Source: Caldisericia bacterium (GTDB lineage: Bacteria; Caldisericota; Caldisericia; UBA6126). From it: DNA of 64,000 bases. Position 1 is the stretch's first letter, and every line of letters starts with the position of its first letter. A model generated the notes under the pieces. The model ran no database searches. It saw nothing but the letters and a program-made list of their open reading frames with translations, and was not told where the DNA came from. Location of the stretch: contig JAGLCW010000094.1 of assembly GCA_023146045.1 (NCBI GenBank), positions 2,579 through 66,578 of the forward strand, given 5' to 3'. The position numbers were made by a program, and so were the translations under genes. Shown here piece after piece: positions 1 through 64,000 of this stretch.

Positions 1-1
1 T

Positions 2-313
2 GAATTTTCTTTGTGGAATGCATTTTTTCTAGGAATACTTTTTGGTGTTGGACTAGGTCCATGCACCTTTGCATATATGGCTCCGATGCTGGGTATTGTT
101 TTTCAAGAGGCATCAGCAAATTTGATATTTTCTATAGCAATGATTCTATCGTTTGCCATTGGACATTCTTTAGTAATTGTTTTCGCTGGAACATTTTCAG
201 AAGTTGTTCAAGGGTATCTAAAGTGGACACAAGATTCCAATGCAATTGTAATACTACGAAAGATTTGCGGTGTATTAGTTTTTATTGCAGGACTTTATTT
301 TTTGTTTAAATAG
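2..313 (+). CDS. 3' fragment of a CcdA/DsbD-family transmembrane thiol-disulfide transporter (cytochrome c biogenesis TM region). The frame is open to the window start
   Basis: Hydrophobic multi-TM C-terminus with a Cys in a TM helix ('LGPCTFAYMAPMLG'), typical of the DsbD/CcdA TM domain. The frame is open back to position 2, so the tool's TTG start at 11 is an artefact of the window edge. Confidence 0.45.
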   Translation, partial: EFSLWNAFFLGILFGVGLGPCTFAYMAPMLGIVFQEASANLIFSIAMILSFAIGHSLVIVFAGTFSEVVQGYLKWTQDSNAIVILRKICGVLVFIAGLYFLFK

Positions 314-343
314 GTTCTGGAAACATTTTAATGAAGTTTTCTA

Positions 344-934
344 TTGGAGGTCGCATTGAATGAAATTATTGCAATAACAGGTATGTGTGGATCTGGAAAA
401 ACAACTGCTGCTAATGTATTTAAGCAATTTGGCTATGAATATCTGCGGTTTGGACAAGTTGTTATGGATGAGCTGATAAAAAACCATCAGGAAATTAATG
501 AGAATAATGAAAGAAAAACTAGAGAAAAGCTTAGAAAAGATTATGGTATGGGAGCCTTTGCGGTATTAAACCAGCCGAAAATAAATTCATTAATTGTAAC
601 AACAAGTATAGTAATTGATGGTCTTTATAGTTTTGCTGAATACAAGTTGCTTAAACGAAAATATGGAGATAGACTTTTTAATCTGGCAATATATTCCCCT
701 CCAGCTGTGCGATATGTAAGATTAAAAAATAGACAAGCTGTAAGTGATGATAAAAATGTGTTATTCAGACCCTTAACACAAGTTGAAGCCGAAGAAAGAG
801 ACTATCATGAGATTGAAAAAGCAGATAAAGGTGGGCCAATAGCCATTGCTGATTGGACGATTTTAAACAATGATTTAATTGATATATTTATAAAAGATAT
901 TAAGGAGTTTCTGCATGAAAGAAGAAAAATATAA
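344..934 (+). CDS. P-loop nucleoside/nucleotide kinase-like protein
   Basis: Walker A 'ITGMCGSGKTT' near the N-terminus. About 196 aa. Overlaps and is co-directional with the downstream dCMP deaminase gene. Confidence 0.5.
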   Translation: MEVALNEIIAITGMCGSGKTTAANVFKQFGYEYLRFGQVVMDELIKNHQEINENNERKTREKLRKDYGMGAFAVLNQPKINSLIVTTSIVIDGLYSFAEYKLLKRKYGDRLFNLAIYSPPAVRYVRLKNRQAVSDDKNVLFRPLTQVEAEERDYHEIEKADKGGPIAIADWTILNNDLIDIFIKDIKEFLHERRKI

Positions 935-1397
935 TAGACCTACATGGGACGAATATTTTATGGAAGTAGTTCATGCAATTGCTAAAAGAGCTACATGCAG
1001 TAGGGGGAGAAGCGGTTGTGTAATTGCTAAAGATCATCAAATACTTGTTACAGGATATGTTGGGTCACCAGTGGGATTATCGCACTGTGACGATGTAGGA
1101 CACTTAATGAAAAAACAAGTGAATTTTGATGGTTCAATATCTGAACATTGCGTTAGAACTGTTCATGCTGAGCAAAATGCCATTTGCCAAGCAGCAAAAA
1201 GAGGAATATCAATAGATGGAGCAACTATCTATTGCACAATGACACCATGCAGAACTTGTACAATGCTAATAATTAACTGTGGAATCAAAAGAGTTTTTTG
1301 CGAAAGGAAATATCAATTAGCAAAAGAATCAGAAGAAATGTTTAAGCAAGCAGGTATCTCACTCGAGTATAAATTTAATGAGCCGCAACAGTATTAG
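915..1397 (+). CDS. comEB: dCMP deaminase (ComEB-type cytidine/deoxycytidylate deaminase)
   Basis: Zinc-binding motifs 'HAEQNAI' and 'PCRTCTMLI' (H-A-E ... P-C-x-x-C) of the CDA/dCMP deaminase fold. Confidence 0.8.
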   Translation: MKEEKYNRPTWDEYFMEVVHAIAKRATCSRGRSGCVIAKDHQILVTGYVGSPVGLSHCDDVGHLMKKQVNFDGSISEHCVRTVHAEQNAICQAAKRGISIDGATIYCTMTPCRTCTMLIINCGIKRVFCERKYQLAKESEEMFKQAGISLEYKFNEPQQY

Positions 1398-1418
1398 AAT
1401 TGCCTAAGTAGAGTAAAA

Positions 1419-2753
1419 TTACCTAAACTGAAAAGTAGCAAACACTGTATTAATTTCTTCAATAACAGATGACCTGTCAAATGGTTCAACAGTTCCTGGA
1501 TCGTAGTTCTCTATATTGGTTGAGTGTATTGTGATGTCTAGTTTGTAATTCATTTTAAGGCAATTACCAATAAACGATACAATTTCATAATCGTTACCAA
1601 CTGCAGCATCGCTATACTCATATCGATCAAATTCAATCCCATCAATAGTGCTTTTTGTTTTATTTTCTTTACTGTCTGATTTAAATGCAGTTAGATTATC
1701 CCATGATATTGTTACATATGCTTGAGCGAAGTTTGTTTTCCTGTTATCCGGGAAAGTAACAGGAAGATAGAAATTTACTGAACCTTCCGCGTGAGAATTA
1801 TCTGGACTAACTGTTACATTTCTGTTTGTCCTGTTTGGATTTATTATTGGAGTAGAAGGATAATGCAATAAAAAACTACCATTCTCAGCATAGATAGTTA
1901 AGTCGTTAGGATAATCAATTTCGGAGTATGCATTTTCATTAATTTTAAACTTTGTAAATTGTGAGATATCTTCGTATGGAATAAATACCTCCCAAATACC
2001 TGAGTTTGATTTACAAATTTGTTCAGAAAGGAAAAAAACTGTAATACCTTTTTTAAGGATCATTATATGTTTGTAATTTTCCTCATTAGAAGGGTCTGTC
2101 CCAGAAACAATTAGTTCTTTATCATATTTTGATGCCAAAAATTCGATATATTTACTATTTGTTGACTTAGGGTTTTTGAATTGTCTTGTTAAGCTGTTTT
2201 TACAAATTTCAGCAATTTCTTTTAAAAATTTATCATATGGAGAAAATAATTCTTTATTTAGAACCGTCTTTTCTTTTTTAAAATCATAGTTTAGTACAGA
2301 TACTAAATCTTCTGGTGATGAGCCACCAAAATTTGAAAAAAATGTATACGGAATTGAAATTAAACGAAAATCAAAATATGAGATATTGTATCCGTAATTT
2401 GTACTAGCGAATTGGTTTTTAAGGAAAGAATCATGATATTGAGATGCAAAATCTGAAACTAAGTCAATCTCTTTTTGTGGTATTGATTTGGATATTGAGT
2501 TAAAATTTTTGAATTCTGTGCCACTAATTTTTGGGTATGCACCTCTAATGTATAGGTGTTTATTCTCATTTTGGACTTCATTCCAGGATTTAATCACCGG
2601 AAAAGGCATTAAATCTTGGGTATACCAACCAATACTGCTAGAGTTTATTCTGACAGGCGTGAAAGGAACTGAAGTTTCAATTTTATCTGCACAAGACAAC
2701 ATTGAGGAAAAAAGAAGTGAAACAAGTATTATGGAGGTAATATGGTTTTTCAT
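1419..2753 (-). CDS. Hypothetical secreted lipoprotein
   Basis: N-terminal signal peptide with lipobox-like 'SMLSCAD'. No recognisable catalytic motif. Confidence 0.45.
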   Translation of the reverse strand: MKNHITSIILVSLLFSSMLSCADKIETSVPFTPVRINSSSIGWYTQDLMPFPVIKSWNEVQNENKHLYIRGAYPKISGTEFKNFNSISKSIPQKEIDLVSDFASQYHDSFLKNQFASTNYGYNISYFDFRLISIPYTFFSNFGGSSPEDLVSVLNYDFKKEKTVLNKELFSPYDKFLKEIAEICKNSLTRQFKNPKSTNSKYIEFLASKYDKELIVSGTDPSNEENYKHIMILKKGITVFFLSEQICKSNSGIWEVFIPYEDISQFTKFKINENAYSEIDYPNDLTIYAENGSFLLHYPSTPIINPNRTNRNVTVSPDNSHAEGSVNFYLPVTFPDNRKTNFAQAYVTISWDNLTAFKSDSKENKTKSTIDGIEFDRYEYSDAAVGNDYEIVSFIGNCLKMNYKLDITIHSTNIENYDPGTVEPFDRSSVIEEINTVFATFQFR

Positions 2754-2805
2754 AACAAAATTATAGCATGTGTAAGAATATCTGTGAATACTTAGTGGAA
2801 TATTA

Positions 2806-2897
2806 TGGCGGAGAGGGGGAGATTCGAACTCCCGGAGCGGGATAAACCACTCACTCGCTTAGCAGGCGAGCACCTTCAACCACTCGGTCACCTCTCC
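2806..2897 (-). tRNA. tRNA-Ser (anticodon GCU)
   Basis: The reverse complement folds as a class II tRNA: acceptor GGAGAGG/CCTCTCC, anticodon loop CTGCTAA, long variable arm, T-arm GGGAG-TTCGAAT-CTCCC, and an encoded CCA. Confidence 0.8.
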
Positions 2898-2943
2898 AGA
2901 CTTCTAAAAGGGTAAAATAATATTTTAGTAAGTCAAGGTAAAT

Positions 2944-3336
2944 CTAATAATCAATAACTGTTTTTGGAGCTTGGCTCCAAAAATCTTCTAAAGCGTATTT
3001 TTTTCTTTCTTCTGGCATGAACACGTGAATAATGATGTCACTAAAGTCGACAACTGTCCATTCGGGAGATTTTTCTTTAACTTGGTATAAAATTCTAATA
3101 CCTTTTGCTCGCATTTCTTTTTCTAGGTTATAGACAATTGTTTTCAAAAGAGTTGAATTATCTGCAGTACAAATAATGAAATAATTTGTTATGGATGTCA
3201 AATGATCCACTTTTAAGATTACAATATCTTCAGCTTTCATGTCCTTTAGTAATTCAATAATTAACTCTTTTTTTTGTTCGGTTGTTACTTTTTGAGTATC
3301 TATATCATTCCTCCTCGTATAAGTTGTTTTTTTCAA
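2944..3336 (-). CDS. rsfS: Ribosomal silencing factor RsfS (Iojap family)
   Basis: The core 'DHLTSITNYFIICTADNSTLLKTIVYNLEKEMRAKG...HVFMPEERKKYALEDFW' matches the RsfS/Iojap family. The true start may be the internal Met (MKAEDIVILKV). Confidence 0.75.
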   Translation of the reverse strand: MKKTTYTRRNDIDTQKVTTEQKKELIIELLKDMKAEDIVILKVDHLTSITNYFIICTADNSTLLKTIVYNLEKEMRAKGIRILYQVKEKSPEWTVVDFSDIIIHVFMPEERKKYALEDFWSQAPKTVIDY

Positions 3337-3937
3337 TATAAGATTTTACACAGCTTGGTAAAAGATAATTAATGGATTCTTTATGTTTTATTTTATCCCG
3401 AATCATGCTGGAAGAAATATCTATACCTAACATGGGGAATAACTTTATTCTATTAGCAGCTTCAGGTAAACGATGATAAAGAGCAGATAAAGTTTTTTGA
3501 TCAATTTTATAATTTGGTCTGTTACCAACTAAGAAAGTTATACTTTGTAGTAGCTCTTTTGGAGACTTCCATGAATCTAGATGGAGAATTGAATCTGCCC
3601 CAACAATAAAATTGAATTTTTCGTTGTTTTGAAACTGTTTTTTCTTTTTCAATAGTTTAAGTGTGTCAATAGTGTAACACGGTGAATCTTTTGATACCTC
3701 TGTGGAAAGAACAGAAAAAAATGGATTTGATTCTGTTGCAAGGACGCACATATTGTATCTAGATTTTGATACTACCAACGCATGATCCTTAAAATGACCT
3801 GGGTTTCCTACTGGAATGAAGTAAATATGCTCTAACGAAAAATGAATACGAGCCTGTTCTGCTAATATTAAGTGACCAATGTGAATTGGATCAAAGGAGC
3901 CGCCGAAAAAACCAATATTACGATTCTTTAAAACCAT
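3305..3937 (-). CDS. nadD: Nicotinate-nucleotide adenylyltransferase
   Basis: N-terminal 'GFFGGSFDPIHIGHL' (HxGH nucleotidyltransferase motif). Sits in the canonical obg-nadD-rsfS arrangement. Confidence 0.85.
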   Translation of the reverse strand: MVLKNRNIGFFGGSFDPIHIGHLILAEQARIHFSLEHIYFIPVGNPGHFKDHALVVSKSRYNMCVLATESNPFFSVLSTEVSKDSPCYTIDTLKLLKKKKQFQNNEKFNFIVGADSILHLDSWKSPKELLQSITFLVGNRPNYKIDQKTLSALYHRLPEAANRIKLFPMLGIDISSSMIRDKIKHKESINYLLPSCVKSYIEKNNLYEEE

Positions 3938-5232
3938 TGGAAGCGTTTCCCACCTAGTTCAACAAGGTCATCTTCTTTTATGCCATGAAATTTTAATATT
4001 GAATCAATATGATACTTTCTAAACATTCTGAAAACATATCTTAAACTTCCAGCATATCCTAAGTCAGTTCCAGCTATAGTACGCTCTAATTTTTCACAAT
4101 GAACTACATATACCCCGTTTTCAATAGTTACACTTACTGCATTGTCTTTTAATGTTTGGATTTCATAGGTTTCTTCTTCTAGTGGAATTTCAGGTAAATT
4201 TTTAACAGTTTCATACAAATAATTGCATAATGTGTCTAAATTATCTCCATTTTTTCCAGATATAAAGAAATAGGGTTTTCCAGTAGTCTTAAACTGTTCT
4301 TCAATATACGGCATGTTTTTCATACCATTAGCTGTATCAATTTTGTTACCGCATATAACAGTCGTTCTAGAGAATAAATCTTCGTCATAGTCTTTTACTT
4401 CATTAAACAAAACATTTAATGTTTTAAGGCATTCTTCTGGTGTTTCTGTGTCAATGTCTATTAGATATAAAAGAAGTCTGCATCTTTCAATATGGCGCAA
4501 AAATTTAAAACCTAACCCTTTCCCATCGGAAGCACCTTCAATGATTCCAGGTATATCTGCAAACGTAAATGTGCGACCAGGTGAAATTGTGTATACTCCA
4601 ACATTGGGAATTATTGTTGTAAATGGATATGCACCAATTTTAGGGTTAGCATTAGTTGTTTTTGATAGTAATGTTGATTTGCCAGCATTCGGAAGTCCAA
4701 CTAATCCAACATCAGCGATAGATTTCAATTCTAAAAATACTTCTTTGTCTTCTCCAAGAGCTCCTTTTTCTGCTATGCGCGGAGCTTGATCTACAGAATT
4801 TGTAAACGAGGAGTTACCCTTGCCTCCAATTCCGCCTTTTGCTATAAGCACTCTCTCTTGGTGGTGGTTTAAATCAGCTAAAAGCCTTAGCGAAGGAGTC
4901 TGTTTAACTCCTGATTCAACTAAATCTAGTGGTTTTATTATTTCGTAAATAAGCGTTCCGATTGGAACAAGGACGGTTTTATCTTGTCCTTTTTTCCCAT
5001 TACATTTAGAGCTCCCGCCGTTTACGCCTTTTTGGGCAAAAAAATGACGCCTGTGGAAGAAATCACCTAATGATGACAAACCATTGTTGGCTTCCATGTA
5101 AACATTTCCACCATGGCCACCATGACCGCCATCTGGTCCACCTTTTTGTACGAATTTCTCTTTTCTAAAGCTGATAACTCCATCTCCGCCTTTACCAGCT
5201 TTAACAAAGATTTTTATTTCATCAACAAACAT
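3928..5232 (-). CDS. obg: GTPase Obg/CgtA
   Basis: Obg N-terminal glycine-rich fold (GGDGGHGGHGG), G-domain motifs (GLPNAGKST, DIPG, NKID) and a C-terminal OCT-like domain. Confidence 0.9.
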   Translation of the reverse strand: MFVDEIKIFVKAGKGGDGVISFRKEKFVQKGGPDGGHGGHGGNVYMEANNGLSSLGDFFHRRHFFAQKGVNGGSSKCNGKKGQDKTVLVPIGTLIYEIIKPLDLVESGVKQTPSLRLLADLNHHQERVLIAKGGIGGKGNSSFTNSVDQAPRIAEKGALGEDKEVFLELKSIADVGLVGLPNAGKSTLLSKTTNANPKIGAYPFTTIIPNVGVYTISPGRTFTFADIPGIIEGASDGKGLGFKFLRHIERCRLLLYLIDIDTETPEECLKTLNVLFNEVKDYDEDLFSRTTVICGNKIDTANGMKNMPYIEEQFKTTGKPYFFISGKNGDNLDTLCNYLYETVKNLPEIPLEEETYEIQTLKDNAVSVTIENGVYVVHCEKLERTIAGTDLGYAGSLRYVFRMFRKYHIDSILKFHGIKEDDLVELGGKRFQWF

Positions 5233-5243
5233 AATTATTTAAA

Positions 5244-5283
5244 CAAAAAAAGCCCTTTCCATAACCGGAAAGGGCTTTTTTTG
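5244..5283. terminator. Bidirectional rho-independent terminator between rpmA and obg
   Basis: Perfect hairpin AGCCCTTTCC-ATAACC-GGAAAGGGCT, flanked by an A-tract upstream and a T-tract downstream. Confidence 0.7.
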
Positions 5284-5295
5284 TTTAGCATAAAG

Positions 5296-5547
5296 TTAGT
5301 CAATTGGTAAGACCGAAACTTTTTTGCGTGATCTTCCATAACGTTCAAATTTTACTTTTCCAACAGCGGTGGCTGAAAGTGTAAAATCTCTACCTTGTAC
5401 TACATTTAATCCAGGATATACATTGCTTCCTCTTTGACGAGTTATAATGCTTCCTGGTTGTGCTAATTGACCATCGTATAATTTTACTCCCAAATAGTTG
5501 GGGTTTGAATCTCGACCGTTAGTTCCAGTTTTATTTTTTCTACCCAT
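5296..5547 (-). CDS. rpmA: 50S ribosomal protein L27
   Basis: Typical L27 sequence ([12 protein letters not shown]...[12 protein letters not shown]...). No rplU (L21) lies directly upstream. Confidence 0.85.
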
Positions 5548-5625
5548 AACATGCTCCTGTTAAATTAAAATAATTAATATCGCAAATTGGTATTCTATCA
5601 AAATATGTAGAATTTACAACACTAA

Positions 5626-7941
5626 TCAATATGTAATTGTAATTGTCTGAGTTTTACCATCCCAATCAATTTTTGCTCCAAATGCTTCTGCAATAAATCT
5701 TAGTGGAACGAATGTTCTCCCACTGCTAATAACTGGGGCTGTATCCAAAATTACTTTCTCTCCATTTACAGTTGCAATAGGCTTGCCGATGCTCATACTA
5801 ATTTCATTTTTACCTTGTGTAATTGTAATTGTCTGAGTTTTACCATCCCAATCAATTTTTGCTCCAAATGCTTCTGCAATAATTCTTATTGGAACAACTG
5901 TTCTCCCTTTTGAAATAAAAGGTGAAGCCTCCATTATCTTTGGTTCACCGTTTATTAAAACTGTTTTATTGCCAATCACGAACCTAATTATTACTGGTTC
6001 CTTTGTGTAGTTAAATGTTACTGGAATTTTTAAATCTCCACCATTTGATGTGATCATTATAAATCCATTGTTTTCACCGGTTTTTGCATTTTGCGGATCA
6101 AACATAAGCTTTACAGTCTTTTTTCTATTCCCAAGTATTGAAAAAGATGTAACAGAAGCTGTAAGCCATGGGCCATCAATCTCAACAGAGCCAGACATTT
6201 TTGCTGCACCAATATTCAGCATGGAAAGCTTCACTTCTATTGGATCACTGTCTGTCGTAACATAAATTGTATCTTCTTTCAATGAGTCACACTCAATGGA
6301 AAGTTCTGCAGGGGCTTCTACAATTTCAAGTTTAACGGGAACATTAAATTCTTCCTTTTCAACTTTAAAGATTAGAGTATCTTTAAAGGTTGCGATCTTT
6401 AATTTTTTGGTATTGATTGATACACTTATCTTTTTTTCTTCGCCTGGCTCAAGAGAGAATTCTTCATTTGTGTCAATTTTAATAAATGTTGGAACTTGCT
6501 CAATAGAAACTTCTGCTTTCGCGTCTCCAGTGTTAGAGATTGTGATGCTTTCTTTAGCTTCTTTAGCTTCTGTGTCAATTACAGTGCCAAAATCTATTTC
6601 TTGTGGAGCGATTACAATTGCTGCTGCAAGAATCACGACACTAATTGTAATTTCTTTGTCACCACCATCGGATTTAATATTGATCGTTCCCGTGTAGGCT
6701 CCAGACGACAATTTGCTAGTGCTAATATGTATTTTACATTTAGTCTTATTCTCACTAAAGCTTCTTGGACTAGTTCTTAGCCATTTTTCAGAAGAAGAAA
6801 TGGAGCCACTAATTGGACCATCATAAATATTGTTAACTGTGAATTCCTTTGATTTTCCTGAACCTCGTTTTACTTCACCAAAATCAACGTTACTTAAATC
6901 GATTTGAATTTTAGGGGTGTGTAAAACTTGAAGTTTAAAAGGAACTGATTTTTTGTATGTGCTACCATTAATAGACAGGATGCCCCTGTATGTTCCAGGG
7001 TCTAATCCTTTTGTGTTTATGCTTAATTTAGCTTTAGTTTCACTCAGAGCAGACAACGAAAAATTTTTGTTAAGTTTAAAAAAAGTTTCGTTACACTCAA
7101 TACTTACTGTTTCTGATTTACTACCACAATTTCTAATATTTAAATTTGTTGTTGCTTTGCCGTTTTGTTTCATTTGACCGAAGTCAATTTCATTTGGGTA
7201 GGAAGCAATAACAGCACCAGAAGCATTTATTTTCTTTTGACCAAAAGCGAAATAAGAAGAATTTTCAATTCCAATTCTGCTTTCTATCCAAGCATATGCC
7301 CTAAGCATTTCTACGGACCAATCGGGGTCTATCTCAACTGTTACTTCTGCAATACCTTTTGTGTCGTTTACTTTAACTGTTCCACCAGTTCGAGAAACAA
7401 AACGATGGCGTTTTTCTCCATTTGATCCTTTGGCGTAAATAAAATCTTCTGCTAGACAGTAGTATATTTCAGCACGATCTGGAAGTTTTGAGTATTCTAT
7501 TTTAAACGTTACAGTGTTATCACTAATGCTGCTTTGTTCAACAGAAATTTCGCATGAAGAACCTCTAGCTTTTGATTTTTTAATTTGAGATTGAAGAGTG
7601 TCGGTGTCTCTTCCTGGACACTTTTTTGTGTCAATGTAAAAGGAAGGGAACCCACCAACTGATAATTTTGCCATTCTGGAATTAGCAAAGCTATTACCCA
7701 TTGGATCTCCGCCATTTGAAGAATGGTGTTTAAGCAATATGAAGTCTTTTTCTCCATAGCGAGAGTATAGTGCATCTATTGTTTCGCTGGCATCAGGACA
7801 ATAGCCACACCATGTAGCAGTGAATTGCTCAACCAAAACCATCTTTTTAACTATAGCCGAAGCTTTTTTTGTTGGGCTCCCAACGAATAGCATCCCAAAA
7901 GCTATTGCAAATATGGTTATTATTGAAAATGTCCTTTTCAT
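5626..7941 (-). CDS. Secreted multidomain protein: signal peptide, thioredoxin-like domain (WCGYC), Ig-like/CARDB-like repeats, and two C-terminal CuAO-N (copper amine oxidase N-terminal-like) domains
   Basis: Signal peptide; 'TATWCGYCPDAS' CxxC motif. The C-terminus has two near-identical 'VPIRIIAEAFGAKIDWDGKTQTITIT' CuAO-N domains. Confidence 0.65.
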   Translation of the reverse strand: MKRTFSIITIFAIAFGMLFVGSPTKKASAIVKKMVLVEQFTATWCGYCPDASETIDALYSRYGEKDFILLKHHSSNGGDPMGNSFANSRMAKLSVGGFPSFYIDTKKCPGRDTDTLQSQIKKSKARGSSCEISVEQSSISDNTVTFKIEYSKLPDRAEIYYCLAEDFIYAKGSNGEKRHRFVSRTGGTVKVNDTKGIAEVTVEIDPDWSVEMLRAYAWIESRIGIENSSYFAFGQKKINASGAVIASYPNEIDFGQMKQNGKATTNLNIRNCGSKSETVSIECNETFFKLNKNFSLSALSETKAKLSINTKGLDPGTYRGILSINGSTYKKSVPFKLQVLHTPKIQIDLSNVDFGEVKRGSGKSKEFTVNNIYDGPISGSISSSEKWLRTSPRSFSENKTKCKIHISTSKLSSGAYTGTINIKSDGGDKEITISVVILAAAIVIAPQEIDFGTVIDTEAKEAKESITISNTGDAKAEVSIEQVPTFIKIDTNEEFSLEPGEEKKISVSINTKKLKIATFKDTLIFKVEKEEFNVPVKLEIVEAPAELSIECDSLKEDTIYVTTDSDPIEVKLSMLNIGAAKMSGSVEIDGPWLTASVTSFSILGNRKKTVKLMFDPQNAKTGENNGFIMITSNGGDLKIPVTFNYTKEPVIIRFVIGNKTVLINGEPKIMEASPFISKGRTVVPIRIIAEAFGAKIDWDGKTQTITITQGKNEISMSIGKPIATVNGEKVILDTAPVISSGRTFVPLRFIAEAFGAKIDWDGKTQTITITY

Positions 7942-7989
7942 ACAATGGACCTCCTGATTGTTTTTTCTTATTGTAACATATGATTTTAG

Positions 7990-8066
7990 AATAATGAAAG
8001 GAATAAAAGTTCAATTTCATTTAGTTTGCCTAGGATAATGTTGTAGAATAGTTAAAAACAATATAT
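7990..8066 (+). promoter_or_regulatory. Putative promoter/RBS region for the giant surface protein gene, within the divergent intergenic region
   Basis: AT-rich 139-nt divergent intergenic region. TTGCCT...TGTAGAAT (extended -10-like) followed by TAGGAGGA 7 nt before the ATG at 8081. Confidence 0.3.
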
Positions 8067-8080
8067 GTAGGAGGAATGAT

Positions 8081-11000
8081 ATGAAAAGATCCTGGATTCA
8101 ACGTACATTGGTTTATTTATGTGTTTTGGTTCTATTTTTTACTATTTTGCCAGTTAAGCAATCAATAGCAATTCCAAGGCCCTGTAATGGAGCAATTAGT
8201 GGTAGTATTTCGCCTGCATCATGCGGAGCAGGTTTTAGGATTACCGTAAAAAACGAGAATGGAGAAACTTTATGGGAAGGTACTACCGATAGCCAAGGAA
8301 ATTTTACTACACCATTTAGCTTACCAGGAGGTACTGCAATAGTCGAAGCAATGAAAATAGGTTGTAACATTACACCTTCTTCACAAAAAGTAACTGTCGA
8401 ATGCGAAAAAAAAGCAACAGTAAGGTTTACTTGTAAATGTGAAGGACACGAAGAAAAAGGCAGAATACTTGTCTACATGCCAAAAAATTGTTTGCGTGGT
8501 ACTTCTGTACGAATTACTGGAGTAAGTAACAACCAGTCAATGAATTTGACAGAGTATAATCAACAGGGAGCTTTTGATTCTGGTTGTGAGTTATTTTGTA
8601 ATACAGAGTATGTCGTACAACCAATAAATAAAAATTGTACTTTTTCTCCAGAATCTAGAAGAGTAAAAGTTGCGTGTTGTCCAAAAGAAACCAAAGTAAC
8701 TTTTAGTTGTGATTGCAAAAAAGATTCAGGAAGAATTGTTGTATATATGCCTGAAGATTGTAAACCTGGAACTTATGTTGATATTTTTAATGAACAAGGA
8801 ACTATTGTAAAAACATTAAGCGGTGTTTTTGATACAGGGTGTACGTTGCCGTGTCAAAAATCATACAAAGTTGTTCCAAGGCATCCACAAAAGGCATTTA
8901 CTCCAAAATCTGTAGTTGTAAATGTTCCATGTTGTCCAGAATATGCAAGAGCTGAGTTTACTAAATGCACTAGTGGTAGCATGAACAAAGGAAGAATTAA
9001 GATTGAAATTCCTAGAAGTTGTATTTCAGGTACCACTGTGAATGTTTATAATTCTAATGGTTCATTAGTTAAAACTCTTAATTCTGCTTCTAGAGGTGGA
9101 TACTTTGATACAGAATGTACTCTTCCTTGCCCCGGAATGTATAACATAATTCCCAAAAACGCAAACATGGTTTTTTCACCTGCTTCTCAGCGTGTTTCAG
9201 TAAAGTGCTGTCCTGATATATCTCAGATAAGCTTTAGATGTTCTGAAAAACCAAAAGAAAAAGGAAGAATTGTCGTAAAGCTTCCTTATAAGTGCATTAA
9301 AGTTGACAATGTAACAACAGTTATAAATCTCTACAATGAAAAAGGATCCCTAGTTGATATAATAAAACCAGATTCTCAAGGTCAATATGACACTCAGTGT
9401 TCTATAGAAAGCGGCAAAAATTATACACTTGTTCCTCAGAATGATAACTGCACATTTAGTCCATCAAAAAAACAAGTTCTTGTTTTGCCATGTCCTGACA
9501 TCACGACTGCAGCATTTACGTGCGAATGCGGTTCAAAAAAAGGGCGCATTATTGTTAAAATGGACGAAAAGTGTTTAAGTGGAACTAAAATTAACATTTA
9601 TGATGAAAACGGAAGACTGTATACTACATTAACTTCTGTTAACCCTCAAGGAGAATTTGATTCAGGATGTTCAATCCCATGCAATAAAAAATATGAAATT
9701 GTTCCATATAACCCTTCTTTCAATTTTTCCCCAAGTAGGAAAGTTGTTTATTTAAAATGTTGCCCAGATATTTCAACAGTAATATTTTCATGTGGAAGCA
9801 CTCAGAAAAAAGGGAGTTTTGCAATATATGTTCCAGAAAATTGTCAAAAAGGAACTTCAATATATATTTATGACACTCACGGTAATGTTGCAAAAATTAT
9901 TACATCTGTAGACTCTGATGGCTATTTTAGAACAGGATGTACATTATTGTGCAATGAATCTTATAAAATTGTACCAAAAAACAATAGTTGTACATTTGAT
10001 CCACCAGTTAAGCAATTAGTACTTGACTGCTGTCCATCTGAAACAAAAACTTCATTCGAATGTGATTGCGAAGAAAAAGATGGGCGAATAAAAGTACACC
10101 TATCTAGAGAATGTGCTACAGATGCGGTTATACATATATATGATATCAATAATAATTTAGTTATAACTGTGACCTCGAATATTGGAGGGGTTTTTGATAC
10201 TGGATGTGTGCTTCCTTGCGATAAATATTACAAGGTTGTACCAGAGAAAAAAGATTGTACTTTTTCACCAGCATCTAAAACTATAGAAAAATTGTTGTGC
10301 TGTCCAGAGATAAACCAGGTTGCATTTGAGTGTGAGTGTGATAAAAATGGTGGTAGACTGTTAATTAAAATACCAGAAGATTGCATTAACGTAGAAAAAG
10401 AGCAAACTGCAATTTACATATATGACCAAGCAGGTAATATTGCTGATATTATTAATGCCCCAGGTGCTGATGGATATTACGATACTGGAAAAACTTTGAA
10501 ATGTGACGAGTTTTATAAAGTTAAGCCAAAAAACAGTCTGTGTACTTTTTCTCCAGAATCTCAATTGGTCAAAGTAGATTGTTCTAAGGATGGTAAAACA
10601 GTACAATTCCAATGTTCTTGTACGTCTAAAAAAGGTAGGATATATTCTAGAATTGATGGAGGATATGACGGTGTATCTCTGCAAGTATTTGACGAAAGTT
10701 CAAAGCACTTGATCTTAACACTGACAAATCCTGGTTCAAATGGGTTTGATACAGGGTGTATACTTTCAACAAATACAATGTATAAGCTTGTCCCAAGCAA
10801 AGACGGATGTACTTTTTCTCCACCTTCAATTAGTGTACAGCCTAAAGCATGTCCAGATTCAGCATCTGTTACTTTCAAGTTAAAATGTCAACCGGATTGT
10901 TTTGGTGGATTCAAGGGTTATTTTTTAAACCGTTATACCAAAGGGACATCAATTCAAATATTGAAAAATGGAAACGTAACTAAAACAATTCAATCAGATT

Positions 11001-12763
11001 CTTTAACTGGATTCTTTGATTCAGGATTGTCTCTGGAAAAAGGAACATATACATTAAAACCAAGCAAAGAAGGATGTATTTTTTCTCCTGAAACACAAAC
11101 TATAAACATTGTGTGTAATGATTATTCTGTGATTGAATGGGAGGGCAACTATCAAAGCAGCACGAAACCCGTAATAGTATGGCTAGACTCTCCAATCAAT
11201 TATGTAAAAAAAGAGCAATCTTTACCTGCATCTTATAAAATAAAAGTAATGGTTGGAGACAAAGGTGCTGAAGTATCTAATTTTATGGCTGCAAAAATTG
11301 TTTTACACTTCGATGAAAACTATTTTGCTTTTGTTGATGTTAATGAAGGATCCTTTTTGAAAAAAGACAACGGATCAACATTTTTTACTCACAAATTGAT
11401 TGATGGTGGTATGTTAGAAATTGATATTTCAAGGACAAATGGTTCTGTTGGTGGCTTTGGAGAGATAGCTACTGTAACTTTTTCTTTGCAATCAATTTCT
11501 TCCACAGTATTGCTTAGCCAAAGAGCTGGACAACGAACACTTACTTCAATTGGTATTGAAAAAGCTGACATAAGAAATAAAGACGGTGTATCTCAATCTG
11601 TGTTAACGGAAAACTGCATTTTTTATGTTCAAAGCAGTAGTTCAAACGAATCTCATATTTGTGATTTCAATAAAGACGGTTTGGTCAATTTTGATGATAT
11701 GATGATTTTTTCTTTGGCGTATGGTAAACGAATCGGAAATCCTGGCTGGAACAGCCAAACTCAAACTTCTGGATCGCCATTCGAGAGATGTGATGTGTGG
11801 TGCTCCAGAAATCCACCACCAGCTCCAGCTGAATATTCTATTGGAGATGGGGTAATAGATTTTAATGATCTTGTTTTTTTCAGTATGAATTTCAGATATT
11901 TTGCTGAAAATAATACAAGTAGTGTTAATAAAAGACCTATTGTACTAAGTATTGGGAGGGCTTTTGCTGGTGCTAAAATTCAAATTGTGCAACCATTAAA
12001 GAAAGCCTTTATGGTGGGGGATGAAGTTGCATTTAATGTAGCAATAAGTGAAATTGATCAAATTGTTAGAGGGATACAGTTAACTTTTGAGTACCAGAAT
12101 GATCTTCTGGAATTTGTTAGCGTCACAGAAGGAAACTATTTGAAAGATACAAAAGCCAATGGAACAATGTTCATGCCAACAAATAATGGAGCAACTATTG
12201 AGATATCTACAGCTGTTATGGGTGAACCAAAAGAAAGCGTTATTGGTGGATTAATAGCTACAGTAAATTTTAAGTGTCTAAAAGTTGGATCTGTAGTTTT
12301 TAACAAAAAGAAACTTGATGTAAGAAATATTGACAATAAAACAATACTTACGTCTTTTGAAAGTATACCATTTAGTATTACGGGTACTCAAAAAAGAACA
12401 ATAAAATTAGTAATCGGCAGTAAAAGTGCTTTTATCAATGATAAGGAAATGGTTTTAGATGTTCCACCTACAATTGTCTCTGGTAGAACTATGGTGCCAA
12501 TAAGGTTTGTTTCAGAAGGACTTGGAGCAAAAGTAGAATGGGACGGAGAGACAAAAACAATATCAATCGTATTTGGAGACGATGTAATCTCTATGATTAT
12601 TGGAGTTGATGTTGCTATTCACAATGGTAAAGCCGTTAAAATGGACGCCCCTCCATTTATAATGAGTGGTAGAACTATGGTGCCAATAAGGTTTGTTTCA
12701 GAAGGACTTGGAGCAAAAGTAGAATGGGACGGAGAGACAAGAACAGTTACAATTATCAAATAA
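8081..12763 (+). CDS. Giant (1560 aa) secreted surface protein: about 10 Cys-rich prealbumin/CarboxypepD_reg-like repeats, two cohesin-like domains flanking a dockerin-like Ca-binding repeat, and two CuAO-N domains
   Basis: Signal peptide. The ~88-aa repeat 'FxCxC..GRIxVxMPxxCxxGTxVxIxxxxGxxVxTxxSxxxGxFDxGCxLPCxxxYxxVPxxxxCTFSPxSxxVxVxCCP' occurs about 10 times. 'DFNKDGLVNFDD' matches the dockerin DxNxDGxVNxxD loop. The C-terminus has two CuAO-N domains (VPIRFVSEGLGAKVEWDGETKT). Confidence 0.75.
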   Translation: MKRSWIQRTLVYLCVLVLFFTILPVKQSIAIPRPCNGAISGSISPASCGAGFRITVKNENGETLWEGTTDSQGNFTTPFSLPGGTAIVEAMKIGCNITPSSQKVTVECEKKATVRFTCKCEGHEEKGRILVYMPKNCLRGTSVRITGVSNNQSMNLTEYNQQGAFDSGCELFCNTEYVVQPINKNCTFSPESRRVKVACCPKETKVTFSCDCKKDSGRIVVYMPEDCKPGTYVDIFNEQGTIVKTLSGVFDTGCTLPCQKSYKVVPRHPQKAFTPKSVVVNVPCCPEYARAEFTKCTSGSMNKGRIKIEIPRSCISGTTVNVYNSNGSLVKTLNSASRGGYFDTECTLPCPGMYNIIPKNANMVFSPASQRVSVKCCPDISQISFRCSEKPKEKGRIVVKLPYKCIKVDNVTTVINLYNEKGSLVDIIKPDSQGQYDTQCSIESGKNYTLVPQNDNCTFSPSKKQVLVLPCPDITTAAFTCECGSKKGRIIVKMDEKCLSGTKINIYDENGRLYTTLTSVNPQGEFDSGCSIPCNKKYEIVPYNPSFNFSPSRKVVYLKCCPDISTVIFSCGSTQKKGSFAIYVPENCQKGTSIYIYDTHGNVAKIITSVDSDGYFRTGCTLLCNESYKIVPKNNSCTFDPPVKQLVLDCCPSETKTSFECDCEEKDGRIKVHLSRECATDAVIHIYDINNNLVITVTSNIGGVFDTGCVLPCDKYYKVVPEKKDCTFSPASKTIEKLLCCPEINQVAFECECDKNGGRLLIKIPEDCINVEKEQTAIYIYDQAGNIADIINAPGADGYYDTGKTLKCDEFYKVKPKNSLCTFSPESQLVKVDCSKDGKTVQFQCSCTSKKGRIYSRIDGGYDGVSLQVFDESSKHLILTLTNPGSNGFDTGCILSTNTMYKLVPSKDGCTFSPPSISVQPKACPDSASVTFKLKCQPDCFGGFKGYFLNRYTKGTSIQILKNGNVTKTIQSDSLTGFFDSGLSLEKGTYTLKPSKEGCIFSPETQTINIVCNDYSVIEWEGNYQSSTKPVIVWLDSPINYVKKEQSLPASYKIKVMVGDKGAEVSNFMAAKIVLHFDENYFAFVDVNEGSFLKKDNGSTFFTHKLIDGGMLEIDISRTNGSVGGFGEIATVTFSLQSISSTVLLSQRAGQRTLTSIGIEKADIRNKDGVSQSVLTENCIFYVQSSSSNESHICDFNKDGLVNFDDMMIFSLAYGKRIGNPGWNSQTQTSGSPFERCDVWCSRNPPPAPAEYSIGDGVIDFNDLVFFSMNFRYFAENNTSSVNKRPIVLSIGRAFAGAKIQIVQPLKKAFMVGDEVAFNVAISEIDQIVRGIQLTFEYQNDLLEFVSVTEGNYLKDTKANGTMFMPTNNGATIEISTAVMGEPKESVIGGLIATVNFKCLKVGSVVFNKKKLDVRNIDNKTILTSFESIPFSITGTQKRTIKLVIGSKSAFINDKEMVLDVPPTIVSGRTMVPIRFVSEGLGAKVEWDGETKTISIVFGDDVISMIIGVDVAIHNGKAVKMDAPPFIMSGRTMVPIRFVSEGLGAKVEWDGETRTVTIIK

Positions 12764-12785
12764 TGACGTATGTAAATTTAGATAA

Positions 12786-12816
12786 AAAAGCCCTGGGAAA
12801 TTCCCAGGGCTTTTTT
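12786..12816. terminator. Bidirectional rho-independent terminator
   Basis: Hairpin AAAAGCCCTGGGAAATTCCCAGGGCTTTTTT between the convergent genes ending at 12763 (+) and 12829 (-). Confidence 0.7.
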
Positions 12817-12828
12817 ATCTTTCTCAAT

Positions 12829-13860
12829 TTACTTTACAAATTTTACAATAGCTGGTTCTATATCTTCTGTGATGCTATTTATGGCATCTTTATAATGGAT
12901 CTTGAGCTTTCCATCAATTAGCATTAAATATGGTGCTTCACCAAGATACAAAACGTTTGATATTGATCTGTTTGAGTCACATATTACTGGTTCAGTTCTT
13001 GCATAATCTGTAATGAACCTTTCAGAGTCTATTTCATTTGCGTCAGTAATAAATATTACTTTAATGCCATAAGGAGTCAATAAATCTCTTACTGTTCCGC
13101 ATTTTGATTTACAAGTACCACACCCAACGTCTACATAAATTAATGCAGTATTTTCACCTTTTAGATCAGAAAGCGTCCACTTTTTCCCAGATACATCTGT
13201 TCCTTGGAATGTCTTTAAAAAATCACCCTGTCCTGCCAAAGATAGACCGTTTGGGAAAAGTCTTTTAAATTCTTCATTACCTTTAGCATAAAGAAAAACC
13301 ATTTTAAATGTCTTTAAAAAGCTTTCTTTAAAAGTTTCAGCGAACTTATTTAGATCTTCTTCATCTGGTTTGAAAATTCCGTTATTGCCTGCAAGAGCGT
13401 CAATTGTTAGCCCATTGAAATGGTGGAAGTAGCTCCCGAGATATGTTTTTGCTCCACCAATAGAAAAAGAGTCCATCATTCCTATTGAATAAACAGACAT
13501 TTGAGCATCAAAGATTACTGCTCCATCTGGGAAATTAGGTATTGGAAACTGAGCAGTGAAACCTAATTCACGTTGTAGCTTATTGTCCCAAATTTCTCCA
13601 ACCTTTATCTTGAAATTTTTATCGTCTGAGTCTCTAAGAACTGCAGGATTAGAAATTGAAAAGGTTGACTTCATTGCTGCTGTTTCAACAGTCTCTATTA
13701 AACTTTTTTTGCTAATCATATTTGTAAAGAAAAAAACATTGAATAAGAGTGATGCAGCTAAAATTATCACCAATCCTTTTTTTAAATTTGAATTCGTCGA
13801 TTTAACTTCTGGTATAGAATTCTTGTTTTTTGGACTGTGATTATATCGTTTTCTAGCCAT
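12829..13860 (-). CDS. Membrane-anchored thioredoxin-fold protein (TlpA/ResA-like thiol-disulfide oxidoreductase)
   Basis: N-terminal basic region and TM helix. The C-terminal domain has 'LSDLKGENTALIYVDVGCGTCKSKC', a redoxin-like CxxC arrangement. Confidence 0.55.
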   Translation of the reverse strand: MARKRYNHSPKNKNSIPEVKSTNSNLKKGLVIILAASLLFNVFFFTNMISKKSLIETVETAAMKSTFSISNPAVLRDSDDKNFKIKVGEIWDNKLQRELGFTAQFPIPNFPDGAVIFDAQMSVYSIGMMDSFSIGGAKTYLGSYFHHFNGLTIDALAGNNGIFKPDEEDLNKFAETFKESFLKTFKMVFLYAKGNEEFKRLFPNGLSLAGQGDFLKTFQGTDVSGKKWTLSDLKGENTALIYVDVGCGTCKSKCGTVRDLLTPYGIKVIFITDANEIDSERFITDYARTEPVICDSNRSISNVLYLGEAPYLMLIDGKLKIHYKDAINSITEDIEPAIVKFVK

Positions 13861-15079
13861 GTTTTTTTACTTCTTCACTAATCAATGTTCCAAGTCTTCT
13901 TATGCCTTCTTCTATTTGTTCTAGGGTTGGCTTTGTAAAGTTTAACCTAAGTGTATTATTCCCACTTCCGTCTGGGTAAAAAGCTGATCCTGGAATATAT
14001 GCAACTTGTTGCTCTTCTACTGCAATTTTGAACATTATCTGAGTGTCAATGTATTCTGGGAGTACACACCAAAGGAACATCCCCCCTTCGGGAACATTAG
14101 TTTTTACTTCCTTAGGGAAGTGTTTGTTTATTGCATCTATCATTGTCTTGCATTTAACGGAATATACTTCTCTAATTTCTTCAATATGTGGCCAAAGGTA
14201 GTCTTTTTTTAGATAAAAGTCTGTAGCCATTTGAATAATTACTGGAGAGCATAAGTCAGAAGATTGTTTCATTAAATTGATTCGAGCAATTATTGGTTTT
14301 GGAGCCACTATCCATCCAAGACGGTTTCCTGGGGCAAGTATTTTGGAAAAAGTACGTAAATAAATTACTCTTTCGTTTTCTCTATCTAGAGATTTTAGAC
14401 AAGGAACAGCTTCTCCAGAATATCGAAGATCACCGTACGGATTGTCTTCTACGATAAGGAAATTGTATTCTTTTGCTAATTCAAGGACTCTTTTTCTTCT
14501 TTCAAGACTCATACAAACCCCACCAGGATTTTGAAAAGTTGGGATTGTGTAGAAGAATTTTGGTGTTTTTCCTTCGGATTTTAGTTTCGCAAGAATGCTT
14601 TCTAGCTCGTCTATTTTCGCACCGTGTTCGTCAATGTTTACACATTTAAAAACAGCGCCAAAAGTAGTAAAACTCTGAATTGCACTTAAATATGTTGGCT
14701 TTTCAGTGATAATAATATCACCTTTACCGATAAAAACTTGAGAAATAAAGCTAATGCCTTGTTGAGATGCAGTTGTTATAATAAGATTGTCTAAATCAAT
14801 ATTGTCAATACCATCTTTTTTTGATAGCTCTAGCATAGATTCACGAAATGGCATATACCCTGCTGTTTCTCCGTATTGAAGAGCAATTTTTCCATTTACT
14901 GGAGTTAATGCTTCGTCCATGCATTCTTTGAATTCCTTAATCGGAAATAAATCTGGATCAGGTAAACCTCCAGCCAAGGATATTATTCCTGGTTGGTTAC
15001 CAAGTTTTAGCAGTTCACGAATAATTGAAGACTTTACTCGGCCAGAGCGTTCTGAAAAAAATACACCATGATCTAACAT
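13853..15079 (-). CDS. PLP-dependent aminotransferase, class I/II (MocR/2-aminoadipate aminotransferase-like, no HTH)
   Basis: Fold-type I aminotransferase features including the PLP-lysine context 'TFSKILAPGNRLGW'. Confidence 0.7.
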   Translation of the reverse strand: MLDHGVFFSERSGRVKSSIIRELLKLGNQPGIISLAGGLPDPDLFPIKEFKECMDEALTPVNGKIALQYGETAGYMPFRESMLELSKKDGIDNIDLDNLIITTASQQGISFISQVFIGKGDIIITEKPTYLSAIQSFTTFGAVFKCVNIDEHGAKIDELESILAKLKSEGKTPKFFYTIPTFQNPGGVCMSLERRKRVLELAKEYNFLIVEDNPYGDLRYSGEAVPCLKSLDRENERVIYLRTFSKILAPGNRLGWIVAPKPIIARINLMKQSSDLCSPVIIQMATDFYLKKDYLWPHIEEIREVYSVKCKTMIDAINKHFPKEVKTNVPEGGMFLWCVLPEYIDTQIMFKIAVEEQQVAYIPGSAFYPDGSGNNTLRLNFTKPTLEQIEEGIRRLGTLISEEVKKHG

Positions 15080-15081
15080 TG

Positions 15082-16326
15082 CTAAACCTTCCTTTTCTGA
15101 TCAGAAAACTGATATTTAAAATATGTTATTTGATTTGGTAGATTCACTTCGATAAATACTAAACCATTATCTGTAAGTGAAAATTCCGTTTTACGCGTAC
15201 TTAAAGAATGTTTTCTCCAAATTAAGTGTTTTCTCCAGTTAAGTTCAACAATTTCCTTCTGCAAGTAAAATGGTCGCAAATCTGTTTTCGGAGTATATGT
15301 GATAAAAAAATTTGAATAGAAAATTTCCGCATTATCAATCTTATACCCAAATCTTTCTTTAGATAGGATACAGTCACCAGATAAATCATACAAAAGTAAT
15401 GTTGATGAGGTTGTAACTAGAAGTACATCTTTTTTTTGAGAAAAAGAAACTTTTGTAATAGGCTCTTTAACGTCTGTTTGCCAAAGAATTACTCCATCGA
15501 TGTTTGCAAGAAACAAATGATATAGTTCTTCATTGTTAACTCTTTGTTTAAAACTTATGCAAATATTTCCATCGTTGCTTATGTCTTGTAAGAATGGATA
15601 TTTCTTGGACGATGTGTTTCCATCAACTGAAATTTGTTTATTCCAGTGAACAAAAGCATAGTAGCTAATACACTCAATAACTCCTTTTCCCGTGCTCCAT
15701 ATAAGTAGTTTACCATCCGGAGAAGGCGTTAGTTTGTACCTAGAGTAAGTATCTGGGAGCTTTTTTGGTGTCTCAATCGTGGCTCCCTCTGAATTTGTTA
15801 AAAAATAGTAATTTTCTAGATTGTGGAGAGATGAAGCAAGAAAGCCTATTTTTCCATCTTTGAATACCCAAAAATCTTGGATAAAAAAATTCTCTGGTTT
15901 ATAAAACTTTTCCCAAACTGTGCGTTGTTCCGTTATGTCAATACAAAAAACAGAATAGCATTTTACAAGAATAGATGATTCATCAAAAGTAAATTCTATA
16001 TCAAGAATTGGATCTTCAAATTGATGATCGAATAGCAACTCTCCAGCTTCGTTGAATATTGAAATTAAACCAGTTTCGCTTCCAACTGCAATAAAGGAGC
16101 CTTTTTCAGAAATCGCATGAGATGTGATGTTCTCGGTGGTTTCAATTGTCCAATTGCTTTTTAGTGATCCAGATGCGAAAGTGTTTTTAGATTCAATCCA
16201 AAAAAGCGATGAAACAATCAGCAAGATTAAAAAAAAGACTAACGTAATGGTAAAATAACTTAATTGTGTAGTTTTATTTAATATCTTCATCGACATAATT
16301 ATATGGGAAAGAAAATTTTTTCTCAA
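15082..16326 (-). CDS. Membrane-anchored beta-propeller (WD40/PQQ-like) hypothetical protein
   Basis: N-terminal TM helix followed by repeated beta-strand-rich blades. No catalytic motif. Confidence 0.45.
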   Translation of the reverse strand: MRKNFLSHIIMSMKILNKTTQLSYFTITLVFFLILLIVSSLFWIESKNTFASGSLKSNWTIETTENITSHAISEKGSFIAVGSETGLISIFNEAGELLFDHQFEDPILDIEFTFDESSILVKCYSVFCIDITEQRTVWEKFYKPENFFIQDFWVFKDGKIGFLASSLHNLENYYFLTNSEGATIETPKKLPDTYSRYKLTPSPDGKLLIWSTGKGVIECISYYAFVHWNKQISVDGNTSSKKYPFLQDISNDGNICISFKQRVNNEELYHLFLANIDGVILWQTDVKEPITKVSFSQKKDVLLVTTSSTLLLYDLSGDCILSKERFGYKIDNAEIFYSNFFITYTPKTDLRPFYLQKEIVELNWRKHLIWRKHSLSTRKTEFSLTDNGLVFIEVNLPNQITYFKYQFSDQKRKV

Positions 16327-16386
16327 TTACATTTCTTACAGTTTTTAAATAAACACTGTATAAAGAAAAAGTATGAAGGATTTATC

Positions 16387-18549
16387 ATGGTTGGAACTGG
16401 TTTTTTATATATATCAGCGTTTTTGTCGTTAATCTCTGCTGTTTTCTTGTTAAATAATAAGAAGTTCAAAAAACTTGCGCATATTGGTATTTATTTTTCA
16501 GTTGGACTAATATTCTTTTCTTTCCTTTACTATGTGTATTTGTTTTTGGCGCATTCTTTTGAATTTGTAAATGTTTTTAATAATTCGTGTTTGAGTATGT
16601 CTACACTACAATTGATTGCTTGCTCATGGTCTGGGCAATCCGGGTCACTTTTTTTATGGATAATATTTACAGGATTTACTGTGCTGATAGCACGGAAAAA
16701 CATGGTTGATAAAGTATGGAAAAGCGTAATATTATTGGGGATGCAATTAATCTTACTGCTGTTGCTAATTCAATCTAAACCGTTCGCGGTACAGCAAATT
16801 CTAGTATCTGACGGTATGGGGTTAAATCCTGTTTTAAGTAATCCACTAATGGTATTGCACCCGCCTTTTGCTTTCTTAGCATATTCTTTTATCGGTTTAT
16901 TCTTTTCTGCTGGATTGGCTTCTTTAATCGAAGAATCAAACAATGAATGGATAAAAGAAAATTCCTATAGTTTATATTTTGCTTTTTTTGGATTAACTGT
17001 TGCAATTATTCTTGGGTCATTTTGGGCATACGAGATTATAGGTTGGGGAGGCTATTGGGCGTTTGACCCTGTAGAGAGTGGTTCTCTTTCTCTTTGGCTT
17101 TGTGTTGTTGCATTGTTGCACATGCTAGATAGAAAAGGAAATCCAAAGAAAAGTTCATCTTTATTCTACATAATCCCAATTTTTTCAGTGTTTTCAATGT
17201 ACTATGTTAGTTTTTTAATCCGATCAGGATTACTCCAGAGTTTCACTGCACATTCATATGCCAAAGGCGGCTTAGTAAGTGCTCTGTATGGGATTTGCTT
17301 GATCTTTTTTATTATTCCTATTTCAGTTTTTTTGATTAAAAAAAGGAAAAACAAAGAGAGGAAAAAGCTTGATCATAGTAAGTGCACGAAAGTAAAGGAA
17401 AAATATTTTGTTGCAAAGTCATTATTTTGTTTAGGGATAATACTATTTTTACAAGTGAATTTACCAATAATCCAGATTTCAAGTGAGTTAATTCTAAGAA
17501 CAAATGAAGTAATAATTGATGTATTTTTGATTAGCTTCATGCTTCTATTGAATATTTCGCAAATTAATATGATTTTAGAAAAAAAATATTCTAAAAAAAC
17601 AATGTGGGTTTCAATATTCATGTCTTTTGTTCTTACAATATGCATTGTATTGGTTTACGCAAAACTTAAGAATAGTAGATTATTTTGGGTGTATTTAGTT
17701 ACAATATTTTCTGCATTTTACTGGATTTTTTCTAATGCTTTTGTTCGGGTGAAAAGCTGGCAAAAAGTTAGCATTAAAATAATTCATGTTGCCATAGGTT
17801 TAATTATTCCTGGAATTGTTTTAACTTCAGCTTTGTCTCAATCATGGCAGCTGTATGTAGGTACGCAAAAACCAAAAGTTTTAGATGAGTACCAATTGAT
17901 ACAGTTAGACAACCAAAAAAAAATAGACATGTACATTGGGAATAAAACAACTTTTTTTTTGGAATGCAAAGGGAATAACCTTAATGTGATTGAATTTAAT
18001 CCTGAAATATGGAATTATTCGAGAAATTACACAAATTTCTCTATGACAATTCCCTCAATAAACACTAGCTGGAAAAAAGATCTGCAATTGATTCCTTTTA
18101 CAGAAAACGGTATACAAATAAAAAATAGTAAGACCACTACATGGGATAGTGTAGAATATTATCTAGAGTCCTTAGAATTTGAGGAAAAACTAGACATTAT
18201 AAAGCAAAAAGCCAGACTCAAAATTCGTAGTAACAATACTGACGATGAAGAGTTTTATTTATTAAGAATGACTAACAAAAGTGGAAGACAACTTAATCCT
18301 GTGAGGGTATATTCAGAAATAACAAAAGGGCATATTATGTGGATTGACACAGATGAAGATTCAATAATTATTACAACAGATAAAAGAATGACACAAAGGA
18401 AATATGAGTTGATCGAAAAACCTGGTATGGTATGGATAAAATTTGGATTTGTTGTTCTTATTATTGGAAGTTTTTTACTAATGTATTTCTTTTTAGTGAA
18501 TAGATTTCAAAAAAAGAGAAAAAAAAGTAAAATTAATAATTATGAATAA
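16387..18549 (+). CDS. Cytochrome c-type biogenesis heme-lyase-like protein (CcmF/NrfE/CcsA family, WWD domain)
   Basis: WWD motif 'WAYEIIGWGGYWAFDPVESGSLSLWL'. Polytopic membrane protein with a soluble domain near the C-terminus and a final TM helix. Start chosen at the ATG at 16387 (preceded by GAAGGA), because the 16303 start overlaps the divergent gene. Confidence 0.55.
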   Translation: MVGTGFLYISAFLSLISAVFLLNNKKFKKLAHIGIYFSVGLIFFSFLYYVYLFLAHSFEFVNVFNNSCLSMSTLQLIACSWSGQSGSLFLWIIFTGFTVLIARKNMVDKVWKSVILLGMQLILLLLLIQSKPFAVQQILVSDGMGLNPVLSNPLMVLHPPFAFLAYSFIGLFFSAGLASLIEESNNEWIKENSYSLYFAFFGLTVAIILGSFWAYEIIGWGGYWAFDPVESGSLSLWLCVVALLHMLDRKGNPKKSSSLFYIIPIFSVFSMYYVSFLIRSGLLQSFTAHSYAKGGLVSALYGICLIFFIIPISVFLIKKRKNKERKKLDHSKCTKVKEKYFVAKSLFCLGIILFLQVNLPIIQISSELILRTNEVIIDVFLISFMLLLNISQINMILEKKYSKKTMWVSIFMSFVLTICIVLVYAKLKNSRLFWVYLVTIFSAFYWIFSNAFVRVKSWQKVSIKIIHVAIGLIIPGIVLTSALSQSWQLYVGTQKPKVLDEYQLIQLDNQKKIDMYIGNKTTFFLECKGNNLNVIEFNPEIWNYSRNYTNFSMTIPSINTSWKKDLQLIPFTENGIQIKNSKTTTWDSVEYYLESLEFEEKLDIIKQKARLKIRSNNTDDEEFYLLRMTNKSGRQLNPVRVYSEITKGHIMWIDTDEDSIIITTDKRMTQRKYELIEKPGMVWIKFGFVVLIIGSFLLMYFFLVNRFQKKRKKSKINNYE

Positions 18550-19429
18550 AAAATTAAATAGCTTAATCGATTTAAAACTTCTTCTTAGATTTATTCTTGG
18601 TTCTTTAACATCTATTCCTGTAGGAATACTATTTAGAGAAATGTACGTGTTGCCACTAAAAAGCAGTGGAACGGAATTAGTCAATATTTCTACCACTATG
18701 ATTTTTTTCTGGACAATAGTCGGTGTTGGAATAGGATTTGTTATAGGATTTTACATCATATCATTTTTAGTAGAGAGCATTGCTGGTTTAATAAATCAAA
18801 TCAAATTGTACATTCACGGGCTTTTCTCAAAAAAATCCTTTGTAATAGACAGTAGTACTGTATTGGATGGAAGAATTGAGCATCTTGTTAAAATGGGATT
18901 GTTTGATTCGATTTTCTATATTTCATCAATAACTTATGATGAATTAGAACGTCTAGCAAAAGTTAGCAGTATTTATGCAAGGAGAGTTGAAAAAGGAAGA
19001 GCAGTTATCGAATCCTTGAAAAAATTGTTAGGAAAAAAGTTAAAGCAAGTTTATTTTACTATCCCCCCAAGGACAATTCGCGAACATATTCTCAAACTAG
19101 CCATGAACACTCATTCTTCAATTATAACTTTAGACTCTTCATTGACAGATGAAGCTAGAGAAAAAAAGATTGATGTTATAAATATCAATGAACTAGCGTT
19201 GGTTTTTAGAGTCCAATTGACTGCAGGAGAATCATTCTCTGTAAAATTAGTTAGGGCTGGAAAAGAAAAAAAACAAGCTGTTGGGTATTTAGACGATGGA
19301 ATGATGGCAATTATCGAAGATGCGTCTAACTACATAAACAAAACCATAGAAGCGGAATGTGTTTCAGTTTTGCAATCTACCTCTGGGAAGATCGTATTTG
19401 GAAAGTTCATTCGTGAAAGCAAAACTTAA
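18542..19429 (+). CDS. yacL: PIN/TRAM-domain protein (YacL-like)
   Basis: N-terminal TM helices, then a PIN-like domain, then a C-terminal TRAM-like domain. Lies immediately upstream of ispDF as in Bacillus (yacL-ispD-ispF). Confidence 0.65.
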   Translation: MNKKLNSLIDLKLLLRFILGSLTSIPVGILFREMYVLPLKSSGTELVNISTTMIFFWTIVGVGIGFVIGFYIISFLVESIAGLINQIKLYIHGLFSKKSFVIDSSTVLDGRIEHLVKMGLFDSIFYISSITYDELERLAKVSSIYARRVEKGRAVIESLKKLLGKKLKQVYFTIPPRTIREHILKLAMNTHSSIITLDSSLTDEAREKKIDVININELALVFRVQLTAGESFSVKLVRAGKEKKQAVGYLDDGMMAIIEDASNYINKTIEAECVSVLQSTSGKIVFGKFIRESKT

Positions 19430-20582
19430 AAAATGTAGTTGCATTATTGTCGGATCCGGGAAAGGAACACGGTATTCATCATTAGAGTCTAAACTTTTTG
19501 CAAATTTATCTGGTAAACCTGTAATTGTTAGATCTGTTTCTAACTTTCTTGAAAATCCAAACTTTGAAGAAATTATTCTTGTAGGTCCTTTTGAAATGAG
19601 CTTTTTTTGTGATTATTTTGGAGAAGCAAAAAAAATAAAAATTGTTAAAGGCGGAGATACAAGAGCAAAAAGTGTTTCAAATGGCTTGTTAGCTTGCAAC
19701 GATTCGTCAGAATTTGTTTTTGTCCACGATGCAGCGCGTCCTTATGTTTCTTCTAGAACGATTGACCATTTATTGGATTTGCTTAGTGAAGACATAGACG
19801 GTGTAATTCCAGTATTACCAATATATGATTCTTTGAAAAAAATTGATGCAAATAGTATCCAATCTTCGATTTCAATGAAAAATATTGTTAGAGCTCAAAC
19901 TCCTCAAGCATTTAAAAAGAAGAAACTAATTAGAGCCTATAACGCTATTGGAACTGAACAATCATTGGCAAAAGACGATGCTGAATTATTGATGATGTAC
20001 GACAATGATTCATGCATAAAATATGTTAAAGGTGAGTATGCTTCTGAAAAAATCACAGATATTGAAACATTCAAAATGTTAGAAAAAATAACAAAATCTT
20101 CTTTTAAAACTGGTTTGGGGTGGGATTTTCATCCTTTTAAAAAAGACCGTAAACTAATTCTAGGTGGATGTTTATTCGAGAATACAATCGGGTTAGAAGG
20201 AGATTCTGATGGAGACGTTGTCTGCCATTCAATCATTGATTCTCTTCTTGGAGCACTTGGGAAAGGTGACATTGGTTCATTCTTTGGCGTAAAAACTCCT
20301 AATATGATGGGTGTTGAAAGTCTGAAACTTCTTGAAATACTAAGAGGAACGAGCTTAGGGTTTTATTGGGAGATTGTAAATATAGACATAACAGTAATCT
20401 GTAAGATTCCAAACATTATGGAACATTCTGAGAGAATGAAAACGAAAATTTCAAACGCTTTGCGAATTGAAAAAAAGTGTGTAAATATTAAAGCTACAAC
20501 GGATAAAGGAATGGATGCTGCTGGAGAAGGCAAAGGAATTCGATCTATAGCCATTTCTCAAATCAAGATTGAGGAGGAATAG
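19413..20582 (+). CDS. ispDF: Bifunctional 2-C-methyl-D-erythritol 4-phosphate cytidylyltransferase / 2-C-methyl-D-erythritol 2,4-cyclodiphosphate synthase (IspDF)
   Basis: N-terminal '[12 protein letters not shown]' (IspD glycine-rich motif). C-terminal '[21 protein letters not shown]' (IspF). The likely start is the GTG at 19413 (GGAAAG 8 nt upstream); the alternative ATG at 19359 overlaps yacL. Confidence 0.8.
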
Positions 20583-20583
20583 T

Positions 20584-21054
20584 ATGAACGATAAAACAGA
20601 AGACATATTGGGACAGGTCGAAAGATTGATTAAGCTTATGAGAGAGAATCAGACAAAAACCGTCAACATAGAAAGTGATGGACTGAAAATAAGTATTGAA
20701 CAAAAAGAAAACTTACTGTCTTCAAAAGAGAATATTATTGCTCAGTCACAGTTAATTATTGAGACTGAAAAAGAACAAACAATTACTGAGTCAGATAATC
20801 ACATGATAAGCACTCCGCTAGTTGGAACATTTTACAGGTCTTCATCTCCACAGTCTGATTTATATGTAGAACTAAATGACGAAATTGAAAAAGGACAAGT
20901 CCTGTGTATTGTTGAAGCAATGAAAGTTATGAACGAAATTCATTCAGATACATCTGGAAAGATTGTTAATATATTTGTTGAAAATGGGGAAATGGTAGAA
21001 TATGGGCAATTATTGTTTGAAATTGAACCAAAGGAAACAATAGATGAGGCGTAA
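20584..21054 (+). CDS. accB: Biotin carboxyl carrier protein of acetyl-CoA carboxylase
   Basis: Biotinyl-lysine motif 'EAMKVMNEI'. GAGGAGGA RBS directly upstream of the ATG at 20584. Confidence 0.8.
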
Positions 21055-22411
21055 GATTAAAAGAGTATTAATTGCCAATAGGGGGGAAATAGCTCTCAGG
21101 ATAGTTAGGGCATGCAAAGAGATGAATATCGAAACAATTCAAGTATATTCTGAAGCAGACTTAAATTCAATTCCAGTAAGCTTCTCGGATATGGCTGTAT
21201 GTATTGGGCCACCAAGCCCTTCACAAAGTTATTTGAATATTTCCCAAATTATGGTTGCTGCAACACTTTTGGGCGCTGATGCAATTCATCCTGGATATGG
21301 GTTCCTATCTGAAAATGCGACATTTTCTACTATCTGTTCAGATTACAATATAAAATTTATTGGGCCTTCATCGGTTTCGTTAGCAAAATGTGCGAACAAA
21401 GCGACTGTTAGAAAATTTGCTGTCGAATCGAATGTTCCCGTGTTGCCTGGAACAGAAGCTCCAATAAAAGATGTTGAAGAGGCAATAAGAATTGCAGACA
21501 ATATTGGATACCCAATACTTCTAAAAGCTGCTATGGGTGGCGGAGGAAGAGGTATTAGAATGGTAGAAAACAAAGAGCAGTTAAAGGAATATTTGCCTAT
21601 TGTCCAAAGAGAGTCTTTTACATCTTTTGGTTCAGATGAAATTTATATTGAAAAGTTTTTAAAGAATCCTAGGCATATAGAAGTTCAAATTTTTGGGGAC
21701 GGAAAAGGGAATGTAATACATCTTGGTGTACGTGAGTGTTCCATCCAAAGGAAGCACCAAAAGATTATCGAGGAAGCTCCTACGTGTGGCTTGTCGCAGA
21801 ATAAGGAAAAAGAACTTTTAGAATCTGCCGTAAGGCTTTGCAAGAACTTGAAGTATGAGAATGCTGGTACTTGTGAGTTTATAGTAGATGAAAACGAAAA
21901 ATTTTACTTTTTAGAAATCAATACAAGAATCCAAGTTGAACACCCCATTACCGAAGAAACTACAGGTACAGATATTGTTAAAATGCAACTATATGTAGCT
22001 GAAAACGAAGAACTTCCAATAAAACAAGAGCAAGTGCATCAAAAAGGCTGGGCAATGGAATTTCGAATTGTTGCAGAAGATCCATATACATACATTCCTT
22101 CCGCTGGTAAAATTGAATTTGTTCATTTCCCTTCTGGTAGAGGAATAAGGATTGACTCTCACATTTACTCTGGATACAATATGCCGTCTTTTTATGATTC
22201 ACTACTTGGTAAAATTATTGTTAAAGGTGATACTAGACAAGAATGTTTAAGTATTGCGAAAAGAGCTCTCGAGGAGTGCACGATAGAAGGAGTAAAAACA
22301 AATATTCCGCTTCTTCTAAATGTATTAAAACACCCAGAATTTATTGCTGGTAGAATCAATACTGGTTTTTTGGAAAAGTACATCCTTCCAAAGAAGAAAA
22401 TTAAAGAATAA
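21044..22411 (+). CDS. accC: Biotin carboxylase
   Basis: ATP-grasp biotin carboxylase fold throughout ([34 protein letters not shown]). Confidence 0.9.
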
Positions 22412-25400
22412 TGATATTATGATTGAAAACATATCTGATTTTTTCTGCCCAAACTAAGTAATTTTTCCCATCACTTTTATTGTGAGTTGAGGAAAACCAG
22501 TATTCGTTATTTTCTTTGAGTATTGATGTTCCAATTCTTTCTAATTCTAGAGAGATTGCATAAAGATAGCTATTTGGGTCGTCTTGTGGAAACGAAAAGT
22601 ATCCATGGTATCTTTGAATAGATGAGATAAATTGCATATCTTCTTCTGTTAGCTTTATGGTTTCATCGTAATATGAAGAGTGAAAAGTTTTTGGGTATGA
22701 ACCACTTGCATTGCCAGTTGCACAAAGTTTATCATGAAGTACTGTTAACCCATCATAAATATTTGCTTTAATGCCCAACACAGTATTTGAATATACCCTC
22801 CCACCATTATCTAGAGAACAGTTATATATGCTGGTTCCAATACACTGGTCTTTTCTGAATATTCCACCCCAGTAAACAAAGGACTCATTTTGTTGGCATT
22901 CTGCTTCCACCCAGTAGTAACCGCTAAACTTTTCAGAATTAGCATTGTGCTTAGATGGATAATTTATTGACAAACCAGGTTCGTAACAATTCCAATATGG
23001 TAAATATCTTTTTCCTGTGGTTGTATAAAGAGCTATGCCCATTCCTGAACCTACATAGCTATTCGTAGTGATTTGTTGGATTCCTCTACCTGCATCAAAA
23101 GTAAGCAAATCGTTGTTAAAACGATGTACCGACGGATAAGACTCATGAACAATTAGTGCCAGTAGCAGTTCTGTGGGGTAGGATTCTGGTAAGTAGTTTT
23201 GGTAGGAGGACGTTACAGAATCAGCTATAATTTTTTCAGTACATCCACCTATTCCTCCCTCTATTTTTGGATCTAAATGAACAATACTGGATTCTAAGAT
23301 TTCTTGGGCAAAAGGACTAAAAGAAACAGTGCTAATGTTTATCCAACCTTGTAAATGATCTGTTGGATCTTCCACTTTTATAAACCAATGAATATTATCT
23401 GGTGTGAAAATTTTAACTCTATTTTCTACGTATAATGGCTTCAAAACCCAAGACGACGGAACTAATTTCTTTGGATTCCTTTTTAAAGTAAAGAACAATT
23501 TGTCTAACTCAATTGCTGTCTCTATTGTTATATTTCCATTAATTTGCAAGTTTTTCATTTTCTGGAATTTCATGAGTGCGTTTTTACTATATGGTCCAAA
23601 ATAGTTAGTTTCTTTTCCTTCACAACCGGCTAAATTGGGATTTTTATGTAAAGAAGTTAATGGATTTGAATTTAGTACTATCTGAAGATATTCACAAACA
23701 GGTCCTTGCATTCCCTCCATAAAAGGCATTCCCAGGGTTTTTACTGATTCTTGGAAAGAAAAACTATTCGGAACAGTTCTAAATGCACTTGTTTCATATG
23801 GATTTCCAACAATTAATGCTCCCATTTTATCTGTAACCGATAAATAATAATCAGTCAAACAGTTTTCTGCTGAAGGATATGTGCTAGAAATGCAAAAAAT
23901 AATGTCTTCTAACCCACCATCAGATAACTTTTTTATGTTTTTAATATTACTGCTTAATGATGAACCAGCTACATAAACATTGTTGTTAATGTCAATGTCT
24001 ATTCCCCCAACTGAATCCCAATCCTCTCCTCCAATATAACTGGAAAAAATAAGAGTATCCATAAGTGAATTAACATGTGCATAAAATATGTCTTGTTTGC
24101 CTGAGTAATTCTTATTTTCTGCTGTTACTGTGATTGGGAAATCTGAAGACAGTGTTACCCCAGTAATAAAAATGTTACCTCTAAAGTCAGTTACCAGATC
24201 AACTATTTCATCCCAATCTGATCCACCAAAATAAGTGGAAACCATCATAGCTTCTCCTGTTTTAGATATTTTACATATGAAGCCATCTTGCCTTCCATTT
24301 AGATAAGATTGATATGCATTTTTGGATGTCGGAAAATCTTTTGAATCTGTGAAACCAGCTACATAAACATTTCCTTCCCAATCACAAGAAACAGATTTGC
24401 CTACTTCAAAAGAAGATCCACCAATAAATGTGCTAAAAATTAACCTATCTCCAGCTGACGACAGTCTACACACAAAAACATCTTCATTTCCGTTCAATGA
24501 GGAATCTAGAGCAGAACTTGTAACTGGAAAATCAGTAGATAGAGTGTAACCTGTAACATAAATATTCTGTAAAAAGTCCAAGCATATGCTAAAACCAGCA
24601 TCCCATTTTGATCCACCAATAATAGTTGAAAACTCTATGTTCCCAGAGCCAATGTTTAAACATGTTATAAAAATATCGCATGGATTATCTAGGTTGTTGT
24701 TTTCTGTAAACTTATTGGTAGTAATGAAATTTACAGAGGAAGTGTACCCGGTGATATATATAGTATTGTTAAGTCCAGCAACAATGTCTAACGCAATATC
24801 ATTTAACGATCCTGGAAGTATTGAAGAAAAGTATATAGATTGTTTGCTATTACTTACCACAACAACAAAAGCATTGAGGTGGTTTCTGTCATTATTTGAT
24901 AAAGATTTGGTTATAGGGAAATCAATAGAATCTGTTCCACCACAGCATACCAAATCTCCATTGTAAGCAATGTCTAGTCCTAAAACTTCGTCCCAGCCTT
25001 GTCCTCCAAAAATTATACACTTAACTGGATTGCCATTTGTATCAATTTTCATTACGAAAGCATCGTAGTTTGACGTGTTATTAGATTTATCTTGAGAAAT
25101 TATGTGCGGAGATAATGTTCCTCCTCCAATCCATGAATTACCGTAGTAGTCAGTATTAATACAATTAACGGTTTCTTTATTGTTTCCACCAACCATAAAG
25201 CCGTTAAGTATGGGGTCAATTGTAATATTGTTGTGTCTAAATCTTACTGGAATTTCTAGTATCCAACGGTTGGTATCAATAAGTCTGTAGTTGACCGGTA
25301 TTTGGTTAGTGTTTTTTGTTATCCATGCAATGAGATTTGAATCAATCAGAAGGTTTCCTTTGTCAGTTTTAAAGTGCATTGATTTTTCAACCAATTTTAT

Positions 25401-25886
25401 AGAAGCATTTTCAACTTTAAACTCTAACAGTTTTAAAGAAGAATGTGCCTGAGCACTAATAGTATACTTAAGGTTTGTTCCGCTAAAATGAAAAGAAATG
25501 TTTATTCCAGGTAAAACATTTCTGTATACAACATTTTTCCATGTTGATGAACTTATTGTCTGTTTTGAATAAGCATACGAAATTTGAATTGGAGATTTTA
25601 TGAAACCAGTTGGATTCGATGCTGTATTTTCAAAATTAACAGTAAAAGAGTCATTGTTATGAAAGATATATTCAACAGAACTATGTTTAAAAGTAGCACC
25701 ACCAAAAGGCGTCTTACAGAAGAAAAGTACTGAAGAATCCCATTGCCCACAATTTTGTATAAAAAAGCTGTTATTCTGGATTTGGTTTTTCTGTTTTCCA
25801 TCAGAAGAAATGGGTACCAAAAAGTTGGTACCCATGAAAATTAAAAAACAAATGCTTATTGATATTATTTTTTTTGTTATAAGCAT
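22401..25886 (-). CDS. Large secreted protein: N-terminal domain, SBBP-type beta-propeller repeats, peptidoglycan-binding-like segment and a C-terminal uncharacterised domain
   Basis: Signal peptide. Repeated 'GGxxxDxxxxIxxDxxGNxYxxGxTxSxDFP' blocks (SBBP-like). 'LNSNPLTSLHKNPNLAGCEGKETNYFGPYSKNALMKFQKMKNL' resembles a PG-binding helix bundle. Confidence 0.55.
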   Translation of the reverse strand: MLITKKIISISICFLIFMGTNFLVPISSDGKQKNQIQNNSFFIQNCGQWDSSVLFFCKTPFGGATFKHSSVEYIFHNNDSFTVNFENTASNPTGFIKSPIQISYAYSKQTISSSTWKNVVYRNVLPGINISFHFSGTNLKYTISAQAHSSLKLLEFKVENASIKLVEKSMHFKTDKGNLLIDSNLIAWITKNTNQIPVNYRLIDTNRWILEIPVRFRHNNITIDPILNGFMVGGNNKETVNCINTDYYGNSWIGGGTLSPHIISQDKSNNTSNYDAFVMKIDTNGNPVKCIIFGGQGWDEVLGLDIAYNGDLVCCGGTDSIDFPITKSLSNNDRNHLNAFVVVVSNSKQSIYFSSILPGSLNDIALDIVAGLNNTIYITGYTSSVNFITTNKFTENNNLDNPCDIFITCLNIGSGNIEFSTIIGGSKWDAGFSICLDFLQNIYVTGYTLSTDFPVTSSALDSSLNGNEDVFVCRLSSAGDRLIFSTFIGGSSFEVGKSVSCDWEGNVYVAGFTDSKDFPTSKNAYQSYLNGRQDGFICKISKTGEAMMVSTYFGGSDWDEIVDLVTDFRGNIFITGVTLSSDFPITVTAENKNYSGKQDIFYAHVNSLMDTLIFSSYIGGEDWDSVGGIDIDINNNVYVAGSSLSSNIKNIKKLSDGGLEDIIFCISSTYPSAENCLTDYYLSVTDKMGALIVGNPYETSAFRTVPNSFSFQESVKTLGMPFMEGMQGPVCEYLQIVLNSNPLTSLHKNPNLAGCEGKETNYFGPYSKNALMKFQKMKNLQINGNITIETAIELDKLFFTLKRNPKKLVPSSWVLKPLYVENRVKIFTPDNIHWFIKVEDPTDHLQGWINISTVSFSPFAQEILESSIVHLDPKIEGGIGGCTEKIIADSVTSSYQNYLPESYPTELLLALIVHESYPSVHRFNNDLLTFDAGRGIQQITTNSYVGSGMGIALYTTTGKRYLPYWNCYEPGLSINYPSKHNANSEKFSGYYWVEAECQQNESFVYWGGIFRKDQCIGTSIYNCSLDNGGRVYSNTVLGIKANIYDGLTVLHDKLCATGNASGSYPKTFHSSYYDETIKLTEEDMQFISSIQRYHGYFSFPQDDPNSYLYAISLELERIGTSILKENNEYWFSSTHNKSDGKNYLVWAEKIRYVFNHNIIIL

Positions 25887-25910
25887 TTGTAACGGTACAA
25901 CAAAAATTTC

Positions 25911-26075
25911 CTATTTGCGTTGGGTGCTTATTAAATCAAACATTGCTGCTATAAAAATAACAAACGCCATGACAATTAATGTTACTGGATGTAAAGACCA
26001 AACGTTTGTGGTATAGATAGAGAACAGTATTAACCAAATAGAAAAAAAGATTCTTGTCCAGTTTGACCAATTCAT
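25911..26075 (-). CDS. Small two-TM membrane protein translationally coupled (ATGA overlap) to folK
   Basis: The internal Met start overlaps the folK stop as ATGA (26072-26075). Two hydrophobic helices. Hypothetical. Confidence 0.3.
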   Translation of the reverse strand: MNWSNWTRIFFSIWLILFSIYTTNVWSLHPVTLIVMAFVIFIAAMFDLISTQRK

Positions 26076-26578
26076 GTCGAACCTCCATATAGTTTTTCTA
26101 CATGATACCATATATCATTTTTTTTGTAAATATTCCAAATGGTTATTATGGTTGTTTTAAAAACAGGATGAAAGTACAAAGGACATATTTCAAGCAAAGG
26201 TAGTAGTACAAAGTCTCTGTTTTGGATATCACAGTGTGGGATATTAAGAGTTGGAGAATTAACAATATCTTGATTCCAAAATAGTATATCAATGTCAATC
26301 AATCTAGGTCCCCATCGATGTGTTTCTATGCGACCCATTTTCTTTTCGATCTTTTTTATTGTCATTAAGATAGAAAAAGGATCAGATTGATTTGTTTTTG
26401 CAAAAAGAACTAAATTTAAAAAGTGGTTTTGCTTTATTCCTCCATAAGGTTTTGTTTCTATGATGCTTGATCGTTTAAATATAGAAAAACCACTTTTTAA
26501 TAAAAATGAAATAGCTTCTTCAATGTTTGATTTTCTTCTACCAATGTTGCTGCCTATAGAAAATAGAACAGAGTTCAT
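26072..26578 (-). CDS. folK: 2-amino-4-hydroxy-6-hydroxymethyldihydropteridine pyrophosphokinase (HPPK)
   Basis: HPPK core 'GRIETHRWGPRLIDIDILFW'. Confidence 0.85.
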   Translation of the reverse strand: MNSVLFSIGSNIGRRKSNIEEAISFLLKSGFSIFKRSSIIETKPYGGIKQNHFLNLVLFAKTNQSDPFSILMTIKKIEKKMGRIETHRWGPRLIDIDILFWNQDIVNSPTLNIPHCDIQNRDFVLLPLLEICPLYFHPVFKTTIITIWNIYKKNDIWYHVEKLYGGST

Positions 26579-27723
26579 TTATACATTAACTGGGACGTTA
26601 GAATAGCTAGTCTAGTTGCTTTTACGTTGTGAACTCTAAGAATGTCTACTCCTTGTTTCCAAAGAAACACTGAAAGTGCAGAAGTGGGAATATCTCTATC
26701 CTCTAAATCAATACCTAGCATATGTTGGAAAAAACTTTTTCTAGAATGTCCAATTAAAATTTTACAATTCAAATCAAAAAAAGATGATAGCTCTTTAAAA
26801 ATTTTTAAGTTTTGTTCTGGAGTTTTAGCGAAACCAATGCCAGGATCTAATATTATTCTATTGTTTTGTATTTTTCTAGAATGTGCTTGTACTAGTATAT
26901 TCTTAAAATATGAGTGAATTTCAGAAATTATTGATGCATAGTTTGTCTTTCCTTGCATTGTTAATGGCGTGCCATTCATATGCATTGCAATAATTTCTGT
27001 GGTTTTGGATAAAGAAACTACATCAAGCATTTCTGGTATCACCTTCACGCAATTTACAATACTTGCTCCTTCTTCTATGCAAGTTTTAGCAACCAGTGGT
27101 TTTTGTGTGTCAATTGATATTCTGATAGATGGAAAATGCTTTTTAATTTCTTTTATTGCTGGTAAAACTCTGGCTAATTCTTTTTTTAATGGAACAGGTA
27201 AAGCTCCAGGACGCGTCGATTCTCCACCAATGTCAATAATGTTTGCTCCATCTTTAATCATTTTTTCTGTTTTATAAAGAATGTCTGAAACTGACAATAA
27301 AGTACCACCATCTGAAAACGAATCAGGTGTAACATTTAATATGCCCATAAACAAAGGGGTTGGGTTAGATTCTTTTTCTATGAGTTTTTTAAGAAATATG
27401 CCCAGAGATTCGCAAATATGTGGAAGGTTAAAAATACATTGTTTTTCAAGAGATTCCAATGCAACACTGTATGTCTTTTTTGTTCCCATAAGAAGAACGG
27501 TACTATTTTGTTTTGAATGATCTAGAACACCTTTGTTAACAGCAACATCACCTCCGGTACTTAAAAAAGTTTGTTTAAGTATTGTGGCTTCTCTAAAATC
27601 TACATTCGAAAGTTTAAGTAATATTACTTTACTTTTCCGAATAAAGTGATGGAAGCTGTCTTTTGTGCAATCAACTTCATTAAGGGCTTCTATAAGATTT
27701 TTTTGATTAACATAAGTGATCAT
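26575..27723 (-). CDS. folP: Dihydropteroate synthase with an extra N-terminal domain of about 110 aa
   Basis: Pterin-binding 'GILNVTPDSFSDGG' and a DHPS TIM-barrel follow an uncharacterised N-terminal extension of about 110 aa. Confidence 0.8.
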   Translation of the reverse strand: MITYVNQKNLIEALNEVDCTKDSFHHFIRKSKVILLKLSNVDFREATILKQTFLSTGGDVAVNKGVLDHSKQNSTVLLMGTKKTYSVALESLEKQCIFNLPHICESLGIFLKKLIEKESNPTPLFMGILNVTPDSFSDGGTLLSVSDILYKTEKMIKDGANIIDIGGESTRPGALPVPLKKELARVLPAIKEIKKHFPSIRISIDTQKPLVAKTCIEEGASIVNCVKVIPEMLDVVSLSKTTEIIAMHMNGTPLTMQGKTNYASIISEIHSYFKNILVQAHSRKIQNNRIILDPGIGFAKTPEQNLKIFKELSSFFDLNCKILIGHSRKSFFQHMLGIDLEDRDIPTSALSVFLWKQGVDILRVHNVKATRLAILTSQLMYK

Positions 27724-28502
27724 TATTTTTCTTTTGTTTTTTCAACTTCTGCGTAAGCATTATGGTTGTGAATGCTCTCATTGCTTAGGACGTTGATTGA
27801 AAACCATCTAACTTTTGGATTAGAATCTAAAGGTAAAAAAATATTTCTTACAACATCTTCTACAAACCTTGGATGATTATATGCATATTCGGTTACGTAT
27901 TTTTCATCGGAACGTTTTAATAGTGAATAAACAGGTGAAGAAGCTGCTTCTTCACAAATTGATATAACGTCTTCAATCCAAACTATACTTCCATGTTTCA
28001 TTCTAATTGAAACGCATGCCGTTCCTCTTTGGTTGTGGGCACCATAATCAGATATTTCTTTTGAACACGGGCATAACAATTGGATTGGTACCTTTACTTG
28101 CATAACAAAATCAAATTCATCTTTTTTAGAAGCAATGAATTTGCAATCATAAGAAAGGAAACTTTTGATTCTAGTAACAGGAGCTGGTTTGTTTAGGAAA
28201 AAAGGAAAATCAATTTCAATGTGTGCCGTTGCTGCTTTTAAAGATTTTTTTGTTTCTTGAAGTATTGCTTCAAGCGATAATATGGCAATGTTTTCTCTGT
28301 GGATATTCAAAATTTCAATGAAGCGACTCATATGTGTTCCACGGAATTTTTGTGGGAGATCAACAAAAAGACCAACAAGACCAGTAGTGGACTGAATTAC
28401 CCCATTTTTATCAGATATTGAGATCGGGTAGCGTACTCCTTGTACTCCTACCCGATCCAGTTTTATTTTTCTGTTGTCAAGTTCACCTTGAATGTCTCTC
28501 AT
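27723..28502 (-). CDS. folE2: GTP cyclohydrolase I type 2 (FolE2/MptA family)
   Basis: Conserved 'LLCPCSKEIS' and overall COG1469-like sequence. Confidence 0.75.
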   Translation of the reverse strand: MRDIQGELDNRKIKLDRVGVQGVRYPISISDKNGVIQSTTGLVGLFVDLPQKFRGTHMSRFIEILNIHRENIAILSLEAILQETKKSLKAATAHIEIDFPFFLNKPAPVTRIKSFLSYDCKFIASKKDEFDFVMQVKVPIQLLCPCSKEISDYGAHNQRGTACVSIRMKHGSIVWIEDVISICEEAASSPVYSLLKRSDEKYVTEYAYNHPRFVEDVVRNIFLPLDSNPKVRWFSINVLSNESIHNHNAYAEVEKTKEK

Positions 28503-28864
28503 TGTACTTGATTTTTTATAATAACGTGGCTCGTTGTAGTTTCAGAGAGTTTTACTTCGTATAGATGGTATGTGTTAGATTCTAGTAAAGGCTTTAATGA
28601 TGAGAACACCCACTCGGCAACAGTTTCAGCTGTAGGGTTACTAAAAAAATCATTTAAGTAGCTGTGATCAAGTTTCTGAAGAATTGTAGTATTAACAATA
28701 TTCTTCAATTCTAAAAAATCAACTACTAATCCTGTTTCTTTGTTTTTAGTTCCGCTAACGCTTACTGAAAGCAAATAGGTGTGACCATGAAGTTTCTCGC
28801 ACTGACCTTTGTAAGCCGTTAGGTTGTGTGCAGCGTCAAATTTAAAGTCTTTACAAATAATCAA
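28499..28864 (-). CDS. 6-pyruvoyl-tetrahydropterin synthase family protein (QueD/PTPS)
   Basis: 121 aa with the 'CEKLHGHTY' (CxxxHGH) zinc motif. Overlaps folE2 by 4 nt. Confidence 0.8.
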   Translation of the reverse strand: MIICKDFKFDAAHNLTAYKGQCEKLHGHTYLLSVSVSGTKNKETGLVVDFLELKNIVNTTILQKLDHSYLNDFFSNPTAETVAEWVFSSLKPLLESNTYHLYEVKLSETTTSHVIIKNQVQ

Positions 28865-30054
28865 ATGGGGTATTCTTTTGTCACTAATTCTTTTATTCTA
28901 TCCATTCCAAGTTTAATGTCTTCTTTAGATGTAGCATAAGAGAAACGAACGTAGTTATCTCCCTGAGAGCCAAATATACTTCCACTAAGGCATGCAACAT
29001 AAGCTTTTTCAAGAAATGCTTGTGCTAGACTGGCTGATGTAATTGAATACTTTTCCAAGATTGGTTTAACATTCACAAAAGCATAAAATGCACCCTTTGG
29101 TTTAATCATGCTCATTCCTGGGATATCGTTAACAAGTTTGTAAATCAAATCACAGCGTTCGCTGAAATGTTTCCACATTTGATGTACTTCTGGATTATCT
29201 CCTTCAAGTGCAGCAATCCCAGCAATTTGTGTAAAAGCTGGACAGCAAGAAACCGTGTTGTTGACAATTTTCTTCATTGAATTGTAAAATTTAGCAGGAA
29301 CAGCTGCATATCCTAATCTCCAACCAGTCATTGAATATGTCTTAGACATTCCATCCATTAAGATTGTTCTTTCAAGCATGCCAGGAATGCTAGCAATAGA
29401 AAAATGCTTGTCTTCATTAGAATATATCAAGTCTGAATAAATTTCATCAGAAAATACAACGGCATTGGTTTTTTTTATTACTTCTGCAATTTTTTCTAAT
29501 TCATTGCGGGAAAGTACTCCACCAGTTGGATTTTGTGGCGTGTTAATGATGATTAATTTTGTTTTTGGGGTAATTAATTTTTCTAAACCCTCAGCTGTCA
29601 ACTGATACCCGTTTTCTTCGTTTAGAGGAAGTGGGATAGATATTCCACCAGCTAAACCCACTGCAGATTGATATGGTGGATAACCTGGGTCTGGCACTAT
29701 ACATTCGTCACCTGGCTCTATAAAAGCAACGCATGTTGAGTAAATTAGAAGTTTCCCACCTGAAGTGACAAGTACATTTTCTGGGTCAACATCAATACCT
29801 CTCGTTTTTTTAAGATGTTTTGCAACTGCTGTTCTGAATTCTGGGATTCCGCCTGCTGGGGTGTAGTGTGTTTTTCCATCATCTAATGCTTTTTTGCAAG
29901 CATCGATAATGCCTTGTGGTGTTGGGAAGTCTGGTTCACCAATTTCCATATGAACAACTTTTTTACCCGTTCTTCTCTCAATTTCTTGTGCCTTAGCAAG
30001 AACTTCAAAGGCTCCTTCTGCTTTTGCGTGTTTAGTGCGTTCTGAAATTTTCAT
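28861..30054 (-). CDS. Aspartate/aromatic-family aminotransferase, class I
   Basis: PLP-lysine motif 'MSKTYSMTGWRLGY' and typical AAT-like N-terminus. Confidence 0.8.
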   Translation of the reverse strand: MKISERTKHAKAEGAFEVLAKAQEIERRTGKKVVHMEIGEPDFPTPQGIIDACKKALDDGKTHYTPAGGIPEFRTAVAKHLKKTRGIDVDPENVLVTSGGKLLIYSTCVAFIEPGDECIVPDPGYPPYQSAVGLAGGISIPLPLNEENGYQLTAEGLEKLITPKTKLIIINTPQNPTGGVLSRNELEKIAEVIKKTNAVVFSDEIYSDLIYSNEDKHFSIASIPGMLERTILMDGMSKTYSMTGWRLGYAAVPAKFYNSMKKIVNNTVSCCPAFTQIAGIAALEGDNPEVHQMWKHFSERCDLIYKLVNDIPGMSMIKPKGAFYAFVNVKPILEKYSITSASLAQAFLEKAYVACLSGSIFGSQGDNYVRFSYATSKEDIKLGMDRIKELVTKEYPI

Positions 30055-30065
30055 TTTTAGCTCCT

Positions 30066-31187
30066 TTATCGACGATCTGAACGACCAGATGTTCCTTTGT
30101 AAAATGGTTTTTTAACGATTGTAGCTGATACATCTTTACTACGGACTTTTATTGTGACTTTTGTGCCAATTTTTGAGAGTTCTTTTTTGATATACCCCAC
30201 GGCACAAACTTTTTGAGTTTTTGGACAAAAACTTCCAGATGTTACTTGTCCTATTTCTTTGCCGTCCGAATAAATGATATACCCATGTCTTGGTATCATT
30301 TTGCCTTCAATTTCAAACCCTACTAGTTTTCGTGTAATACCGTTTTCTTTTGCCTTACGACATGTTTCTGCTCCAACAAAATCCTTATCAAGCTTGACGG
30401 CAAAACCCTGTCCAGCTTCTATAGGATTTGTTGTCTTGTCAATATCGTTTCCATAAAGCCATAAGAATGCTTCAAACCTTAAAGTGTCTCTTGAGCCTAA
30501 TCCACATGGCAATACACCTTCTGTGCTACCAGCCTTGAGTATTGCACTCCAAACAGTTGTAATGCTGGTATTTTTAGCAAGAATTTCAAAACCATCTTCT
30601 CCAGTATATCCTGTTCTAGATATTACTGTTTGAACTCCAGCTACATCCATTTTAGTGAAAGTGAAAACTTTTAATTGACTTAAATCGCCTGATGCAATTT
30701 TCTGTAATACATCTTCAGCTTTCGGTCCTTGGAATGCTACTTGTCCCCATTCGCTCGAAATGTTTACAATTTTACATTCCAAATCTGGTCGAGATTCCTT
30801 AACAGACAATATGTGATCAAAGTCTTTGTCAACATTGGATGCATTAACAACAAGAAGAACGTGTTCGGAATCAATTTTATAGGCTAAAAGATCGTCTACT
30901 TCTCCACCATCAGAGTAAAGAAGAGGAGAATATTTTATATCTCCGTCATTTGCATCACTTAATCTATTTGCGATTAAATAGTCTGTAAATGCTAGTGCAT
31001 CTTTTCCTGTAATTTCGATTTCTCCCATGTGAGATACGTCAAATATGCCAGCATGGTCACGAACAGCCATATGTTCTTCGATCATGCTTGTGTATACAAT
31101 AGGCATTTTAAAACCTGCAAAAGGTATCATGTTGGCGCCAAGTTTGGTGTGTTCGTCATAAAGTGGTGTTAGAAATAATTTTTCCAT
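30066..31187 (-). CDS. gcvT: Aminomethyltransferase (glycine cleavage system T protein)
   Basis: GcvT family throughout (TPLYDEH..., GYTGEDGFEI). Confidence 0.85.
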   Translation of the reverse strand: MEKLFLTPLYDEHTKLGANMIPFAGFKMPIVYTSMIEEHMAVRDHAGIFDVSHMGEIEITGKDALAFTDYLIANRLSDANDGDIKYSPLLYSDGGEVDDLLAYKIDSEHVLLVVNASNVDKDFDHILSVKESRPDLECKIVNISSEWGQVAFQGPKAEDVLQKIASGDLSQLKVFTFTKMDVAGVQTVISRTGYTGEDGFEILAKNTSITTVWSAILKAGSTEGVLPCGLGSRDTLRFEAFLWLYGNDIDKTTNPIEAGQGFAVKLDKDFVGAETCRKAKENGITRKLVGFEIEGKMIPRHGYIIYSDGKEIGQVTSGSFCPKTQKVCAVGYIKKELSKIGTKVTIKVRSKDVSATIVKKPFYKGTSGRSDRR

Positions 31188-31191
31188 TTAA

Positions 31192-32091
31192 TCATATACC
31201 TCTATTGATGTCTTCTAAAGCTATTTTTAATTCTTCTTCGTTAGGTGCTCTCCCATGCCAACCAGCTTGATTCTCCATATAAGAAACACCTTTGCCTTTG
31301 ATGCTTCTCCCAATAATGACCGTTGGTCTATCGGTGTTAGAAAGAGCAGTTTGAATCCCATTATTTATTTCATCTATGTTGTGTGCGTCTATAACAATAG
31401 TGTGCCAATTAAATGATTTGAACTTGTCTTCAATTGGAGCGATGCCCATTATGTCTTCAACAAAACCATCAATTTCTAAATTATTGTAATCAAAGAAAAG
31501 CGTAAGGTTATCCAAGTGGAAGTGCGCCGAACTCATTATAGCTTCCCAAATTTGGCCCTCTTGAGATTCACCATCTCCACAGAGAGCGTATACTTGATTT
31601 GGTTTGCCATCTTGTTTTAAGCCCATCGCTATTCCAGCTGCAATAGATAGCCCTTGACCAAGGGAACCACTTGAAACTTCTATGCAATCAAGCTTACTAT
31701 TTGCTGGATGACCCTGTAGTGGAGATCCAAATTCACGAAAAGTAGAGAGAAGACTTCTGTTGTAATAACCAGTTTCTGCGTATAATGAATAAATGAGAGG
31801 TGTTACATGTCCTTTTGAGTATATTACATGGTCTCTACCATCCCAGAAAGGATCGGATGGTTTGTGTTTCAAAAAATTTGACCAAAGTACACCAAACATA
31901 TCAGCAGCCGATAAGGAGCCACCTGGATGCCCAGAACCAGCAGAAAAAGTAGAAACGACAATGTCACGTCTAATCTGCTGACAAAATCTTTTTACTTCTT
32001 CTTTCTCAAGTTTTGCTGGGTATTCCGGGTAGGCCTTAATGTTATAAAGATTATCCATTAACAATTCTAGACCTAATTCCCGTCTTTTCAT
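31192..32091 (-). CDS. Transketolase, N-terminal (TPP-binding) subunit
   Basis: 'GHPGGSLSAADM', 'GDGESQEGQIWEA' TPP-binding motifs. 299 aa, split-type transketolase. Confidence 0.85.
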   Translation of the reverse strand: MKRRELGLELLMDNLYNIKAYPEYPAKLEKEEVKRFCQQIRRDIVVSTFSAGSGHPGGSLSAADMFGVLWSNFLKHKPSDPFWDGRDHVIYSKGHVTPLIYSLYAETGYYNRSLLSTFREFGSPLQGHPANSKLDCIEVSSGSLGQGLSIAAGIAMGLKQDGKPNQVYALCGDGESQEGQIWEAIMSSAHFHLDNLTLFFDYNNLEIDGFVEDIMGIAPIEDKFKSFNWHTIVIDAHNIDEINNGIQTALSNTDRPTVIIGRSIKGKGVSYMENQAGWHGRAPNEEELKIALEDINRGI

Positions 32092-32202
32092 ATTAAACTA
32101 CCTCTTTATCTTGTATAGTAACTGTAATAATTTTGAATTATAATGTTTGATAGTTTTTAAACAACCAATAAGTAGAAATTATTAATTAATATTGAGGAAA
32201 AC

Positions 32203-33858
32203 ATGAAAGAACATACAAAAAACATAAGATCCGAAAATGGGCAAGTGATAGTTCTATACGCAATTTTTATTCTCTTCCTTGTTGTGGTAGGTCTTTCAAC
32301 TGTGGATTTAGGAAAAATTGTAATGTTTAAAACAGAGGTAAGACAATTCACCGACCAAAGCGCAATTGCGGCAGAGTCCGTTGAGAAAGAAACTGTCCCA
32401 TTGCTAATGAATGTGCAAAATACTTCTTCGTATGCCAGACTTGTGTACAGCACGGGGATAATGTTGCAGAATTATAACCAAGCAGCGGCAAAGCTGAATC
32501 AATATGTGTCTAATTACGATCAGTTATCAAGTTGGTTTTACGACTATGGCGATGAATTTGTCGATAAGTATAAAAATCTTGCAGATCAATTCGTCACTTT
32601 TCCGTCTGGGATTAACTATGAAGACAACGCATTTTTGACGATGGATCCAGGGATATTCGATCACCAAGAGCGTTTATTCAAAGGTGTGTTTTCTTTTGCA
32701 CAATTGGAAAAAATGATAGTTTATAAAGAATTGCTAGATAAGAATGTTTCGATGAGTACGCAAGGCTGGCAAAATTCGCAAACAATATTTATTCCAGCTG
32801 CATATCTATTAAAAAGATCCCCGTTAGCCGTAATAGACTTTGGTTCATTAAATATTTATTGTAAAGAAAATTCTGGGCTAACGACAAATAGAACAAGTTT
32901 TTATAATGGGTCTTTTACTGAAGAATTAAGATCCGGTATGCTATGTTATCAAGCTGTAAATATTCCAGATTTGCTAATGAATGATGCTATTGTAACTAAC
33001 AATGGAAAACTCGGTAAACAATTGATGGTTTCATATTCTGGACTTGAACTTCAACAAGGAAGCAATTTACCAGATGAGTGGATTGTTGAATACAATGAAA
33101 AGCTGCATGCAAAAAATATTGCTGCAATGTTGATTATTGATGAAACGGATGACTATGTGAATCCAGTCAATGGGAATGCATGGGGATTAAGAAAAAACTA
33201 CGTAAAAGCAAAATGGGATGAACTCGAACTATTGTATCAAGATTTATTCACTGAACTTGAGCTGATTGATAGTCTTGAGATGGAATCCCCGCATGAATTT
33301 TATAATAATGCTACCCCAAGGGTAAGTAGTATGAAAAGTTTTATGTGGGCTGAAGATCCAGCGTATGTTGCTCTAGCAACAAACATGGGTTACGATTTAA
33401 GCGTAAATGATGAAAGTGAAAGTTTCTATGCCAATGTGACTCTCGAAGACGTGTTTGCTGACGAGAATAATTTTTTTCAACTTATTGATGACTCAATAGA
33501 CACATTTGATGCTATGATAACTAATTTATTTACAGATTACCCAGATTTTGTAAGCAGTATATCTGAATATGCACTAGACGACACTAATTACGAAAATAGT
33601 TTTCCTTCAATTTTAAATGCTATTGTTGGAGATGTTGAGAGTCATGCTTCGTTGTCTTCGGAAAATCAAAGAATTGTGCAATATTTGGGAAGATTAAGCT
33701 CTAATGTTCTAAGGCAAAACAAAGAAAGTCAGGACTTCCAAATATTAATATCCCACAGGAACGGTTTTAATTATTCTGAACTAAAACCAAGCCAAGAATT
33801 AAAAGTGTATTTGAATAAGTTTTTTGGAGAGAGCATTAACAAATGGGAGATTAATTAA
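32203..33858 (+). CDS. TadG/Tad-domain-like membrane-anchored protein (putative pilus-associated)
   Basis: N-terminus 'ENGQVIVLYAIFILFLVVVGLSTVDLGK' resembles the TadE/TadG N-terminal domain (hydrophobic helix then a VDLG motif). Large soluble remainder of unknown function. Confidence 0.4.
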   Translation: MKEHTKNIRSENGQVIVLYAIFILFLVVVGLSTVDLGKIVMFKTEVRQFTDQSAIAAESVEKETVPLLMNVQNTSSYARLVYSTGIMLQNYNQAAAKLNQYVSNYDQLSSWFYDYGDEFVDKYKNLADQFVTFPSGINYEDNAFLTMDPGIFDHQERLFKGVFSFAQLEKMIVYKELLDKNVSMSTQGWQNSQTIFIPAAYLLKRSPLAVIDFGSLNIYCKENSGLTTNRTSFYNGSFTEELRSGMLCYQAVNIPDLLMNDAIVTNNGKLGKQLMVSYSGLELQQGSNLPDEWIVEYNEKLHAKNIAAMLIIDETDDYVNPVNGNAWGLRKNYVKAKWDELELLYQDLFTELELIDSLEMESPHEFYNNATPRVSSMKSFMWAEDPAYVALATNMGYDLSVNDESESFYANVTLEDVFADENNFFQLIDDSIDTFDAMITNLFTDYPDFVSSISEYALDDTNYENSFPSILNAIVGDVESHASLSSENQRIVQYLGRLSSNVLRQNKESQDFQILISHRNGFNYSELKPSQELKVYLNKFFGESINKWEIN

Positions 33859-34988
33859 TGTTGTCTATGAAAAAAATCATTATCATGCTAATCCTGATTT
33901 TTTTCATACCATGCTCCACGGGTTGTCAAAAAAGAAGTAAAATCCATATTGGAATTGCTGAAGATCAATCATCAAGATTAATGGGTGTACACAAATCTCT
34001 TTCAAACGGAAGAAAACTAGCTATGCAAAATAGTAAGGGACAAGAATACATATTTGATTTGGTTCATTACGACACTCAAAATGATCCAGAAAATACTGCA
34101 AACAATTTTCGAAAGTTTTTTCAAACATATGAAACAGGTATTATGCTAGGAACACCATCTGTTGAGTGCGCACAGGTAGCAAAATTTGTTGCTGATACAT
34201 GGGGAAGAACGTTTATCTGTGATGCATTTCAATCAAGTATTGTGGAAAATGTTTCTACAACATTACTTATAAACCAGAATCCTGTTCAACAAGGCAAACT
34301 AATTGCTAGATATGTAGTGAATAACCTTAGTAAAAAAAGAGTTTGCGTTGTTTACGATTCCACAAACGAGATTTACAAATCAATAAAACAGGGATTTTAC
34401 CAAGAAGGGATTGATATTGGAGCAACAGTCATGGAGATATCTTTTATGGGAATCAATTCTATAGACCCAAACGCACTATTTGCTAAAATTATGCAGTCTA
34501 ACGCAGATTCAATTTTTTTATTGTCTTCTCCAGAATCTTTTGACAATATGCTGAAAATTGCTAGAAATGATTTTAATATTCACTCAGATTTCATTTTTTC
34601 AATACTACCAGAGAAACTTGAAATTGATTCAGTTTGGAACAATGTATTTTTTATGATCCCGTTTTTTGAGAAGAAAGACTCATACGTAAATTCTGAGTTT
34701 TATGTTAAATTTAAGAATACTTATGGGATTAATCCAGATTACTATGCTGCACTTGGTGCTGATGAAATTTATCTACTGCAATATCTTATGGCTGCTGGCA
34801 AGGGCATTAACAATTGCTATGTTGGATTAAAAAATAGCAGTATTCCTTCAGAAAAGTTCTTAACTGGTATTAAAGGTTTCGACAGAAATGGTTTATCTGT
34901 AAAACCAATTGATATACTAAAAATTTCGAATAATGAGCTTCTGTATATTGAAACTTTTTGGCATAAAGTTACCAGAAATGATATGTAA
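33858..34988 (+). CDS. Periplasmic-binding-protein-fold lipoprotein (type I PBP / Leu-Ile-Val-binding-like)
   Basis: Signal peptide with 'PCSTGC' lipobox. Alternating beta-alpha architecture typical of ABC substrate-binding or receptor family ligand-binding domains. Start overlaps the upstream stop (TAATG). Confidence 0.5.
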   Translation: MLSMKKIIIMLILIFFIPCSTGCQKRSKIHIGIAEDQSSRLMGVHKSLSNGRKLAMQNSKGQEYIFDLVHYDTQNDPENTANNFRKFFQTYETGIMLGTPSVECAQVAKFVADTWGRTFICDAFQSSIVENVSTTLLINQNPVQQGKLIARYVVNNLSKKRVCVVYDSTNEIYKSIKQGFYQEGIDIGATVMEISFMGINSIDPNALFAKIMQSNADSIFLLSSPESFDNMLKIARNDFNIHSDFIFSILPEKLEIDSVWNNVFFMIPFFEKKDSYVNSEFYVKFKNTYGINPDYYAALGADEIYLLQYLMAAGKGINNCYVGLKNSSIPSEKFLTGIKGFDRNGLSVKPIDILKISNNELLYIETFWHKVTRNDM

Positions 34989-35009
34989 TTTGCAGTACTT
35001 GTTTTTTCA

Positions 35010-35033
35010 TTATTGCAATTTATAATGCAATAA
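35010..35033. promoter_or_regulatory. Inverted repeat TTATTGCA-N8-TGCAATAA overlapping a TATAAT -10 box upstream of the ferredoxin gene
   Basis: Visible palindrome with an embedded TATAAT at 35021-35026. AGGAGG RBS at 35045-35050. Confidence 0.3.
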
Positions 35034-35055
35034 AACTTAAGTCTAGGAGGATAGA

Positions 35056-35235
35056 ATGGCAAAGCCAAAAATTGACGTAGATTGTTGCACTGGCTGTGGT
35101 GTCTGCATAGATGCATGTCCAGTTGAAGCTTTAGAATTAGTAGATGATATTTCAAAGCTAACTCAACCAGATAATTGCACTGGCTGTGGAGCATGCGTTG
35201 ATGCATGTCCATTAGAGTGCATAGTTCTCGGGTAA
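35056..35235 (+). CDS. 2x[4Fe-4S] ferredoxin (59 aa)
   Basis: Two CxxCxxCxxxCP motifs (CCTGCGVCIDACP, CTGCGACVDACP). Strong RBS AGGAGG. Absent from the ORF track because it is under 60 aa. Confidence 0.75.
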   Translation: MAKPKIDVDCCTGCGVCIDACPVEALELVDDISKLTQPDNCTGCGACVDACPLECIVLG

Positions 35236-35354
35236 TCGAGTAATCTAGAATTAAAAAGCTTCAGGTTGTCCTGGGGCTTTTTAATTTGTCATTCCTTGAC
35301 AAAATCAACGAAATACACAGAATTAAGTTAATACTTTTTTAAGAATGTGGTGAA

Positions 35355-36308
35355 ATGAGCTCTGAAAAAAAAGGCTACAATTTTATTTATATGCCTAAAC
35401 GAGGAGAGTCTAAGAGCATACATCTCTCTTCTGTTTGGTTGTTTTTGTCTATATTGGTTTTTGTTTCTTTTGTGTTTTTTGGGTTTAAAGCCGTAAACCA
35501 ATATCAATACTATAAGGCAGAGTATGCCAAAATCTCTGGTTTATCTCTCGAAGCAACAGAACTTCTTCAGCAAGAAGAGCTGGAAGCTATAGAAAAAGAA
35601 CTTCCACCAATTTATGCAATTCAAGATAAAAATAAAGAAAAAATGGAACACATTTTTCAGGAAGACATTAAAAATAGAAATGAATTAAGTCTTAACGAGT
35701 TAAATCTCGATCCAAAATCATATCTTTCAGATGTTAATCGTTATGCTGGGTATTTTAATAACCTTACAAGCTTTAATCTGCAGAAAGCGATTGATCTTGA
35801 ACAACGATTAGTGAGTCAAAAGGAAAGATTAGATACCATAATTGCAAGTAATGAAGTGCTATCTCTTGCTTCTGAAGATTTTCTAGAACAATGGGAGAAA
35901 ACGCCTCAAGGCTTTCCTTTGCCAGGAGCAATTGATCCAGGTTTTGGATACAGAATCCATCCAGTATGGGGGATACCAGATTGGCACACTGGAGTAGATA
36001 TATCAGGATATTACGGACAAGATGTAAAAGCTACTGCAAGTGGGCGTGTCGTACAGTCTACTTTTTCTGGTGGTTATGGCAATGTTGTGGTAGTATACCA
36101 CCGAGATGGAATAAGAACGCTTTATGCACACAATTCTAAAAATCTTGTTTATGAAGGCGAGTATGTCGCAAGTGGTCAAGTAATAGCAAAAGCTGGAAAA
36201 ACTGGTATTGCTACATGCGTTCACACGCACTATGAGGTACAGTATGGTAAAAAAGCTATTGATCCTGAAAAGTTTAATAATTTGGTGAAACAAAATGCTC
36301 CAAAATAG
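35355..36308 (+). CDS. M23 family metallo-endopeptidase (LytM domain, catalytically intact)
   Basis: N-terminal TM helix and coiled-coil. 'HTGVDISG' (HxxxD) and 'HTHYEVQ' (HxH) zinc ligands are present. Confidence 0.8.
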   Translation: MSSEKKGYNFIYMPKRGESKSIHLSSVWLFLSILVFVSFVFFGFKAVNQYQYYKAEYAKISGLSLEATELLQQEELEAIEKELPPIYAIQDKNKEKMEHIFQEDIKNRNELSLNELNLDPKSYLSDVNRYAGYFNNLTSFNLQKAIDLEQRLVSQKERLDTIIASNEVLSLASEDFLEQWEKTPQGFPLPGAIDPGFGYRIHPVWGIPDWHTGVDISGYYGQDVKATASGRVVQSTFSGGYGNVVVVYHRDGIRTLYAHNSKNLVYEGEYVASGQVIAKAGKTGIATCVHTHYEVQYGKKAIDPEKFNNLVKQNAPK

Positions 36309-37173
36309 AACAAATAAAAAGAATAGTAAATTACTAATAGTTCCAGCTAACAATTCAAAACCAATTCAAATTGAGATCTCAAAAACATTAAAAACAAGTT
36401 TGTTTGTATTGTTTGTGGTTTTGACTATTTCCTTAATATGGTTTGGTTCTCAATATGCAAAATTCAAAGGTGATGTTGTTGCTTTCAATGATAGATTTGA
36501 ATACATAATGAACAGTAGTGACAAGGATCTTTCAAACGAAATTAAGATAAAAAAAGCATTAATAAAGTTAGAAGCGACAGCAGATGCAACAGATTTGTTT
36601 ATTATTAAGGCTTCAGATACAGAAACAGAAGCTTGTAAAAAACTTGAACTTCCTTATTCTAGCAAAGAGTTTTCTGATTTTATTGTCGCTGAAAGAAATA
36701 GTTTGGCAAAGGCACAACCTGCTTCAATTACTGAAAGTCAGTATGTGAACACACAAAACCATAACAATGAGCTTGAATCTTCTATTCAAAGGCAAGAAGC
36801 TATAAACGCTAACATGAAAATTACACCAACAGGGCTACCAGTTATAGGTATAATTGTAAACCATGGTTATGTTACAGCACCTGGAATAGAAATTTATGCA
36901 CCGTATGGAACATATGTTAGAGCAACAGCTAGCGGGGAAATATCAGAATTGAAAGCTATTTTTCCAGGCATTTATACGATCGAAATTATTCATAAAAATG
37001 AAGACTTAAACACAACTATTTCAAGATATCTCTTTTGCATAAAACCTTTTGTTGATATTGGAGATAGTATCGAAAAAGGGCAAGTTATTGCAAAAGTTGG
37101 TTATTACCACAACACAACGAATAGCATAGTTGGATATCAGCTATTAGTTAATAATCTTTTGGTAGAACCATAA
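36295..37173 (+). CDS. Degenerate (probably catalytically inactive) M23/LytM-domain protein
   Basis: LytM-like C-terminal domain ('GIEIYAPYGTYVRATASGEIS...KGQVIAKVG') that lacks the HxxxD and HxH zinc ligands. N-terminal TM helix. Overlaps the upstream M23 gene. Confidence 0.6.
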   Translation: MLQNRTNKKNSKLLIVPANNSKPIQIEISKTLKTSLFVLFVVLTISLIWFGSQYAKFKGDVVAFNDRFEYIMNSSDKDLSNEIKIKKALIKLEATADATDLFIIKASDTETEACKKLELPYSSKEFSDFIVAERNSLAKAQPASITESQYVNTQNHNNELESSIQRQEAINANMKITPTGLPVIGIIVNHGYVTAPGIEIYAPYGTYVRATASGEISELKAIFPGIYTIEIIHKNEDLNTTISRYLFCIKPFVDIGDSIEKGQVIAKVGYYHNTTNSIVGYQLLVNNLLVEP

Positions 37174-37187
37174 TAGGAAGGTGAGAT

Positions 37188-37604
37188 ATGGCTTTTGGAT
37201 CTAAAACTGATCAAAAAACTGGACGTTCTTCTTCTACATCTTTTTTAGGAAAAGGGACTTATATTGATGGCGTTTTTAACGTAGAGGGGAACGTAAGAAT
37301 TGACGGAAGAGTTAAAGGTGAAATTAAAGGCGATGCCGACGTCATAATTGGCGAAGGGTCTTTAATAGAAGCCAATATCTCTGTTACAAATATTACCATA
37401 ATGGGCGAAGTAACAGGAAATGTTATATGCTCCGAAAAACTAGAAATTCACAATACTGGAAAAGTTATTGGAGAAATATCTGCCGATAAGTTGATTATTG
37501 AAGAAAATGCTTTTTTTGAAGGTAAAAGTATGATGCATCAAAAAAAAGAAATTCCAGCTTTGCCTGAAAGCAGCAAAAAGCAATCAGACAATAAAGCAAA
37601 TTAA
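37188..37604 (+). CDS. ccmA: Bactofilin (CcmA-like cytoskeletal protein)
   Basis: Beta-helical bactofilin core 'DGVFNVEGNVRIDGRVKGEIKGDADVIIGEGSLIEANISVTNITIMGEVTGNV'. Confidence 0.8.
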   Translation: MAFGSKTDQKTGRSSSTSFLGKGTYIDGVFNVEGNVRIDGRVKGEIKGDADVIIGEGSLIEANISVTNITIMGEVTGNVICSEKLEIHNTGKVIGEISADKLIIEENAFFEGKSMMHQKKEIPALPESSKKQSDNKAN

Positions 37605-37621
37605 TCTCTGCAGGAGGGGTC

Positions 37622-40189
37622 ATGAAAAGAATAATTAGTATTTTAATCTCTTTTTGTCTTGTATTCGGAGTTTTTATCGGTGAAAATGCTTTTGGTGAAA
37701 ATGGAGCCAAGAAAGTTGATTCACTTGGGAATAATCCATGGGTAACAATTGCTCACGATAGCATGATGTCTGGTATGTCTTTATCAGAGCTGGGAGAAGA
37801 TTTTGAAGAAGCCGAAGATTGGCCGTTTGATTCAGACGCAGGCTCTGGAGCGATGTTGGGGCGAGGATCCATTATCTATGATGGGATATTGTTTGTCCAG
37901 CTTAATTCAGATTTAAGAGGTTCATCTTCAGAAGTTATCGCTGTAGAGGTAGACTCTGGTGAAGAAATATGGAGAACTGAAATTGACGGTAGGCTTGCAT
38001 TTACTGCACCAGTTATTGATGAAGAATTAGGATTAATCATAGCTGCTGCGACTAATGGTTATGCTGAAAAAGGAAGTGGAGAAACTTTGATTTCTGCTTT
38101 AACTTTAGAAGACGGAGAAGTAGAATGGACATCAACCTCAACTGGTGCTATTTCTTGTCCACTAACCATAAGTGATGGAGCAGTGTATTTTAAGGCTATT
38201 TTTGGAAAACCAATCGAAGACAATGAAGACTATGATTCAACCGGAGATGATTCAATTGTTGTAAAAATTGATGCCGAATCTGGCGATGTTGAATGGGAAG
38301 CAGATATAGAAGGTGCTTGGTATTTAGAATGGGATGCACCTTGTGCTGTAGTTGGTGACTATGTTTATGCGGCTACATGTAATTACGGAATGAATAGTAA
38401 AACTGGTAGTATCAGATTTTTAGGTCCTGCAAGGCTTTATTGTCTAGATACAGAATCTGGCGATATCGAATGGGATATGGTTGATACGTTAGGTTTAGCA
38501 GGAAGCGGTATTTGTGCAGATGATGAATTTGTTTATTTTGCAAGAAGTAGGATAGACATGGACAGCAATCAAGCTGAAATGGTTGTATCTGCTCATGAAC
38601 TAGAGTCTGGCAGCGAAGAATGGGAATTCAGCGCAAATGGAGTGATGACTTGGTGGTGTTCTCCTGTATGTAATGATGATTCGGTCTTTGTACAAGAACG
38701 TGGCGGTAAAGTCTGGGCGATTAGCAAAGACGATGGAGACAAAGAATGGTCAAAAGGCGTTGGAGACATGATCTATAATACAGCAATTGCGCTTGCTGGT
38801 GATTATGTAATAGCAGCTGGCTGGGAAACTAGTGGTACCAAAAGAACTGGTTCAGAAATGATGATTCTTGATGCTTCAAGAAGAGGTAAAAAAGTCTGGA
38901 CTGAAAAATGTGATGAAGAAATTAACCACGTAGCAGTATATGGCAACAGAATATTTTTTACCGGTAAAGTAGAAATTTATTGCTATGAGGCTATGGTGCC
39001 AAAACTAGTAGTTGATCCTGAAAAAATTGAACTTGAAGAAGTTGAAAGAAATACAAAAACTGAAATTAATCTTTCCCTCGAAAATAAGGGAGTTGAAGGT
39101 TTAGAAGGCACAGTTGAAGTAGATCAAGATTGGCTAACAATTGATATAGAAAAAGTCGACGATGAAACTACCGAAGCAACTGTGACAATTAACACATGGG
39201 ATCTTGATCCAGATGACTATTCTGGAAGAATTGTATTTGATACAAACGGTGGCAAAGTTATAGTCCCAGTATTAATTACTGTTGTAGACGAAGAACCACC
39301 AGTTATTGAATGGGATTTTGAAGATTTTAAGCTTATTGATGAAAAACTTTACACAAATCAAAAAGAAGCTGTTTTAAAAGGTAAAACAGAACCTACAGCT
39401 TATATAATTATTAACGGAGAAGATGCGGAAGTTGATTCCGATGGTTTGTTTGAGCTTGAAATTGAACTTAAAGAAGGTAAAAACGAAATTGAAGTTAAAA
39501 CTGAAGATGACCTCGGGAACAAGGGCGAAGAAGCACTTGAACTCTATCTAGACACTAAACCACCAGAATTAACTGTTTCAACTAAAGATTACACTCTTTC
39601 TACAGAAGAAAACTTCTACATCATTGGACAATGCAAAGAAGATAATGTTATTGTAACAATAGATGAAGAAGAGATTGAACTGGGAAAAGCTGGAAAATTT
39701 GCAGTTGAGGTTACCCTGGAAAAAGGCGAGAATGTATTTGTTTTAAAGGCAACTGATCAATTTGGGAATGAAACTGTTATAGATTTACACATTGTTTATC
39801 CGAAAAAGAAAATTGTAATTCTACAAATTGGTAACAAGGAAGCTGAAGTTAATGGTCAAATAACCATTCTTGAGGCACCACCAACCATAATTAATGGTAG
39901 AACAATGGTACCACTACGTTTTATTGCTGAAACATTCGGAGCAGAATTAGGCTGGGATGGCAAAGATCAAAAGATTACATTGAATTACTATGGGCAAGTT
40001 ATTGAATTGTGGATTGGCAGAAAAACTGCAATGGTAGATGATGATCCAATGATTCTTGAGGCACCACCAACCATAATTAATGGTAGAACAATGGTACCAC
40101 TACGTTTTATTGCTGAAACATTCGGAGCAGAATTAGGCTGGGACGGAGATACGCAGACAATTACATTAATATATCCAAAAACTTCATAA
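37622..40189 (+). CDS. Secreted PQQ-like beta-propeller protein with Ig-like domains and two C-terminal CuAO-N domains
   Basis: Signal peptide and repeated propeller blades (…YVYAAT…, …VYFAR…). Acidic Ig-like middle region. Two 'APPTIINGRTMVPLRFIAETFGAELGWDG' CuAO-N domains. Confidence 0.7.
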   Translation: MKRIISILISFCLVFGVFIGENAFGENGAKKVDSLGNNPWVTIAHDSMMSGMSLSELGEDFEEAEDWPFDSDAGSGAMLGRGSIIYDGILFVQLNSDLRGSSSEVIAVEVDSGEEIWRTEIDGRLAFTAPVIDEELGLIIAAATNGYAEKGSGETLISALTLEDGEVEWTSTSTGAISCPLTISDGAVYFKAIFGKPIEDNEDYDSTGDDSIVVKIDAESGDVEWEADIEGAWYLEWDAPCAVVGDYVYAATCNYGMNSKTGSIRFLGPARLYCLDTESGDIEWDMVDTLGLAGSGICADDEFVYFARSRIDMDSNQAEMVVSAHELESGSEEWEFSANGVMTWWCSPVCNDDSVFVQERGGKVWAISKDDGDKEWSKGVGDMIYNTAIALAGDYVIAAGWETSGTKRTGSEMMILDASRRGKKVWTEKCDEEINHVAVYGNRIFFTGKVEIYCYEAMVPKLVVDPEKIELEEVERNTKTEINLSLENKGVEGLEGTVEVDQDWLTIDIEKVDDETTEATVTINTWDLDPDDYSGRIVFDTNGGKVIVPVLITVVDEEPPVIEWDFEDFKLIDEKLYTNQKEAVLKGKTEPTAYIIINGEDAEVDSDGLFELEIELKEGKNEIEVKTEDDLGNKGEEALELYLDTKPPELTVSTKDYTLSTEENFYIIGQCKEDNVIVTIDEEEIELGKAGKFAVEVTLEKGENVFVLKATDQFGNETVIDLHIVYPKKKIVILQIGNKEAEVNGQITILEAPPTIINGRTMVPLRFIAETFGAELGWDGKDQKITLNYYGQVIELWIGRKTAMVDDDPMILEAPPTIINGRTMVPLRFIAETFGAELGWDGDTQTITLIYPKTS

Positions 40190-40201
40190 GTAGATAAGAT
40201 A

Positions 40202-40237
40202 AAAAAGGGCTTTCATTAATGAAAGCCCTTTTTTTTA
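40202..40237. terminator. Bidirectional rho-independent terminator
   Basis: Hairpin AAAAAAGGGCTTTCATTAATGAAAGCCCTTTTTTTT between convergent genes. Confidence 0.7.
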
Positions 40238-40256
40238 TGTTTTATTTTATAAAAAT

Positions 40257-42275
40257 CTATGAATAAAGATTTCTAAAATCATCTTCAGAAAGTATTTTTA
40301 CCCCAAGGGTTTTTGCTTTATCAAATTTTGAACCTGGATTCTCTCCAGAAATAAGAAAGTTAATTTTAGATGAAATTGCACTTTTAACAGAACCACCTAA
40401 AGATTCTATAGTTTCTTTGATTGTATCTCTAGAAACTGATAGTGTACCAGATATTACAAATGAAATACCAAGGAGTGGTAGATTATTCGATGAAGACTTA
40501 GGTGAATCATTCGAAAAAGTAAAACACAATTCCACGCATTTATTGACCATATCCACATTGGTTGAATTGTGTATGTAATTAATAATATTCTCAGCTGTTC
40601 CTGGTCCGATACCCGGTATGGCAATCAGCATTTCTTTACTGGCTAGCAAAAAGTCTTTTGGTCCATTAAAATACTTGACTAAAAGTTTTGCAGTAGTTTC
40701 ACCGACTCCTTCAATCCCAATCGCTGACAAGAAACGCCAAAATGGCTTCTGTTTTGATTCCTGTATGGAAAGAATTAGCTTATTAGCTAGTATTCTCTGT
40801 ATTCCTTCCATTTTCATTAAATCTTTTGGTTGTAGTAAATAAATATCTGGAATAGAAAAAACAATATCTTCTTTAATTAAGCGGGACATTAGCTGTTTTC
40901 CTAAGCCATCAATATCCATTCCACTTTTTGATACAAAGTGGAAAAAACTTTCTTCAATTCTTGCTGGGCAATTAACGTTAATACATTTAATATAAATTTC
41001 CTCAGGATTATTATATACCTCAGAATTGCATACAGGACAATGCGTTGGAACCAACAAGGGTACACTATTGTTTGGACGTTTTGAGATGTCTACTTCAATA
41101 ACTTCTGGAATAACATCTCCGGCTCTTTGTATTATGACAGTATCTAGAACCCTAATGTCTTTTTTTTTGAGTTCGCTGTAGTTGTGCAAAGTAGCGTTGG
41201 AAACCGTAACCCCACCAACCAAGATTGGCTTTAGTTCTGCTACCGGAGTGAGTATTCCGGTTCTACCAACGGATATTCTAATTGCATGAATAGTAGTGTA
41301 AACTCTTTCGGCTTGAAATTTATATGCAATTGCCCACTTTGGAGCCCTTGATGTGAAACCAAGTTTTTCCCACAACTCTATGTTATCTATTTTAAAAACT
41401 GAACCATCAATTTCATAAGGAAGATTAAACCTCTTTTTTTGAAGGCTTAACTGATAATTTTCTATTTCATTAAATGATTTAAGCTGTTTAATTTCAGGAT
41501 TAACTGGAAAACCCAATTTTTTTAAAAAATCCAGTATTTCATGATGAGAAGAAAAATGAAACTCATTGCTATCGTAGTCAGTTAAAAAATAGAAGTAAGC
41601 CGTTAGGTTCCTTTGACTTGTTACAGTTGGATTAAGCTGTCTTAAAGCTCCTGCTGCTGCATTTCTAGGGTTAGCAAATTCAGTATCTCCGCTTATTCTT
41701 CTTGATTCGTTAAGTGTAACAAAATCAGAATTTTTCATTATAATTTCGCCACGTACCCTAAAAGAGCTGGGTAGTTTTACATTATTGAACTTTGCAGTAG
41801 AAATTATGGATAAAGGGATAGACTTTATTGTTCGAACATTTAATGTAACATTTTCTCCGACTAGTCCATTACCGCGTGTACCGGCAGAAGTTAGTATCCC
41901 ATTATCATATGCAATTTCAATAGATAAACCATCTAGTTTTGGCTCTGCAACTATAGGTGAATGTGTTATATCATTAATGCGAGAAGCTCTTTGAACCCAA
42001 TTGTCAATGTCTTCTTTGTTAAAAGCATTGTCTAAGCTATACATTTTACTTTTGTGAATAAATCGTTGAAAAGAATTCAATGGCTCGTGGCCAACTCTTT
42101 GCGTTGGTGAATCAACTGTAATCAACTCTGGATTTGATTCTTCTAGTTTTTTAAGTTGTTTGAACATGGCGTCATATTCCTGGTCACTAACATTAGGGTC
42201 ATCAAGCACATAATAGCGATAATTATGTGCTTGAATTTGTTTTTTAAGGCTAGAAATTAAATCCTTAAGGCTCAT
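40257..42275 (-). CDS. ligA: NAD-dependent DNA ligase
   Basis: Adenylation motif 'EPKLDGLSIEI', OB fold, Zn-finger cysteines (CPVCNSEV...C), HhH and C-terminal BRCT. Confidence 0.9.
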   Translation of the reverse strand: MSLKDLISSLKKQIQAHNYRYYVLDDPNVSDQEYDAMFKQLKKLEESNPELITVDSPTQRVGHEPLNSFQRFIHKSKMYSLDNAFNKEDIDNWVQRASRINDITHSPIVAEPKLDGLSIEIAYDNGILTSAGTRGNGLVGENVTLNVRTIKSIPLSIISTAKFNNVKLPSSFRVRGEIIMKNSDFVTLNESRRISGDTEFANPRNAAAGALRQLNPTVTSQRNLTAYFYFLTDYDSNEFHFSSHHEILDFLKKLGFPVNPEIKQLKSFNEIENYQLSLQKKRFNLPYEIDGSVFKIDNIELWEKLGFTSRAPKWAIAYKFQAERVYTTIHAIRISVGRTGILTPVAELKPILVGGVTVSNATLHNYSELKKKDIRVLDTVIIQRAGDVIPEVIEVDISKRPNNSVPLLVPTHCPVCNSEVYNNPEEIYIKCINVNCPARIEESFFHFVSKSGMDIDGLGKQLMSRLIKEDIVFSIPDIYLLQPKDLMKMEGIQRILANKLILSIQESKQKPFWRFLSAIGIEGVGETTAKLLVKYFNGPKDFLLASKEMLIAIPGIGPGTAENIINYIHNSTNVDMVNKCVELCFTFSNDSPKSSSNNLPLLGISFVISGTLSVSRDTIKETIESLGGSVKSAISSKINFLISGENPGSKFDKAKTLGVKILSEDDFRNLYS

Positions 42276-43216
42276 TAAGATTTTTTTCTTTTAATTACCT
42301 TTTTAACTTTTTCGATAATATCATTTGATGTTAAATGGTATGCTTCCATTAATTCATCTGGAGTACCACTTTCACCAAATGTGTCATTGATTCCAACCAT
42401 TTCAATTGGAACAGGACAATTTTGGACAATTACTTCGCTAATGGCAGATCCAAAACCAGTCATTATTTGATGTTCTTCTGCAGTTACAATTGCACCTGTT
42501 TCTTGTGCAGACTTAATTATTAATTCCTTATCCATAGGTTTTATTGTGTGGATATTTATTACTTTACAATGAATGCCTTCTGTTTTTAAACTTTCAGCTG
42601 CAACTAAAGCTTCATAAACCAATGAACCACATGCTATTATTGATACATCTCTACCGTCTTTGTATACTTGCCCTTTGCCTAATACGAATGGAGTGTCAGG
42701 CTTTGTAACAATTGGGATGGCTTCTCTTCCAAAGCGAATGTATACTGGACCAGGAATGCTAGCAGATGCTTTTGTAGCTTTGTATGTTTCATGGTAATCA
42801 CAAGGCACAATTACGGTCATATTTGGCAAACCACGCATTAGTCCAATTTCTTCTAGCGCTTGGTGGGTTGCACCGTCTGGGCCAACAGAAATACCACCAT
42901 GGGCACCACCGATTTTTACATTTAGATTAGAATAGCAAATTGTAGTACGTATTTGATCATATGCTCTACCAGAAACAAATACTCCATAAGTTGAAACATA
43001 TGGTATCTTTCCCGTTAAAGACAATCCAGCAGCACTACCCAACATGTTTTGTTCTGCAATGCCAATATTGTATGATCTTTTTGGATACTTTTTATGAAAA
43101 CCAACTGTAGTTGTTGATTTAGATAAATCAGCATCAAGTACTACAATCCTGTCATCAGTTTTAGCCATATCCATTAAAGCGTCAGAATATCCAAACCTAG
43201 TAGCTTTCTTTTCCAT
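42275..43216 (-). CDS. Transketolase, C-terminal (pyrimidine-binding/C-terminal domain) subunit
   Basis: 313 aa split-type transketolase C-terminal section. Its N-terminal partner gene lies 10 kb away at 31192-32091. Confidence 0.85.
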   Translation of the reverse strand: MEKKATRFGYSDALMDMAKTDDRIVVLDADLSKSTTTVGFHKKYPKRSYNIGIAEQNMLGSAAGLSLTGKIPYVSTYGVFVSGRAYDQIRTTICYSNLNVKIGGAHGGISVGPDGATHQALEEIGLMRGLPNMTVIVPCDYHETYKATKASASIPGPVYIRFGREAIPIVTKPDTPFVLGKGQVYKDGRDVSIIACGSLVYEALVAAESLKTEGIHCKVINIHTIKPMDKELIIKSAQETGAIVTAEEHQIMTGFGSAISEVIVQNCPVPIEMVGINDTFGESGTPDELMEAYHLTSNDIIEKVKKVIKRKKS

Positions 43217-43235
43217 TTAAAAGTCTCCTTAGTGT

Positions 43236-44246
43236 TTAATAAAAAATTCTTGCAGTATTTAATAAATCAAGATTGACTGGTTTTTTTTCTTTAACTTTTT
43301 CTAAATCAATCTGTGAAATGCTTCCATTTCGATAAACAATCATAGTTCCAGTTTCTCCTCTACGTATGGATTTTACAGAAGAGTTACCGAATAACGTTCC
43401 TAATAGCCTATCTGATGCTAATGGAGTTCCACCTCGTTGAAGGTGTCCAAGTATTAATTGTCTTGTCTCCATGCCTGTTTCTTTTTCAACTTCTTTGGAT
43501 AGAAATTGTAAAAGACCGTTGTGATCTCTTAAAGATTCCTTATCTTTTTCAGAAATATCAGATGGAAAACCAGCTGTATCTGCTAAAACAACTATTGAAA
43601 AATGTTTACCTTCGTTTTCTCTTTTTTTGATGTGAGATTTAATCTCTTGGATAGAATAGGATTTTTCTGGAATAATTATTAAATCTGCTCCTCCAGTAAG
43701 GCCCCCATATAAGGCTATCCAACCACATTGTCCACCCATAACTTCCACTAGAAAAACTCTGTGGTGAGAACTTGCAGTAGTGTGTAATCTATCTAAAGAT
43801 TCAGAAACGTAATTTGTTGCTGTAAAAAACCCAACACTATAGTCTGTGAAGGGGATATTGTTGTCAATAGTGGCAGGAATACCAACAATAGGTATTCCTG
43901 CTTCTTTTAAGAAAGAGCATGCTTTCATTGTGGCAAATGAACCAATTCCAATTAATGCAGAAATAGACAGCTTAGTCATTGTTTTTTTTACAGCCACTAA
44001 GTGTTGGGGGTTTTCTAAAAAATGATCATATACTGAAGTTCCTAGAATGGTTCCTCCTAATGGAAGAATCCCAGAAACATCTTTTCGTGTCATAAGAAAG
44101 GAATCATCTTCAATTAGACCCTTTAAACCATTGCGGAATGCAATAACCTCATAGGAATACTCAAAAGAAGTCCTTGCAATAGATCTGATAATCGAATTTG
44201 TTCCAGGAGCATCTCTACCTGATGAAAAAACTCCAATACGTTTCAT
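43236..44246 (-). CDS. pfk: 6-phosphofructokinase family protein with atypical active-site motifs
   Basis: PFK fold (GIPIVGIPATIDNNIPFTDYSVGF, VMGGQCGWIAL). The two glycine-rich motifs deviate: 'GRDAPG' for GGDAPG, and 'GIGSF' where GGDGS is expected. Confidence 0.75.
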   Translation of the reverse strand: MKRIGVFSSGRDAPGTNSIIRSIARTSFEYSYEVIAFRNGLKGLIEDDSFLMTRKDVSGILPLGGTILGTSVYDHFLENPQHLVAVKKTMTKLSISALIGIGSFATMKACSFLKEAGIPIVGIPATIDNNIPFTDYSVGFFTATNYVSESLDRLHTTASSHHRVFLVEVMGGQCGWIALYGGLTGGADLIIIPEKSYSIQEIKSHIKKRENEGKHFSIVVLADTAGFPSDISEKDKESLRDHNGLLQFLSKEVEKETGMETRQLILGHLQRGGTPLASDRLLGTLFGNSSVKSIRRGETGTMIVYRNGSISQIDLEKVKEKKPVNLDLLNTARIFY

Positions 44247-44266
44247 ATCATCTCCTTTGGGCTATT

Positions 44267-46279
44267 TTAAAGAAATAACGGTATAAATGTTAAAGTTATT
44301 ATTGATATCAGTTTAATCAAAATATTCAATGAAGGACCAGAAGTGTCTTTAAGTGGATCTCCAACAGTATCACCGGTTACGGCTGCAATATGTGCGCTTG
44401 ATCCTTTCCCGCCAAAATGACCTGATTCAATGTACTTTTTTGCGTTATCCCAAGCTCCACCACTATTTGACATAAATATAGCCATCGTAACACCGCTCAC
44501 CAAAACTCCTGCTAATAGCCCGATAACAGACTCTAATCCAACAAGCCAAAAAAGAATGAACGGGAAAATCATTCCAAGCAACGATGGAATAATCATTCCT
44601 TTCAAAGCTCCAGATGTAGAAATATCAATACACTTCTCGTAATCTGGAGATACTAAACCTTTAAGTAGCCCAGGAGTTTCTTTAAACTGTCTTCTAACTT
44701 CTTTAACCATAGCATTTGCCGCTTGAGTGACAGAGTTGATTGTTAAAGATGAGAATAAGTAAGGTAACATTGCTCCAACAAATAAGCCGATGATTACTTG
44801 TGGATTTTCAAGTGTTAAGTTAATATTCATGGTTTGTACTTTGTCAATATGAGTAAAGGTGTTAAAAAGAGTTAATGCTGTTAATGCAGCAGATCCTATA
44901 GAAAAACCTTTGCCTATGGCTGCAGTAGTGTTTCCTATTGAATCCAAAGTATCTGTTCTAACGCGTACAAATTCTGGTTGATGAGTCATTTCAGCAATAC
45001 CACCGGCATTGTCAGAAATTGGGCCATATGCATCAATTGAAATTGTTGCTGCTACTGTTATCAGCATACCAAGTCCAGCAAGAGCTATTCCAAATATATT
45101 TAGTAGTGAAAAAGCAGCATATATTGCTATTACAATAACAACTATCGTAAGGAATGTGCTTTCCATCCCAGTGCTAAAACCACGTAAAATGTTACTTGCA
45201 GTTCCAGCTTTTGAATCTTCAGCAATATTCATAACAGGTTTAGAAGAAGTGTAGTAATCAGTTATTATCCCAATCAATGAACCGCAAATGATACCTATAG
45301 TAACTACGTAAAAGAAAGTAATGTTATGTGTAATCAACTTACTTACTAAAAAAGTAAGGATGATTGCTATAGAGGATGCATAAATCCCAACGTTCTTGAT
45401 AACTTTAACTGGATTCACATTTTTTCTCTTTGAAATGTTTTGAGCAAAGAGTATAACGATGATTGAACTTCCTAGACCTATTGCAAGTAATAAAAAAACG
45501 AAAGAGGTATATTCAGATATATTGTTTCTGAAGAAAAGTCCAATCATGGCAAAACAACCGTAAGCTGCACCAATGTATGATTCGAAGAGATCTGCACCCA
45601 TGCCTGCGACATCTCCAACATTGTCTCCAACATTGTCTGCAATTACCGCAGGATTTCTAGGATCATCTTCAGGAATTTGTGCCTCAGTTTTACCTACGAT
45701 GTCTGCTCCAATATCTGCGGCTTTAGTGTAAATTCCTCCACCAACTCTAGCAAAGAGAGCAACTAGCGAAGCTCCAAGAGAGTAGCCCAATAAAATGTCA
45801 ATTGGTTGTAGGTTTAGAAGTGGTGAAGCAATTAAAAAAGTTAGAGAAATCCCAAGAATTCCAAAACTACATGTTGTGATTCCCATTATTGATCCGCCCG
45901 TGAAAGACACAAACAGTGCGTCATTGAGGCTTTTCTTAGCTGCGGAAGTTGTTTTATAGTTCGCTATTGTTGAAACGTTCATTCCAACCAAACCACTGGC
46001 TATAGAAAAAAGTGAACCAACAAAGAAAACAATAGAGAATTCTATTGAAAAAAGAAAACTGAGTAATACGGTTAAAGCAAGCACAAAAGGGGTTAAAATT
46101 TTATATTGCCTTTTTAAGTAAGCAAAAGCACCTTTTCTGATGATGGTTCCAATTTCTCGTATTGAGCATTCTGAAGGATATTTCAAAATTGCGTGAATAA
46201 AAAAAGATACAATAAAAAAACCCAAAATACTCATTGCTAAAGCAATCAATACACTTACCACAATAAAACCCCTTTGCAT
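44267..46279 (-). CDS. hppA: Membrane-bound proton- or sodium-translocating pyrophosphatase
   Basis: 670 aa polytopic protein with '[21 protein letters not shown]' and other H+-PPase signatures. Confidence 0.9.
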
Positions 46280-46304
46280 GAATTATGCATTATAATTGAC
46301 TTCT

Positions 46305-46334
46305 TTGCTGTCAAGTTTATACTTTAGTTAGAAT
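46305..46334 (+). promoter_or_regulatory. Putative sigma70-type promoter for the tRNA-Val/tRNA-Thr pair
   Basis: TTGCTG -35, 18-nt spacer, TAGAAT -10 ending 12 nt before the tRNA-Val 5' end. Confidence 0.3.
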
Positions 46335-46346
46335 TTTTCAAGGGAC

Positions 46347-46418
<72 letters not shown>

Positions 46419-46430
46419 CGTTATTTATGT

Positions 46431-46503
46431 GCCGATGTAGCTCAGTTGGCAGAGCAGCTGATTCGTAATTAGCAGGTCGTCAGTTCGACTCTGACCATCG
46501 GCT
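46431..46503 (+). tRNA. tRNA-Thr (anticodon CGU)
   Basis: Acceptor GCCGATG/CATCGGC, D-arm AGCTCAGTTGGCAGAGC, anticodon loop TTCGTAA, T-arm GTCAG-TTCGACT-CTGAC. Confidence 0.75.
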
Positions 46504-46520
46504 TGCTTGGAGGGTGACAC

Positions 46521-49500
46521 ATGGATCAGATTCAATTCGGGAAATATATTGCATATGAAGAAATTGGTAGAGGCGGGATGTCTATAGTATATAAAGGTAA
46601 GCATCCAACTTTGAATAAGCCTGTAGCAATTAAAGTTTTATCTGAATTTTTAAGCGTAGACAAAGGATTTATTAAAAGATTCCAAGATGAAGCTCAGATG
46701 TTGTCATCTTTTAGGCATGCCAATATAGTTTCAATTTTAGACTATGGTAAGCAAGGATCAAGCTACTTTATTGTTATGGATTTCATTGAAGGATTTACAG
46801 TTAAGCAAATGATTTTAGAAACTGGAGCTCTTTCATTAAACATTGCAACAAATATTGTAAAAAATGTGGCTACTGCAGTCGCTTATACACACCGAAAGAG
46901 TATAGTACATCAAGACATTAAATCATCAAATATTATGGTTGATTCAAATGGTAGAATATTAGTAACAGATTTCGGACTTTCAAAAAATATTAGCCTTGAA
47001 AATGTTGAAGAAAATCCGTATGAAGTTGCTGGTACACTAGCATATAGCGCTCCAGAGCAACTAGACAGAAAACAGGGGAAAGTTGATGGAAGAACCGACA
47101 TTTATTCCCTAGGTGTTGTTTTTTATGAAATGGTTACTGGCAAGTTACCATTTGCAGACGAAAATACCACTGTTAATATTGCATATCAACATTTAAATGT
47201 GGTTCCAGAATCACCAAAAAAAATTAGACCAGATCTATTATTAAAATCATCTAGTATCATTATGAAAATGCTTAAAAAGAAACAAGATGACCGGTACCAA
47301 ACAATGGATGATTTGCTAAAAGAAATTAACGAACTAGAAGATGTACTGCAGTATTATAAACCTCAAGACGAAGAAGAGGAAGGTTCATTTTTCTCATTTC
47401 AGAATGATGATGAAGAAAATGATGATGAATCTCATGGATACAAACAAAGCGATTCTAAAGAAGAAGTTTCAAACTATGAAGAATCTAATGCTGCCATGGT
47501 CTTTTCAACAGAAAAAAGTGACACTATTGGTAAAAAGCAAATCACAGATATGAAAACTGTAGACAGTAACGTAGATTCATTTCCACCAGTGGATATTTCA
47601 GATCCGTTTATTGGAAGAGAAATAAAACATAGGTATAGAATTCAAAAGTTAATTCTAAGAAGAATTTTAAGTAGATTGTACTATGGTGTTGATTTAGTTA
47701 AAGAGTCTCCCGTAACAATACAGTTACCAAATGAATCAAGGCCTACTTTCAAAACAAGAATTGACAAAGAGATTCAAACAATGAAAAAAATAAACCACCC
47801 TGGGTTTGTTAAATTTATTGATGTTATAGAAGACAATGGTGTGAATTTTGTAATCAGAGAATATGTAGATGGCTATACGATTAAAAATTTACTTAAAAGA
47901 GAAAAATTGTCTATTAAACGTAGCGTAATGATTGCAATGGATGTTTTAGATGCATTATCGTACTTACACAACAAGGGTATCGTTCACCGTGATCTAAACT
48001 CAGACGTAGTTATTGTTCCAAAAGAAGGCAGAACAAGAATAAGCAGCTTAGGTTTTACTAGAGTTGAAGATGCATCGTCGGTCTCTAGTGGAGAATTTCT
48101 TGGTGTTGTCCAATATACAGCACCAGAACAGATAATTCAATCTCATTCAGATGTAAGAACAGATATATACGCAGTTGGAATATTAATGTTTGAAATGTTA
48201 ACTGGTGTGCCGCCTTTTGATTCACCATTGCCAGTTGAAGTTATGGATATGCATTTGAAACGTGTACCAAGATTTCCTGAAGATGCGCAAAAAGGTATTC
48301 CATTGAAACTGCAACGAATTGTTTTAAGGGCACTTTCAAAGCAGCCAGAGCAAAGATTCCCAACTGCTCCTGAGATGGCTGGATCATTAAAGAGTTTTTT
48401 AGAAAGCTTTACAGGTAAAGAAGTAAAAATTGATGCCATTACTGGCGACATGAATGAGAATGAAAAACAAACTGGAATAGAAAAAGATACAGAAAATAGA
48501 GTAAATGTTCTAAGTGACACAGGTATTTATAGGAATATTCAAACTAGCAGAAATACAAAAAAACAGCAATTCTCAATAAAAAAGCCGTTAAGTAGATCAG
48601 AAAAAAAAGAAAAAGACAACAAAGTAAATATAAGAAAAATAATTAACAACGACCTGCAAACAGAAACAAAAAAGAGAGATATAGGAATTTCCAAAGAGAA
48701 TGAAGTATACGAAGCAACTCAGAAAAAAAAGAAAACAGAAAAGAAGAACCAGATAAGCTCTCCAAAATTTGAAGTTAAAGCTCCAAAGAACAAGAAAGTT
48801 GTTAGAAGCAATGGAAAAAATAAATCTAACAAAAAGAAAAGCAATCCTTTACTGATAATAGCTTTATTGGTTGCAGCATTTTGCACTATCTTTGCGATTT
48901 ATTATTTCAAAAAGCCTGCTACAGGCGTCAACGAAGAAACTCACGCAAACAACACTAACCGAATAGAATGGGTATCGCCAAATAGTTCAGCTGAAACAAC
49001 ACTAATCCCGATGATACCTCTCGAAATAGAATTAAAGCAACTTGATTATTCCGAAGGAAATTATTTTGACCTAGTGGATTTACCAAAGGAAATTGAATAT
49101 AGTGTTTCTTTACCAGACAGCAAAGGGACTTTTGAGATTATGATGTATACATCAAATCAAATTCGAAGCAGCACGGTGGCTTTTTCGCTAATCTGTATGG
49201 ATCCTGAAGATAAAATTCTAAGTGAAACGAAATATGTTATTGCATATAACTATAAAGCAATTAAACAAATAGTTTTGAATTATTCTAATGCCACTTACAG
49301 TGTTAACAAGCATGAGGAGAAAACAATTGAACCAAATGCGGCGTTAAACGATGAAAGCGTATATATCCCAATAAGGTTTTTAGTAGATAGCCTCGGAGGT
49401 AAAATCGAGTATGATACCGAGACAGAGTGTATAACTATTACAGATATTGACAGCCATGAGTATAAATTTTATCTGACCACACAACAGTATTCAGTTGACG

Positions 49501-49658
49501 GAAATCTAGAACGAGAATACAATCCTATTTTAGAAATAAACGATACCGCATATCTGGCAGCTGATTTTCTAAGTTTAAAAATGAATTTTAAAATCACTCT
49601 AGAATATAATGCCGAGAAGCAATTCCTTATTAGTTTGTTAAAAAGTAAAGAAGATTAA
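46521..49658 (+). CDS. Receptor-type Ser/Thr protein kinase with tandem kinase and pseudokinase domains, a TM helix and an extracellular domain ending in a CuAO-N-like module
   Basis: Domain 1 has 'IGRGGMSIVYKG', 'AIK', 'HQDIKSSN', 'DFG' and 'APE'. Domain 2 (about res 370-620) keeps HRD and APE but lacks the Gly loop, VAIK Lys and catalytic Asn, and has LGF for DFG. K-rich linker, TM 'LLIIALLVAAFCTIFAIYYF', and C-terminal 'ESVYIPIRFLVDSLGGKIEYDTETECITI'. RBS GGAGGG before the ATG. Confidence 0.8.
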   Translation: MDQIQFGKYIAYEEIGRGGMSIVYKGKHPTLNKPVAIKVLSEFLSVDKGFIKRFQDEAQMLSSFRHANIVSILDYGKQGSSYFIVMDFIEGFTVKQMILETGALSLNIATNIVKNVATAVAYTHRKSIVHQDIKSSNIMVDSNGRILVTDFGLSKNISLENVEENPYEVAGTLAYSAPEQLDRKQGKVDGRTDIYSLGVVFYEMVTGKLPFADENTTVNIAYQHLNVVPESPKKIRPDLLLKSSSIIMKMLKKKQDDRYQTMDDLLKEINELEDVLQYYKPQDEEEEGSFFSFQNDDEENDDESHGYKQSDSKEEVSNYEESNAAMVFSTEKSDTIGKKQITDMKTVDSNVDSFPPVDISDPFIGREIKHRYRIQKLILRRILSRLYYGVDLVKESPVTIQLPNESRPTFKTRIDKEIQTMKKINHPGFVKFIDVIEDNGVNFVIREYVDGYTIKNLLKREKLSIKRSVMIAMDVLDALSYLHNKGIVHRDLNSDVVIVPKEGRTRISSLGFTRVEDASSVSSGEFLGVVQYTAPEQIIQSHSDVRTDIYAVGILMFEMLTGVPPFDSPLPVEVMDMHLKRVPRFPEDAQKGIPLKLQRIVLRALSKQPEQRFPTAPEMAGSLKSFLESFTGKEVKIDAITGDMNENEKQTGIEKDTENRVNVLSDTGIYRNIQTSRNTKKQQFSIKKPLSRSEKKEKDNKVNIRKIINNDLQTETKKRDIGISKENEVYEATQKKKKTEKKNQISSPKFEVKAPKNKKVVRSNGKNKSNKKKSNPLLIIALLVAAFCTIFAIYYFKKPATGVNEETHANNTNRIEWVSPNSSAETTLIPMIPLEIELKQLDYSEGNYFDLVDLPKEIEYSVSLPDSKGTFEIMMYTSNQIRSSTVAFSLICMDPEDKILSETKYVIAYNYKAIKQIVLNYSNATYSVNKHEEKTIEPNAALNDESVYIPIRFLVDSLGGKIEYDTETECITITDIDSHEYKFYLTTQQYSVDGNLEREYNPILEINDTAYLAADFLSLKMNFKITLEYNAEKQFLISLLKSKED

Positions 49659-49663
49659 AAAGA

Positions 49664-50851
49664 ATGGGAAGAAAGTTAAGCACACAAAATCAGTTAACTA
49701 TTCTATTTGCTTTAGAAAAAAACGAAGAATACGAGGAGATCCGAAAAGACTTTGAGGATAATACTCTATTTCGCATAGAAGATTTTTTATCAGATGGGTT
49801 TTTGCTAGATGAGAAAATAAGACTATTGTCACCCGATATTTTAATATTGGACTATCACTTAAAAAACATAAATATGATAAATTTTCTTGAAGAAGCTATT
49901 ATTAAATACCCATCAACAGCGGTACTTCTAATAATTGACTCAAGTGATTTAATTGACATAAGGAAAATTGTCAAAACAGCAACAAGAAATGTTATAACAC
50001 GACCTTTAGACCATAAAATTCTTACTCAACTAGCTATGAACGCTTTTATATCTAGCTTTAAAGATAGAAAAATCCAAAATTTTGGCTTAAACTCCAAGAA
50101 AATGGGTAAACTGTTATGTTTCACTTCTGCAAAAGGGGGAGTTGGTAAATCTTTACTATCTGTCAATCTTGCCTTAGTGTTAGCGAATCTAACGGAATCG
50201 TACAAAGTCTTGCTTATGGACCTAGGTCTTCCTTACGGAGATCAAAGAGCTATCACGAACATCAGCCCAGAAAAAACTCAGTCTACTTTAGATTTATTAT
50301 TGATTGCAGATGAGTTATCCCCAGAGAGAATAAGTAGTATTGTACAAAGAAGTGAGATTTATCCAAATTTTGATATTGTTGTTTCGCCTGGTTCAGCAGA
50401 TAGAATGGCAGAAATTGATGAGGCAAAATTACGTAAAACAATAAGGGTTTTAAAATTGATATATGATTTCATTATTATTGATATGGATCCTGGAGTGGAC
50501 GATATCACAAAAATAATACTTGAACAGTCAGATAAAATATTTATTGTTTTTACTCCAGAAATCCCATCTTTATTTAGATTAGTAAATTACTTAAAAGAGT
50601 TCCAGTGGTTAAAAATTAGCAGTCCACCAGAGATAATATACAACAAAAGACCTAAAAAGGTAGATCAAAAAATTAACACAATACTTCAGAAAATTCTTCC
50701 GTACCCCATATTTTGTAGCATAAGAGAAGATAATAAAATAGCTATTTCTTCGCTTAACGACATGTATCCAGCTGTTACCAAAAAAGGTGTTTTAAGAAAA
50801 GATATCATGGATTTTGCAGAGAAGATCCTTGAATGGGAGAGCAATAACTAA
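49664..50851 (+). CDS. cpaE: Tad pilus assembly ATPase-like protein CpaE/TadZ (degenerate receiver domain plus ParA/MinD-type ATPase)
   Basis: N-terminal receiver-like domain. 'AKGGVGKSLLSVNLA' deviant Walker A. Starts 5 nt after the kinase stop. Confidence 0.75.
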   Translation: MGRKLSTQNQLTILFALEKNEEYEEIRKDFEDNTLFRIEDFLSDGFLLDEKIRLLSPDILILDYHLKNINMINFLEEAIIKYPSTAVLLIIDSSDLIDIRKIVKTATRNVITRPLDHKILTQLAMNAFISSFKDRKIQNFGLNSKKMGKLLCFTSAKGGVGKSLLSVNLALVLANLTESYKVLLMDLGLPYGDQRAITNISPEKTQSTLDLLLIADELSPERISSIVQRSEIYPNFDIVVSPGSADRMAEIDEAKLRKTIRVLKLIYDFIIIDMDPGVDDITKIILEQSDKIFIVFTPEIPSLFRLVNYLKEFQWLKISSPPEIIYNKRPKKVDQKINTILQKILPYPIFCSIREDNKIAISSLNDMYPAVTKKGVLRKDIMDFAEKILEWESNN

Positions 50852-52221
50852 TGCCAAACTCAGATAATGCTGAAGATTTTTATAAAACAATTAGGAACAA
50901 TGTTTTTGAATCAATAACTCCTGCAGATATATTACGCGAGAAGCAAGAAAATCCTGATCAGATAAAAGGGAAAATTCGTAACATCTGTCTCCAAACTATT
51001 CAAGCATCAAGAAGAGTTTTACCGATAGAATACCAAGAACAAATAATCAACCGTTTGTTGAATGAAATATTTGGGTTTGGGCATATTCAACCATTGTTAG
51101 AAGATGAAAGCATTTCAGAGATTATGATAAATGCTCCAGATCAGGTATACATAGAACGAGACGGCAAGCTATTCAAATCTGATGTTATATTTGAATCAAA
51201 GGCCCAAATTATACAAATTATTGATAGAATTGTTAGCCCTCTTGGTAGGAGAATAGACGAATCTAGCCCGTTGGTTGACGCCAGACTGCCAGATGGTAGT
51301 CGAGTTAATGCTGTTATTCCACCAATAGCTGTAAAAAGCCCATCATTAACAATAAGAAAGTTTAAAGATACAATCTTAAGCTACGATAGTCTTATTGATT
51401 ACGGCTCAATGACAAAAAAAATGGCTACGTTTATTGATAGAATTGTTAAGGCTCGAGCAAATATAATTATCTCAGGCGGCACTGGATCTGGCAAAACAAC
51501 GTTGCTAAATGTTTGCTCTACATCTATCCCAAGGTTTGAGAGAATTATCACAGTTGAAGATTCAATAGAGTTAAAATTAAAGCAGCCGCATGTTGTTTCA
51601 CTAGAAGCAAGACCTCCAAACATTGAAGGCGAAGGGCGGGTTACTATTAAAGATCTTGTCATAAACTGCCTAAGAATGAGGCCAGATAGAATCATTGTTG
51701 GTGAAGTCAGAGGGAAAGAAGCATTTGATATGCTTCAAGCTATGAATACAGGGCATGATGGCTCTTTGACTACAGTTCATGCAAATACACCGAAAGATGT
51801 TATATCTAGATTAACTTCAATGGTATACATGGCTGGGATGGATATGCCTGTACATATTTTGCAAGAAATGATATTTAGTGCAATAGAATGCGTAATACAG
51901 ACTGCTCGTTTCCCAGATGGATCAAGGAGAATTACAACAATATCTGAATTGGCATCTTTTGAAAACAAACAAGTTGTTTTAAATCCAATATTCAATTTTG
52001 AAATTGACGGCAGAGACGAAAATGGAAAAATTAAGGGACATTACGCAGAAGGGTCTTTTGGCAAGAGAATTAGAAATAAAATTGAAGCTACAGAAATTGC
52101 TAAACCGAAAAAAAATAAGAAAGAAGCTTCAAAAGAAAACTCGATACAGGAAAATAAAAGTGTATCAATGCAGAAGTTGATGAGAAAGCTTGGAGTAACG
52201 GATGAAAACAGGGAACAGTAG
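50851..52221 (+). CDS. cpaF: Tad pilus secretion ATPase CpaF/TadA (type II/IV secretion NTPase)
   Basis: 'IIISGGTGSGKTTLLN' Walker A; Asp box; Walker B; His box 'TGHDGSLTTVHAN'. Confidence 0.9.
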   Translation: MPNSDNAEDFYKTIRNNVFESITPADILREKQENPDQIKGKIRNICLQTIQASRRVLPIEYQEQIINRLLNEIFGFGHIQPLLEDESISEIMINAPDQVYIERDGKLFKSDVIFESKAQIIQIIDRIVSPLGRRIDESSPLVDARLPDGSRVNAVIPPIAVKSPSLTIRKFKDTILSYDSLIDYGSMTKKMATFIDRIVKARANIIISGGTGSGKTTLLNVCSTSIPRFERIITVEDSIELKLKQPHVVSLEARPPNIEGEGRVTIKDLVINCLRMRPDRIIVGEVRGKEAFDMLQAMNTGHDGSLTTVHANTPKDVISRLTSMVYMAGMDMPVHILQEMIFSAIECVIQTARFPDGSRRITTISELASFENKQVVLNPIFNFEIDGRDENGKIKGHYAEGSFGKRIRNKIEATEIAKPKKNKKEASKENSIQENKSVSMQKLMRKLGVTDENREQ

Positions 52222-53041
52222 TAGACAAAATAAAAAAGATGATTTGTTTAGTCCTTATTATCAATCGAAAAAGAGAAAAAATACCATAAATGAGGGTAAT
52301 AAAAACGTTAGCGTAAAAGAAGGATCGTTGTCAGATATTTTTCAAACAACAATCAGTACTTTTGCATTGGCATTAATGATAGTTGGCGGGTTAGCATGTG
52401 TATTCGTAGTGTTTTATATTATGTATCACAATATCATAATGGGTATATTGTTTTCTGGAATTGCTGCTGCAGGGTTTTTGATGTTTTTGCAAATCAAAAA
52501 AACAGAAAAGGAAAATAAGTTTGTGAATCAACTACCAGATACATTGTCTGCTGTTGCAAATTCTTTAAAAGCAGGATTTTCACTTGATCAAGCTTTTGAG
52601 TTTGTATCTATTTCTATGCCAGAGCCAACTAAAAGTGAATTCTCTAGAATACATTTGAATTATAGGGTTGGATTAACTCTTTCTACCTCTTTAGAAGATT
52701 TGCTTAAAAAGTATCCTAATCCTGAAGTAAAACTATTTGTATCTTCAATGGTTTTACAGGAACAAATAGGCGGTAATGTTGTTCCTTTTCTTGGAGAATT
52801 GAAAAATATTCTGAAGGAGCGAGTAAAACTTAAAGGAAGTATTGCAGTTGGAACGGCTCAAACAAGGTTATCATCTGCAATTGTCGCTCTTCTTCCTTAT
52901 GTAATGTTAATGCTTCTTGTTTCGTCTGGTTATGATTCTTTAACGAATACATTAAAAGGCATTCTATTGCTTATATTCGCCATACTTATGCAGGCTACTG
53001 GATTGTTTATTAATGATAAAATAACAAAGGTTGATGTGTAA
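52202..53041 (+). CDS. tadB: Tad pilus assembly inner-membrane protein TadB (T2SS-F domain)
   Basis: GspF/T2SSF-like domain with TM helices ('LQEQIGGNVVPFLGELKNILKER'), located between cpaF and tadC. Confidence 0.7.
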   Translation: MKTGNSSRQNKKDDLFSPYYQSKKRKNTINEGNKNVSVKEGSLSDIFQTTISTFALALMIVGGLACVFVVFYIMYHNIIMGILFSGIAAAGFLMFLQIKKTEKENKFVNQLPDTLSAVANSLKAGFSLDQAFEFVSISMPEPTKSEFSRIHLNYRVGLTLSTSLEDLLKKYPNPEVKLFVSSMVLQEQIGGNVVPFLGELKNILKERVKLKGSIAVGTAQTRLSSAIVALLPYVMLMLLVSSGYDSLTNTLKGILLLIFAILMQATGLFINDKITKVDV

Positions 53042-54843
53042 TGAATTCTATAGAATATACATTAATTGTTGTAATATTTGTCATGTTGATTTTTTACTTA
53101 CTTGTGCGTCTTTTATATGCAAATAAAGATAGGAAAAAACGCTCAACGGATTTATTATTCGGCATGGAAGATAGGAAAAGGAAACGAAAGAAATCTCCAA
53201 ATTTTATAATACAACTTTTGAATAATCTTTCAAAGCCTTTCTATAAAATCTTTCCAGTTTTTGGAAAAATTGCTACAAAAAAAACTGAAGAAGTAAATAA
53301 GGCTACGAGCGATAAACTAGAAAAAGCTGGAAGACCGTTTGATTTTGATACCGATGACTTCAATAAGCTGAAGCTATTCTGTGCAGTCACATTTCTTTTT
53401 TTAATGTTTATAGTTGCAACGGGCAACGAAAACCCAAATTACTATCTTTATGCTGTTATTTCTGGAGTAGTGGGGTTTTTTTATCCAGATCTTTTTATTA
53501 TGGGATTGTTACAAACTAGAGCAAAAAAGATATCCCTTGAACTACCAAATGCTATGGATTTTATTGCTCTTTGTCTAGCTGCAGGAATGAATTTCCAGTT
53601 AGCTGTAGAAGAGTATTCAAAAAGAAATTCAACAATTTTAGCAGATGAATTTGATATATTCATCAATGACGTTCAGGTAGGAGTTGGTAGAGTTGATGCT
53701 TTTCAACATCTTTTAGATAGAAATGGTTCTCCAGAGTTTAGGAGTTTTTTAGTATCAATTATTCAAGGGGAACGATTGGGGACTCCATTAAGACCCGTAA
53801 TAATGAGTCAAGCAGAAGAATTACGCGGTAAAAGAAAAATTAATGTAGAAAAAGAAATAGCAACTGCCCCAACAAAAATGTTGTTCCCTCTTGTTATGTT
53901 CATCTTGCCAGCTATGCTTATGATAATACTCGGATCGGTGCTTTTACCAAAACAAGAAAAAAAAGAGCTTGGAATGGGATTAACACTAACAAAATTTATT
54001 TACTATCAAGTAACTCCAGGCGTTAATGTATTCGTTAATACAGAAGAGTATCCTGTTTACGAAATCCAGATAAGCGAAGATTACTTTACGAAAGAAAAAG
54101 GATTAGAATACCAAGAAGGAGCAATCGAAACTCCTTCTCAACTTAAATACGCGGAAGAATTTTTTCAAACAAGTAGCTCAAAGATAGCTTGGTTCGCTAG
54201 ACTAGACTTGCCTGAGGGAGAACTAGTAAAATATCATATAGTAGTTGTTGCAAACAACGGTCAAAAAAATAACAATTTTATTGCAACAAAGTATGTTACT
54301 TTTTTCATTGAAGAGGCTAATGAAGACGGGATACTCTACTCACAAAATAGTAAAAAAATTGCAATTAGAGGAAGGGTAACTCCAAATATTAAAGTCAAAG
54401 CAATGCTAGATAATAAGGAATTAATTGGTGTAATGAATGAAGAAACTGGAGAATTCTATTTTGAGAACATATCTGTTTCAAATAAAACAAACCCAATTCA
54501 GTTTACACTAGAAGATTCATTAGGGCTTAGCATTATTGTTGAAAAGAAAATTGAGTACACCGGGATATTTGTAAATGCTGCATTTTCACAAGAAACTACA
54601 ATTAACCCTGTAGGCAACTTAACCGGAACAGCAACGGCGAATTCATTTATAAAAATGTATAAAGTTGAGAACGGGAAAATGATATATCTGCAAACCATAG
54701 AAGTAGATCAAACAGGGATTATTAATGAAATGATACCAATTGAGCCAGGGGTAAACCAATTTCAGATTTATGCAACTTTTGAAGCAGAACAAGAAAAGAG
54801 CCCAAAGAGAAAATTATCAATTACAAGGAGTTTAATTCCATGA
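53041..54843 (+). CDS. tadC: TadC (T2SS-F domain) with an Ig-like C-terminal extension of about 290 aa
   Basis: The N-terminal ~310 aa form a TadC-like T2SSF membrane domain. Residues ~310-600 are a soluble beta-rich extension not typical of TadC. Confidence 0.7.
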   Translation: MNSIEYTLIVVIFVMLIFYLLVRLLYANKDRKKRSTDLLFGMEDRKRKRKKSPNFIIQLLNNLSKPFYKIFPVFGKIATKKTEEVNKATSDKLEKAGRPFDFDTDDFNKLKLFCAVTFLFLMFIVATGNENPNYYLYAVISGVVGFFYPDLFIMGLLQTRAKKISLELPNAMDFIALCLAAGMNFQLAVEEYSKRNSTILADEFDIFINDVQVGVGRVDAFQHLLDRNGSPEFRSFLVSIIQGERLGTPLRPVIMSQAEELRGKRKINVEKEIATAPTKMLFPLVMFILPAMLMIILGSVLLPKQEKKELGMGLTLTKFIYYQVTPGVNVFVNTEEYPVYEIQISEDYFTKEKGLEYQEGAIETPSQLKYAEEFFQTSSSKIAWFARLDLPEGELVKYHIVVVANNGQKNNNFIATKYVTFFIEEANEDGILYSQNSKKIAIRGRVTPNIKVKAMLDNKELIGVMNEETGEFYFENISVSNKTNPIQFTLEDSLGLSIIVEKKIEYTGIFVNAAFSQETTINPVGNLTGTATANSFIKMYKVENGKMIYLQTIEVDQTGIINEMIPIEPGVNQFQIYATFEAEQEKSPKRKLSITRSLIP

Positions 54844-55397
54844 TGTATCAATTGCCATTAGTCTATGTACTAATAGTGTTTAGTATTGTAGTGGTAGTCT
54901 GTATTGTTTCTGTAATAACAGATATTAAAACCAGGAAGATATTGAATGCCGTAACGTTGCCAGCTTTTTTACTAGGAATTACGATTAATCCTTTGTTTTT
55001 TAAATTAAGCGGTTTGAATCCATTAAATGGACTCTTAAATTCACTATATGGTTTGATAATAGGATTTGGATTTTTCTTTGTTTTCTATATTGTTGGAAAA
55101 GGTAAAAACATGGGAGCAGGAGATGTAAAATTAATGGGAGCTATAGGGTCATTAGTCGGATGGCAAATGACTGTCAATTCAATAATTTTCACTTCATTTG
55201 TAGGTCTAATTGTTGCTATAATTTTATTTTTTCCTTTGCTTTATACACTTATTTTTTCTGGGAATGCAGCAAGTTTAAAAGATTATGGAAAAATGACTGT
55301 TCCGTATGGTGTCTCAATTGGCATTGGAACTTTGATTGCAGTTGGCTTTCGTTTATTGTACATTGCAGAAATACTAGAGGTACCACTGTTTATATGA
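54840..55397 (+). CDS. tadV: Prepilin peptidase (A24 family, CpaA/TadV-type)
   Basis: Small polytopic membrane protein with the catalytic Asp context ('ITDIKTRKI' ... 'GAGDVKLMGAIG') typical of TadV/CpaA. Confidence 0.75.
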   Translation: MMYQLPLVYVLIVFSIVVVVCIVSVITDIKTRKILNAVTLPAFLLGITINPLFFKLSGLNPLNGLLNSLYGLIIGFGFFFVFYIVGKGKNMGAGDVKLMGAIGSLVGWQMTVNSIIFTSFVGLIVAIILFFPLLYTLIFSGNAASLKDYGKMTVPYGVSIGIGTLIAVGFRLLYIAEILEVPLFI

Positions 55398-55807
55398 TTA
55401 GTAAAAAGTATAAAAACGAAAAAGGCTCAACAACATTAGAATTTGCATTGCTATTTCCTTTTTCGTTTTTACTAACTTTTTTTGCATTAGTGATAATTTT
55501 TAGGTCAGCTGACGCTTTGCTCATTACTTATGAAACAAACAGAGTTGCTAGGGCTATGGCAATGAACGGCAGCGTTTCAACTCAGTTAACAAATCAAGTG
55601 CAAGGCATGCCAATGCTTAATCAATATCAAACAAGAGTTGTTACTGCAAAAAACACAGATGCACCATTGATTAAAGCGCAGGTTCAGATGAGCAATGGGC
55701 TAATTCCAAAATACTTCCTTACTCTTACCTTAGAAGATGATGCAGTTGATCAAATCGATCAATACTCTGTAATAAGAGAAAGAGCAGTGTATGTCGATGG
55801 ATTCTAA
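55394..55807 (+). CDS. tadE: TadE-like pseudopilin
   Basis: 'EKGSTTLEFALLFPFSFLLTFFALVII' N-terminus (TadE/Flp-type processed leader followed by a hydrophobic helix). The true start ATG at 55394 overlaps the tadV stop (ATGA). Confidence 0.6.
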   Translation: MISKKYKNEKGSTTLEFALLFPFSFLLTFFALVIIFRSADALLITYETNRVARAMAMNGSVSTQLTNQVQGMPMLNQYQTRVVTAKNTDAPLIKAQVQMSNGLIPKYFLTLTLEDDAVDQIDQYSVIRERAVYVDGF

Positions 55808-56237
55808 AACTACATTGGCAAATAGATTTATACACGATGAGACTGGTCAATCAATAATAGAAACAGCATTTTTGCTATCTTTGGTGTTGTTGATAATAAT
55901 GGTCTTCATTTCTTTATCATACGGCTATTATTACAGAACAAATATTCAACATTTAGCTACAAATGTTGCTACCGTGTTAAGTCTTTCTGAAATCGAAAAC
56001 AATAGTGCAAATACTACTCAAAGGATCAATGATATTGTAAGTTTTTATGAGAGTAATCTAATATTCCCCATATACACAAGCGATTCGGATAGATTTACAA
56101 TTTCATGGGAAGAAGAAGTACATGATTTGTACTACACGGTTTATTCTGTAAGAGTTGACTACATAGGACCAAATTTTCCGTTAACAGACCCAATAAACAT
56201 TTCTGTGACCTCAACATCATTAAAGGTTGAAAAATGA
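55791..56237 (+). CDS. TadE/TadF-like pseudopilin
   Basis: 'ETGQSIIETAFLLSLVLLIIMVFISL' N-terminus of the TadE type. Confidence 0.55.
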   Translation: MSMDSKTTLANRFIHDETGQSIIETAFLLSLVLLIIMVFISLSYGYYYRTNIQHLATNVATVLSLSEIENNSANTTQRINDIVSFYESNLIFPIYTSDSDRFTISWEEEVHDLYYTVYSVRVDYIGPNFPLTDPINISVTSTSLKVEK

Positions 56238-56719
56238 AGAAGTACAAAATAAACAAAGAAAATGGAGATATTGTTTCTCAAAGAGCAGTTATTCTTAGAA
56301 ATCCTTTATTGAAAATGAAAGGACTTCTGGGAAGAAAAGCAATTGGCGAAGAAGAGGCTTATATTTTTTATCATGCTTCATCTATACATACTTATGGAAT
56401 GAAGTTTGACATAGATGTAGTTTTTCTGGACAAGAATAAATATGTTAAGAAAATTATTTCTTCAATGGCTCCAGGAAGAATTGTAAATTGCAATTCCTAC
56501 GCAACAATTGAGTTTCCAAAGAATAGAATGAAAGAGAAGAATGTTATTGAAGGATCTAAGCTTGAATGGTTTGTATCTGATGAATCTGGTCAAGTGATTC
56601 TAGAGTACGCATTAATTCTAGCAGTTTTTGTTATTGCAATAATTGGCGTGGCAATCCCATTAGTGCAAACTACGAAACTTTTTATGCAGCATATGATTAA
56701 CTATCTTGTTGACATTTAA
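56234..56719 (+). CDS. DUF192-family protein whose in-frame 3' end encodes an Flp/Fap-pilin-like segment
   Basis: Residues 1-~113 are DUF192-like ('FYHASSIHTYGMKFDIDVVFLD...ATIEFPKN'). The C-terminal 'SDESGQVILEYALILAVFVIAIIGVAIPLV' matches the Flp prepilin G/xxxxEY processing motif plus a hydrophobic helix. Confidence 0.55.
   Translation: MKKYKINKENGDIVSQRAVILRNPLLKMKGLLGRKAIGEEEAYIFYHASSIHTYGMKFDIDVVFLDKNKYVKKIISSMAPGRIVNCNSYATIEFPKNRMKEKNVIEGSKLEWFVSDESGQVILEYALILAVFVIAIIGVAIPLVQTTKLFMQHMINYLVDI
56528..56719 (+). CDS. flp: Candidate Flp/Fap prepilin (63 aa) initiated from an internal in-frame ATG of the DUF192 ORF
   Basis: MKEKNVIEGSKLEWFVSDESG|QVILEYALILAVFVIAIIGVAIPLVQ... has a leader, a G|xxxxEY cleavage motif and a hydrophobic stretch like Flp pilins. 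It ends the tad operon, where the pilin gene is expected. Confidence 0.4.
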   Translation: MKEKNVIEGSKLEWFVSDESGQVILEYALILAVFVIAIIGVAIPLVQTTKLFMQHMINYLVDI

Positions 56720-57818
56720 TGTATTTTTTGTGAACATACTCAGAGCTCATAGAGTATAATAAGGCGGAGTAGTTTAAGCGGAATGAAATGGTATCACCTA
56801 CATTTAGGTTTGTACTTGACTCTTCAACATCTAATAGAAGATGATCAGAGGATGCTCCAAGTATTGATAGCCCATTCAATGTTGGAGTTAGCCCAAAAAT
56901 ATCCGTATCCAGTCTTCCAATGTTCACGATTGCTCTTTTTCGCAATCCTTTATCTTCAAAAAAAGGTGTTTCGCCAAATGCATTTTTTGTTAAAGGTTTT
57001 TTCGGTAATGTAGGTTTTATCTTTAATTCAATTATCTCACCAGTAAGAGTAAAACAATCCTGGTAGCAATCACCAACGCTGTTTTTATTTATTGCATCTA
57101 CGCCCATTACAATTGTTTCTCCAACACGCACGTGGTTTATAAAACTTGGCAAAGAGCTATTCTCTAAAAGAGGCATTAAATTAGATCCTCCACCAGAGAT
57201 GTACTCGGGATGCTTGTGAAAATATTTTTTAAAGTATTCAGCAGCAGCCTGTAATGTTTTTAAATTATCCACTGTTGGTATTAAACCTGCAAAGCATGTG
57301 GCATTACATCCTACACCAACAAAATCTAAAGCCTTAAGTTTAGTACAAAGTTCTAAAAATCTTGGGAAATCATCTATCATTATTCCCTCTCTTAAATCCC
57401 CAATCTCAACCATTAAAATAACCTTGTGTGTTGTTTTTGTTTTTATGCAATAGTCGTTAAGTGCAGAAAGCACGTTGATTTCAGTATTCAAACTGATATC
57501 ACAAATATCTACTACTTGATCTATGTTTTGTAACGAAGGACTTCTTATTAGCATGAACTCAGCATTGATTGAGTGATTTTTCATTCTAACAATATCAGAA
57601 ACTCTAGAGTCAGCCAAAGAACTGGTTATCTCGGCATACTTGCTGCAGATTACTGGATCACCCATGATGACTTTTGTTACAGGGGTTAGTTTGACATTAC
57701 TTTTAACACAAAGCGAGTTCACAACAGATAGATTGTGTGTTAATTTCTCAATGTTAATGCTAAGGATAGGCGTATTCATAAATGCTCCTAATTTATAGAT
57801 TGATGGAGTGTTTTGCAA
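56697..57818 (-). CDS. PLP-dependent amino-acid racemase (alanine racemase N-terminal-domain family, ornithine racemase/YhfX-like)
   Basis: Fold-type III PLP barrel ('VKLTPVTKVIMGDP', the N-terminal Lys region) with a C-terminal beta domain. Similar to the predicted amino acid racemase family. Confidence 0.65.
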   Translation of the reverse strand: MQNTPSIYKLGAFMNTPILSINIEKLTHNLSVVNSLCVKSNVKLTPVTKVIMGDPVICSKYAEITSSLADSRVSDIVRMKNHSINAEFMLIRSPSLQNIDQVVDICDISLNTEINVLSALNDYCIKTKTTHKVILMVEIGDLREGIMIDDFPRFLELCTKLKALDFVGVGCNATCFAGLIPTVDNLKTLQAAAEYFKKYFHKHPEYISGGGSNLMPLLENSSLPSFINHVRVGETIVMGVDAINKNSVGDCYQDCFTLTGEIIELKIKPTLPKKPLTKNAFGETPFFEDKGLRKRAIVNIGRLDTDIFGLTPTLNGLSILGASSDHLLLDVEESSTNLNVGDTISFRLNYSALLYSMSSEYVHKKYIKCQQDS

Positions 57819-58639
57819 AACTCACATCCAAAAAGTAAGGTTATCATTGTGTAATCCATCCAAACAAAAATTATTATGATAGAGAACATTGAACCATATA
57901 TAAAGCTCGCTTTTGAAAAATATTCTAAATAGATTTGATAAAAGAATAAAGCAAATAGCTCAATAGATAGTGACAATAAGGCTGAAAAAAAAGCAGCTTT
58001 TGTATTTACTTTTTTTGGAGAAATCCATTTAAAAAATGTGAAAAAAGCAAAACCTGCCAAAACGAGATTCAATACATAAAGAATAATTCTTGAAGTTTGC
58101 TGAGGTAATTTTAAGATAGTTGAAGTGTCAACAAATTGAATAAGTAACTGAAGTGTGTTGTATACAAATAGAGAAAACACTAGAAATAAAATCATCAAAA
58201 ACATTATCCCAAACCCACGCAATTTATTTAGAAGAAAATTTCTTTGTTTTATTCTAACTCTCCAAATGATGCTGAAAATAGATTCTATCCAAGAATAAAA
58301 CACAAACAATGACCATAGCATTACAAGTAATGCGACGATTGAAGATGTGTAGGAAGATTTGAAAGCATTGTCTATAACCGACTGGAAGCTACTTATCTGT
58401 GTTGGAGAAAATTGATCAACAAAATTAAAAAACAAATCTGTAAATCTAACAATACTTTCTCCTGCCGGGAGAATCCTACCTGCTATTGATATTATAAGAA
58501 TAACTATTGGGATTATTGTTAAAAAAAGGATCCAAGAAAGTCCTGCTGCTTTTATTAAGCAACCATCCTTAAAAAAATTAACTATAGACGTTCTAAAAAT
58601 GTAGCTGGTCTTTTTTATGCAAAAATTAATGTTTTTCAT
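57788..58639 (-). CDS. YihY/BrkB family inner membrane protein
   Basis: Six-TM protein with the characteristic 'LSWILFLTIIPIVILIISIAG' N-terminal helix and overall YihY-like layout. Confidence 0.65.
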   Translation of the reverse strand: MKNINFCIKKTSYIFRTSIVNFFKDGCLIKAAGLSWILFLTIIPIVILIISIAGRILPAGESIVRFTDLFFNFVDQFSPTQISSFQSVIDNAFKSSYTSSIVALLVMLWSLFVFYSWIESIFSIIWRVRIKQRNFLLNKLRGFGIMFLMILFLVFSLFVYNTLQLLIQFVDTSTILKLPQQTSRIILYVLNLVLAGFAFFTFFKWISPKKVNTKAAFFSALLSLSIELFALFFYQIYLEYFSKASFIYGSMFSIIIIFVWMDYTMITLLFGCEFCKTLHQSIN

Positions 58640-58695
58640 AGATATAAAAATACCAGGAAGTATTATTTTAGAATACTTCCTGGTTAATTTGACGT

Positions 58696-59712
58696 CTAAA
58701 TAGAAATTTCTTTTTCTGCGATTGTTTTCATTAACTGTGCCGTGTGACGTACATCAAATACATCAACAACTTCACTGGCTGAATGCAGGTATCTTGTAGG
58801 GATTGAGATACAAGTTGTTATCACACCAGATTTGGTTGTTTGAATTACTCCAGCATTTGTTCCTCCAAATGCAAGAACCTCAAATTGATATGGGATATGG
58901 CTTTCTTCGGCAATGTTTTGTATCCATTGATTAAGCCTATGATCTGCTATCATGCTTCTGTCTTGGATTTTTATTGCTGGCCCGCTTCCTAATTTCATAG
59001 GTATACGTTTTGCGCCTTTTGGTGTATCTCTAAATCCTGTAGCTGTTACATCTAAAGCAATTCCATAATCTGGTTCAATTCCATATGCTGCTGCTTTGCT
59101 GCCAACTAAACCAACTTCTTCCTGTGTAGCAAAAACAAAATATAAGTCATGGTGGTTAGATTTTAATGTTTGAATGACGTTGATTAGTATTGCACAAGCT
59201 ATTCTATCGTCCATAGCCTTTGACATGTACCTGTTACCCATATCAACAAAGGAAGAATCATATGTAGCAGTTTCACCAATTCTAATTTTAGAAAGTGCTT
59301 CGTTGCGTGTTCTAGCACCGATGTCAACAAACAGCGTATCAAAACTAACTTCTTTTCTGTCAGAGGCTTGCTTCATTAGAATTTCTGATTCATACCCAAT
59401 AGTTCCTTTTGTTCCATACTCAAATCTAATTCTTTGATGTGGTAAATTTACAGGCAAATGACCACCCAATGGTTCTATGTGAATAAAACCATTATCATCT
59501 ATATAAGTGGCTACAAATCCAATTTCATCCGCATGAGCATCAAAAAGAAGTTTTTTCCCATTACCTTTTTTATGAGCAATCAAGTTACCCAATGAATCAA
59601 TGTGGTAATCATCAACATAGGGTTTAATGTACTCTAAAATAATTTTCTGAATATTTTCCTCTCTCCCGCTTGGAGATGAAGTTTCAACAAGTCTTTTAAT
59701 AATATCTTGCAT
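58696..59712 (-). CDS. M42 family (TET/FrvX-type) aminopeptidase, paralog 1
   Basis: Dinuclear metallopeptidase M42 signatures: 'HADEIGF', 'DDRIACA', 'TQEEVGLVG', C-terminal 'HSASE'. Confidence 0.8.
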   Translation of the reverse strand: MQDIIKRLVETSSPSGREENIQKIILEYIKPYVDDYHIDSLGNLIAHKKGNGKKLLFDAHADEIGFVATYIDDNGFIHIEPLGGHLPVNLPHQRIRFEYGTKGTIGYESEILMKQASDRKEVSFDTLFVDIGARTRNEALSKIRIGETATYDSSFVDMGNRYMSKAMDDRIACAILINVIQTLKSNHHDLYFVFATQEEVGLVGSKAAAYGIEPDYGIALDVTATGFRDTPKGAKRIPMKLGSGPAIKIQDRSMIADHRLNQWIQNIAEESHIPYQFEVLAFGGTNAGVIQTTKSGVITTCISIPTRYLHSASEVVDVFDVRHTAQLMKTIAEKEISI

Positions 59713-59723
59713 TGTCTCCTCCT

Positions 59724-60746
59724 TTATTGATTAAAAAAATTCTGGCTATTATTAAAAATACCCATAGCTAGTTTTTGTGTATTAATATAATCTTCAGGAT
59801 GCATTACGCTGGTAGGTGAATGTATGTATCTAACAGGCACAGAAACAGAACCAACAAAAGTACCTTTTTCAGCTTTTGCAATTCTTGTAGCATCGTTCCC
59901 ACCAGAGATTTTTTCTTTTACCTGGAATGGGATTTGTTTTTGTTCTGCAATATTCTTTAAAAAAGTAAAAACTTTTTTCCCAAAAACTAATCCGTTGTGT
60001 GCGATGCTTATCGCAGGTCCTTTTCCCAATTGAGTTGTATACCTATTGCGTTCCACTAAAGGGATGTCACATGCAGTAGTTCCTTCAAGTACAAGAGCAA
60101 AGTCTGGTTTGATATGGTAAGATGCCGTTATGCTACCCCTTAGACCTACTTCTTCTTGAGTGGCAAAGACAAACCATGTGTCAAATTCTGGAGTAATATT
60201 TTCTTTCAATATATCAATCATTATTGAGCAACCAACGCGATCGTCAAATGCTTTCCCTTCCCAAAGATCTCCAAGTTGAGAAAATTTAGTTATGAATGTT
60301 ATGTAATCTCCAATTTCAATTTTACCATTTAACTCTGTATCAGAATTAGCTCCACAGTCAATGTAAAGAGAATCCATTTTTATAGGGCTCAGTACAGACT
60401 TTTGCAAGTGTATTGGTTGTATTCCAATGACCCCGCTTAGTGTTTCTTTCCCAAGAATTTTTACGTTTGTTGCTGGAAAAATAGATGGTAAAATTCCACC
60501 AACGGATTGAAATTTAATGGTTCCATTTTTCTCAATTTTTTCTACCATTAAACCAACTTCATCCATATGTGCGAGAAACATAATTTGTTTCGAGCAGTTG
60601 CGTCCACGCTTTTTAACCATCAAATTCCCAAGGCAATCTACTTTTATTTCATCAACATAATCTTTTATTTCATTTCGTATGAAATTTCTTACTTCACCTT
60701 CATTACCACTAACACCATATAGATTGCATAATTCTTTTAAGACCAT
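59724..60746 (-). CDS. M42 family (TET/FrvX-type) aminopeptidase, paralog 2
   Basis: 'HMDEVGL', 'DDRVGCS', 'TQEEVGLRG', 'HSPTS'. Confidence 0.8.
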   Translation of the reverse strand: MVLKELCNLYGVSGNEGEVRNFIRNEIKDYVDEIKVDCLGNLMVKKRGRNCSKQIMFLAHMDEVGLMVEKIEKNGTIKFQSVGGILPSIFPATNVKILGKETLSGVIGIQPIHLQKSVLSPIKMDSLYIDCGANSDTELNGKIEIGDYITFITKFSQLGDLWEGKAFDDRVGCSIMIDILKENITPEFDTWFVFATQEEVGLRGSITASYHIKPDFALVLEGTTACDIPLVERNRYTTQLGKGPAISIAHNGLVFGKKVFTFLKNIAEQKQIPFQVKEKISGGNDATRIAKAEKGTFVGSVSVPVRYIHSPTSVMHPEDYINTQKLAMGIFNNSQNFFNQ

Positions 60747-61789
60747 TTTAAACCCTCCAGATATTCTGTATCTAGATTCTTTATGTATTCCGTTAATATT
60801 CTTACAGTATATTTACAATCCTTTAAATCCAGCAATTCAATTGGTGTGTGCATGTATTTTATCGGAATAGAGATTAATGCCGTAGGAACGCCACCTCTAG
60901 AAACTTGTATGGCTCCAGCATCTGTACCACCAGGTCTAGCAGAAGGTTCAATGGGTAGCGGTATTGATTCATTTTTGGCAACATCTCTAATGTCTTTAAC
61001 AATTTTTGGTGTAAAATTTGGACCAACTGCTAGTCCTGGTCCTTCTCCAAGCGATAGACCCACGTAGCCTTCTTGTGAAGCAAACCCAACATCCATGGCT
61101 ATCGCAACATCGGGATTAATTTCCCAAGCACTTGTTCCGGCACCCTTTAACCCTACTTCTTCTTGAGTTGAAAAAACAAAGTAAATGTCCCATTCGTGAT
61201 ATATTTTTGTTAGTTCTTTAATGGTAGCTATGCTAATTGTAGCACATGCTCTATCATCTAACGTTTTTGATGAGAATCTGTTATTAAGTAAAGAGATAAA
61301 AGGTGCTTTGAAAACTATTGGTGAGCCAATCCTAATTCTTTTTTTAACATCTTCTTCGGATAACCCCGTATCAAGAATTAGAGTATCATAACTTGCAACC
61401 TTATTTCTCTCTTCTGGTTTTATTAAATGAGGAGGAACTGTAGAAAATACCGATGGTAACATTTCACCATTGATACTTCTAACAAGGCATTCTTGCGCTT
61501 GAAGAATTTTTGGATCAACACCACCACGTGGTTCGACTTTCAAAAAACCTCCATCTAGAATTGCTCCAACAACAAAACCAATTTCATCAATGTGTGTAGA
61601 GATCATTAGTTTACCTTTTATTTTCCCTACCCCTTCTTTTATGGCTACCAAACTTCCTAAAGTATTGATATAGGTTTTTTGAACGAATGGACTAATCTCT
61701 TTCTGTATCCAATTAGCTACAGATAGCTCTTCTCCACTAATTCCGTAAAGACTGGTGATCGTTTTTAAGACTCGTTCCCAATCAAACAT
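60737..61789 (-). CDS. M42 family (TET/FrvX-type) aminopeptidase, paralog 3
   Basis: 'HIDEIGF', 'DDRACAT', 'TQEEVGLKG', 'HTPIE'. Confidence 0.8.
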   Translation of the reverse strand: MFDWERVLKTITSLYGISGEELSVANWIQKEISPFVQKTYINTLGSLVAIKEGVGKIKGKLMISTHIDEIGFVVGAILDGGFLKVEPRGGVDPKILQAQECLVRSINGEMLPSVFSTVPPHLIKPEERNKVASYDTLILDTGLSEEDVKKRIRIGSPIVFKAPFISLLNNRFSSKTLDDRACATISIATIKELTKIYHEWDIYFVFSTQEEVGLKGAGTSAWEINPDVAIAMDVGFASQEGYVGLSLGEGPGLAVGPNFTPKIVKDIRDVAKNESIPLPIEPSARPGGTDAGAIQVSRGGVPTALISIPIKYMHTPIELLDLKDCKYTVRILTEYIKNLDTEYLEGLKWS

Positions 61790-61790
61790 A

Positions 61791-63890
61791 CTAAAGCCTC
61801 CTTACTGTTACAATTTGTTCTACTGCATCCCACTCAATTACAGCATGTAACGCCTCAGAAATAGCCCGTATTGGAACAAATGTTCTATTTTTTTGAATGA
61901 GCGGTGGGCTATCTAACAATATTTTTTTCTGGTTTACAAACATATCCCTGGAACCAATTTTTAAGATAATTTTGACACCATTATCTAGTATCGTAATTTC
62001 TTGAATTGTATTGTTCCATAAAACTTTTGCCTTAAAAGATTCTGAGATGAATCTTAGCGGAACCATTGTTCTGCCCTCGTTGATAAAAGGTTCCGCATCT
62101 AAAGAATGTATTTCTCCATTAACATAGGCAGTTGAGTTACCGATTTGAAGTGTAATTACTGTAATAAGAAAATTCTTGAAAGGGATAGATTGAATGCGTT
62201 GATTTCCAGAATCAGCTATGAATAAACTATTGTTGTGTTTTTGAATTTTTTCTGGAAACAAAAAAGAACCAATCTCAAACCATAAATCAATTTGAGAATT
62301 GCTATCCTGAACATATGTGTTTGGACCACCAATATGACCAAAAGTTGAGAATAATTTACCATTTTTGTTGTTATAAATGTTGATACAGCAATTATCTCTG
62401 TCTGATAAGACTATTCTGTCTAAGTGTGGGATGAAAAAAAGTTGAGTTGAAGAGGATTTATCAAAATGATCAAGGTTGAATGATCTAATTTCTTTTTCAG
62501 AAATACTATCCAATACCGTAACAAGCCCTGATTGGTCAACTATGTACAAGTCATTTTCAAAAAAAGCAAACCCAATGAAATGGTTTTTCGAAACAGGGAG
62601 TTTTAAGGAGTGATTAAGATCACCATTTTTGCTTATAAAAAGTAAAGCTTGGTTGTACCAATCTAATGCAATAATTTCTTGTTTATATGTTTGCAATTGT
62701 GTGAATCTACTGTTTAATCCTTCAAAAAATACGTTTATAGTGTTGTCTTCAATACAATATATTTTTTTTGTTGCATTTTGATCAATAACATAAAGTTTAT
62801 TGTTTTCGGAACATGTTAAATCTAAAGGGTTAATAAAGACTTTTTCTGGTTCTTGTTCTATGAGTCCAATATGTGATATAAATTCATTCGTGTTGCTATT
62901 TATACATTTTATCCCTTTGTTGTGGTCATCATTGGTGAAAAGAGTTCCCCTAGAGTTTAAACAAAATTTTGCTGGCCAATGAAGTTCTATATTCTTACTA
63001 GGAAGAATATCTAGTGTAGATACTTCAGATGTAGATATTGATATTTTCAGTATGGAGTGAGGTTTTGACGTTGTTGCTAATAGAGCGTTCTCTTCTATGT
63101 AAAGGAGACCATTGATAAGAACATCAGAATCAATTTGTATAGAAGAAATATATTTCCCAGAAAGAGAAAAAATTGACAAATTACCTTTGGTGTCGGCTAC
63201 AAAAATTCTATCACTTGAAGACTCTATTGCCACTGGTATAGAAATAAACTCCTCTCCAAACGTCTCTGATTTTGAGAGGTCTGGATTAGCCATAGTAAAG
63301 CCTCTCCTTTGACTGTCAATAATAAGTATGTGGCTGTCTGTTGCTGCTATGTCTTTTAAGTCAATAAATGGTGTGCCATTTAGTTCAGAAAATTCATTAA
63401 CTATATTTCCAAGATTTCTGAATACACAAAGGGTTTTTTCAGTTATCGCGTAAATATTGCCATTAAGGAGAGGGGACGTTCTGATAAAATCTGATCGAAG
63501 TTTTGGAGCCTTAAATGTTCTACTGTATATTCCAGTGTCTGAGAATACTTGAATCTTCCCAATCTTTTTCTGGTAATCGTTAATTGAAGATATGTAAACT
63601 TCATTGTTTGTTGATTGTATTCCTTGAATAGAAACAAACTGTCCTTTTTTTGTGCCATATCCACCAAAATGGAATACAGGTTTTTGATTTTCATCAAACA
63701 CCTGTATCTGAGCGTTGTTTGTGTCTGCAACATACGTAAACTTGCTATTTCCAGCAATTCCTGCAGAAACCTCAAAAAAACCAAGAGTCCATATTTTTCC
63801 TAGCACTTTCCCTTTTGTTTCTGCATGCAATGAAGGAACTAAAAAATTCAACGAAAGAAATATTACAAGAAAATATACAATTCTATTCAT
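61791..63890 (-). CDS. Secreted NHL-repeat (six-bladed beta-propeller) protein with two C-terminal CuAO-N domains
   Basis: Signal peptide 'FLVIFLSLNFLVPSLHA'. Repeated NHL-like blades ('...YVADTNNAQIQVFD...', '...FIADSGNQRIQSI...'). C-terminal 'RTMVPLRFISESFKAKVLWNN' and 'RTFVPIRAISEALHAVIEWDA' CuAO-N domains. Confidence 0.7.
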   Translation of the reverse strand: MNRIVYFLVIFLSLNFLVPSLHAETKGKVLGKIWTLGFFEVSAGIAGNSKFTYVADTNNAQIQVFDENQKPVFHFGGYGTKKGQFVSIQGIQSTNNEVYISSINDYQKKIGKIQVFSDTGIYSRTFKAPKLRSDFIRTSPLLNGNIYAITEKTLCVFRNLGNIVNEFSELNGTPFIDLKDIAATDSHILIIDSQRRGFTMANPDLSKSETFGEEFISIPVAIESSSDRIFVADTKGNLSIFSLSGKYISSIQIDSDVLINGLLYIEENALLATTSKPHSILKISISTSEVSTLDILPSKNIELHWPAKFCLNSRGTLFTNDDHNKGIKCINSNTNEFISHIGLIEQEPEKVFINPLDLTCSENNKLYVIDQNATKKIYCIEDNTINVFFEGLNSRFTQLQTYKQEIIALDWYNQALLFISKNGDLNHSLKLPVSKNHFIGFAFFENDLYIVDQSGLVTVLDSISEKEIRSFNLDHFDKSSSTQLFFIPHLDRIVLSDRDNCCINIYNNKNGKLFSTFGHIGGPNTYVQDSNSQIDLWFEIGSFLFPEKIQKHNNSLFIADSGNQRIQSIPFKNFLITVITLQIGNSTAYVNGEIHSLDAEPFINEGRTMVPLRFISESFKAKVLWNNTIQEITILDNGVKIILKIGSRDMFVNQKKILLDSPPLIQKNRTFVPIRAISEALHAVIEWDAVEQIVTVRRL

Positions 63891-64000
63891 AATGAGATTC
63901 CTTTAAAAACATCTGTGGACTCTCTACACTTAAAGCATATCTAGTTTCCATAATATAAGTATATGCATTATACCAATTTCGTTCAAACTAAAGTTGTACC

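Follow-up and report, generated by a model that had tools for sequence, protein, structure and literature searches.

Stalk proteins and cohesin-dockerin systems

The stalk domains of Gram-positive surface proteins are usually stiffened by isopeptide bonds or by calcium. Anchoring scaffoldins of the SdbA/OlpB type combine cohesins with an SLH anchor. Cohesins and dockerins are also found outside cellulose degradation, sometimes within one protein, as exemplified by Archaeoglobus fulgidus (2xdh) and by surface proteins of ANME archaea, and a role in surface assembly has been proposed for them (surveyed by Peer et al. 2009, as cited in PMC9012536 and PMC10066038). The literature that we searched contains no prior description of cohesin/dockerin proteins for Caldisericota. 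To our knowledge, no cellulosome producer belongs to this phylum.

Here we describe a gene from an uncultured Caldisericia bacterium, located in a stretch of 64,000 nucleotides (64 kb, hereafter the window) to which all nucleotide coordinates refer. Its product is probably a secreted surface protein in which a cysteine-rich stalk is followed by two cohesins, a dockerin-like module and a presumed envelope anchor. These parts are variants of known building blocks and not a new kind of system.

The gene and its product

The open reading frame (8081..12763, + strand) starts with ATG, encodes 1560 amino acids and agrees exactly in position and length with an earlier note made from the sequence. An identical protein is on record as hypothetical protein KAH01_02695 of a Caldisericia MAG. 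The features of the product are as follows.

8081..8170, + strand, aa 1-30: Sec-type signal peptide, read from the translation (MKRSWIQR, a hydrophobic core and a probable cleavage site between SIA and IP)
8186..8452, + strand, aa 36-124: D1, divergent N-terminal prealbumin-like domain, with 5 of 8 Cys positions kept
8453..10894, + strand, aa 125-938: D2-D10, nine canonical CnaB/prealbumin-like domains rich in Cys, each keeping 4, 6 or 8 of the eight conserved positions, absences always falling in inferred pairs
10895..11158, + strand, aa 939-1026: D11, degenerate final stalk domain, with 2 of 8 Cys positions
11165..11635, + strand, aa ~1029-1185: Cohesin 1 (Pfam Cohesin, PF00963)
11651..11899, + strand, aa 1191-1273: dockerin-like module (F-hand 1, a linker of ~40 aa, F-hand 2)
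11936..12388, + strand, aa ~1286-1436: Cohesin 2 (PF00963)
12401..12760, + strand, aa 1441-1560: Cu_amine_oxidN1 module (PF07833), made of two internal repeats of ~60 aa

Tandem-repeat genes of great length are prone to mis-assembly in MAGs, and an apparent frameshift divides one orthologue (P0003, locus L001). The earlier note had named a pseudogene or a chimera of repeats among the findings that would overturn its reading. The present gene is intact and is not an assembly artefact. Its frame runs for 4.68 kb without interruption, the repeats share no more than 60-80% identity at the DNA level except for one 29-nt pair (93%), and orthologues of 46-48% identity, found on at least four other metagenome/GTDB contigs, keep the collinear 11-domain architecture, the domain-by-domain Cys pattern and the cohesin-module-cohesin order. 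Because the repeat DNA is so divergent and the domain order is the same in these orthologues, collapse of repeats into a chimera can to all intents be dismissed.

The stalk domains

A repeat HMM matches 11 units of 85-94 aa, each at E values between 1e-23 and 1e-38. The tandem Cys-rich repeats of the earlier note are thus real, while its count of about ten falls short by one. Canonical copies are 30-45% identical among themselves, and the two terminal copies 19-30%. The structural domains are phased as GRIxV...CCPxxxxVxFxCxC, with boundaries at aa 36/125/215/302/393/486/576/666/756/850/939/1027. The AF2 model of aa 466-668 has a pLDDT of 95.1, contrary to the disorder that would have spoken against the earlier reading, and displays the seven-strand prealbumin-like fold of a CnaB-type stalk domain. 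Among its top Foldseek matches are SdrD B domains and Cna B repeats, along with SpyCEP, NOMO, pilins and the B. anthracis TIE protein (TMq 0.63). Sequence identity to solved stalk domains of this type is 8-17%.

No Pfam family matches the canonical copy D6 at E<=10, in keeping with the earlier statement that the repeat lies outside any named family. The resemblance to carboxypeptidase-regulatory or transthyretin-like domains, also proposed there, holds for the fold class. At the level of sequence, CarboxypepD_reg (PF13620) scores 32.0 bits on the whole protein against a gathering score of 32.3, and this likeness is confined to D1 (aa 50-117). An isopeptide triad of Lys, Asn (Asp) and Glu (Asp) was sought in 165 domain copies, among which no Lys or Glu column is conserved at >=60%. 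The conserved columns in this set are Cys, Gly, Pro and aromatics, together with D42 and N59 in loops. A GTDB scan places the 8-Cys stalk family almost solely in Caldisericota and Sumerlaeota; since the scan relied on a 7-row alignment and a single peptide pattern, this spread is a lower bound.

Pairing of the cysteines

The protein contains 73 Cys (4.7%), 67 of them within aa 35-1026. The canonical domain carries eight conserved Cys columns, and not the six or seven first noted; all eight are present in 110 of 164 domains from 21 proteins, and the Cys count is even in 151 of the 164 (92%). In this same set, the four pairs with the strongest co-loss (phi 0.90, 0.88, 0.82 and 0.63) split the eight Cys exactly, with no overlap. 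For the NxxC cysteine, co-variation is seen with the CxC that lies C-terminal to it (0.86) and not with the preceding one (0.03), which agrees with the domain phase of the AF2 model. Because the Cys disappear in four exclusive pairs, we infer that up to four disulfides staple each canonical domain of the stalk, bearing in mind that the co-loss was derived from related, non-independent sequences. The pairs would be MPxxC with FxC, DTGC with the second C of CC, LxC with the first C of CC, and NxxC with the second C of CxC. Placed on D7, they would correspond to C588-C661, C620-C651, C624-C650 and C637-C663. About 30 disulfides are predicted in this way for the whole protein.

The conserved Cys might instead be metal ligands or serve redox chemistry, as metal-thiolate sites or as a surface that handles extracellular electrons or sulfur. 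The organism is an anaerobe of a sulfur-reducing lineage, the protein is rich in Cys with CxC and CC motifs, and thioredoxin-fold CxxC proteins are encoded on the flanks of the gene. We nevertheless consider this alternative very improbable. Strict loss in four exclusive pairs and an even count in most domains are the signature of disulfides rather than of 3- or 4-Cys metal sites, and the pairs bridge separate strands of a beta-sandwich that is modelled with confidence. Furthermore, no CxxC or CxxCH motif was found in the protein and His makes up only 0.6% of it. A multihaem or metal-binding protein was rejected on the absence of these motifs.

In a strict anaerobe, stable extracellular disulfides require an oxidising pathway, a need that weighs against the proposed stapling. 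The gene has a neighbour that encodes a surface-anchored thioredoxin-fold protein with a PDI-like active site, WCGYC. An AhpC/TSA-like thioredoxin-fold gene also lies near the stalk gene, and a cytochrome c assembly gene is nearby, which offers an alternative role for the AhpC/TSA-like protein. Synteny with the two flanking thioredoxin-fold genes is kept in the orthologues, as is the entire housekeeping neighbourhood. Thioredoxin-fold neighbours are absent from two loci that carry paralogues or more remote relatives in the stalk family. The proposal of a dedicated disulfide operon is weakened by this general synteny and by these two loci; it remains a lead.

Cohesins and the dockerin-like module

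Both cohesins are genuine, as the earlier note had it. Scanned alone, they score 24.8 bits (Cohesin 1) and 41.2 bits (Cohesin 2) against a Pfam cut-off of 24.1. AF2 modelling of aa 1021-1440, from an alignment of three sequences, yields a pLDDT of about 70-92 in both, and Foldseek finds cohesins as the top PDB matches, the TM-scores normalised to the target being 0.7-0.8. The A. fulgidus cohesin 2xdh is among the best of them (TM-score 0.76, normalised to the target).

The segment between the cohesins begins with a canonical 12-residue calcium loop, DFNKDGLVNFDD (aa 1195-1206), followed by a helix. A conserved linker of ~40 aa with the motifs GW, GSPF and CDVW (GW/GSPF/CDI in the family) leads to F-hand 2, GDGVIDFNDLVFFSMNF, which starts at aa 1255 (GDGVIDFND) and has an expanded, degenerate loop. 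In this second loop, YSIGDGVIDFND, positions 1 and 3 are the non-acidic Y and I, so that the full set of ligands of a canonical calcium loop (positions 1, 3, 5, 9 and 12) is present in loop 1 only. An invariant Asp, D1238 of the 'CDV' motif, is found 18 residues upstream of loop 2 and could supply one of its ligands. From one loop start to the next there are about 56-60 residues, compared with about 33 in the solved dockerin 2y3n_B.

Pfam Dockerin_1 (PF00404) gives 13.0 bits (E 0.12), below its cut-off of 22.9. With the module as query, phmmer finds the dockerin of B. cellulosolvens Cel48 (2y3n_B) at 1.1e-6. An exhaustive profile search found about 150 relatives. A profile of the family retrieves solved dockerins from the PDB before anything else: 2y3n_B at 4e-11, 4wi0_B at 9.5e-7, 4u3s_B at 1.4e-6 and 2b59_B at 2.3e-4. 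XDoc and type II dockerins rank above troponin C, and EF-hand proteins appear at 0.045 or weaker. The two halves of the module are homologous, as judged by hhalign of family segment 1 against segment 2 (probability 98.3%, E 2.5e-14). In the three-sequence AF2 model, helices follow both loops at low confidence (pLDDT 25-38 over aa ~1185-1308). By sequence comparison, then, the segment is a member of an unannotated, conserved family of duplicated F-hand modules related to dockerins. The perfect first loop and degenerate second loop that had been noted earlier are both there, and it is the assignment to Dockerin_1 proper that does not stand.

The module is the best conserved part of the C-terminal region: orthologues are 60-64% identical in it and 28-33% identical across most of each cohesin. 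In other proteins it is C-terminal. It directly follows a cohesin in P0033 (Caldisericota), P0038, P0049 and P0103, and it ends the papain-like peptidases P0079 and P0137. The earlier note had proposed to look for other proteins with dockerins or cohesins as partners. Within the 64-kb window there is none: no other cohesin or dockerin loop and no dockerin-bearing glycoside hydrolase was found.

The C-terminal tail

The Cu_amine_oxidN1 module is unequivocal (155.1 bits against a cut-off of 24.2). Where two such domains had been counted before, there is one module, since its two ~60-aa repeats together make up about one 108-position Pfam model; a stretch of 87 nt is shared between the two halves at 95% identity. 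Three other large ORFs of the window, at least one of which has a signal peptide, end in the same module, and a Ser/Thr kinase in the window carries it close to its C-terminus. No LPXTG-type motif was found near the C-terminus, which ends in ...GETRTVTIIK within the module, and a sortase-anchored LPXTG adhesin was rejected on this ground. In the literature, Cu_amine_oxidN1 is a predicted wall-binding module, and the tail is presumed, from context, to bind the envelope.

Proposed function and alternatives

We lean, by a small measure, towards a secreted surface protein held non-covalently on the envelope, with a disulfide-stapled stalk and a cohesin/dockerin-like base for assembly or for the recruitment of partners. 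As suggested by the architecture, the Cu_amine_oxidN1 tail would keep the C-terminus on the envelope. Because the tail would hold this end, the cohesin/dockerin-like block would be basal and the stalk, tens of nm long, would point outward. The basal block may then engage in calcium-dependent protein-protein contacts. If these are formed between copies of the protein, lateral or chain assembly would result. If the partners are instead other proteins with a terminal dockerin-like module, the present one would resemble an anchoring scaffoldin, though one unconnected with the breakdown of cellulose. The cell-wall anchoring and the scaffoldin-like or self-assembling role suggested in the earlier note are putative in the same way. 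Disulfides would replace the isopeptide bonds that stiffen Gram-positive CnaB stalks. Several observations speak against this scheme. The module scores below the Pfam threshold, departs from the canonical ligands in its second loop and is modelled at a pLDDT below 40, and the window has no partner with a cohesin or dockerin loop. Conservation of the module also far exceeds that of the cohesins on either side, which would not be predicted if they simply co-evolved as binding partners in cis.

The protein could also be a plain fibrillar adhesin whose stalk, or D1 itself, binds a substrate or cell, the cohesins and the dockerin-like module acting without a partner, just as structural spacers or as a hinge stabilised by calcium. 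The nearest folds are indeed stalk domains of adhesins and pilins, D1 is divergent and would sit at the distal tip, and the window is devoid of a cohesin/dockerin partner. An adhesin role has also been proposed for non-cellulosomal dockerins in giant ORFs (PMC10066038). We regard this as unlikely, though not negligible, since D1 begins straight after the signal peptide, leaving no separate ligand-binding head, the dockerin-like module is the most conserved segment of the C-terminal region, and its recurrence at the C-terminus of unrelated proteins, enzymes included, is what one would see with an interaction tag. Somewhat more doubtful still is an intramolecular clasp, in which the module folds onto a flanking cohesin in cis and locks the base of the stalk. 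An obligate cis pair would fit the cohesin-then-module order repeated in several proteins, some of which have a single cohesin (e.g. P0036 and P0049). It would not fit the occurrence of the module without a detectable cohesin in Peptidase_C1/Lectin_like proteins (P0079, P0100, P0137) and in P0046, nor the much faster divergence of the cohesins. The AF2 model has no confident docking either, at the low pLDDT and shallow alignment given above for the module region.

Returning to the envelope-attached protein with an interacting base, a bolder version of it can be put forward as speculation that we think rather improbable. Caldisericota, and perhaps Sumerlaeota, would use CnaB-like stalks stapled by disulfides to build a self-polymerising, non-cellulosomal fibre or lattice on the surface. 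The expanded-loop dockerin subfamily would pair with the adjoining cohesin of a neighbour molecule, Cu_amine_oxidN1 would be the anchor, and the WCGYC protein would act as the dedicated extracellular oxidase or isomerase.

In these anaerobic and barely studied phyla, disulfides would not be expected to form commonly outside the cell. A known stalk fold apparently stiffened by four disulfides per domain, some 30 in one protein, offers a concrete case for disulfide chemistry outside anaerobic cells. Two families absent from current domain libraries emerge: the 8-Cys stalk domain and the dockerin-like module with an expanded second loop, often fused behind a cohesin. If the proposed binding is true, the cohesin-dockerin toolkit reaches Caldisericota with a new type of anchor, Cu_amine_oxidN1, and an orthogonal pair could serve protein engineering.

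Comparison with known systems

The stalk resembles the CnaB-type or B-repeat stalks of S. aureus Cna and SdrD (B domains), the SpaA-type pilins and B. anthracis TIE. Unlike them, it has neither LPXTG nor isopeptide triad, and its rigidity would come from the disulfides predicted for each domain. The arrangement differs as well: a Gram-positive MSCRAMM has its stalk between the anchor and the ligand-binding head, whereas the present stalk would be distal to the interaction modules. With CarboxypepD_reg and transthyretin-like domains the fold class is shared, D1 being the copy that comes near the Pfam threshold. True CarboxypepD_reg domains are present in the distant homologues P0028-P0031 and P0033, and the 8-Cys pattern is specific to the stalk subfamily.

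Like the cellulosomal anchoring or adaptor scaffoldins (C. thermocellum SdbA/OlpB-type), the protein unites cohesins and a dockerin-type module in a secreted polypeptide beside a non-covalent envelope anchor, here presumed. The anchor, however, is Cu_amine_oxidN1 with no SLH, and the dockerin-like module, itself atypical, occupies an internal position with a cohesin on either side. The Pfam hits of the protein include no CBM, which sets it apart from a cellulosomal scaffoldin.

The module shares with type I/II dockerins (PF00404) the duplicated F-hand, a first loop that fits D-x-N-x-D-G-x-(I/V)-N-x-x-D, and solved dockerins as best PDB matches. It differs from them in its sub-threshold Pfam score, the wider spacing of the loops and the non-acidic positions 1 and 3 of loop 2. 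Compared with the non-cellulosomal dockerins, it forms a separate subfamily, marked by the expanded second loop and the conserved GW/GSPF/CDI linker.

Architecture and integrity of the gene

The surface protein is encoded by a plus-strand reading frame (8081..12763, ATG start) whose translation gives 1560 aa, as the earlier note had it, in a window with a G+C of ~34% throughout. The identical protein on record is hypothetical protein KAH01_02695, from a 143-kb contig of a Caldisericia MAG. A Sec signal peptide can be read at the N-terminus, where MKRSWIQR and a hydrophobic core precede SIA|IP. A repeat HMM detects 11 consecutive units (E 1e-23 to 1e-38 each), D1 to D11, between aa ~30 and 1019, where about 10 tandem repeats had been counted. 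Identity is 30-45% among the nine canonical copies (D2-D10) and drops to 19-30% when either terminal copy is compared with the others.

The gene might be an artefact, either a collapsed or chimeric assembly or a pseudogene. However, the repeat DNA is just 60-80% identical, with the exception of one 29-nt pair (93%), and three orthologues (P0002, P0003 and P0004, 46-48% identical to the protein) retain the number and order of the domains. For these reasons the gene is neither. One orthologue, P0003, stops at 1390 aa in its locus (L001, 10001..14666) and is followed by a separate 129-aa Cu_amine_oxidN1 ORF; a frameshift in the metagenome assembly probably accounts for this.

The Cys-rich stalk domain

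An AF2 model of two repeats (aa 466-668), based on 41 aligned rows of repeat pairs taken from the window and from its homologues, has a mean pLDDT of 95.1 with seven strands per unit. Its top Foldseek matches in the PDB are SdrD B domains, SpyCEP, the NOMO/BOS subunit and Gram-positive pilins, together with the B. anthracis TIE protein (TMq 0.63) and Cna B repeats. We read the repeat as a CnaB/prealbumin-like domain stapled by disulfides that are predicted from sequence statistics. According to the strand count, the domain spans GRIxV to VxFxCxC; the CxC that had been placed at the unit start is the last strand of the preceding domain. The suggested resemblance to a carboxypeptidase-regulatory/transthyretin-like fold holds for the prealbumin-like fold (model and Foldseek) but does not reach the Pfam threshold, CarboxypepD_reg scoring 32.0 vs 32.3 bits, and on the divergent D1 only. 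A canonical copy scanned alone has no Pfam match at E<=10, in agreement with the claim that the repeat fits no named family, and we found no description of such a Cys-rich stalk domain in the literature. The stalk-domain alignment has no conserved Lys or Glu column able to form a CnaB isopeptide.

Conserved Cys had been recognized, but they number eight rather than 6-7. Among 164 distinct copies from 21 proteins, which are related to one another, eight columns are each 81-95% Cys; all eight Cys occur in 110 copies, and their number is even in 151. By co-loss, LxC pairs with the first C of CC (phi 0.90) and DTGC with the second one (0.82), while NxxC goes with the second C of CxC (0.88) and MPxxC with FxC (0.63). 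These four strongest correlations split the eight positions exactly, without overlap. The CxC with which NxxC covaries is the one C-terminal to it (0.86 vs 0.03 for the preceding CxC), and the domain phase is therefore confirmed independently. The statistics argue strongly for up to four disulfides per stalk domain and roughly 30 in the protein.

Cys complement of the stalk domains
D2, D7, D8: all eight Cys present
D3, D4, D6: lacking the pair of NxxC and the second C of CxC
D5: lacking the pair of LxC and the first C of CC
D9: lacking the pair of DTGC and the second C of CC
D10: lacking two pairs
D1, D11: Cys pattern degenerate

A word-index search detects 20 relatives with 4-11 domain copies, and every one with a source name is from Caldisericia. 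A GTDB scan (one genome per species, a single peptide pattern), in which the taxonomic spread is a lower bound, adds up to at least about a dozen Caldisericota/Caldisericia MAGs, three from Sumerlaeota (loci L017, L018 and L022), one labelled Calditrichota and one unclassified. Because of the three Sumerlaeota MAGs, the domain family is common to Caldisericota and Sumerlaeota. The Calditrichota-labelled locus (L008, DAIMET010000002.1) encodes cohesin, dockerin-like module and cohesin, with tblastn identities and match spacing equal to those of the Caldisericia-labelled P0002 contig (L002), and its label looks like a taxonomic discrepancy. The sequence-divergent homologues P0016, P0019 and P0020 have seven 8-Cys domains with Laminin_G_3 in between. 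In a Caldisericia paralogue family (P0005, P0006, P0017 and P0021) the stalk domains are C-terminal and the proteins end in a short hydrophobic tail; the N-terminal part carries Cu_amine_oxidN1 and a second, distinct Cys-rich repeat of ~100 aa (C.C....W..C...PNCC / PCCE), which seems unannotated.

The cohesins and the dockerin-like module

Both cohesin-like beta-sandwich domains of the earlier note are recovered. Scanned alone, cohesin 1 (aa 1021-1190) and cohesin 2 (aa 1291-1440) score 24.8 and 41.2 bits vs a Pfam Cohesin threshold of 24.1. An AF2 model of aa 1021-1440 reaches a pLDDT of about 70-92 over both, and its best PDB matches are cohesins, including non-cellulosomal A. fulgidus 2xdh and C. 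perfringens cohesins. Most of the cohesin length is just 28-33% identical between orthologues. The best-conserved stretch of the C-terminal region is the dockerin-like segment between the cohesins (60-64%), modelled at pLDDT <40.

This segment contains DFNKDGLVNFDD at aa 1195-1206 and a second loop motif, GDGVIDFNDLVFFSMNF, starting at aa 1255. Pfam Dockerin_1 scores 13.0 bits, below its cut-off of 22.9, but phmmer against PDB sequences finds the B. cellulosolvens Cel48 dockerin (2y3n_B, 1.1e-6). An exhaustive profile search of the module in 1.84 billion representatives returns 150 proteins at E<=1e-3. The matches covering the entire module, taken as its family, have the consensus GDFNxDGxIDFEDLMIFSLA..K.GD.GW....GSPF..CDIGP......PDGKVDFEDLMVF..W, with residues D5, D16, W33, D48, D66 and D73 invariant. 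Against the PDB, the family profile ranks solved dockerins on top, with 2y3n_B (4e-11) leading A. cellulolyticus XDoc and C. thermocellum type II dockerins, and only after these come EF-hand proteins (0.045 or weaker). An hhalign comparison of the module's two halves gives a probability of 98.3%, which marks them as homologues. Since solved dockerins are matched first and the halves are homologous, the module is, judging by sequence, a dockerin-related duplicated F-hand. The dockerin predicted between the cohesins thus stands by homology but not by Pfam. Its second Ca loop, described as degenerate, indeed has no ligands at positions 1 and 3. The sole invariant upstream Asp sits 18 residues before DG, suggesting that this loop is expanded.

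Two Cys, at aa 1194 and 1237 (window ~11660 and ~11789), are invariant in the three orthologues. The former immediately precedes loop 1 (ICDFN), the latter is in the linker (CDVW), and a clasp formed by the two could span the module. Elsewhere in the family, Gly stands ahead of loop 1, and the linker position frequently holds Ala or some other residue.

In other proteins the module is C-terminal. P0033 (Caldisericota) has GEVED and CarboxypepD_reg repeats, a cohesin and, directly after it, the module as protein end. The module also directly follows a cohesin in P0038, P0049 and P0103, ends the papain-like peptidase / lectin-like proteins P0079, P0100 and P0137, and comes after a true Dockerin_1 domain in P0035. 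Such a distribution is typical of interaction tags.

The Cu_amine_oxidN1 tail and the neighbourhood

Cu_amine_oxidN1 occupies the last 120 aa (155 bits, Pfam) as two internal repeats of ~60 aa each. Because the equivalent region of the neighbouring protein matches positions 2-108 of the 108-position model, the tail is about one Pfam domain, not the two CuAO-N domains first described. Its halves share an 87-nt stretch (12481..12567 vs 12667..12753) with 95% identity, far above any stalk-repeat pair, which suggests a recent duplication or gene conversion.

Other genes of the window
5626..7941, minus strand: thioredoxin-fold secreted protein, 771 aa; divergent from the surface protein gene, 139 bp away
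12829..13860, minus strand: AhpC/TSA/redoxin protein, 343 aa; convergent with the surface protein gene; N-terminal membrane helix, C-terminal AhpC/TSA/redoxin domain with CGTC motif
16303..18549: cytochrome c assembly gene, near the preceding one
37622..40189, plus strand: PQQ_2 and Glucodextran_B beta-propeller protein; C-terminal two-repeat Cu_amine_oxidN1
46521..49658, plus strand: Ser/Thr protein kinase, 1045 aa (Pkinase 1.4e-84); Cu_amine_oxidN1 at aa 935-1028, near the C-terminus
61791..63890, minus strand: NHL beta-propeller protein; C-terminal two-repeat Cu_amine_oxidN1

Three large ORFs (5626..7941, 37622..40189 and 61791..63890) thus end in the same module, which appears to be the standard C-terminal surface tag of the source organism. 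PknB-type kinases usually carry PASTA domains at the position where the kinase has Cu_amine_oxidN1, a hint that the latter recognises a cell-wall component in this lineage. In the literature it is a module of cell-wall hydrolases that is predicted to bind the wall. This prediction and its recurrence in the window support, but do not prove, a role in anchoring to the envelope.

The surrounding genes have housekeeping roles (obg, nucleotidyltransferase, aminotransferase, cytochrome c assembly and ispDF) and are syntenic in orthologous contigs; the 64-kb window holds no further cohesin, dockerin loop or Cys-rich repeat. The 771-aa neighbour begins with a thioredoxin fold (WCGYC active site; best PDB match P. 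gingivalis HBP35, 1.8e-5, then thioredoxins and PDIs; also an NCBIfam Omp28 match), followed by Ig-like (choice-of-anchor D) domains and the Cu_amine_oxidN1 tail. This neighbour is a candidate for a surface oxidoreductase that serves the 73-Cys protein. Orthologues keep the two genes together, but since synteny extends to the whole neighbourhood the tie is unproven. With a cytochrome c assembly gene nearby, the 343-aa protein may act as a ResA/CcmG-like reductase and not as a partner of the surface protein.

Proposed mechanism and comparison with known systems

In the most likely scenario, the C-terminal Cu_amine_oxidN1 module keeps the exported protein on the envelope. The cohesin/dockerin-like/cohesin block would lie at the base, and the eleven disulfide-stapled domains would project from it as a stiff stalk. 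At a few nm per domain, roughly estimated from the fold, the stalk would measure tens of nm. The domain architecture is established, the disulfide pairing is strongly indicated, and the cohesins would bind the module. The basal block would probably make calcium-dependent contacts, either with copies of the protein or with proteins that carry this module at their end, for example the P0033 type of another Caldisericota genome.

An alternative model assumes a plain adhesin in which the modules are passive; another assumes that the block forms a clasp in cis. The cysteines might also bind metal, but a whole-protein scan finds neither CxxC nor CxxCH, and His is scarce. In the preferred reading the protein acts as an anchoring scaffoldin would, and nothing points to cellulose degradation. 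Overall, the observation in the earlier note is confirmed with small corrections, and its interpretation is partly supported.

In fold, the protein is close to the stalks of MSCRAMMs and pilins, but LPXTG and the residues for an isopeptide are absent. Its logic recalls that of anchoring scaffoldins, but SLH, a CBM and enzyme clients are missing. The best fit is with non-cellulosomal cohesin/dockerin proteins, which PMC9012536, citing Peer et al. 2009, places in archaea and various bacteria. Compared with these, the phylum and the type of anchor are new; an atypical dockerin subfamily and a stalk family rich in disulfides are further additions.

What the first reader, a model, noticed from the sequence alone, without database searches (positions are those of the whole stretch)
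35355..37604. Csd1/Csd2/CcmA-like cell-shape module: active M23, degenerate M23 and bactofilin in one operon
There are three consecutive, overlapping or abutting genes. The first is an M23 peptidase with intact HxxxD and HxH ligands. The second is an M23 paralog that has lost all zinc ligands. The third is a bactofilin. This mirrors the Helicobacter pylori csd1-csd2-ccmA helical-shape locus, in which the inactive Csd2 partners the active Csd1 and the CcmA bactofilin positions peptidoglycan trimming. The module predicts curved or helical morphology, or localised peptidoglycan remodelling, in this organism. A 2x[4Fe-4S] ferredoxin gene sits just upstream.
Basis: partly seen in the sequence, partly recalled or inferred. 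Interest (0 to 1): 0.6.

Follow-up and report, generated by a model that had tools for sequence, protein, structure and literature searches.

The report
Bactofilin operon with active and dead M23
An uncultured Caldisericia bacterium carries an operon for a cell-wall-cutting enzyme, a catalytically dead copy of it and a cytoskeletal bactofilin; this is a lineage-specific elaboration of an already known bactofilin–peptidase cell-shaping module that resembles, but is not orthologous to, the Helicobacter helical-shape locus.

Summary
ORF1 (35355-36308) is an M23 peptidase with all five key residues. ORF2 (36295-37173) is an M23 paralog with none of them. The third gene (37188-37604) is a bactofilin. 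They are tightly packed behind a conserved promoter, and the unit runs through a fourth gene (855-aa secreted beta-propeller protein) to a terminator at 40201-40234. The upstream ferredoxin has its own terminator and is unrelated.

The Helicobacter reading is only partly right. ORF1 is Csd1-like, but ORF2 is not a Csd2 ortholog:
- It keeps 0/5 key residues, against 3/5 in Csd2.
- It has no C-terminal tail.
- Its family profile does not hit Csd1/Csd2.
- The gene order is reversed.

The ORF2 family is tiny and was found only in this Caldisericia sublineage. Cryosericum and several Bacillota have one active M23 plus bactofilin. Both ORFs have the LmdC layout (cytoplasmic beta-hairpin, TM, helices, LytM). 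ORF2 is under strong purifying selection (dN/dS 0.056).

Best explanation: this is a variant of the known LmdC-bactofilin module (Pöhl 2024, which already lists Caldisericum exile) that independently gained a pseudo-peptidase partner. A helical cell shape is not implied. Interest is modest.

The parts
35248..35287 (+). Intrinsic-terminator-like hairpin (18-bp stem, 4-nt loop, followed by a U-tract) closing the upstream ferredoxin gene. It marks the 5' boundary and is not part of the module.
   Evidence: -27.8 kcal/mol, z = -6.38, 0 of 200 shuffles fold as well. A T-run at the same place is conserved in related loci.
35296..35323 (+). Sigma-70-type promoter: TTGACA, 16-nt spacer, CAGAAT.
   Evidence: 10 of 12 matches. 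In one search the -35 element cTTGAC(A/T) is invariant in six loci whose proteins are only 37-67% identical, and the -10 keeps A at position 2 and T at position 6.
35355..36308 (+). ORF1, 317 aa: an LmdC/Csd1-like bitopic M23 endopeptidase predicted to be active. Cytoplasmic beta-hairpin at residues 7-25 (nt 35373-35429), TM helix from residue 26, periplasmic helices 65-181, LytM domain 198-302 (nt 35946-36260).
   Evidence: signature HDHHH. AF2 mean pLDDT 80.6, LytM domain 93-97. Csd1 chain 5j1l_C at rmsd 2.0 A.
36295..37173 (+). ORF2, 292 aa: a paralog with the same architecture but a fully degenerate LytM domain (a pseudo-peptidase). Beta-hairpin at residues 11-28 (nt 36325-36378), TM approx. 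residues 35-51 (assigned by eye from the hydrophobic stretch; the model shows one continuous helix 30-116), helices to residue 174, LytM 196-291 (nt 36880-37167). Ligand positions read A, E, F, I, G.
   Evidence: (hhalign 99.6%, 278 collinear columns); dN/dS 0.056.
37188..37604 (+). Bactofilin, 138 aa: N-terminal MAFGSK membrane-targeting-like motif (nt 37188-37217), beta-helical core at residues 18-114 (nt 37239-37529), Lys-rich C-terminal tail.
   Evidence: 2n3d BacA 1.2e-11; 6ria 5.4e-11. N-terminus MAFG[SN][KR] (MSAFG/MTAFG in four members) across the lineage; published consensus MFSKKKK.
37622..40189 (+). Fourth gene of the operon, 855 aa: hydrophobic N-terminus consistent with a signal peptide (read from the sequence; no predictor run), PQQ/BamB-like beta-propeller, Ig-like domains, and two C-terminal Cu_amine_oxidN1 domains. 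Co-transcription is inferred; its role in the module is unknown.
   Evidence: It follows the bactofilin at 17-73 nt in all triplet loci. It evolves faster than the other genes (dN/dS 0.28). The CuAO-N1 pair also ends other large proteins in the window.
40201..40234 (.). Bidirectional intrinsic terminator (15-bp stem flanked by A- and T-runs) between the 855-aa gene and the convergent ligA. It marks the 3' boundary of the operon.

Best explanation
This is a four-gene operon (promoter 35296-35323 to terminator 40201-40234) encoding a bactofilin-guided peptidoglycan-remodelling module of the LmdC-bactofilin kind, extended by a lineage-specific pseudo-enzyme.

Proposed mechanism:
1. The bactofilin polymerises on the inner face of the membrane through its N-terminal MAFGSK motif (inferred).
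2. Its filaments dock the short cytoplasmic beta-hairpin tails of two bitopic membrane proteins, ORF1 and ORF2 (inferred by analogy with R. rubrum and H. neptunium LmdC).
3. ORF1 has a complete Zn site and cuts peptide cross-links locally (the residues are shown; the activity is inferred).
4. ORF2 most likely arose by tandem duplication of ORF1 within Caldisericia, lost all five catalytic residues, and kept the tail, TM, helical region and LytM fold under purifying selection (shown). It probably pairs with ORF1 through the helical region to stabilise, position or gate it. This makes it a functional analogue of H. pylori Csd2 but not its ortholog (inferred).

The output is localised wall remodelling, not specifically a helical shape.
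For: Domains and ligand states.

Operon structure.

The same full-length architecture in ORF1 and ORF2: hhalign 99.6% over 278 collinear columns. AF2 models both show an N-terminal beta-hairpin, a TM helix running into long helices, and a LytM domain.

The tail motif (basic residues, a hydrophobic strand ending in Pro, a turn, a second strand) is shared by all bactofilin-adjacent M23s from Caldisericota, Bacillota and Saganbacteria, and is kept in ORF2. In ORF2's first strand L14 is invariant and I15 and V16 are at least 90% conserved. In LmdC the hairpin is the BacA-binding determinant.

M23-bactofilin adjacency is reported in 226 species including C. exile.

Synteny of the triplet plus the fourth gene holds down to 30% ORF2 identity. 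dN/dS is 0.056 for ORF2 and 0.035 for ORF1.

The ORF2 family is narrow: 5 representatives at E <= 1e-30 and one partial sixth out of 1.84 billion, all degenerate. Sister Caldisericota have a single active M23.

Csd1-Csd2 is a precedent for an active/inactive M23 heterodimer formed through helical domains.
Against: No interaction was tested. The tool would not accept a heterodimer prediction.

The LytM-domain NJ tree does not resolve ORF2's origin: ORF1+ORF2 as sisters gets 50/200 bootstraps and ORF2+Csd2 gets 40/200.

The hairpins have only moderate model confidence (pLDDT about 59-62 in ORF2 and 71-79 in ORF1).

In H. pylori the Csd1-Csd2-Csd7 complex moves largely independently of CcmA, so operon linkage does not prove direct docking.

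The role of the 855-aa protein is unknown.
Confidence: 0.6

Rival explanations
1. ORF2 is an EnvC/NlpD-type activator. A fully degenerate LytM domain on a helical stalk would switch on a cell-wall amidase (or another hydrolase) instead of partnering ORF1, with the bactofilin only providing position.
For: ORF2 has lost all five key residues, as E. coli EnvC has. The top Foldseek hit of the ORF2 model is the EnvC LytM domain, 4bh5_A, 3.8e-7. The ORF2 profile hits EnvC, SpoIIQ and DipM weakly, but not Csd2.
Against: The margin over other M23 folds is trivial (Csd1/Csd2 chains score about 5e-6). ORF2 is collinear with ORF1 over its whole length, including a cytoplasmic hairpin and TM. No amidase or FtsEX-like gene was seen in the window ORFs scanned; 45 of the 49 ORFs of at least 90 aa were scanned directly or are covered by precomputed Pfam labels, but the rest of the genome is unseen. 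ORF2 always sits between an active M23 and a bactofilin.
Confidence: 0.15
2. ORF2 is a negative regulator or decoy. By keeping the bactofilin-docking tail and a peptidoglycan-binding groove without catalysis, it would compete with ORF1 for scaffold sites or substrate, and so set how much cutting occurs.
For: The tail and first beta-strand are retained and the LytM fold is retained with high confidence. Selection is purifying. Translational coupling through the 14-nt overlap is consistent with fixed stoichiometry.
Against: There is no direct evidence. The only studied precedent, Csd2, is a stabilising partner whose loss mimics loss of Csd1 and does not increase cutting.
Confidence: 0.15
3. The locus is a true ortholog of the H. 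pylori csd2-csd1-ccmA helical-shape locus (shared ancestry or horizontal transfer), and it predicts helical cells.
For: ORF1's best solved relative is Csd1. The composition of three gene types is the same. ORF2 groups with Csd2 in 40 of 200 bootstraps.
Against: Ligand patterns differ (0/5 against 3/5). There is no profile hit to Csd2. The gene order is reversed (with csd2's position inferred from locus tags). ORF2 has no C-terminal tail. Csd2 is confined to two Helicobacter species, and ORF2 was found only in one Caldisericia sublineage whose relatives carry a single M23. The 40/200 grouping is what long-branch attraction between two degenerate sequences would give, and ORF2+Csd1+Csd2 is recovered 0/200 times. 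C. exile is filamentous.
Confidence: 0.04
4. The adjacency has no functional meaning. ORF2 is a decaying duplicate and the bactofilin acts on unrelated clients.
For: ORF2's LytM domain diverges faster than ORF1's (35-39% against 50-56% identity).
Against: dN/dS is 0.056. Family-specific invariant motifs are kept, and the gene is intact in all ten triplet loci. Spacing is tight and conserved, and the promoter is shared and conserved.
Confidence: 0.03

Closest known systems
LmdC-BacA (M23 endopeptidase-bactofilin) morphogenetic module of Hyphomonas neptunium and Rhodospirillum rubrum (Pöhl et al. 2024, PMC10945521)
   Same: A bactofilin gene lies directly next to a gene for a bitopic M23 protein with a short cytoplasmic beta-hairpin tail, TM, coiled-coil region and C-terminal LytM domain carrying all Zn ligands (ORF1). 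The arrangement is already catalogued in 226 species, including Caldisericum exile.
   Different: Here a second LmdC-like gene with no catalytic residues is inserted between the active peptidase and the bactofilin, and a large secreted beta-propeller protein is co-transcribed. The order is M23 then bactofilin, whereas the R. rubrum operon is named bacA-lmdC in the paper. No binding or activity data exist for this lineage.
Helicobacter pylori Csd1-Csd2-CcmA (Sycuro 2010, from memory; An et al. 2016, PMC5053510)
   Same: An active M23 (Csd1 is ORF1's best solved relative), a catalytically inactive M23 paralog, and a bactofilin are encoded together. The inactive paralog is thought to stabilise the active one in a 1:1 heterodimer made through helical domains.
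   Different: Csd2 keeps 3 of 5 key residues and is close to Csd1 (112 bits). ORF2 keeps none, has a 12-residue deletion before the HxxxD position, and is remote from ORF1 (43.5 bits). ORF2 lacks the Csd2 C-terminal tail. The order appears to be csd2-csd1-ccmA in H. pylori (csd2's position inferred from locus tags) against active-dead-bactofilin here. The two degenerate paralogs have separate, narrow taxonomic ranges, so the resemblance is best read as convergence. In H. pylori the links to CcmA run through Csd5 and Csd7, which were not looked for here.
EnvC/NlpD/DipM/SpoIIQ: non-catalytic LytM (dLytM) regulators and scaffolds
   Same: A LytM fold with a degenerate active site is kept for binding or regulation. 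[quoted passage not shown]
   Different: ORF2 is a bitopic protein with an LmdC-type cytoplasmic hairpin, encoded between an active M23 and a bactofilin. No amidase or FtsEX gene was seen nearby.

Membership tests
LmdC-type M23 / bactofilin module | Bactofilin gene immediately adjacent to an M23 peptidase gene on the same strand | tested here: met
   The gap between ORF2 and the bactofilin is 14 nt. The arrangement is conserved in L001-L010.
LmdC-type M23 / bactofilin module | Bitopic architecture: short N-terminal cytoplasmic region, one TM helix, coiled-coil/helical periplasmic region, C-terminal M23 domain | tested here: met
   The AF2 models of ORF1 and ORF2 both show it. This is a prediction, not an experiment.
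LmdC-type M23 / bactofilin module | Conserved cytoplasmic beta-hairpin in the tail | tested here: met
   Strands 7-15/18-25 in ORF1 and 11-15/24-28 in ORF2. The motif is shared by bactofilin-adjacent M23s of several phyla. Model confidence there is only moderate.
LmdC-type M23 / bactofilin module | All Zn-binding and catalytic residues present in the M23 domain | tested here: met
   ORF1 reads HDHHH. ORF2 fails this feature (AEFIG), so only ORF1 qualifies as an LmdC-type enzyme.
LmdC-type M23 / bactofilin module | Direct binding of the cytoplasmic tail to bactofilin polymers, and DD-endopeptidase activity | not testable with these tools
   Needs biochemistry or multimer modelling.
H. pylori Csd1/Csd2/CcmA locus | Active peptidase is a close relative of Csd1 | tested here: met
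   5j1l_A is the best PDB sequence hit (3.5e-23). 5j1l_C aligns at rmsd 2.0 A with 34% identity. This shows similarity, not demonstrated orthology.
H. pylori Csd1/Csd2/CcmA locus | Inactive partner is a Csd2 homolog (specific sequence affinity; E-x3-D / H / K-x-H pattern) | tested here: not met
   ORF2 has 0/5 key residues against 3/5 in Csd2. The ORF2 profile gives no hit to Csd1/Csd2 at E <= 1. The tree is unresolved: ORF2+Csd2 40/200, ORF2+Csd1+Csd2 0/200.
H. pylori Csd1/Csd2/CcmA locus | Gene order csd2-csd1-ccmA, with csd1 overlapping ccmA | tested here: not met
   Here the dead paralog abuts the bactofilin, not the active enzyme. In H. pylori the active Csd1 (HP1543) abuts and overlaps ccmA. 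The position of csd2 on the far side is inferred from locus-tag numbering.
H. pylori Csd1/Csd2/CcmA locus | C-terminal tail of the inactive partner that occupies the active partner's substrate groove | tested here: not met
   ORF2 and all its orthologs end with the last LytM strand (...LLVEP / ...LIQPK).
H. pylori Csd1/Csd2/CcmA locus | 1:1 heterodimer through the helical domains; helical cell shape; Csd5/Csd7 partners | not testable with these tools
The organism is uncultured. Csd5 and Csd7 were not searched for.
EnvC/NlpD-type dLytM amidase activators | Degenerate LytM domain lacking catalytic residues | tested here: met
   The EnvC LytM domain is the top fold hit, by a negligible margin.
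EnvC/NlpD-type dLytM amidase activators | Partner amidase and/or FtsEX, with no bactofilin-type cytoplasmic tail | tested here: not met
   No amidase or FtsEX domain was found in the window ORFs scanned (the rest of the genome is unseen). ORF2 has an LmdC-type tail and TM.
Bactofilin (PF04519) | Beta-helical bactofilin core domain with an N-terminal membrane-targeting peptide | tested here: met
   Core domain 95.6 bits, covering 97 of 98 profile positions. PDB hits: BacA and the Thermus bactofilin. The N-terminus MAFGSK is conserved in the lineage and resembles, but does not equal, the MFSKKKK consensus. Membrane binding was not tested.

The most novel reading that the evidence does not exclude
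Active/inactive M23 pairs tethered to a bactofilin have evolved at least twice independently, in Helicobacter and in a Caldisericia sublineage. In this lineage the dead copy kept the bactofilin-docking hairpin. That would mean LmdC-type endopeptidases work as scaffold-bound dimers, and that a pseudo-enzyme subunit is a recurrent way to throttle or aim cross-link cleavage. It would be a general design rule for bactofilin-guided wall remodelling, visible here in a deep-branching and barely studied phylum.
Probability: 0.35. Interest if true: 0.5.

Novelty: new variant of a known kind. Interest (0 to 1): 0.35.

Why it matters
Bactofilin-M23 modules are emerging as a widespread way for bacteria to localise cell-wall cutting, but how the peptidase is controlled is poorly understood. 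A second, independently evolved dead partner gives a natural comparison to Csd1-Csd2. This one is more extreme than Csd2, still carries the putative scaffold-docking tail, and is under strong purifying selection. It suggests concrete experiments on whether such peptidases act as heterodimers on the filament. It also corrects an over-reading: the locus does not predict helical cells, and the neighbouring ferredoxin is irrelevant.

Tried and rejected
1. C. exile context. I tried to learn whether the type species also has the dead paralog. The bactofilin search returned no named C. exile protein, and the cluster look-up of two 328-aa M23s and four 133-aa bactofilins gave no names. This is unresolved. 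The only hint is that the exhaustive ORF2-profile search found no further full-length ORF2-like cluster, and that the two 328-aa hits read HDHHH.

2. Heterodimer modelling.

3. LytM-domain phylogeny. NJ with 200 bootstraps supports each family (199 and 200 of 200) but not their relationship (50/200). It cannot decide the duplication history.

4. Fold search of ORF2. It confirms the LytM fold but does not discriminate between EnvC, Csd or lysostaphin types.

5. Genome scan.

6. Ferredoxin as part of the module. Rejected: it has its own terminator, a conserved promoter follows it, and in relatives it sits with or is fused to NifS/NifU.

7. Shared neighbourhood. I looked for elongasome, amidase or FtsEX genes in the window and for common neighbours of the M23-bactofilin pair in other phyla. 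None was found, apart from a class A PBP after the pair in one Clostridiaceae locus.
Full report
WHAT IS THERE

The window is a contig of an uncultured Caldisericia bacterium (phylum Caldisericota). It is identical to ENA ERZ23498500 scaffold_44, and NCBI names its proteins 'Caldisericia bacterium'.

On the + strand lie three genes:
- ORF1, 35355-36308, 317 aa
- ORF2, 36295-37173, 292 aa
- a 138-aa gene, 37188-37604

Pfam gives Peptidase_M23 at 92.5 bits for ORF1, Peptidase_M23 at 38.5 bits (cutoff 28.7) for ORF2, and Bactofilin at 95.6 bits for the third gene.

An alignment with Csd1, Csd2, two other solved M23 enzymes and lysostaphin, plus an HMM-column read-out, gives the five key positions:
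- ORF1: H-D-H-H-H
- H. pylori Csd2: E-D-H-K-H
- ORF2: A-E-F-I-G

ORF2 also has a 12-residue deletion just before the HxxxD position.

TRANSCRIPTION UNIT

ORF1 and ORF2 overlap by 14 nt. ORF2 and the bactofilin are 14 nt apart. The bactofilin and the next gene (37622-40189, 855 aa) are 17 nt apart. Each gene has a GGTG/GGAGG-type ribosome-binding site.

No terminator-like site lies between ORF1 and the start of the 855-aa gene; two weak 5-pair matches lie inside that gene. A 15-bp bidirectional terminator sits at 40201-40234, between the 855-aa gene and the convergent ligA.

Upstream, the ferredoxin gene ends at 35235 and is followed by an 18-bp hairpin with a U-tract at 35248-35287 (-27.8 kcal/mol, z = -6.4). 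A TTGACA-16-CAGAAT promoter follows at 35296-35323.

In an alignment of this intergenic region from six loci, whose proteins are only 37-67% identical, the -35 element cTTGAC(A/T) is invariant. The -10 keeps A at position 2 and T at position 6.

In more distant relatives the ferredoxin lies after NifS/NifU or is fused to NifU. The ferredoxin is therefore not part of the unit, and the operon has four genes, not three.

CONSERVATION AND SELECTION

The block of active M23, dead M23, bactofilin and 855-aa protein is syntenic in all Caldisericia-type loci recovered (L001-L010). This holds down to 30-34% ORF2 identity.

All ORF2-like proteins lack the ligand histidines, but they keep family-specific invariant residues: TP(S/T)G, ATAxG, KGQ, GYQ and an invariant Cys.

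For the closest unsaturated pair (L003 and L005, dS about 0.29), dN/dS is 0.035 for ORF1, 0.056 for ORF2, 0 for the bactofilin and 0.28 for the 855-aa protein. ORF2 is a maintained pseudo-enzyme, not a decaying copy.

ARCHITECTURE

Profile-profile comparison of the ORF1 and ORF2 families gives 99.6% probability with 278 collinear columns, spanning 4-302 against 5-292.

AF2 models show the same layout for both proteins:
- ORF1 (mean pLDDT 80.6): beta-hairpin 7-15/18-25, a TM helix continuing into long helices, LytM domain 198-302.
- ORF2 (mean pLDDT 71.3): beta-hairpin 11-15/24-28, helix 30-116, helices 126-137 and 153-174, LytM domain 198-290 with pLDDT 84-93.

This is the architecture described for LmdC. 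In LmdC the cytoplasmic hairpin is the determinant of bactofilin binding.

The tail motif (basic residues, a hydrophobic strand ending in Pro, a turn, a second strand) recurs in every bactofilin-adjacent M23 retrieved from Caldisericota, Bacillota and Saganbacteria, and ORF2 retains it. In ORF2's first strand L14 is invariant and I15 and V16 are at least 90% conserved.

The lineage's bactofilins begin MAFG(S/N)(K/R), or MSAFG/MTAFG in four members. This resembles the published membrane-targeting consensus MFSKKKK.

HOW IT RELATES TO HELICOBACTER

ORF1's best solved relative is Csd1, by sequence (3.5e-23) and by fold (rmsd 2.0 A over 139 columns). ORF2 is not a Csd2 ortholog, for these reasons:
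- Csd2 retains three of five key residues and is close to Csd1 (112 bits). ORF2 retains none and is remote from ORF1 (43.5 bits).
- The ORF2 family profile hits LytU, SpoIIQ, EnvC, ShyA, lysostaphin and DipM weakly, but does not hit Csd1 or Csd2 at E <= 1.
- ORF2 ends with the last LytM strand, so it has no equivalent of the Csd2 C-terminal tail that lies in the Csd1 groove.
- In H. pylori the active csd1 abuts and overlaps ccmA. Here the dead gene abuts the bactofilin. That csd2 lies on the far side of csd1 is inferred from locus-tag numbering and a construct name, not read from a map.
- Csd2 homologs are reported only from H. pylori and H. hepaticus.

DISTRIBUTION

An exhaustive HMM search of 1.84 billion representatives with the ORF2 profile finds 5 full-length ORF2-like representatives at E <= 1e-30, plus one partial sixth. 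All are degenerate. Generic, almost always catalytically intact M23 domains follow.

In the same scan:
- 'Caldiserica bacterium LacPavin' and two Candidatus Cryosericum genomes have one active M23 plus bactofilin.
- Several Bacillota and a Saganbacteria MAG have the same single pair.
- One Firmicutes MAG has two tandem active-M23/bactofilin pairs.

Pöhl et al. already list Caldisericum exile among 226 species with adjacent bactofilin and M23 genes.

The simplest history is a tandem duplication of an LmdC-like gene within Caldisericia, followed by complete loss of catalysis in one copy. That would make it convergent with Csd2.

The LytM-domain NJ tree agrees in topology but not in support:
- ORF1 clade: 199/200
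- ORF2 clade: 200/200
- ORF1+ORF2 as sisters: 50/200
- ORF2+Csd2: 40/200
- ORF2+Csd1+Csd2: 0/200

The history therefore rests on architecture, adjacency and taxonomic distribution, not on the tree.

MECHANISM

Shown:
- an intact Zn site in ORF1
- a dead but folded LytM domain in ORF2
- a shared tail/TM/helix/LytM layout
- operon structure
- purifying selection on ORF2

Inferred:
- The bactofilin polymerises on the membrane and docks both tails.
- ORF1 cuts cross-links locally.
- ORF2 pairs with ORF1 through the helical region to stabilise or gate it, as Csd2 is thought to do for Csd1.

Rivals:
- ORF2 as an EnvC-like activator of another hydrolase. It shares the 0/5 pattern and EnvC is its top fold hit. 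However, no amidase or FtsEX gene was seen in the window ORFs scanned, and its architecture is LmdC-type.
- ORF2 as a decoy that competes for scaffold or substrate.

The co-transcribed 855-aa protein has a hydrophobic N-terminus consistent with a signal peptide (no predictor was run). It carries a BamB/PQQ-like propeller, Ig-like domains and two Cu_amine_oxidN1 domains. The same C-terminal pair ends several other large proteins in the window, so it looks like a generic envelope anchor. Whether this protein works with the module is unknown.

WHAT THE LOCUS DOES NOT SHOW

It does not predict helical or curved cells. LmdC-bactofilin modules serve stalked budding and spiral bacteria alike. The flanking genes differ between phyla. 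The only described member of the phylum is filamentous. Even in H. pylori, recent tracking suggests that the Csd1-Csd2-Csd7 complex behaves largely independently of CcmA.

VERDICT

The feature is real and correctly observed. It is a lineage-specific variant of a known module, in a phylum already listed as having that module. Its interest is modest: it offers an independent, more extreme example of a pseudo-peptidase partner, and one that still carries the putative scaffold-docking tail.

Noticed in passing
window 5626-7941 (-), 8081-12763 (+), 37622-40189 (+), 46521-49658 (+), 61791-63890 (-): Five large proteins end in Cu_amine_oxidN1 (PF07833) domains, usually a tandem pair. Their N-terminal parts differ: Ig/BACON-like, cohesin-containing 1560 aa, PQQ propeller, a protein with two Ser/Thr kinase domains, and NHL repeats. 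This looks like the organism's generic envelope-anchoring module, comparable in use to SLH or CWB domains elsewhere.
   Followed up: partly
window 46521-49658 (+): A 1045-aa protein has two matched Pkinase stretches and a C-terminal Cu_amine_oxidN1 domain. This is an unusual pairing of a Hanks-type kinase with that extracellular module.
   Followed up: no
window 35056-35235 (+); L008 5274-5888; L009 4029-5812: The small 2x[4Fe-4S] ferredoxin upstream of the module follows NifS and NifU in L009 and is fused to NifU in L008. In the window and its closest relatives the nifS/nifU genes are absent from this position and only the ferredoxin remains.
   Followed up: partly
window 31192-32091 (-) and 42275-43216 (-): Transketolase is split into N-terminal and C-terminal (pyrimidine-binding) subunit genes that lie about 10 kb apart, on either side of the inserted + strand block (Tad-like protein, binding protein, ferredoxin, module) and ligA. 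The same layout is seen in all related loci.
   Followed up: no
window 32203-33858 (+) and 49664-54843 (+): A 551-aa protein has only a weak TadE/G-like N-terminal match. Further downstream is a Tad/type IV-like cluster: ParA/CpaE-like ATPase, T2SSE ATPase and two T2SSF proteins.
   Followed up: no
L021 2866-5803: A Firmicutes MAG (UBA5388) carries two tandem copies of the M23-bactofilin pair. Both M23 copies have intact catalytic residues, so here the whole pair was duplicated rather than the peptidase alone.
   Followed up: no
L023 5001-9030 (and the identical arrangement in L024): In a Clostridiaceae/Tissierellales MAG the M23-bactofilin pair is followed directly by a class A penicillin-binding protein (transglycosylase plus transpeptidase, 872 aa). 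This places a wall synthase and a wall hydrolase next to one bactofilin.
   Followed up: no
L009 5863-6897: The ORF1 ortholog is annotated as starting at a GTG at 6001. That start cuts off the conserved KSKGFSIVYIPNRGHS hairpin motif, which is encoded in frame just upstream, so the called start is probably wrong.
   Followed up: partly
window 58696-61789 (-): Three tandem paralogous Peptidase_M42 (glutamyl aminopeptidase/endoglucanase-like) genes.
   Followed up: no

Follow-up and report, generated by a model that had tools for sequence, protein, structure and literature searches.

Why does a receptor-like Ser/Thr kinase stand at the head of a pilus gene cluster, and does it act on the pilus? 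The question arises from 46521-56719 (+ strand) of the 64-kb stretch of DNA analysed here (the window), which belongs to a metagenome-assembled genome (MAG) of an uncultured Caldisericia bacterium. In the reading that we favour, and consider fairly probable, a Caldisericia-specific, secretin-less operon for an adhesive Tad/Flp (type IVc) pilus has acquired a receptor Ser/Thr kinase of the Hanks type, which became its first protein-coding gene, and this kinase gates pilus assembly post-translationally. An initial annotation, made from the sequence alone, had called the architecture new among characterised tad loci, and in our literature search no publication connected a Ser/Thr kinase with a tad locus.

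Gene content and start of the operon

All open reading frames (ORFs) were found exactly where the initial annotation had placed them, in the order kinase, tadZ, tadA, tadB, tadC, tadV, two TadE-like pseudopilins and a DUF192 ORF, all on the + strand. Pfam matches (AAA_31/ParA, T2SSE, T2SSF, Peptidase_A24, TadE, DUF192) bore out its Tad assignments and establish the gene content. The kinase gene (46521..49658, 1045 aa) ends 5 nt before the tadZ ATG and the remaining junctions overlap by 1-20 nt, as tight as had been described; a scan of the + strand found no terminator-like site from 46521 to 56719, the kinase-tadZ junction included. TadZ/CpaE (49664..50851; Pfam AAA_31/ParA/CbiA, weak N-terminal Response_reg match) joins a receiver-like N-domain, in which Asp63 is kept and the remaining receiver residues are degenerate, to a ParA/MinD ATPase whose KGGVGKS motif is intact; the best PDB match of TadZ is 3ea0 (E 1.7e-21). 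The TadA/CpaF secretion ATPase (50851..52221; T2SSE 4e-63) retrieves tad loci from a range of phyla, with identities of 44-71%. It is followed by the platform proteins TadB (52202..53041; T2SSF) and TadC (53041..54843; T2SSF at residues 173-297). TadC carries three C-terminal extracytoplasmic Ig-like domains (residues ~310-600), modelled by AlphaFold2 (pLDDT 80), whose top Foldseek matches in the PDB are three-Ig tandem modules. All matches to this ~600-aa form, except one distant one, belong to a single close family, in which the members with a name come from Caldisericia MAGs. The prepilin peptidase TadV (54840..55397; Peptidase_A24 8e-19) has no methyltransferase domain. By motif scan, the TadE/TadF-like pseudopilin 1 (55394..55807; weak TadE match, E 0.042; orthologs in related loci) has the class-III signal motif G/STTLEF, and the TadE-like pseudopilin 2 (55791..56237; Pfam TadE 6.7e-5) has G/QSIIET.

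The last ORF (56234..56719) had been labelled DUF192/Flp. The ORF is present, but its Flp part is a conserved in-frame C-terminal fusion to DUF192 (residues 1-112) rather than an flp gene of its own. TadV is predicted to cleave the Flp motif, ESG/QVILEY, at G119/Q120, which would yield a mature Flp pilin of 42 aa (nt 56591-56716). The fusion is kept in 7 other Caldisericia loci with no conserved internal Met, and over 30 aa the fused Flp shares 67% identity with a stand-alone Flp in the related locus L004 that itself scores above the Pfam Flp_Fap threshold. A motif scan of the 64-kb window found no Flp-like motif besides this C-terminus. The operon is thus "complete", as first described, solely in the sense of a secretin-less, monoderm-type system lacking a separate flp gene. 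With such systems, for example tad2003 of Bifidobacterium breve and the TadZ system of Eubacterium rectale, it shares TadZ with receiver-like and ParA ATPase domains, TadA, TadB, TadC, a methylase-less TadV, TadE/F pseudopilins and the G/XXXXEY Flp motif, as well as the lack of secretin, RcpB/C, TadD and TadG. It differs from them in its kinase/pseudokinase first gene, the DUF192-fused Flp, the three extra TadC Ig-like domains and two leading tRNAs.

These tRNAs qualify the earlier statement that the kinase heads the operon: it is the first protein-coding gene, but tRNA-Val (CAC; 46347..46419; ARAGORN, Rfam 66.7 bits), tRNA-Thr (CGT; 46431..46503; ARAGORN, Rfam) and a promoter lie upstream. 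This sigma-70-type promoter, TTGACT-16-TATACT (46296..46323), was located by consensus scan 24 nt upstream of tRNA-Val; comparison of 6 loci showed an invariant -35 TTGAC and -10 TATA(C/A)T in otherwise divergent DNA. Between the end of tRNA-Thr and the kinase ATG lie 17 nt (17-30 nt in the 6 loci), a spacer that in the window holds nothing but a GGAGGG Shine-Dalgarno sequence, and tRNA-Val occupies the equivalent place in L001, L004, L007, L008 and L096. Judging by this spacing and promoter conservation, the transcription unit probably begins at ~46296, and kinase-tadZ-tadA-tadB-tadC-tadV-tadE-tadE-DUF192::flp are all probably read from the tRNA-upstream promoter. In E. coli, thrU-tyrU-glyT-thrT-tufB likewise places tRNAs and a protein gene behind one promoter with a short spacer, whereas the Caldisericia tRNAs precede a ~10-kb pilus operon. 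Counting against a single operon, a promoter-like site within the kinase 3' end (49495-49523) could serve tadZ independently, though the consensus scan returned such matches at chance rate (48 found, 46 expected).

One kinase, one pseudokinase and a probable outward-facing sensor

Pfam Pkinase matches the protein in two stretches (E 1.4e-84). Aligned to S. aureus PknB (4eqm, E 7e-46), domain 1 (residues 5-270; 46533..47330) has GxGxxS, the VAIK lysine, Glu57, H-Q-D, Lys134, Asn137, DFG and APE. Across the 24 family members K38, H130, K134, N137, D150-F151-G152, T172 and E179 are invariant, and D132 is kept in 23. By its residues, domain 1 is catalytically intact, and its HQD in place of HRD makes it a non-RD kinase in this subclade. 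In domain 2 (residues 368-630; 47622..48410) the Gly loop is missing, the VAIK Lys is replaced by Gln, the catalytic-loop Lys by Asn and the Mg-binding Asn by Val, and DFG reads S-L-G. It is degenerate in all 24 members: the VAIK change to Gln is seen in 20 (an automatic-alignment gap covers it in 4), the catalytic-loop Lys is Asn, the Mg-binding Asn is V/T/I and the DFG Asp is S/T/F/N. Its residues thus mark it as a pseudokinase, and the initial diagnosis of one intact and one degenerate domain, with the catalytic Lys and Asp of domain 1 kept relative to PknB, held up.

Pseudokinase and kinase domain are conserved to the same degree (mean pairwise identity 67% and 65%, respectively), indicating that the former is under selection. 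The pseudokinase activation loop, TRvEDASSvSSGEFLGvVQYTaPE with the core EDASSVSSGEF, is near-invariant, with only conservative changes at 5 positions among 23 sequences, unlike the variable activation loop of the active domain 1. The pseudokinase loop is disordered in the AlphaFold2 model; in the alignment with PknB, its S522/S523 stand opposite the phospho-sites T171/T173. The claim that a tandem kinase-pseudokinase is rare in bacteria was not supported, as tandem kinase domains are no rarity in metagenomic bacteria: 94 of the best 120 database matches, mostly from Anaerolineae/Chloroflexota and Planctomycetota, have at least two kinase-like domains, one of them degenerate in many. An active and a conserved degenerate domain also share one chain in JAKs and in plant tandem kinase proteins such as WTK1/Yr15 (PMC6170490), and conservation of the degenerate domain in all three implies a regulatory or scaffold role. 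The Caldisericia order, kinase then pseudokinase, is the reverse of that in JAK, and the protein differs from eukaryotic tandem kinases in its independent bacterial origin, two PknB-like domains and C-terminal-side membrane anchor.

A Lys-rich disordered linker (~635-775) precedes a single TM helix (residues 776-795; 48846..48905), assigned from AlphaFold2 secondary structure and pLDDT. C-terminal to it the model places an Ig-like beta-sandwich (~825-932) and an alpha/beta domain (935-1040; both within 48993..49655), the latter matching Pfam Cu_amine_oxidN1 at residues 935-1028 (E 6e-9). The modelled layout agrees with the linker, TM helix and CuAO-N-like outside domain first proposed, and by the positive-inside rule both kinase-fold domains are predicted to lie inside and the C-terminus outside. 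Among 1.84 billion representatives the full-length ectodomain is restricted to this kinase family, of which it is the least conserved part (22-41% pairwise identity; 7/246 positions invariant). Two Cu_amine_oxidN1 domains terminate four other proteins of the window. As the kinase ectodomain has the module with which the organism's large surface proteins end, it probably serves as a cell-envelope or surface-binding sensor, PASTA-like in role.

Conservation of the kinase-tadZ linkage

The same kinase opens homologous tad loci: it lies directly before tadZ in ~16 of ~17 related loci, with gaps of 1-14 nt, and in 0/79 tad loci of other phyla, only 5 of which show a Pkinase ORF anywhere within 10 kb. 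The kinase-tadZ loci are the window, L001, L003, L004, L006, L007, L008, L090, L094/L096, L098, L099 and L101, and the contig-end fragments L088, L089, L092 and L093 are also counted. The linkage persists in L003, L006 and L008, whose downstream flanks are different, and the outcome was unchanged when sampling started from TadZ or TadC instead of the kinase. These counts establish the linkage and show that the adjacency is no chance event. Housekeeping flanks are syntenic too in most loci (H+-PPase, PFK, transketolase, Ala_racemase_N, BrkB and M42 peptidases in L001, L004, L007, L096, L098 and L099), so part of the adjacency is plain vertical inheritance.

This synteny is what one would expect if the protein were a general envelope or growth kinase in the PknB/Stk1/PrkC role, with many substrates, a tad neighbourhood by descent and no dedicated pilus function, which we consider unlikely but the most serious alternative. 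Both kinase-fold domains have PknB/Stk1/StkP as best relatives (E 1e-37 to 1e-46), the Stk1 PASTA-kinase family is the top NCBIfam model, and receptor topology with an envelope-facing sensor is common to the PASTA kinases PknB/Stk1/StkP/PrkC. Nor does a dedicated partner appear: no FHA-domain protein or PP2C phosphatase was found among the ORFs of at least 150 aa in the 64-kb window, nor did Pfam annotation reveal one in the related loci L001-L007 and L096-L101, and thus no phospho-reader was identified. However, in place of PASTA repeats the kinase has an Ig-like and Cu_amine_oxidN1 ectodomain unique to its family, it adds a second, degenerate kinase domain, and its gene lies in a pilus operon, not with PP2C and division genes. 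The 1-14 nt spacing holds at all kinase-tadZ junctions examined, those with rearranged downstream flanks included. A paralog (P0024, in L005) does not adjoin tad genes, which counts against the favoured reading; it has lost catalytic residues in domain 1, which counts against the general-kinase alternative. The single kinase-less relative, L097, bears on both sides. Its TadA/B/C/V are 65-76% identical to those of L098 and persist without the kinase, which is therefore not obligatory for the machine; its TadZ is just 24% identical, indicating that the kinase and its TadZ were lost or replaced together. This co-replacement is one event, for which a single recombination could account.

Alternatively, the kinase could be mainly a structural Tad subunit, its pseudokinase and ectodomain forming a membrane scaffold like EssB/YukC in T7SSb, possibly paired across the wall with the TadC Ig-like domains, and phosphotransfer being minor. 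A pseudokinase conserved no less than the active domain, the near-invariant loop, lineage-specific extracytoplasmic Ig-like domains on both kinase and TadC, and the type VII precedent for pseudokinase scaffolds (PMC11217815; PMC9600267) fit this idea. We nevertheless hold it to be improbable, because domain 1 keeps every catalytic residue in 23/24 members, which argues for selection on catalysis, the ectodomain is conserved too little for a usual fixed structural interface, and the machine genes survive in L097. Fortuitous adjacency or an annotation or assembly artefact, which a single MAG window and an apparently split kinase in L101 might have raised, is effectively refuted, since ~16 loci from independent samples and assemblers have the same arrangement, the break in L101 is a scaffold gap filled with N and the protein is 100% identical to the deposited NCBI entry 'MAG: protein kinase [Caldisericia bacterium]'.

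Proposed gating of pilus assembly

Gene order and conservation, with the kinase in first place in almost every relative examined, suggest that protein phosphorylation acts as a switch for pilus assembly. In our model, an envelope or surface cue would activate domain 1, which would phosphorylate the near-invariant Ser cluster of the pseudokinase activation loop and possibly also cytoplasmic Tad parts; no phosphorylation substrate was identifiable in the window. The phosphorylated pseudokinase would then serve as a docking or output platform licensing TadZ/TadA/TadBC assembly, with TadZ as the most likely partner, so that pilus assembly would be gated post-translationally as PpkA gates type VI secretion.

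The PpkA-PppA-Fha1 system of the Pseudomonas aeruginosa H1-T6SS is a threonine-phosphorylation pathway. PpkA-TssL-Fha of Agrobacterium, cited in PMC11217815, is another. Like the Caldisericia protein, PpkA belongs to the Hanks kinases, spans the membrane, has a sensor domain on the outside and is encoded in an envelope nanomachine cluster. PpkA systems gate machine assembly post-translationally, as we propose for the Caldisericia Tad, which differs in being a type IV filament and not a T6SS, in its tandem pseudokinase and in having no detected FHA reader or PP2C. Type VII secretion offers a second parallel, and a kinase-led Tad operon would be comparable to both kinase-gated T6SS and T7SS. The EssB/YukC pseudokinase of T7SSb and the membrane Ser/Thr kinases TscD/TsdD of T7SSc/d (PMC11217815; PMC9600267) are core or regulatory parts of a monoderm secretion machine, to which we liken the Caldisericia kinase. 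They share with it the Pkinase fold and a single-pass layout with a cytoplasmic kinase fold and an outside domain, whereas the Caldisericia protein unites an active and a dead kinase fold in one chain and its machine is Tad.

Layout and transcription of the kinase-tad gene block

ORF calling gave nine closely packed ORFs on the forward strand at 46521-56719, in a window with a G+C content of ~34%. The block opens with a 1045-aa kinase (46521-49658, +) for which Pfam reports Pkinase in two stretches and Cu_amine_oxidN1 at the C-terminus. It continues, all on the same strand, with TadZ/CpaE (49664-50851; ParA/AAA_31 and a weak N-terminal Response_reg match), TadA/CpaF (50851-52221; T2SSE), TadB (52202-53041; T2SSF), TadC (53041-54843; T2SSF), TadV (54840-55397; Peptidase_A24), a pseudopilin (55394-55807; weak TadE match, E 0.042, with a class-III signal motif G/STTLEF), a TadE protein (55791-56237; TadE) and a DUF192 protein (56234-56719; DUF192). 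The kinase stop lies 5 nt before the tadZ start, and every other junction overlaps by 1-20 nt. The ORF calls, the Pfam matches and the 5-nt kinase/tadZ junction thus confirm the gene block proposed in the initial annotation, which had counted a terminator between kinase and tadZ as evidence against it. A terminator scan of 45800-57300 found none on the forward strand at that junction, nor any other + strand terminator-like site inside the operon. Being on one strand, with gaps of at most 5 nt or overlaps and no terminator-like site, the kinase and tad genes probably form one operon. The 3' end of the last gene (DUF192-Flp) overlaps by 23 nt (56697-56719) with the 3' end of a convergent Ala_racemase_N-family gene (56697-57818, -), and no terminator is predicted between these two. 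Farther downstream (58696-61789, -) lie three tandem paralogous M42 glutamyl-aminopeptidase genes, an arrangement kept in the Caldisericia-type comparison loci L097-L100.

Genes for tRNA-Val(CAC) (46347-46419, +) and tRNA-Thr(CGT) (46431-46503, +) lie directly upstream of the kinase. Only 17 nt separate tRNA-Thr from the kinase ATG, and this spacer contains a GGAGGG Shine-Dalgarno sequence and leaves no room for a promoter. A sigma-70-type promoter on the forward strand, TTGAC-17-TATA(C/A)T, starts at ~46296 upstream of tRNA-Val and is invariant in six loci; the same order of promoter, tRNA-Val, tRNA-Thr and kinase is found in L001, L004, L007, L008, L090 and L094/L096. Given the tRNA pair, the short spacer and the conserved promoter, the transcription unit probably begins at ~46296, with a tRNA-mRNA co-transcript leading the pilus operon. 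We retained this promoter alone because it is conserved in six loci, whereas promoter-like matches across 45800-57300 otherwise occur at the chance rate. One such site, TTGACG-17-TACAAT (10/12 matches, 49495-49523), falls inside the kinase gene, in its 3'-terminal part, ~140 nt upstream of the tadZ ATG. It could permit kinase-independent tad expression, although such matches are at chance rate in this AT-rich DNA. The idea that the tRNA-adjacent tad genes are a 'colonisation island' was rejected because the GC content is flat, an integrase is absent, and synteny of the locus and its flanks extends across the class.

Linkage of the kinase to tadZ across genomes

The kinase is 100% identical to the NCBI entry 'MAG: protein kinase [Caldisericia bacterium]', and ~23 full-length relatives at 40-57% identity share its architecture unchanged; the named members of this cluster are all Caldisericia MAGs. 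In five of the six relatives examined, the kinase is followed directly by tadZ-tadA-tadB-tadC and usually by tadV-tadE-tadE-DUF192. A TadZ-first metagenome scan returned eight loci, and in all seven with upstream DNA tadZ is preceded by the kinase or by the C-terminal end of it. TadC-first look-ups (L096, L098, L099, L100 and L101) were all consistent with the presence of the kinase, which is also found in L008, the GTDB Caldisericota representative. The question raised initially, whether related tad loci also start with a Ser/Thr kinase, was therefore answered in the affirmative by kinase-, TadZ- and TadC-first sampling, with the exception of L097. The kinase-to-tadZ gap is 1-14 nt across loci, and the link survives a differing downstream flank in L003, L006 and L008. 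The apparent split of the L101 kinase into 436 aa and 642 aa (4592-4693; GCA_035396865.1) falls at a scaffold gap, a run of N, and is not biological. We conclude that this is a real, conserved, lineage-specific Tad variant with an embedded receptor kinase-pseudokinase; chance or artefact is scarcely credible.

TadA as query retrieved 79 tad loci from other phyla, and none of these has a kinase upstream of tadZ. Five have a Pkinase ORF within 10 kb, single-domain and in variable positions (L019, an FHA-kinase; L033; L048; L062; L072), and we judged these to be background of the kinase-rich Acidobacteriota and Chloroflexota. In L033 (649-4646), from Chloroflexota, a single-domain Ser/Thr kinase starts ~300 nt after a TadA-like ATPase, and in L019 (13221-14561), an Anaerolineae tad locus, an FHA-kinase fusion lies ~8.6 kb downstream of tadA; these two are possibly independent kinase-Tad links, or again background in kinase-rich phyla.

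The exception, L097 (6462-13740), is a Caldisericia-type tad operon without the kinase and without upstream tRNAs. Compared with L098, its TadA is 65%, TadB 76%, TadC 71% and TadV 68% identical, but its TadZ only 24%, even though TadZ is 51-58% identical between lineages far more distant than these two. The L097 TadZ is non-orthologous, 422 aa long, and has a stronger Response_reg match. This disparity between TadZ and the other Tad proteins argues for a block replacement of the 5' module (tRNAs, kinase and TadZ), so that loss of the kinase would have coincided with non-orthologous replacement of TadZ. Such an exchange fits a kinase and TadZ that act as a functional pair; it is a single event, and one 5'-end recombination would look alike. 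The sixth of the examined relatives, P0024 (L005, 2635-5286), is a paralog that does not adjoin tad genes. Its domain 1 is degenerate (HLN for HRD, alphaC Glu replaced by His), and its domain 2 retains the loop EDASSVSSG. We consider it unlikely that the kinase is a general PknB-like enzyme merely sharing a locus with the tad genes.

Kinase, pseudokinase and ectodomain

Domain 1 (residues 5-270) aligns to S. aureus PknB (4eqm) with E 7e-46 and carries the Gly-rich loop, VAIK Lys38, alphaC Glu57, H-Q-D132, Lys134, Asn137, D150-F-G, Thr172 and APE, reading HQD in the window where HRD is usual. Across 24 members, K38, H130, K134, N137, DFG, T172 and E179 are present in 24/24 and D132 in 23/24. 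The initial claim that domain 1 is intact stands on alignment to PknB, with catalytic Lys38 and Asp132 both present, and by residue criteria domain 1 is predicted to be an active Hanks-type Ser/Thr kinase. Domain 2 (residues 368-630; M. tuberculosis PknB, E 2e-37) reads VTIQ for VAIK, HRDLNSDVV for HRDLKPxNI and SLG for DFG, and its Gly loop is absent. Gln stands for the VAIK Lys in 20 of the 24 members, with a gap in the automatic alignment in the other 4, and all 24 have Asn for the catalytic-loop Lys, Val, Thr or Ile for the Asn, and Ser, Thr, Phe or Asn for the DFG Asp; the HRD Asp is kept. The same alignment, in which these four residues are replaced, bears out the earlier reading of domain 2 as a pseudokinase; it is one by the usual criteria, and its fold is confidently predicted.

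Mean pairwise identity is 0.67 for the pseudokinase versus 0.65 for the kinase domain, with 90 versus 85 invariant positions. The pseudokinase activation loop, TR(V/I)EDASS(V/I)SSGEFLG(V/I)VQYT(A/S)PEQI, is essentially identical in 23/23 aligned sequences, including the P0024 paralog, unlike the activation loop of active domain 1, which is highly variable. Its S522/S523 align with the PknB phospho-sites T171/T173, and the loop is disordered in the AlphaFold2 model. We infer that it would act as a docking motif, as a phospho-acceptor, or in both roles.

From an alignment of 23 sequences, AlphaFold2 modeled both kinase domains confidently and left residues 283-360 and the Lys-rich segment 635-775 disordered. 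A TM helix (776-795) is followed by a beta-sandwich (~825-932) and an alpha/beta Cu_amine_oxidN1 domain (935-1040). Since the Lys-rich segment precedes the TM helix, the positive-inside rule would place the kinase domains inside the cell and the C-terminus outside. The ectodomain is fast-evolving (0.22-0.41 pairwise identity, 7/246 positions invariant), and in a sequence search of 1.84 billion representatives its full-length form is confined to this kinase family. Whereas the PASTA kinases Stk1/PknB have extracellular PASTA repeats, Pfam finds none in the Caldisericia kinase. The score of 521.8 for the NCBIfam family NF033483 (Stk1/PknB PASTA kinase) exceeds the cut-off only because the scores of the two kinase domains sum; with model positions 7-321 of 563 covered and no PASTA match, membership in this family was rejected.

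Four large window proteins each end in a pair of Cu_amine_oxidN1 domains (5626-7941, -; 8081-12763, +; 37622-40189, +; 61791-63890, -), and the P0024 paralog adjoins a 560-aa Cu_amine_oxidN1 protein encoded on the opposite strand. The four window proteins are multi-domain, with Ig-like, cohesin, and PQQ or NHL beta-propeller domains, and are predicted surface proteins, so that Cu_amine_oxidN1 looks like a standard anchoring module of surface proteins in the Caldisericia lineage. The single copy in the kinase ectodomain is therefore probably an envelope-binding module.

The tandem kinase-pseudokinase layout had been described as rare in bacteria, a statement that did not hold: 94 of the best 120 matches have at least two kinase-like domains. 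Among the 96 of these 120 that lie outside the Caldisericia kinase family, 46 are active-active, 28 have a single active domain, 12 are pseudo-active, 4 are active-pseudo and 6 have other architectures. Multi-kinase-domain proteins (P0025-P0111) are abundant in Anaerolineae/Chloroflexota, Planctomycetota and other metagenomic bacteria; in these, the most common form has two active-looking domains, and proteins whose first domain is degenerate and whose second is active are frequent. Tandem layouts receive no discussion in a recent bacterial kinome atlas.

In many bacteria, Tad pili underlie adhesion, biofilm formation, surface sensing and predation, and their assembly is known to be controlled by transcriptional regulators, two-component systems, c-di-GMP and polar-localisation factors acting via TadZ/CpaE. 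PpkA is a kinase inside a T6SS cluster. Kinases or pseudokinases also occur in other secretion clusters, namely EssB/YukC in T7SSb and TscD/TsdD in T7SSc/d (PMC11217815). A kinase within an envelope-machine cluster is thus not new in principle, since T6SS and T7SS examples are already known; the association with a type IV filament is new, and our literature search found nothing linking a Ser/Thr kinase to a tad locus. Regulation of the Tad system by phosphorylation is plausible. In the reading we favor, with moderate confidence, an envelope or surface cue would act on the kinase ectodomain, domain 1 would then phosphorylate the pseudokinase loop and perhaps cytoplasmic parts of the Tad machine, and phosphorylation would license TadZ/TadA/TadBC assembly. 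Invariant Ser/Thr residues in TadZ, TadA, TadB and TadC yield candidates (for example S52-P-N motif, TadC N-terminal loop) with no way to choose the substrate. A mainly structural, EssB-like scaffold is quite improbable. By analogy, the kinase may work like the PpkA/PppA/Fha module. However, that module has an FHA reader and a PP2C phosphatase, and the Caldisericia locus is not a member because it has neither: no FHA reader and no PP2C/PPM phosphatase was found in window ORFs of at least 150 aa or in the Pfam-annotated loci L001-L007 and L096-L101. A receptor Ser/Thr kinase that carries a tandem pseudokinase and is inherited together with TadZ class-wide would add a new Tad regulatory input and extend kinase-gated envelope machines from T6SS and T7SS to the type IV filament superfamily. 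It would also offer a compact bacterial model of a pseudokinase with an invariant activation loop beside an active kinase.

The Tad machine and its DUF192-Flp protein

The TadA query retrieves tad loci across phyla at 44-71% identity (Pfam T2SSE, 4e-63). TadB and TadC are two separate GspF-like platform proteins with one T2SSF domain each, and TadV is a 185-aa protein with Peptidase_A24 alone, without a methyltransferase domain. TadZ has an AAA_31/ParA/CbiA region at residues 149-365 with an intact KGGVGKS, and a weak Response_reg match at 41-122 (E 0.008); in this receiver-like domain Asp63 is conserved, and the acidic pair and the Lys are degenerate. Its best PDB match is 3ea0, and E. rectale TadZ is not among the PDB matches. 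In the AlphaFold2 model of the 600-aa TadC (pLDDT 80), three Ig-like domains come after a helical T2SSF part and form a C-terminal extension of ~290 residues predicted to lie outside the membrane; the top Foldseek matches of the model are three-Ig modules. Apart from one distant match, everything that matches this long TadC form belongs to its own close family, in which the named members are Caldisericia MAGs. In L007 (16353-18422) several small ORFs stand in place of an unbroken tadC; a pseudogene or long-read frameshifts could explain this.

Diderm Tad systems have the secretin RcpA/CpaC, RcpB/C and TadD, whereas none of these was found in the window ORFs or in the Pfam-annotated loci L001-L007 and L096-L101; TadG is not present either. 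Judged by the absence of these components, the Tad system is monoderm-type, which agrees with the discussion of Caldiserica among lineages having lost the outer membrane (10.1101/2021.05.31.446380).

The window has no stand-alone flp: a six-frame motif scan matched nothing but the two pseudopilins and the DUF192 ORF (161 aa) at its C-terminus, which carries ESG/QVILEY plus a hydrophobic stretch. This C-terminus scores 16.9 bits against Pfam Flp_Fap, below the cut-off of 32.2; the stand-alone Flp of L004, with which it shares 67% identity, scores above that cut-off. Predicted cleavage at G119/Q120 would release a 42-aa mature pilin. A word-based homologue search with DUF192-Flp found only 3 proteins, and an HMM scan of the fetched loci was used instead. 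Seven other Caldisericia loci also have the fusion (…W..ESG/QxxxE[YF]ALI… plus hydrophobic core), and no internal Met is conserved among them. We did not accept an internal start at Met102, giving a separate Flp, as the conserved state, since this Met is missing in the other loci. DUF192-Flp could be a prepilin with a 119-residue folded 'leader'.

A more speculative reading, which we hold only tentatively, joins these features into a dedicated, machine-bound filament switch triggered through the ectodomain. Surface or envelope contact would be sensed by the ectodomain, perhaps together with the TadC Ig-like domains, and domain 1 would phosphorylate the Ser cluster that is invariant in the activation loop of the pseudokinase. 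The co-inherited TadZ has a receiver-like domain that would read this phospho-loop instead of Asp phosphorylation and recruit TadA. The pilin would be made as a DUF192-Flp precursor from which TadV removes the 119-residue cytoplasmic 'leader' domain. If true, the Tad pilus would be the first of its kind to be gated by a Hanks kinase, and the prepilin architecture would be new. The Flp-DUF192 fusion, the TadC Ig-like domains and the tRNA-led operon point to a strongly derived Tad machine in Caldisericia, a deep-branching and barely studied lineage.

Of the 79 tad loci from other phyla, ~28 carry an unfused DUF192 gene, generally 2-3 kb downstream of tadA; Acidobacteriota and Dehalococcoidia are among the groups represented. 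A DUF192 gene beside a tad operon has been noted in Bulleidia (PMC12786226). DUF192 looks like a widespread, little-discussed Tad accessory. One subclade has, besides the DUF192-Flp fusion, an extra stand-alone 55-aa flp between tadC and tadV (L004, 18134-18301).
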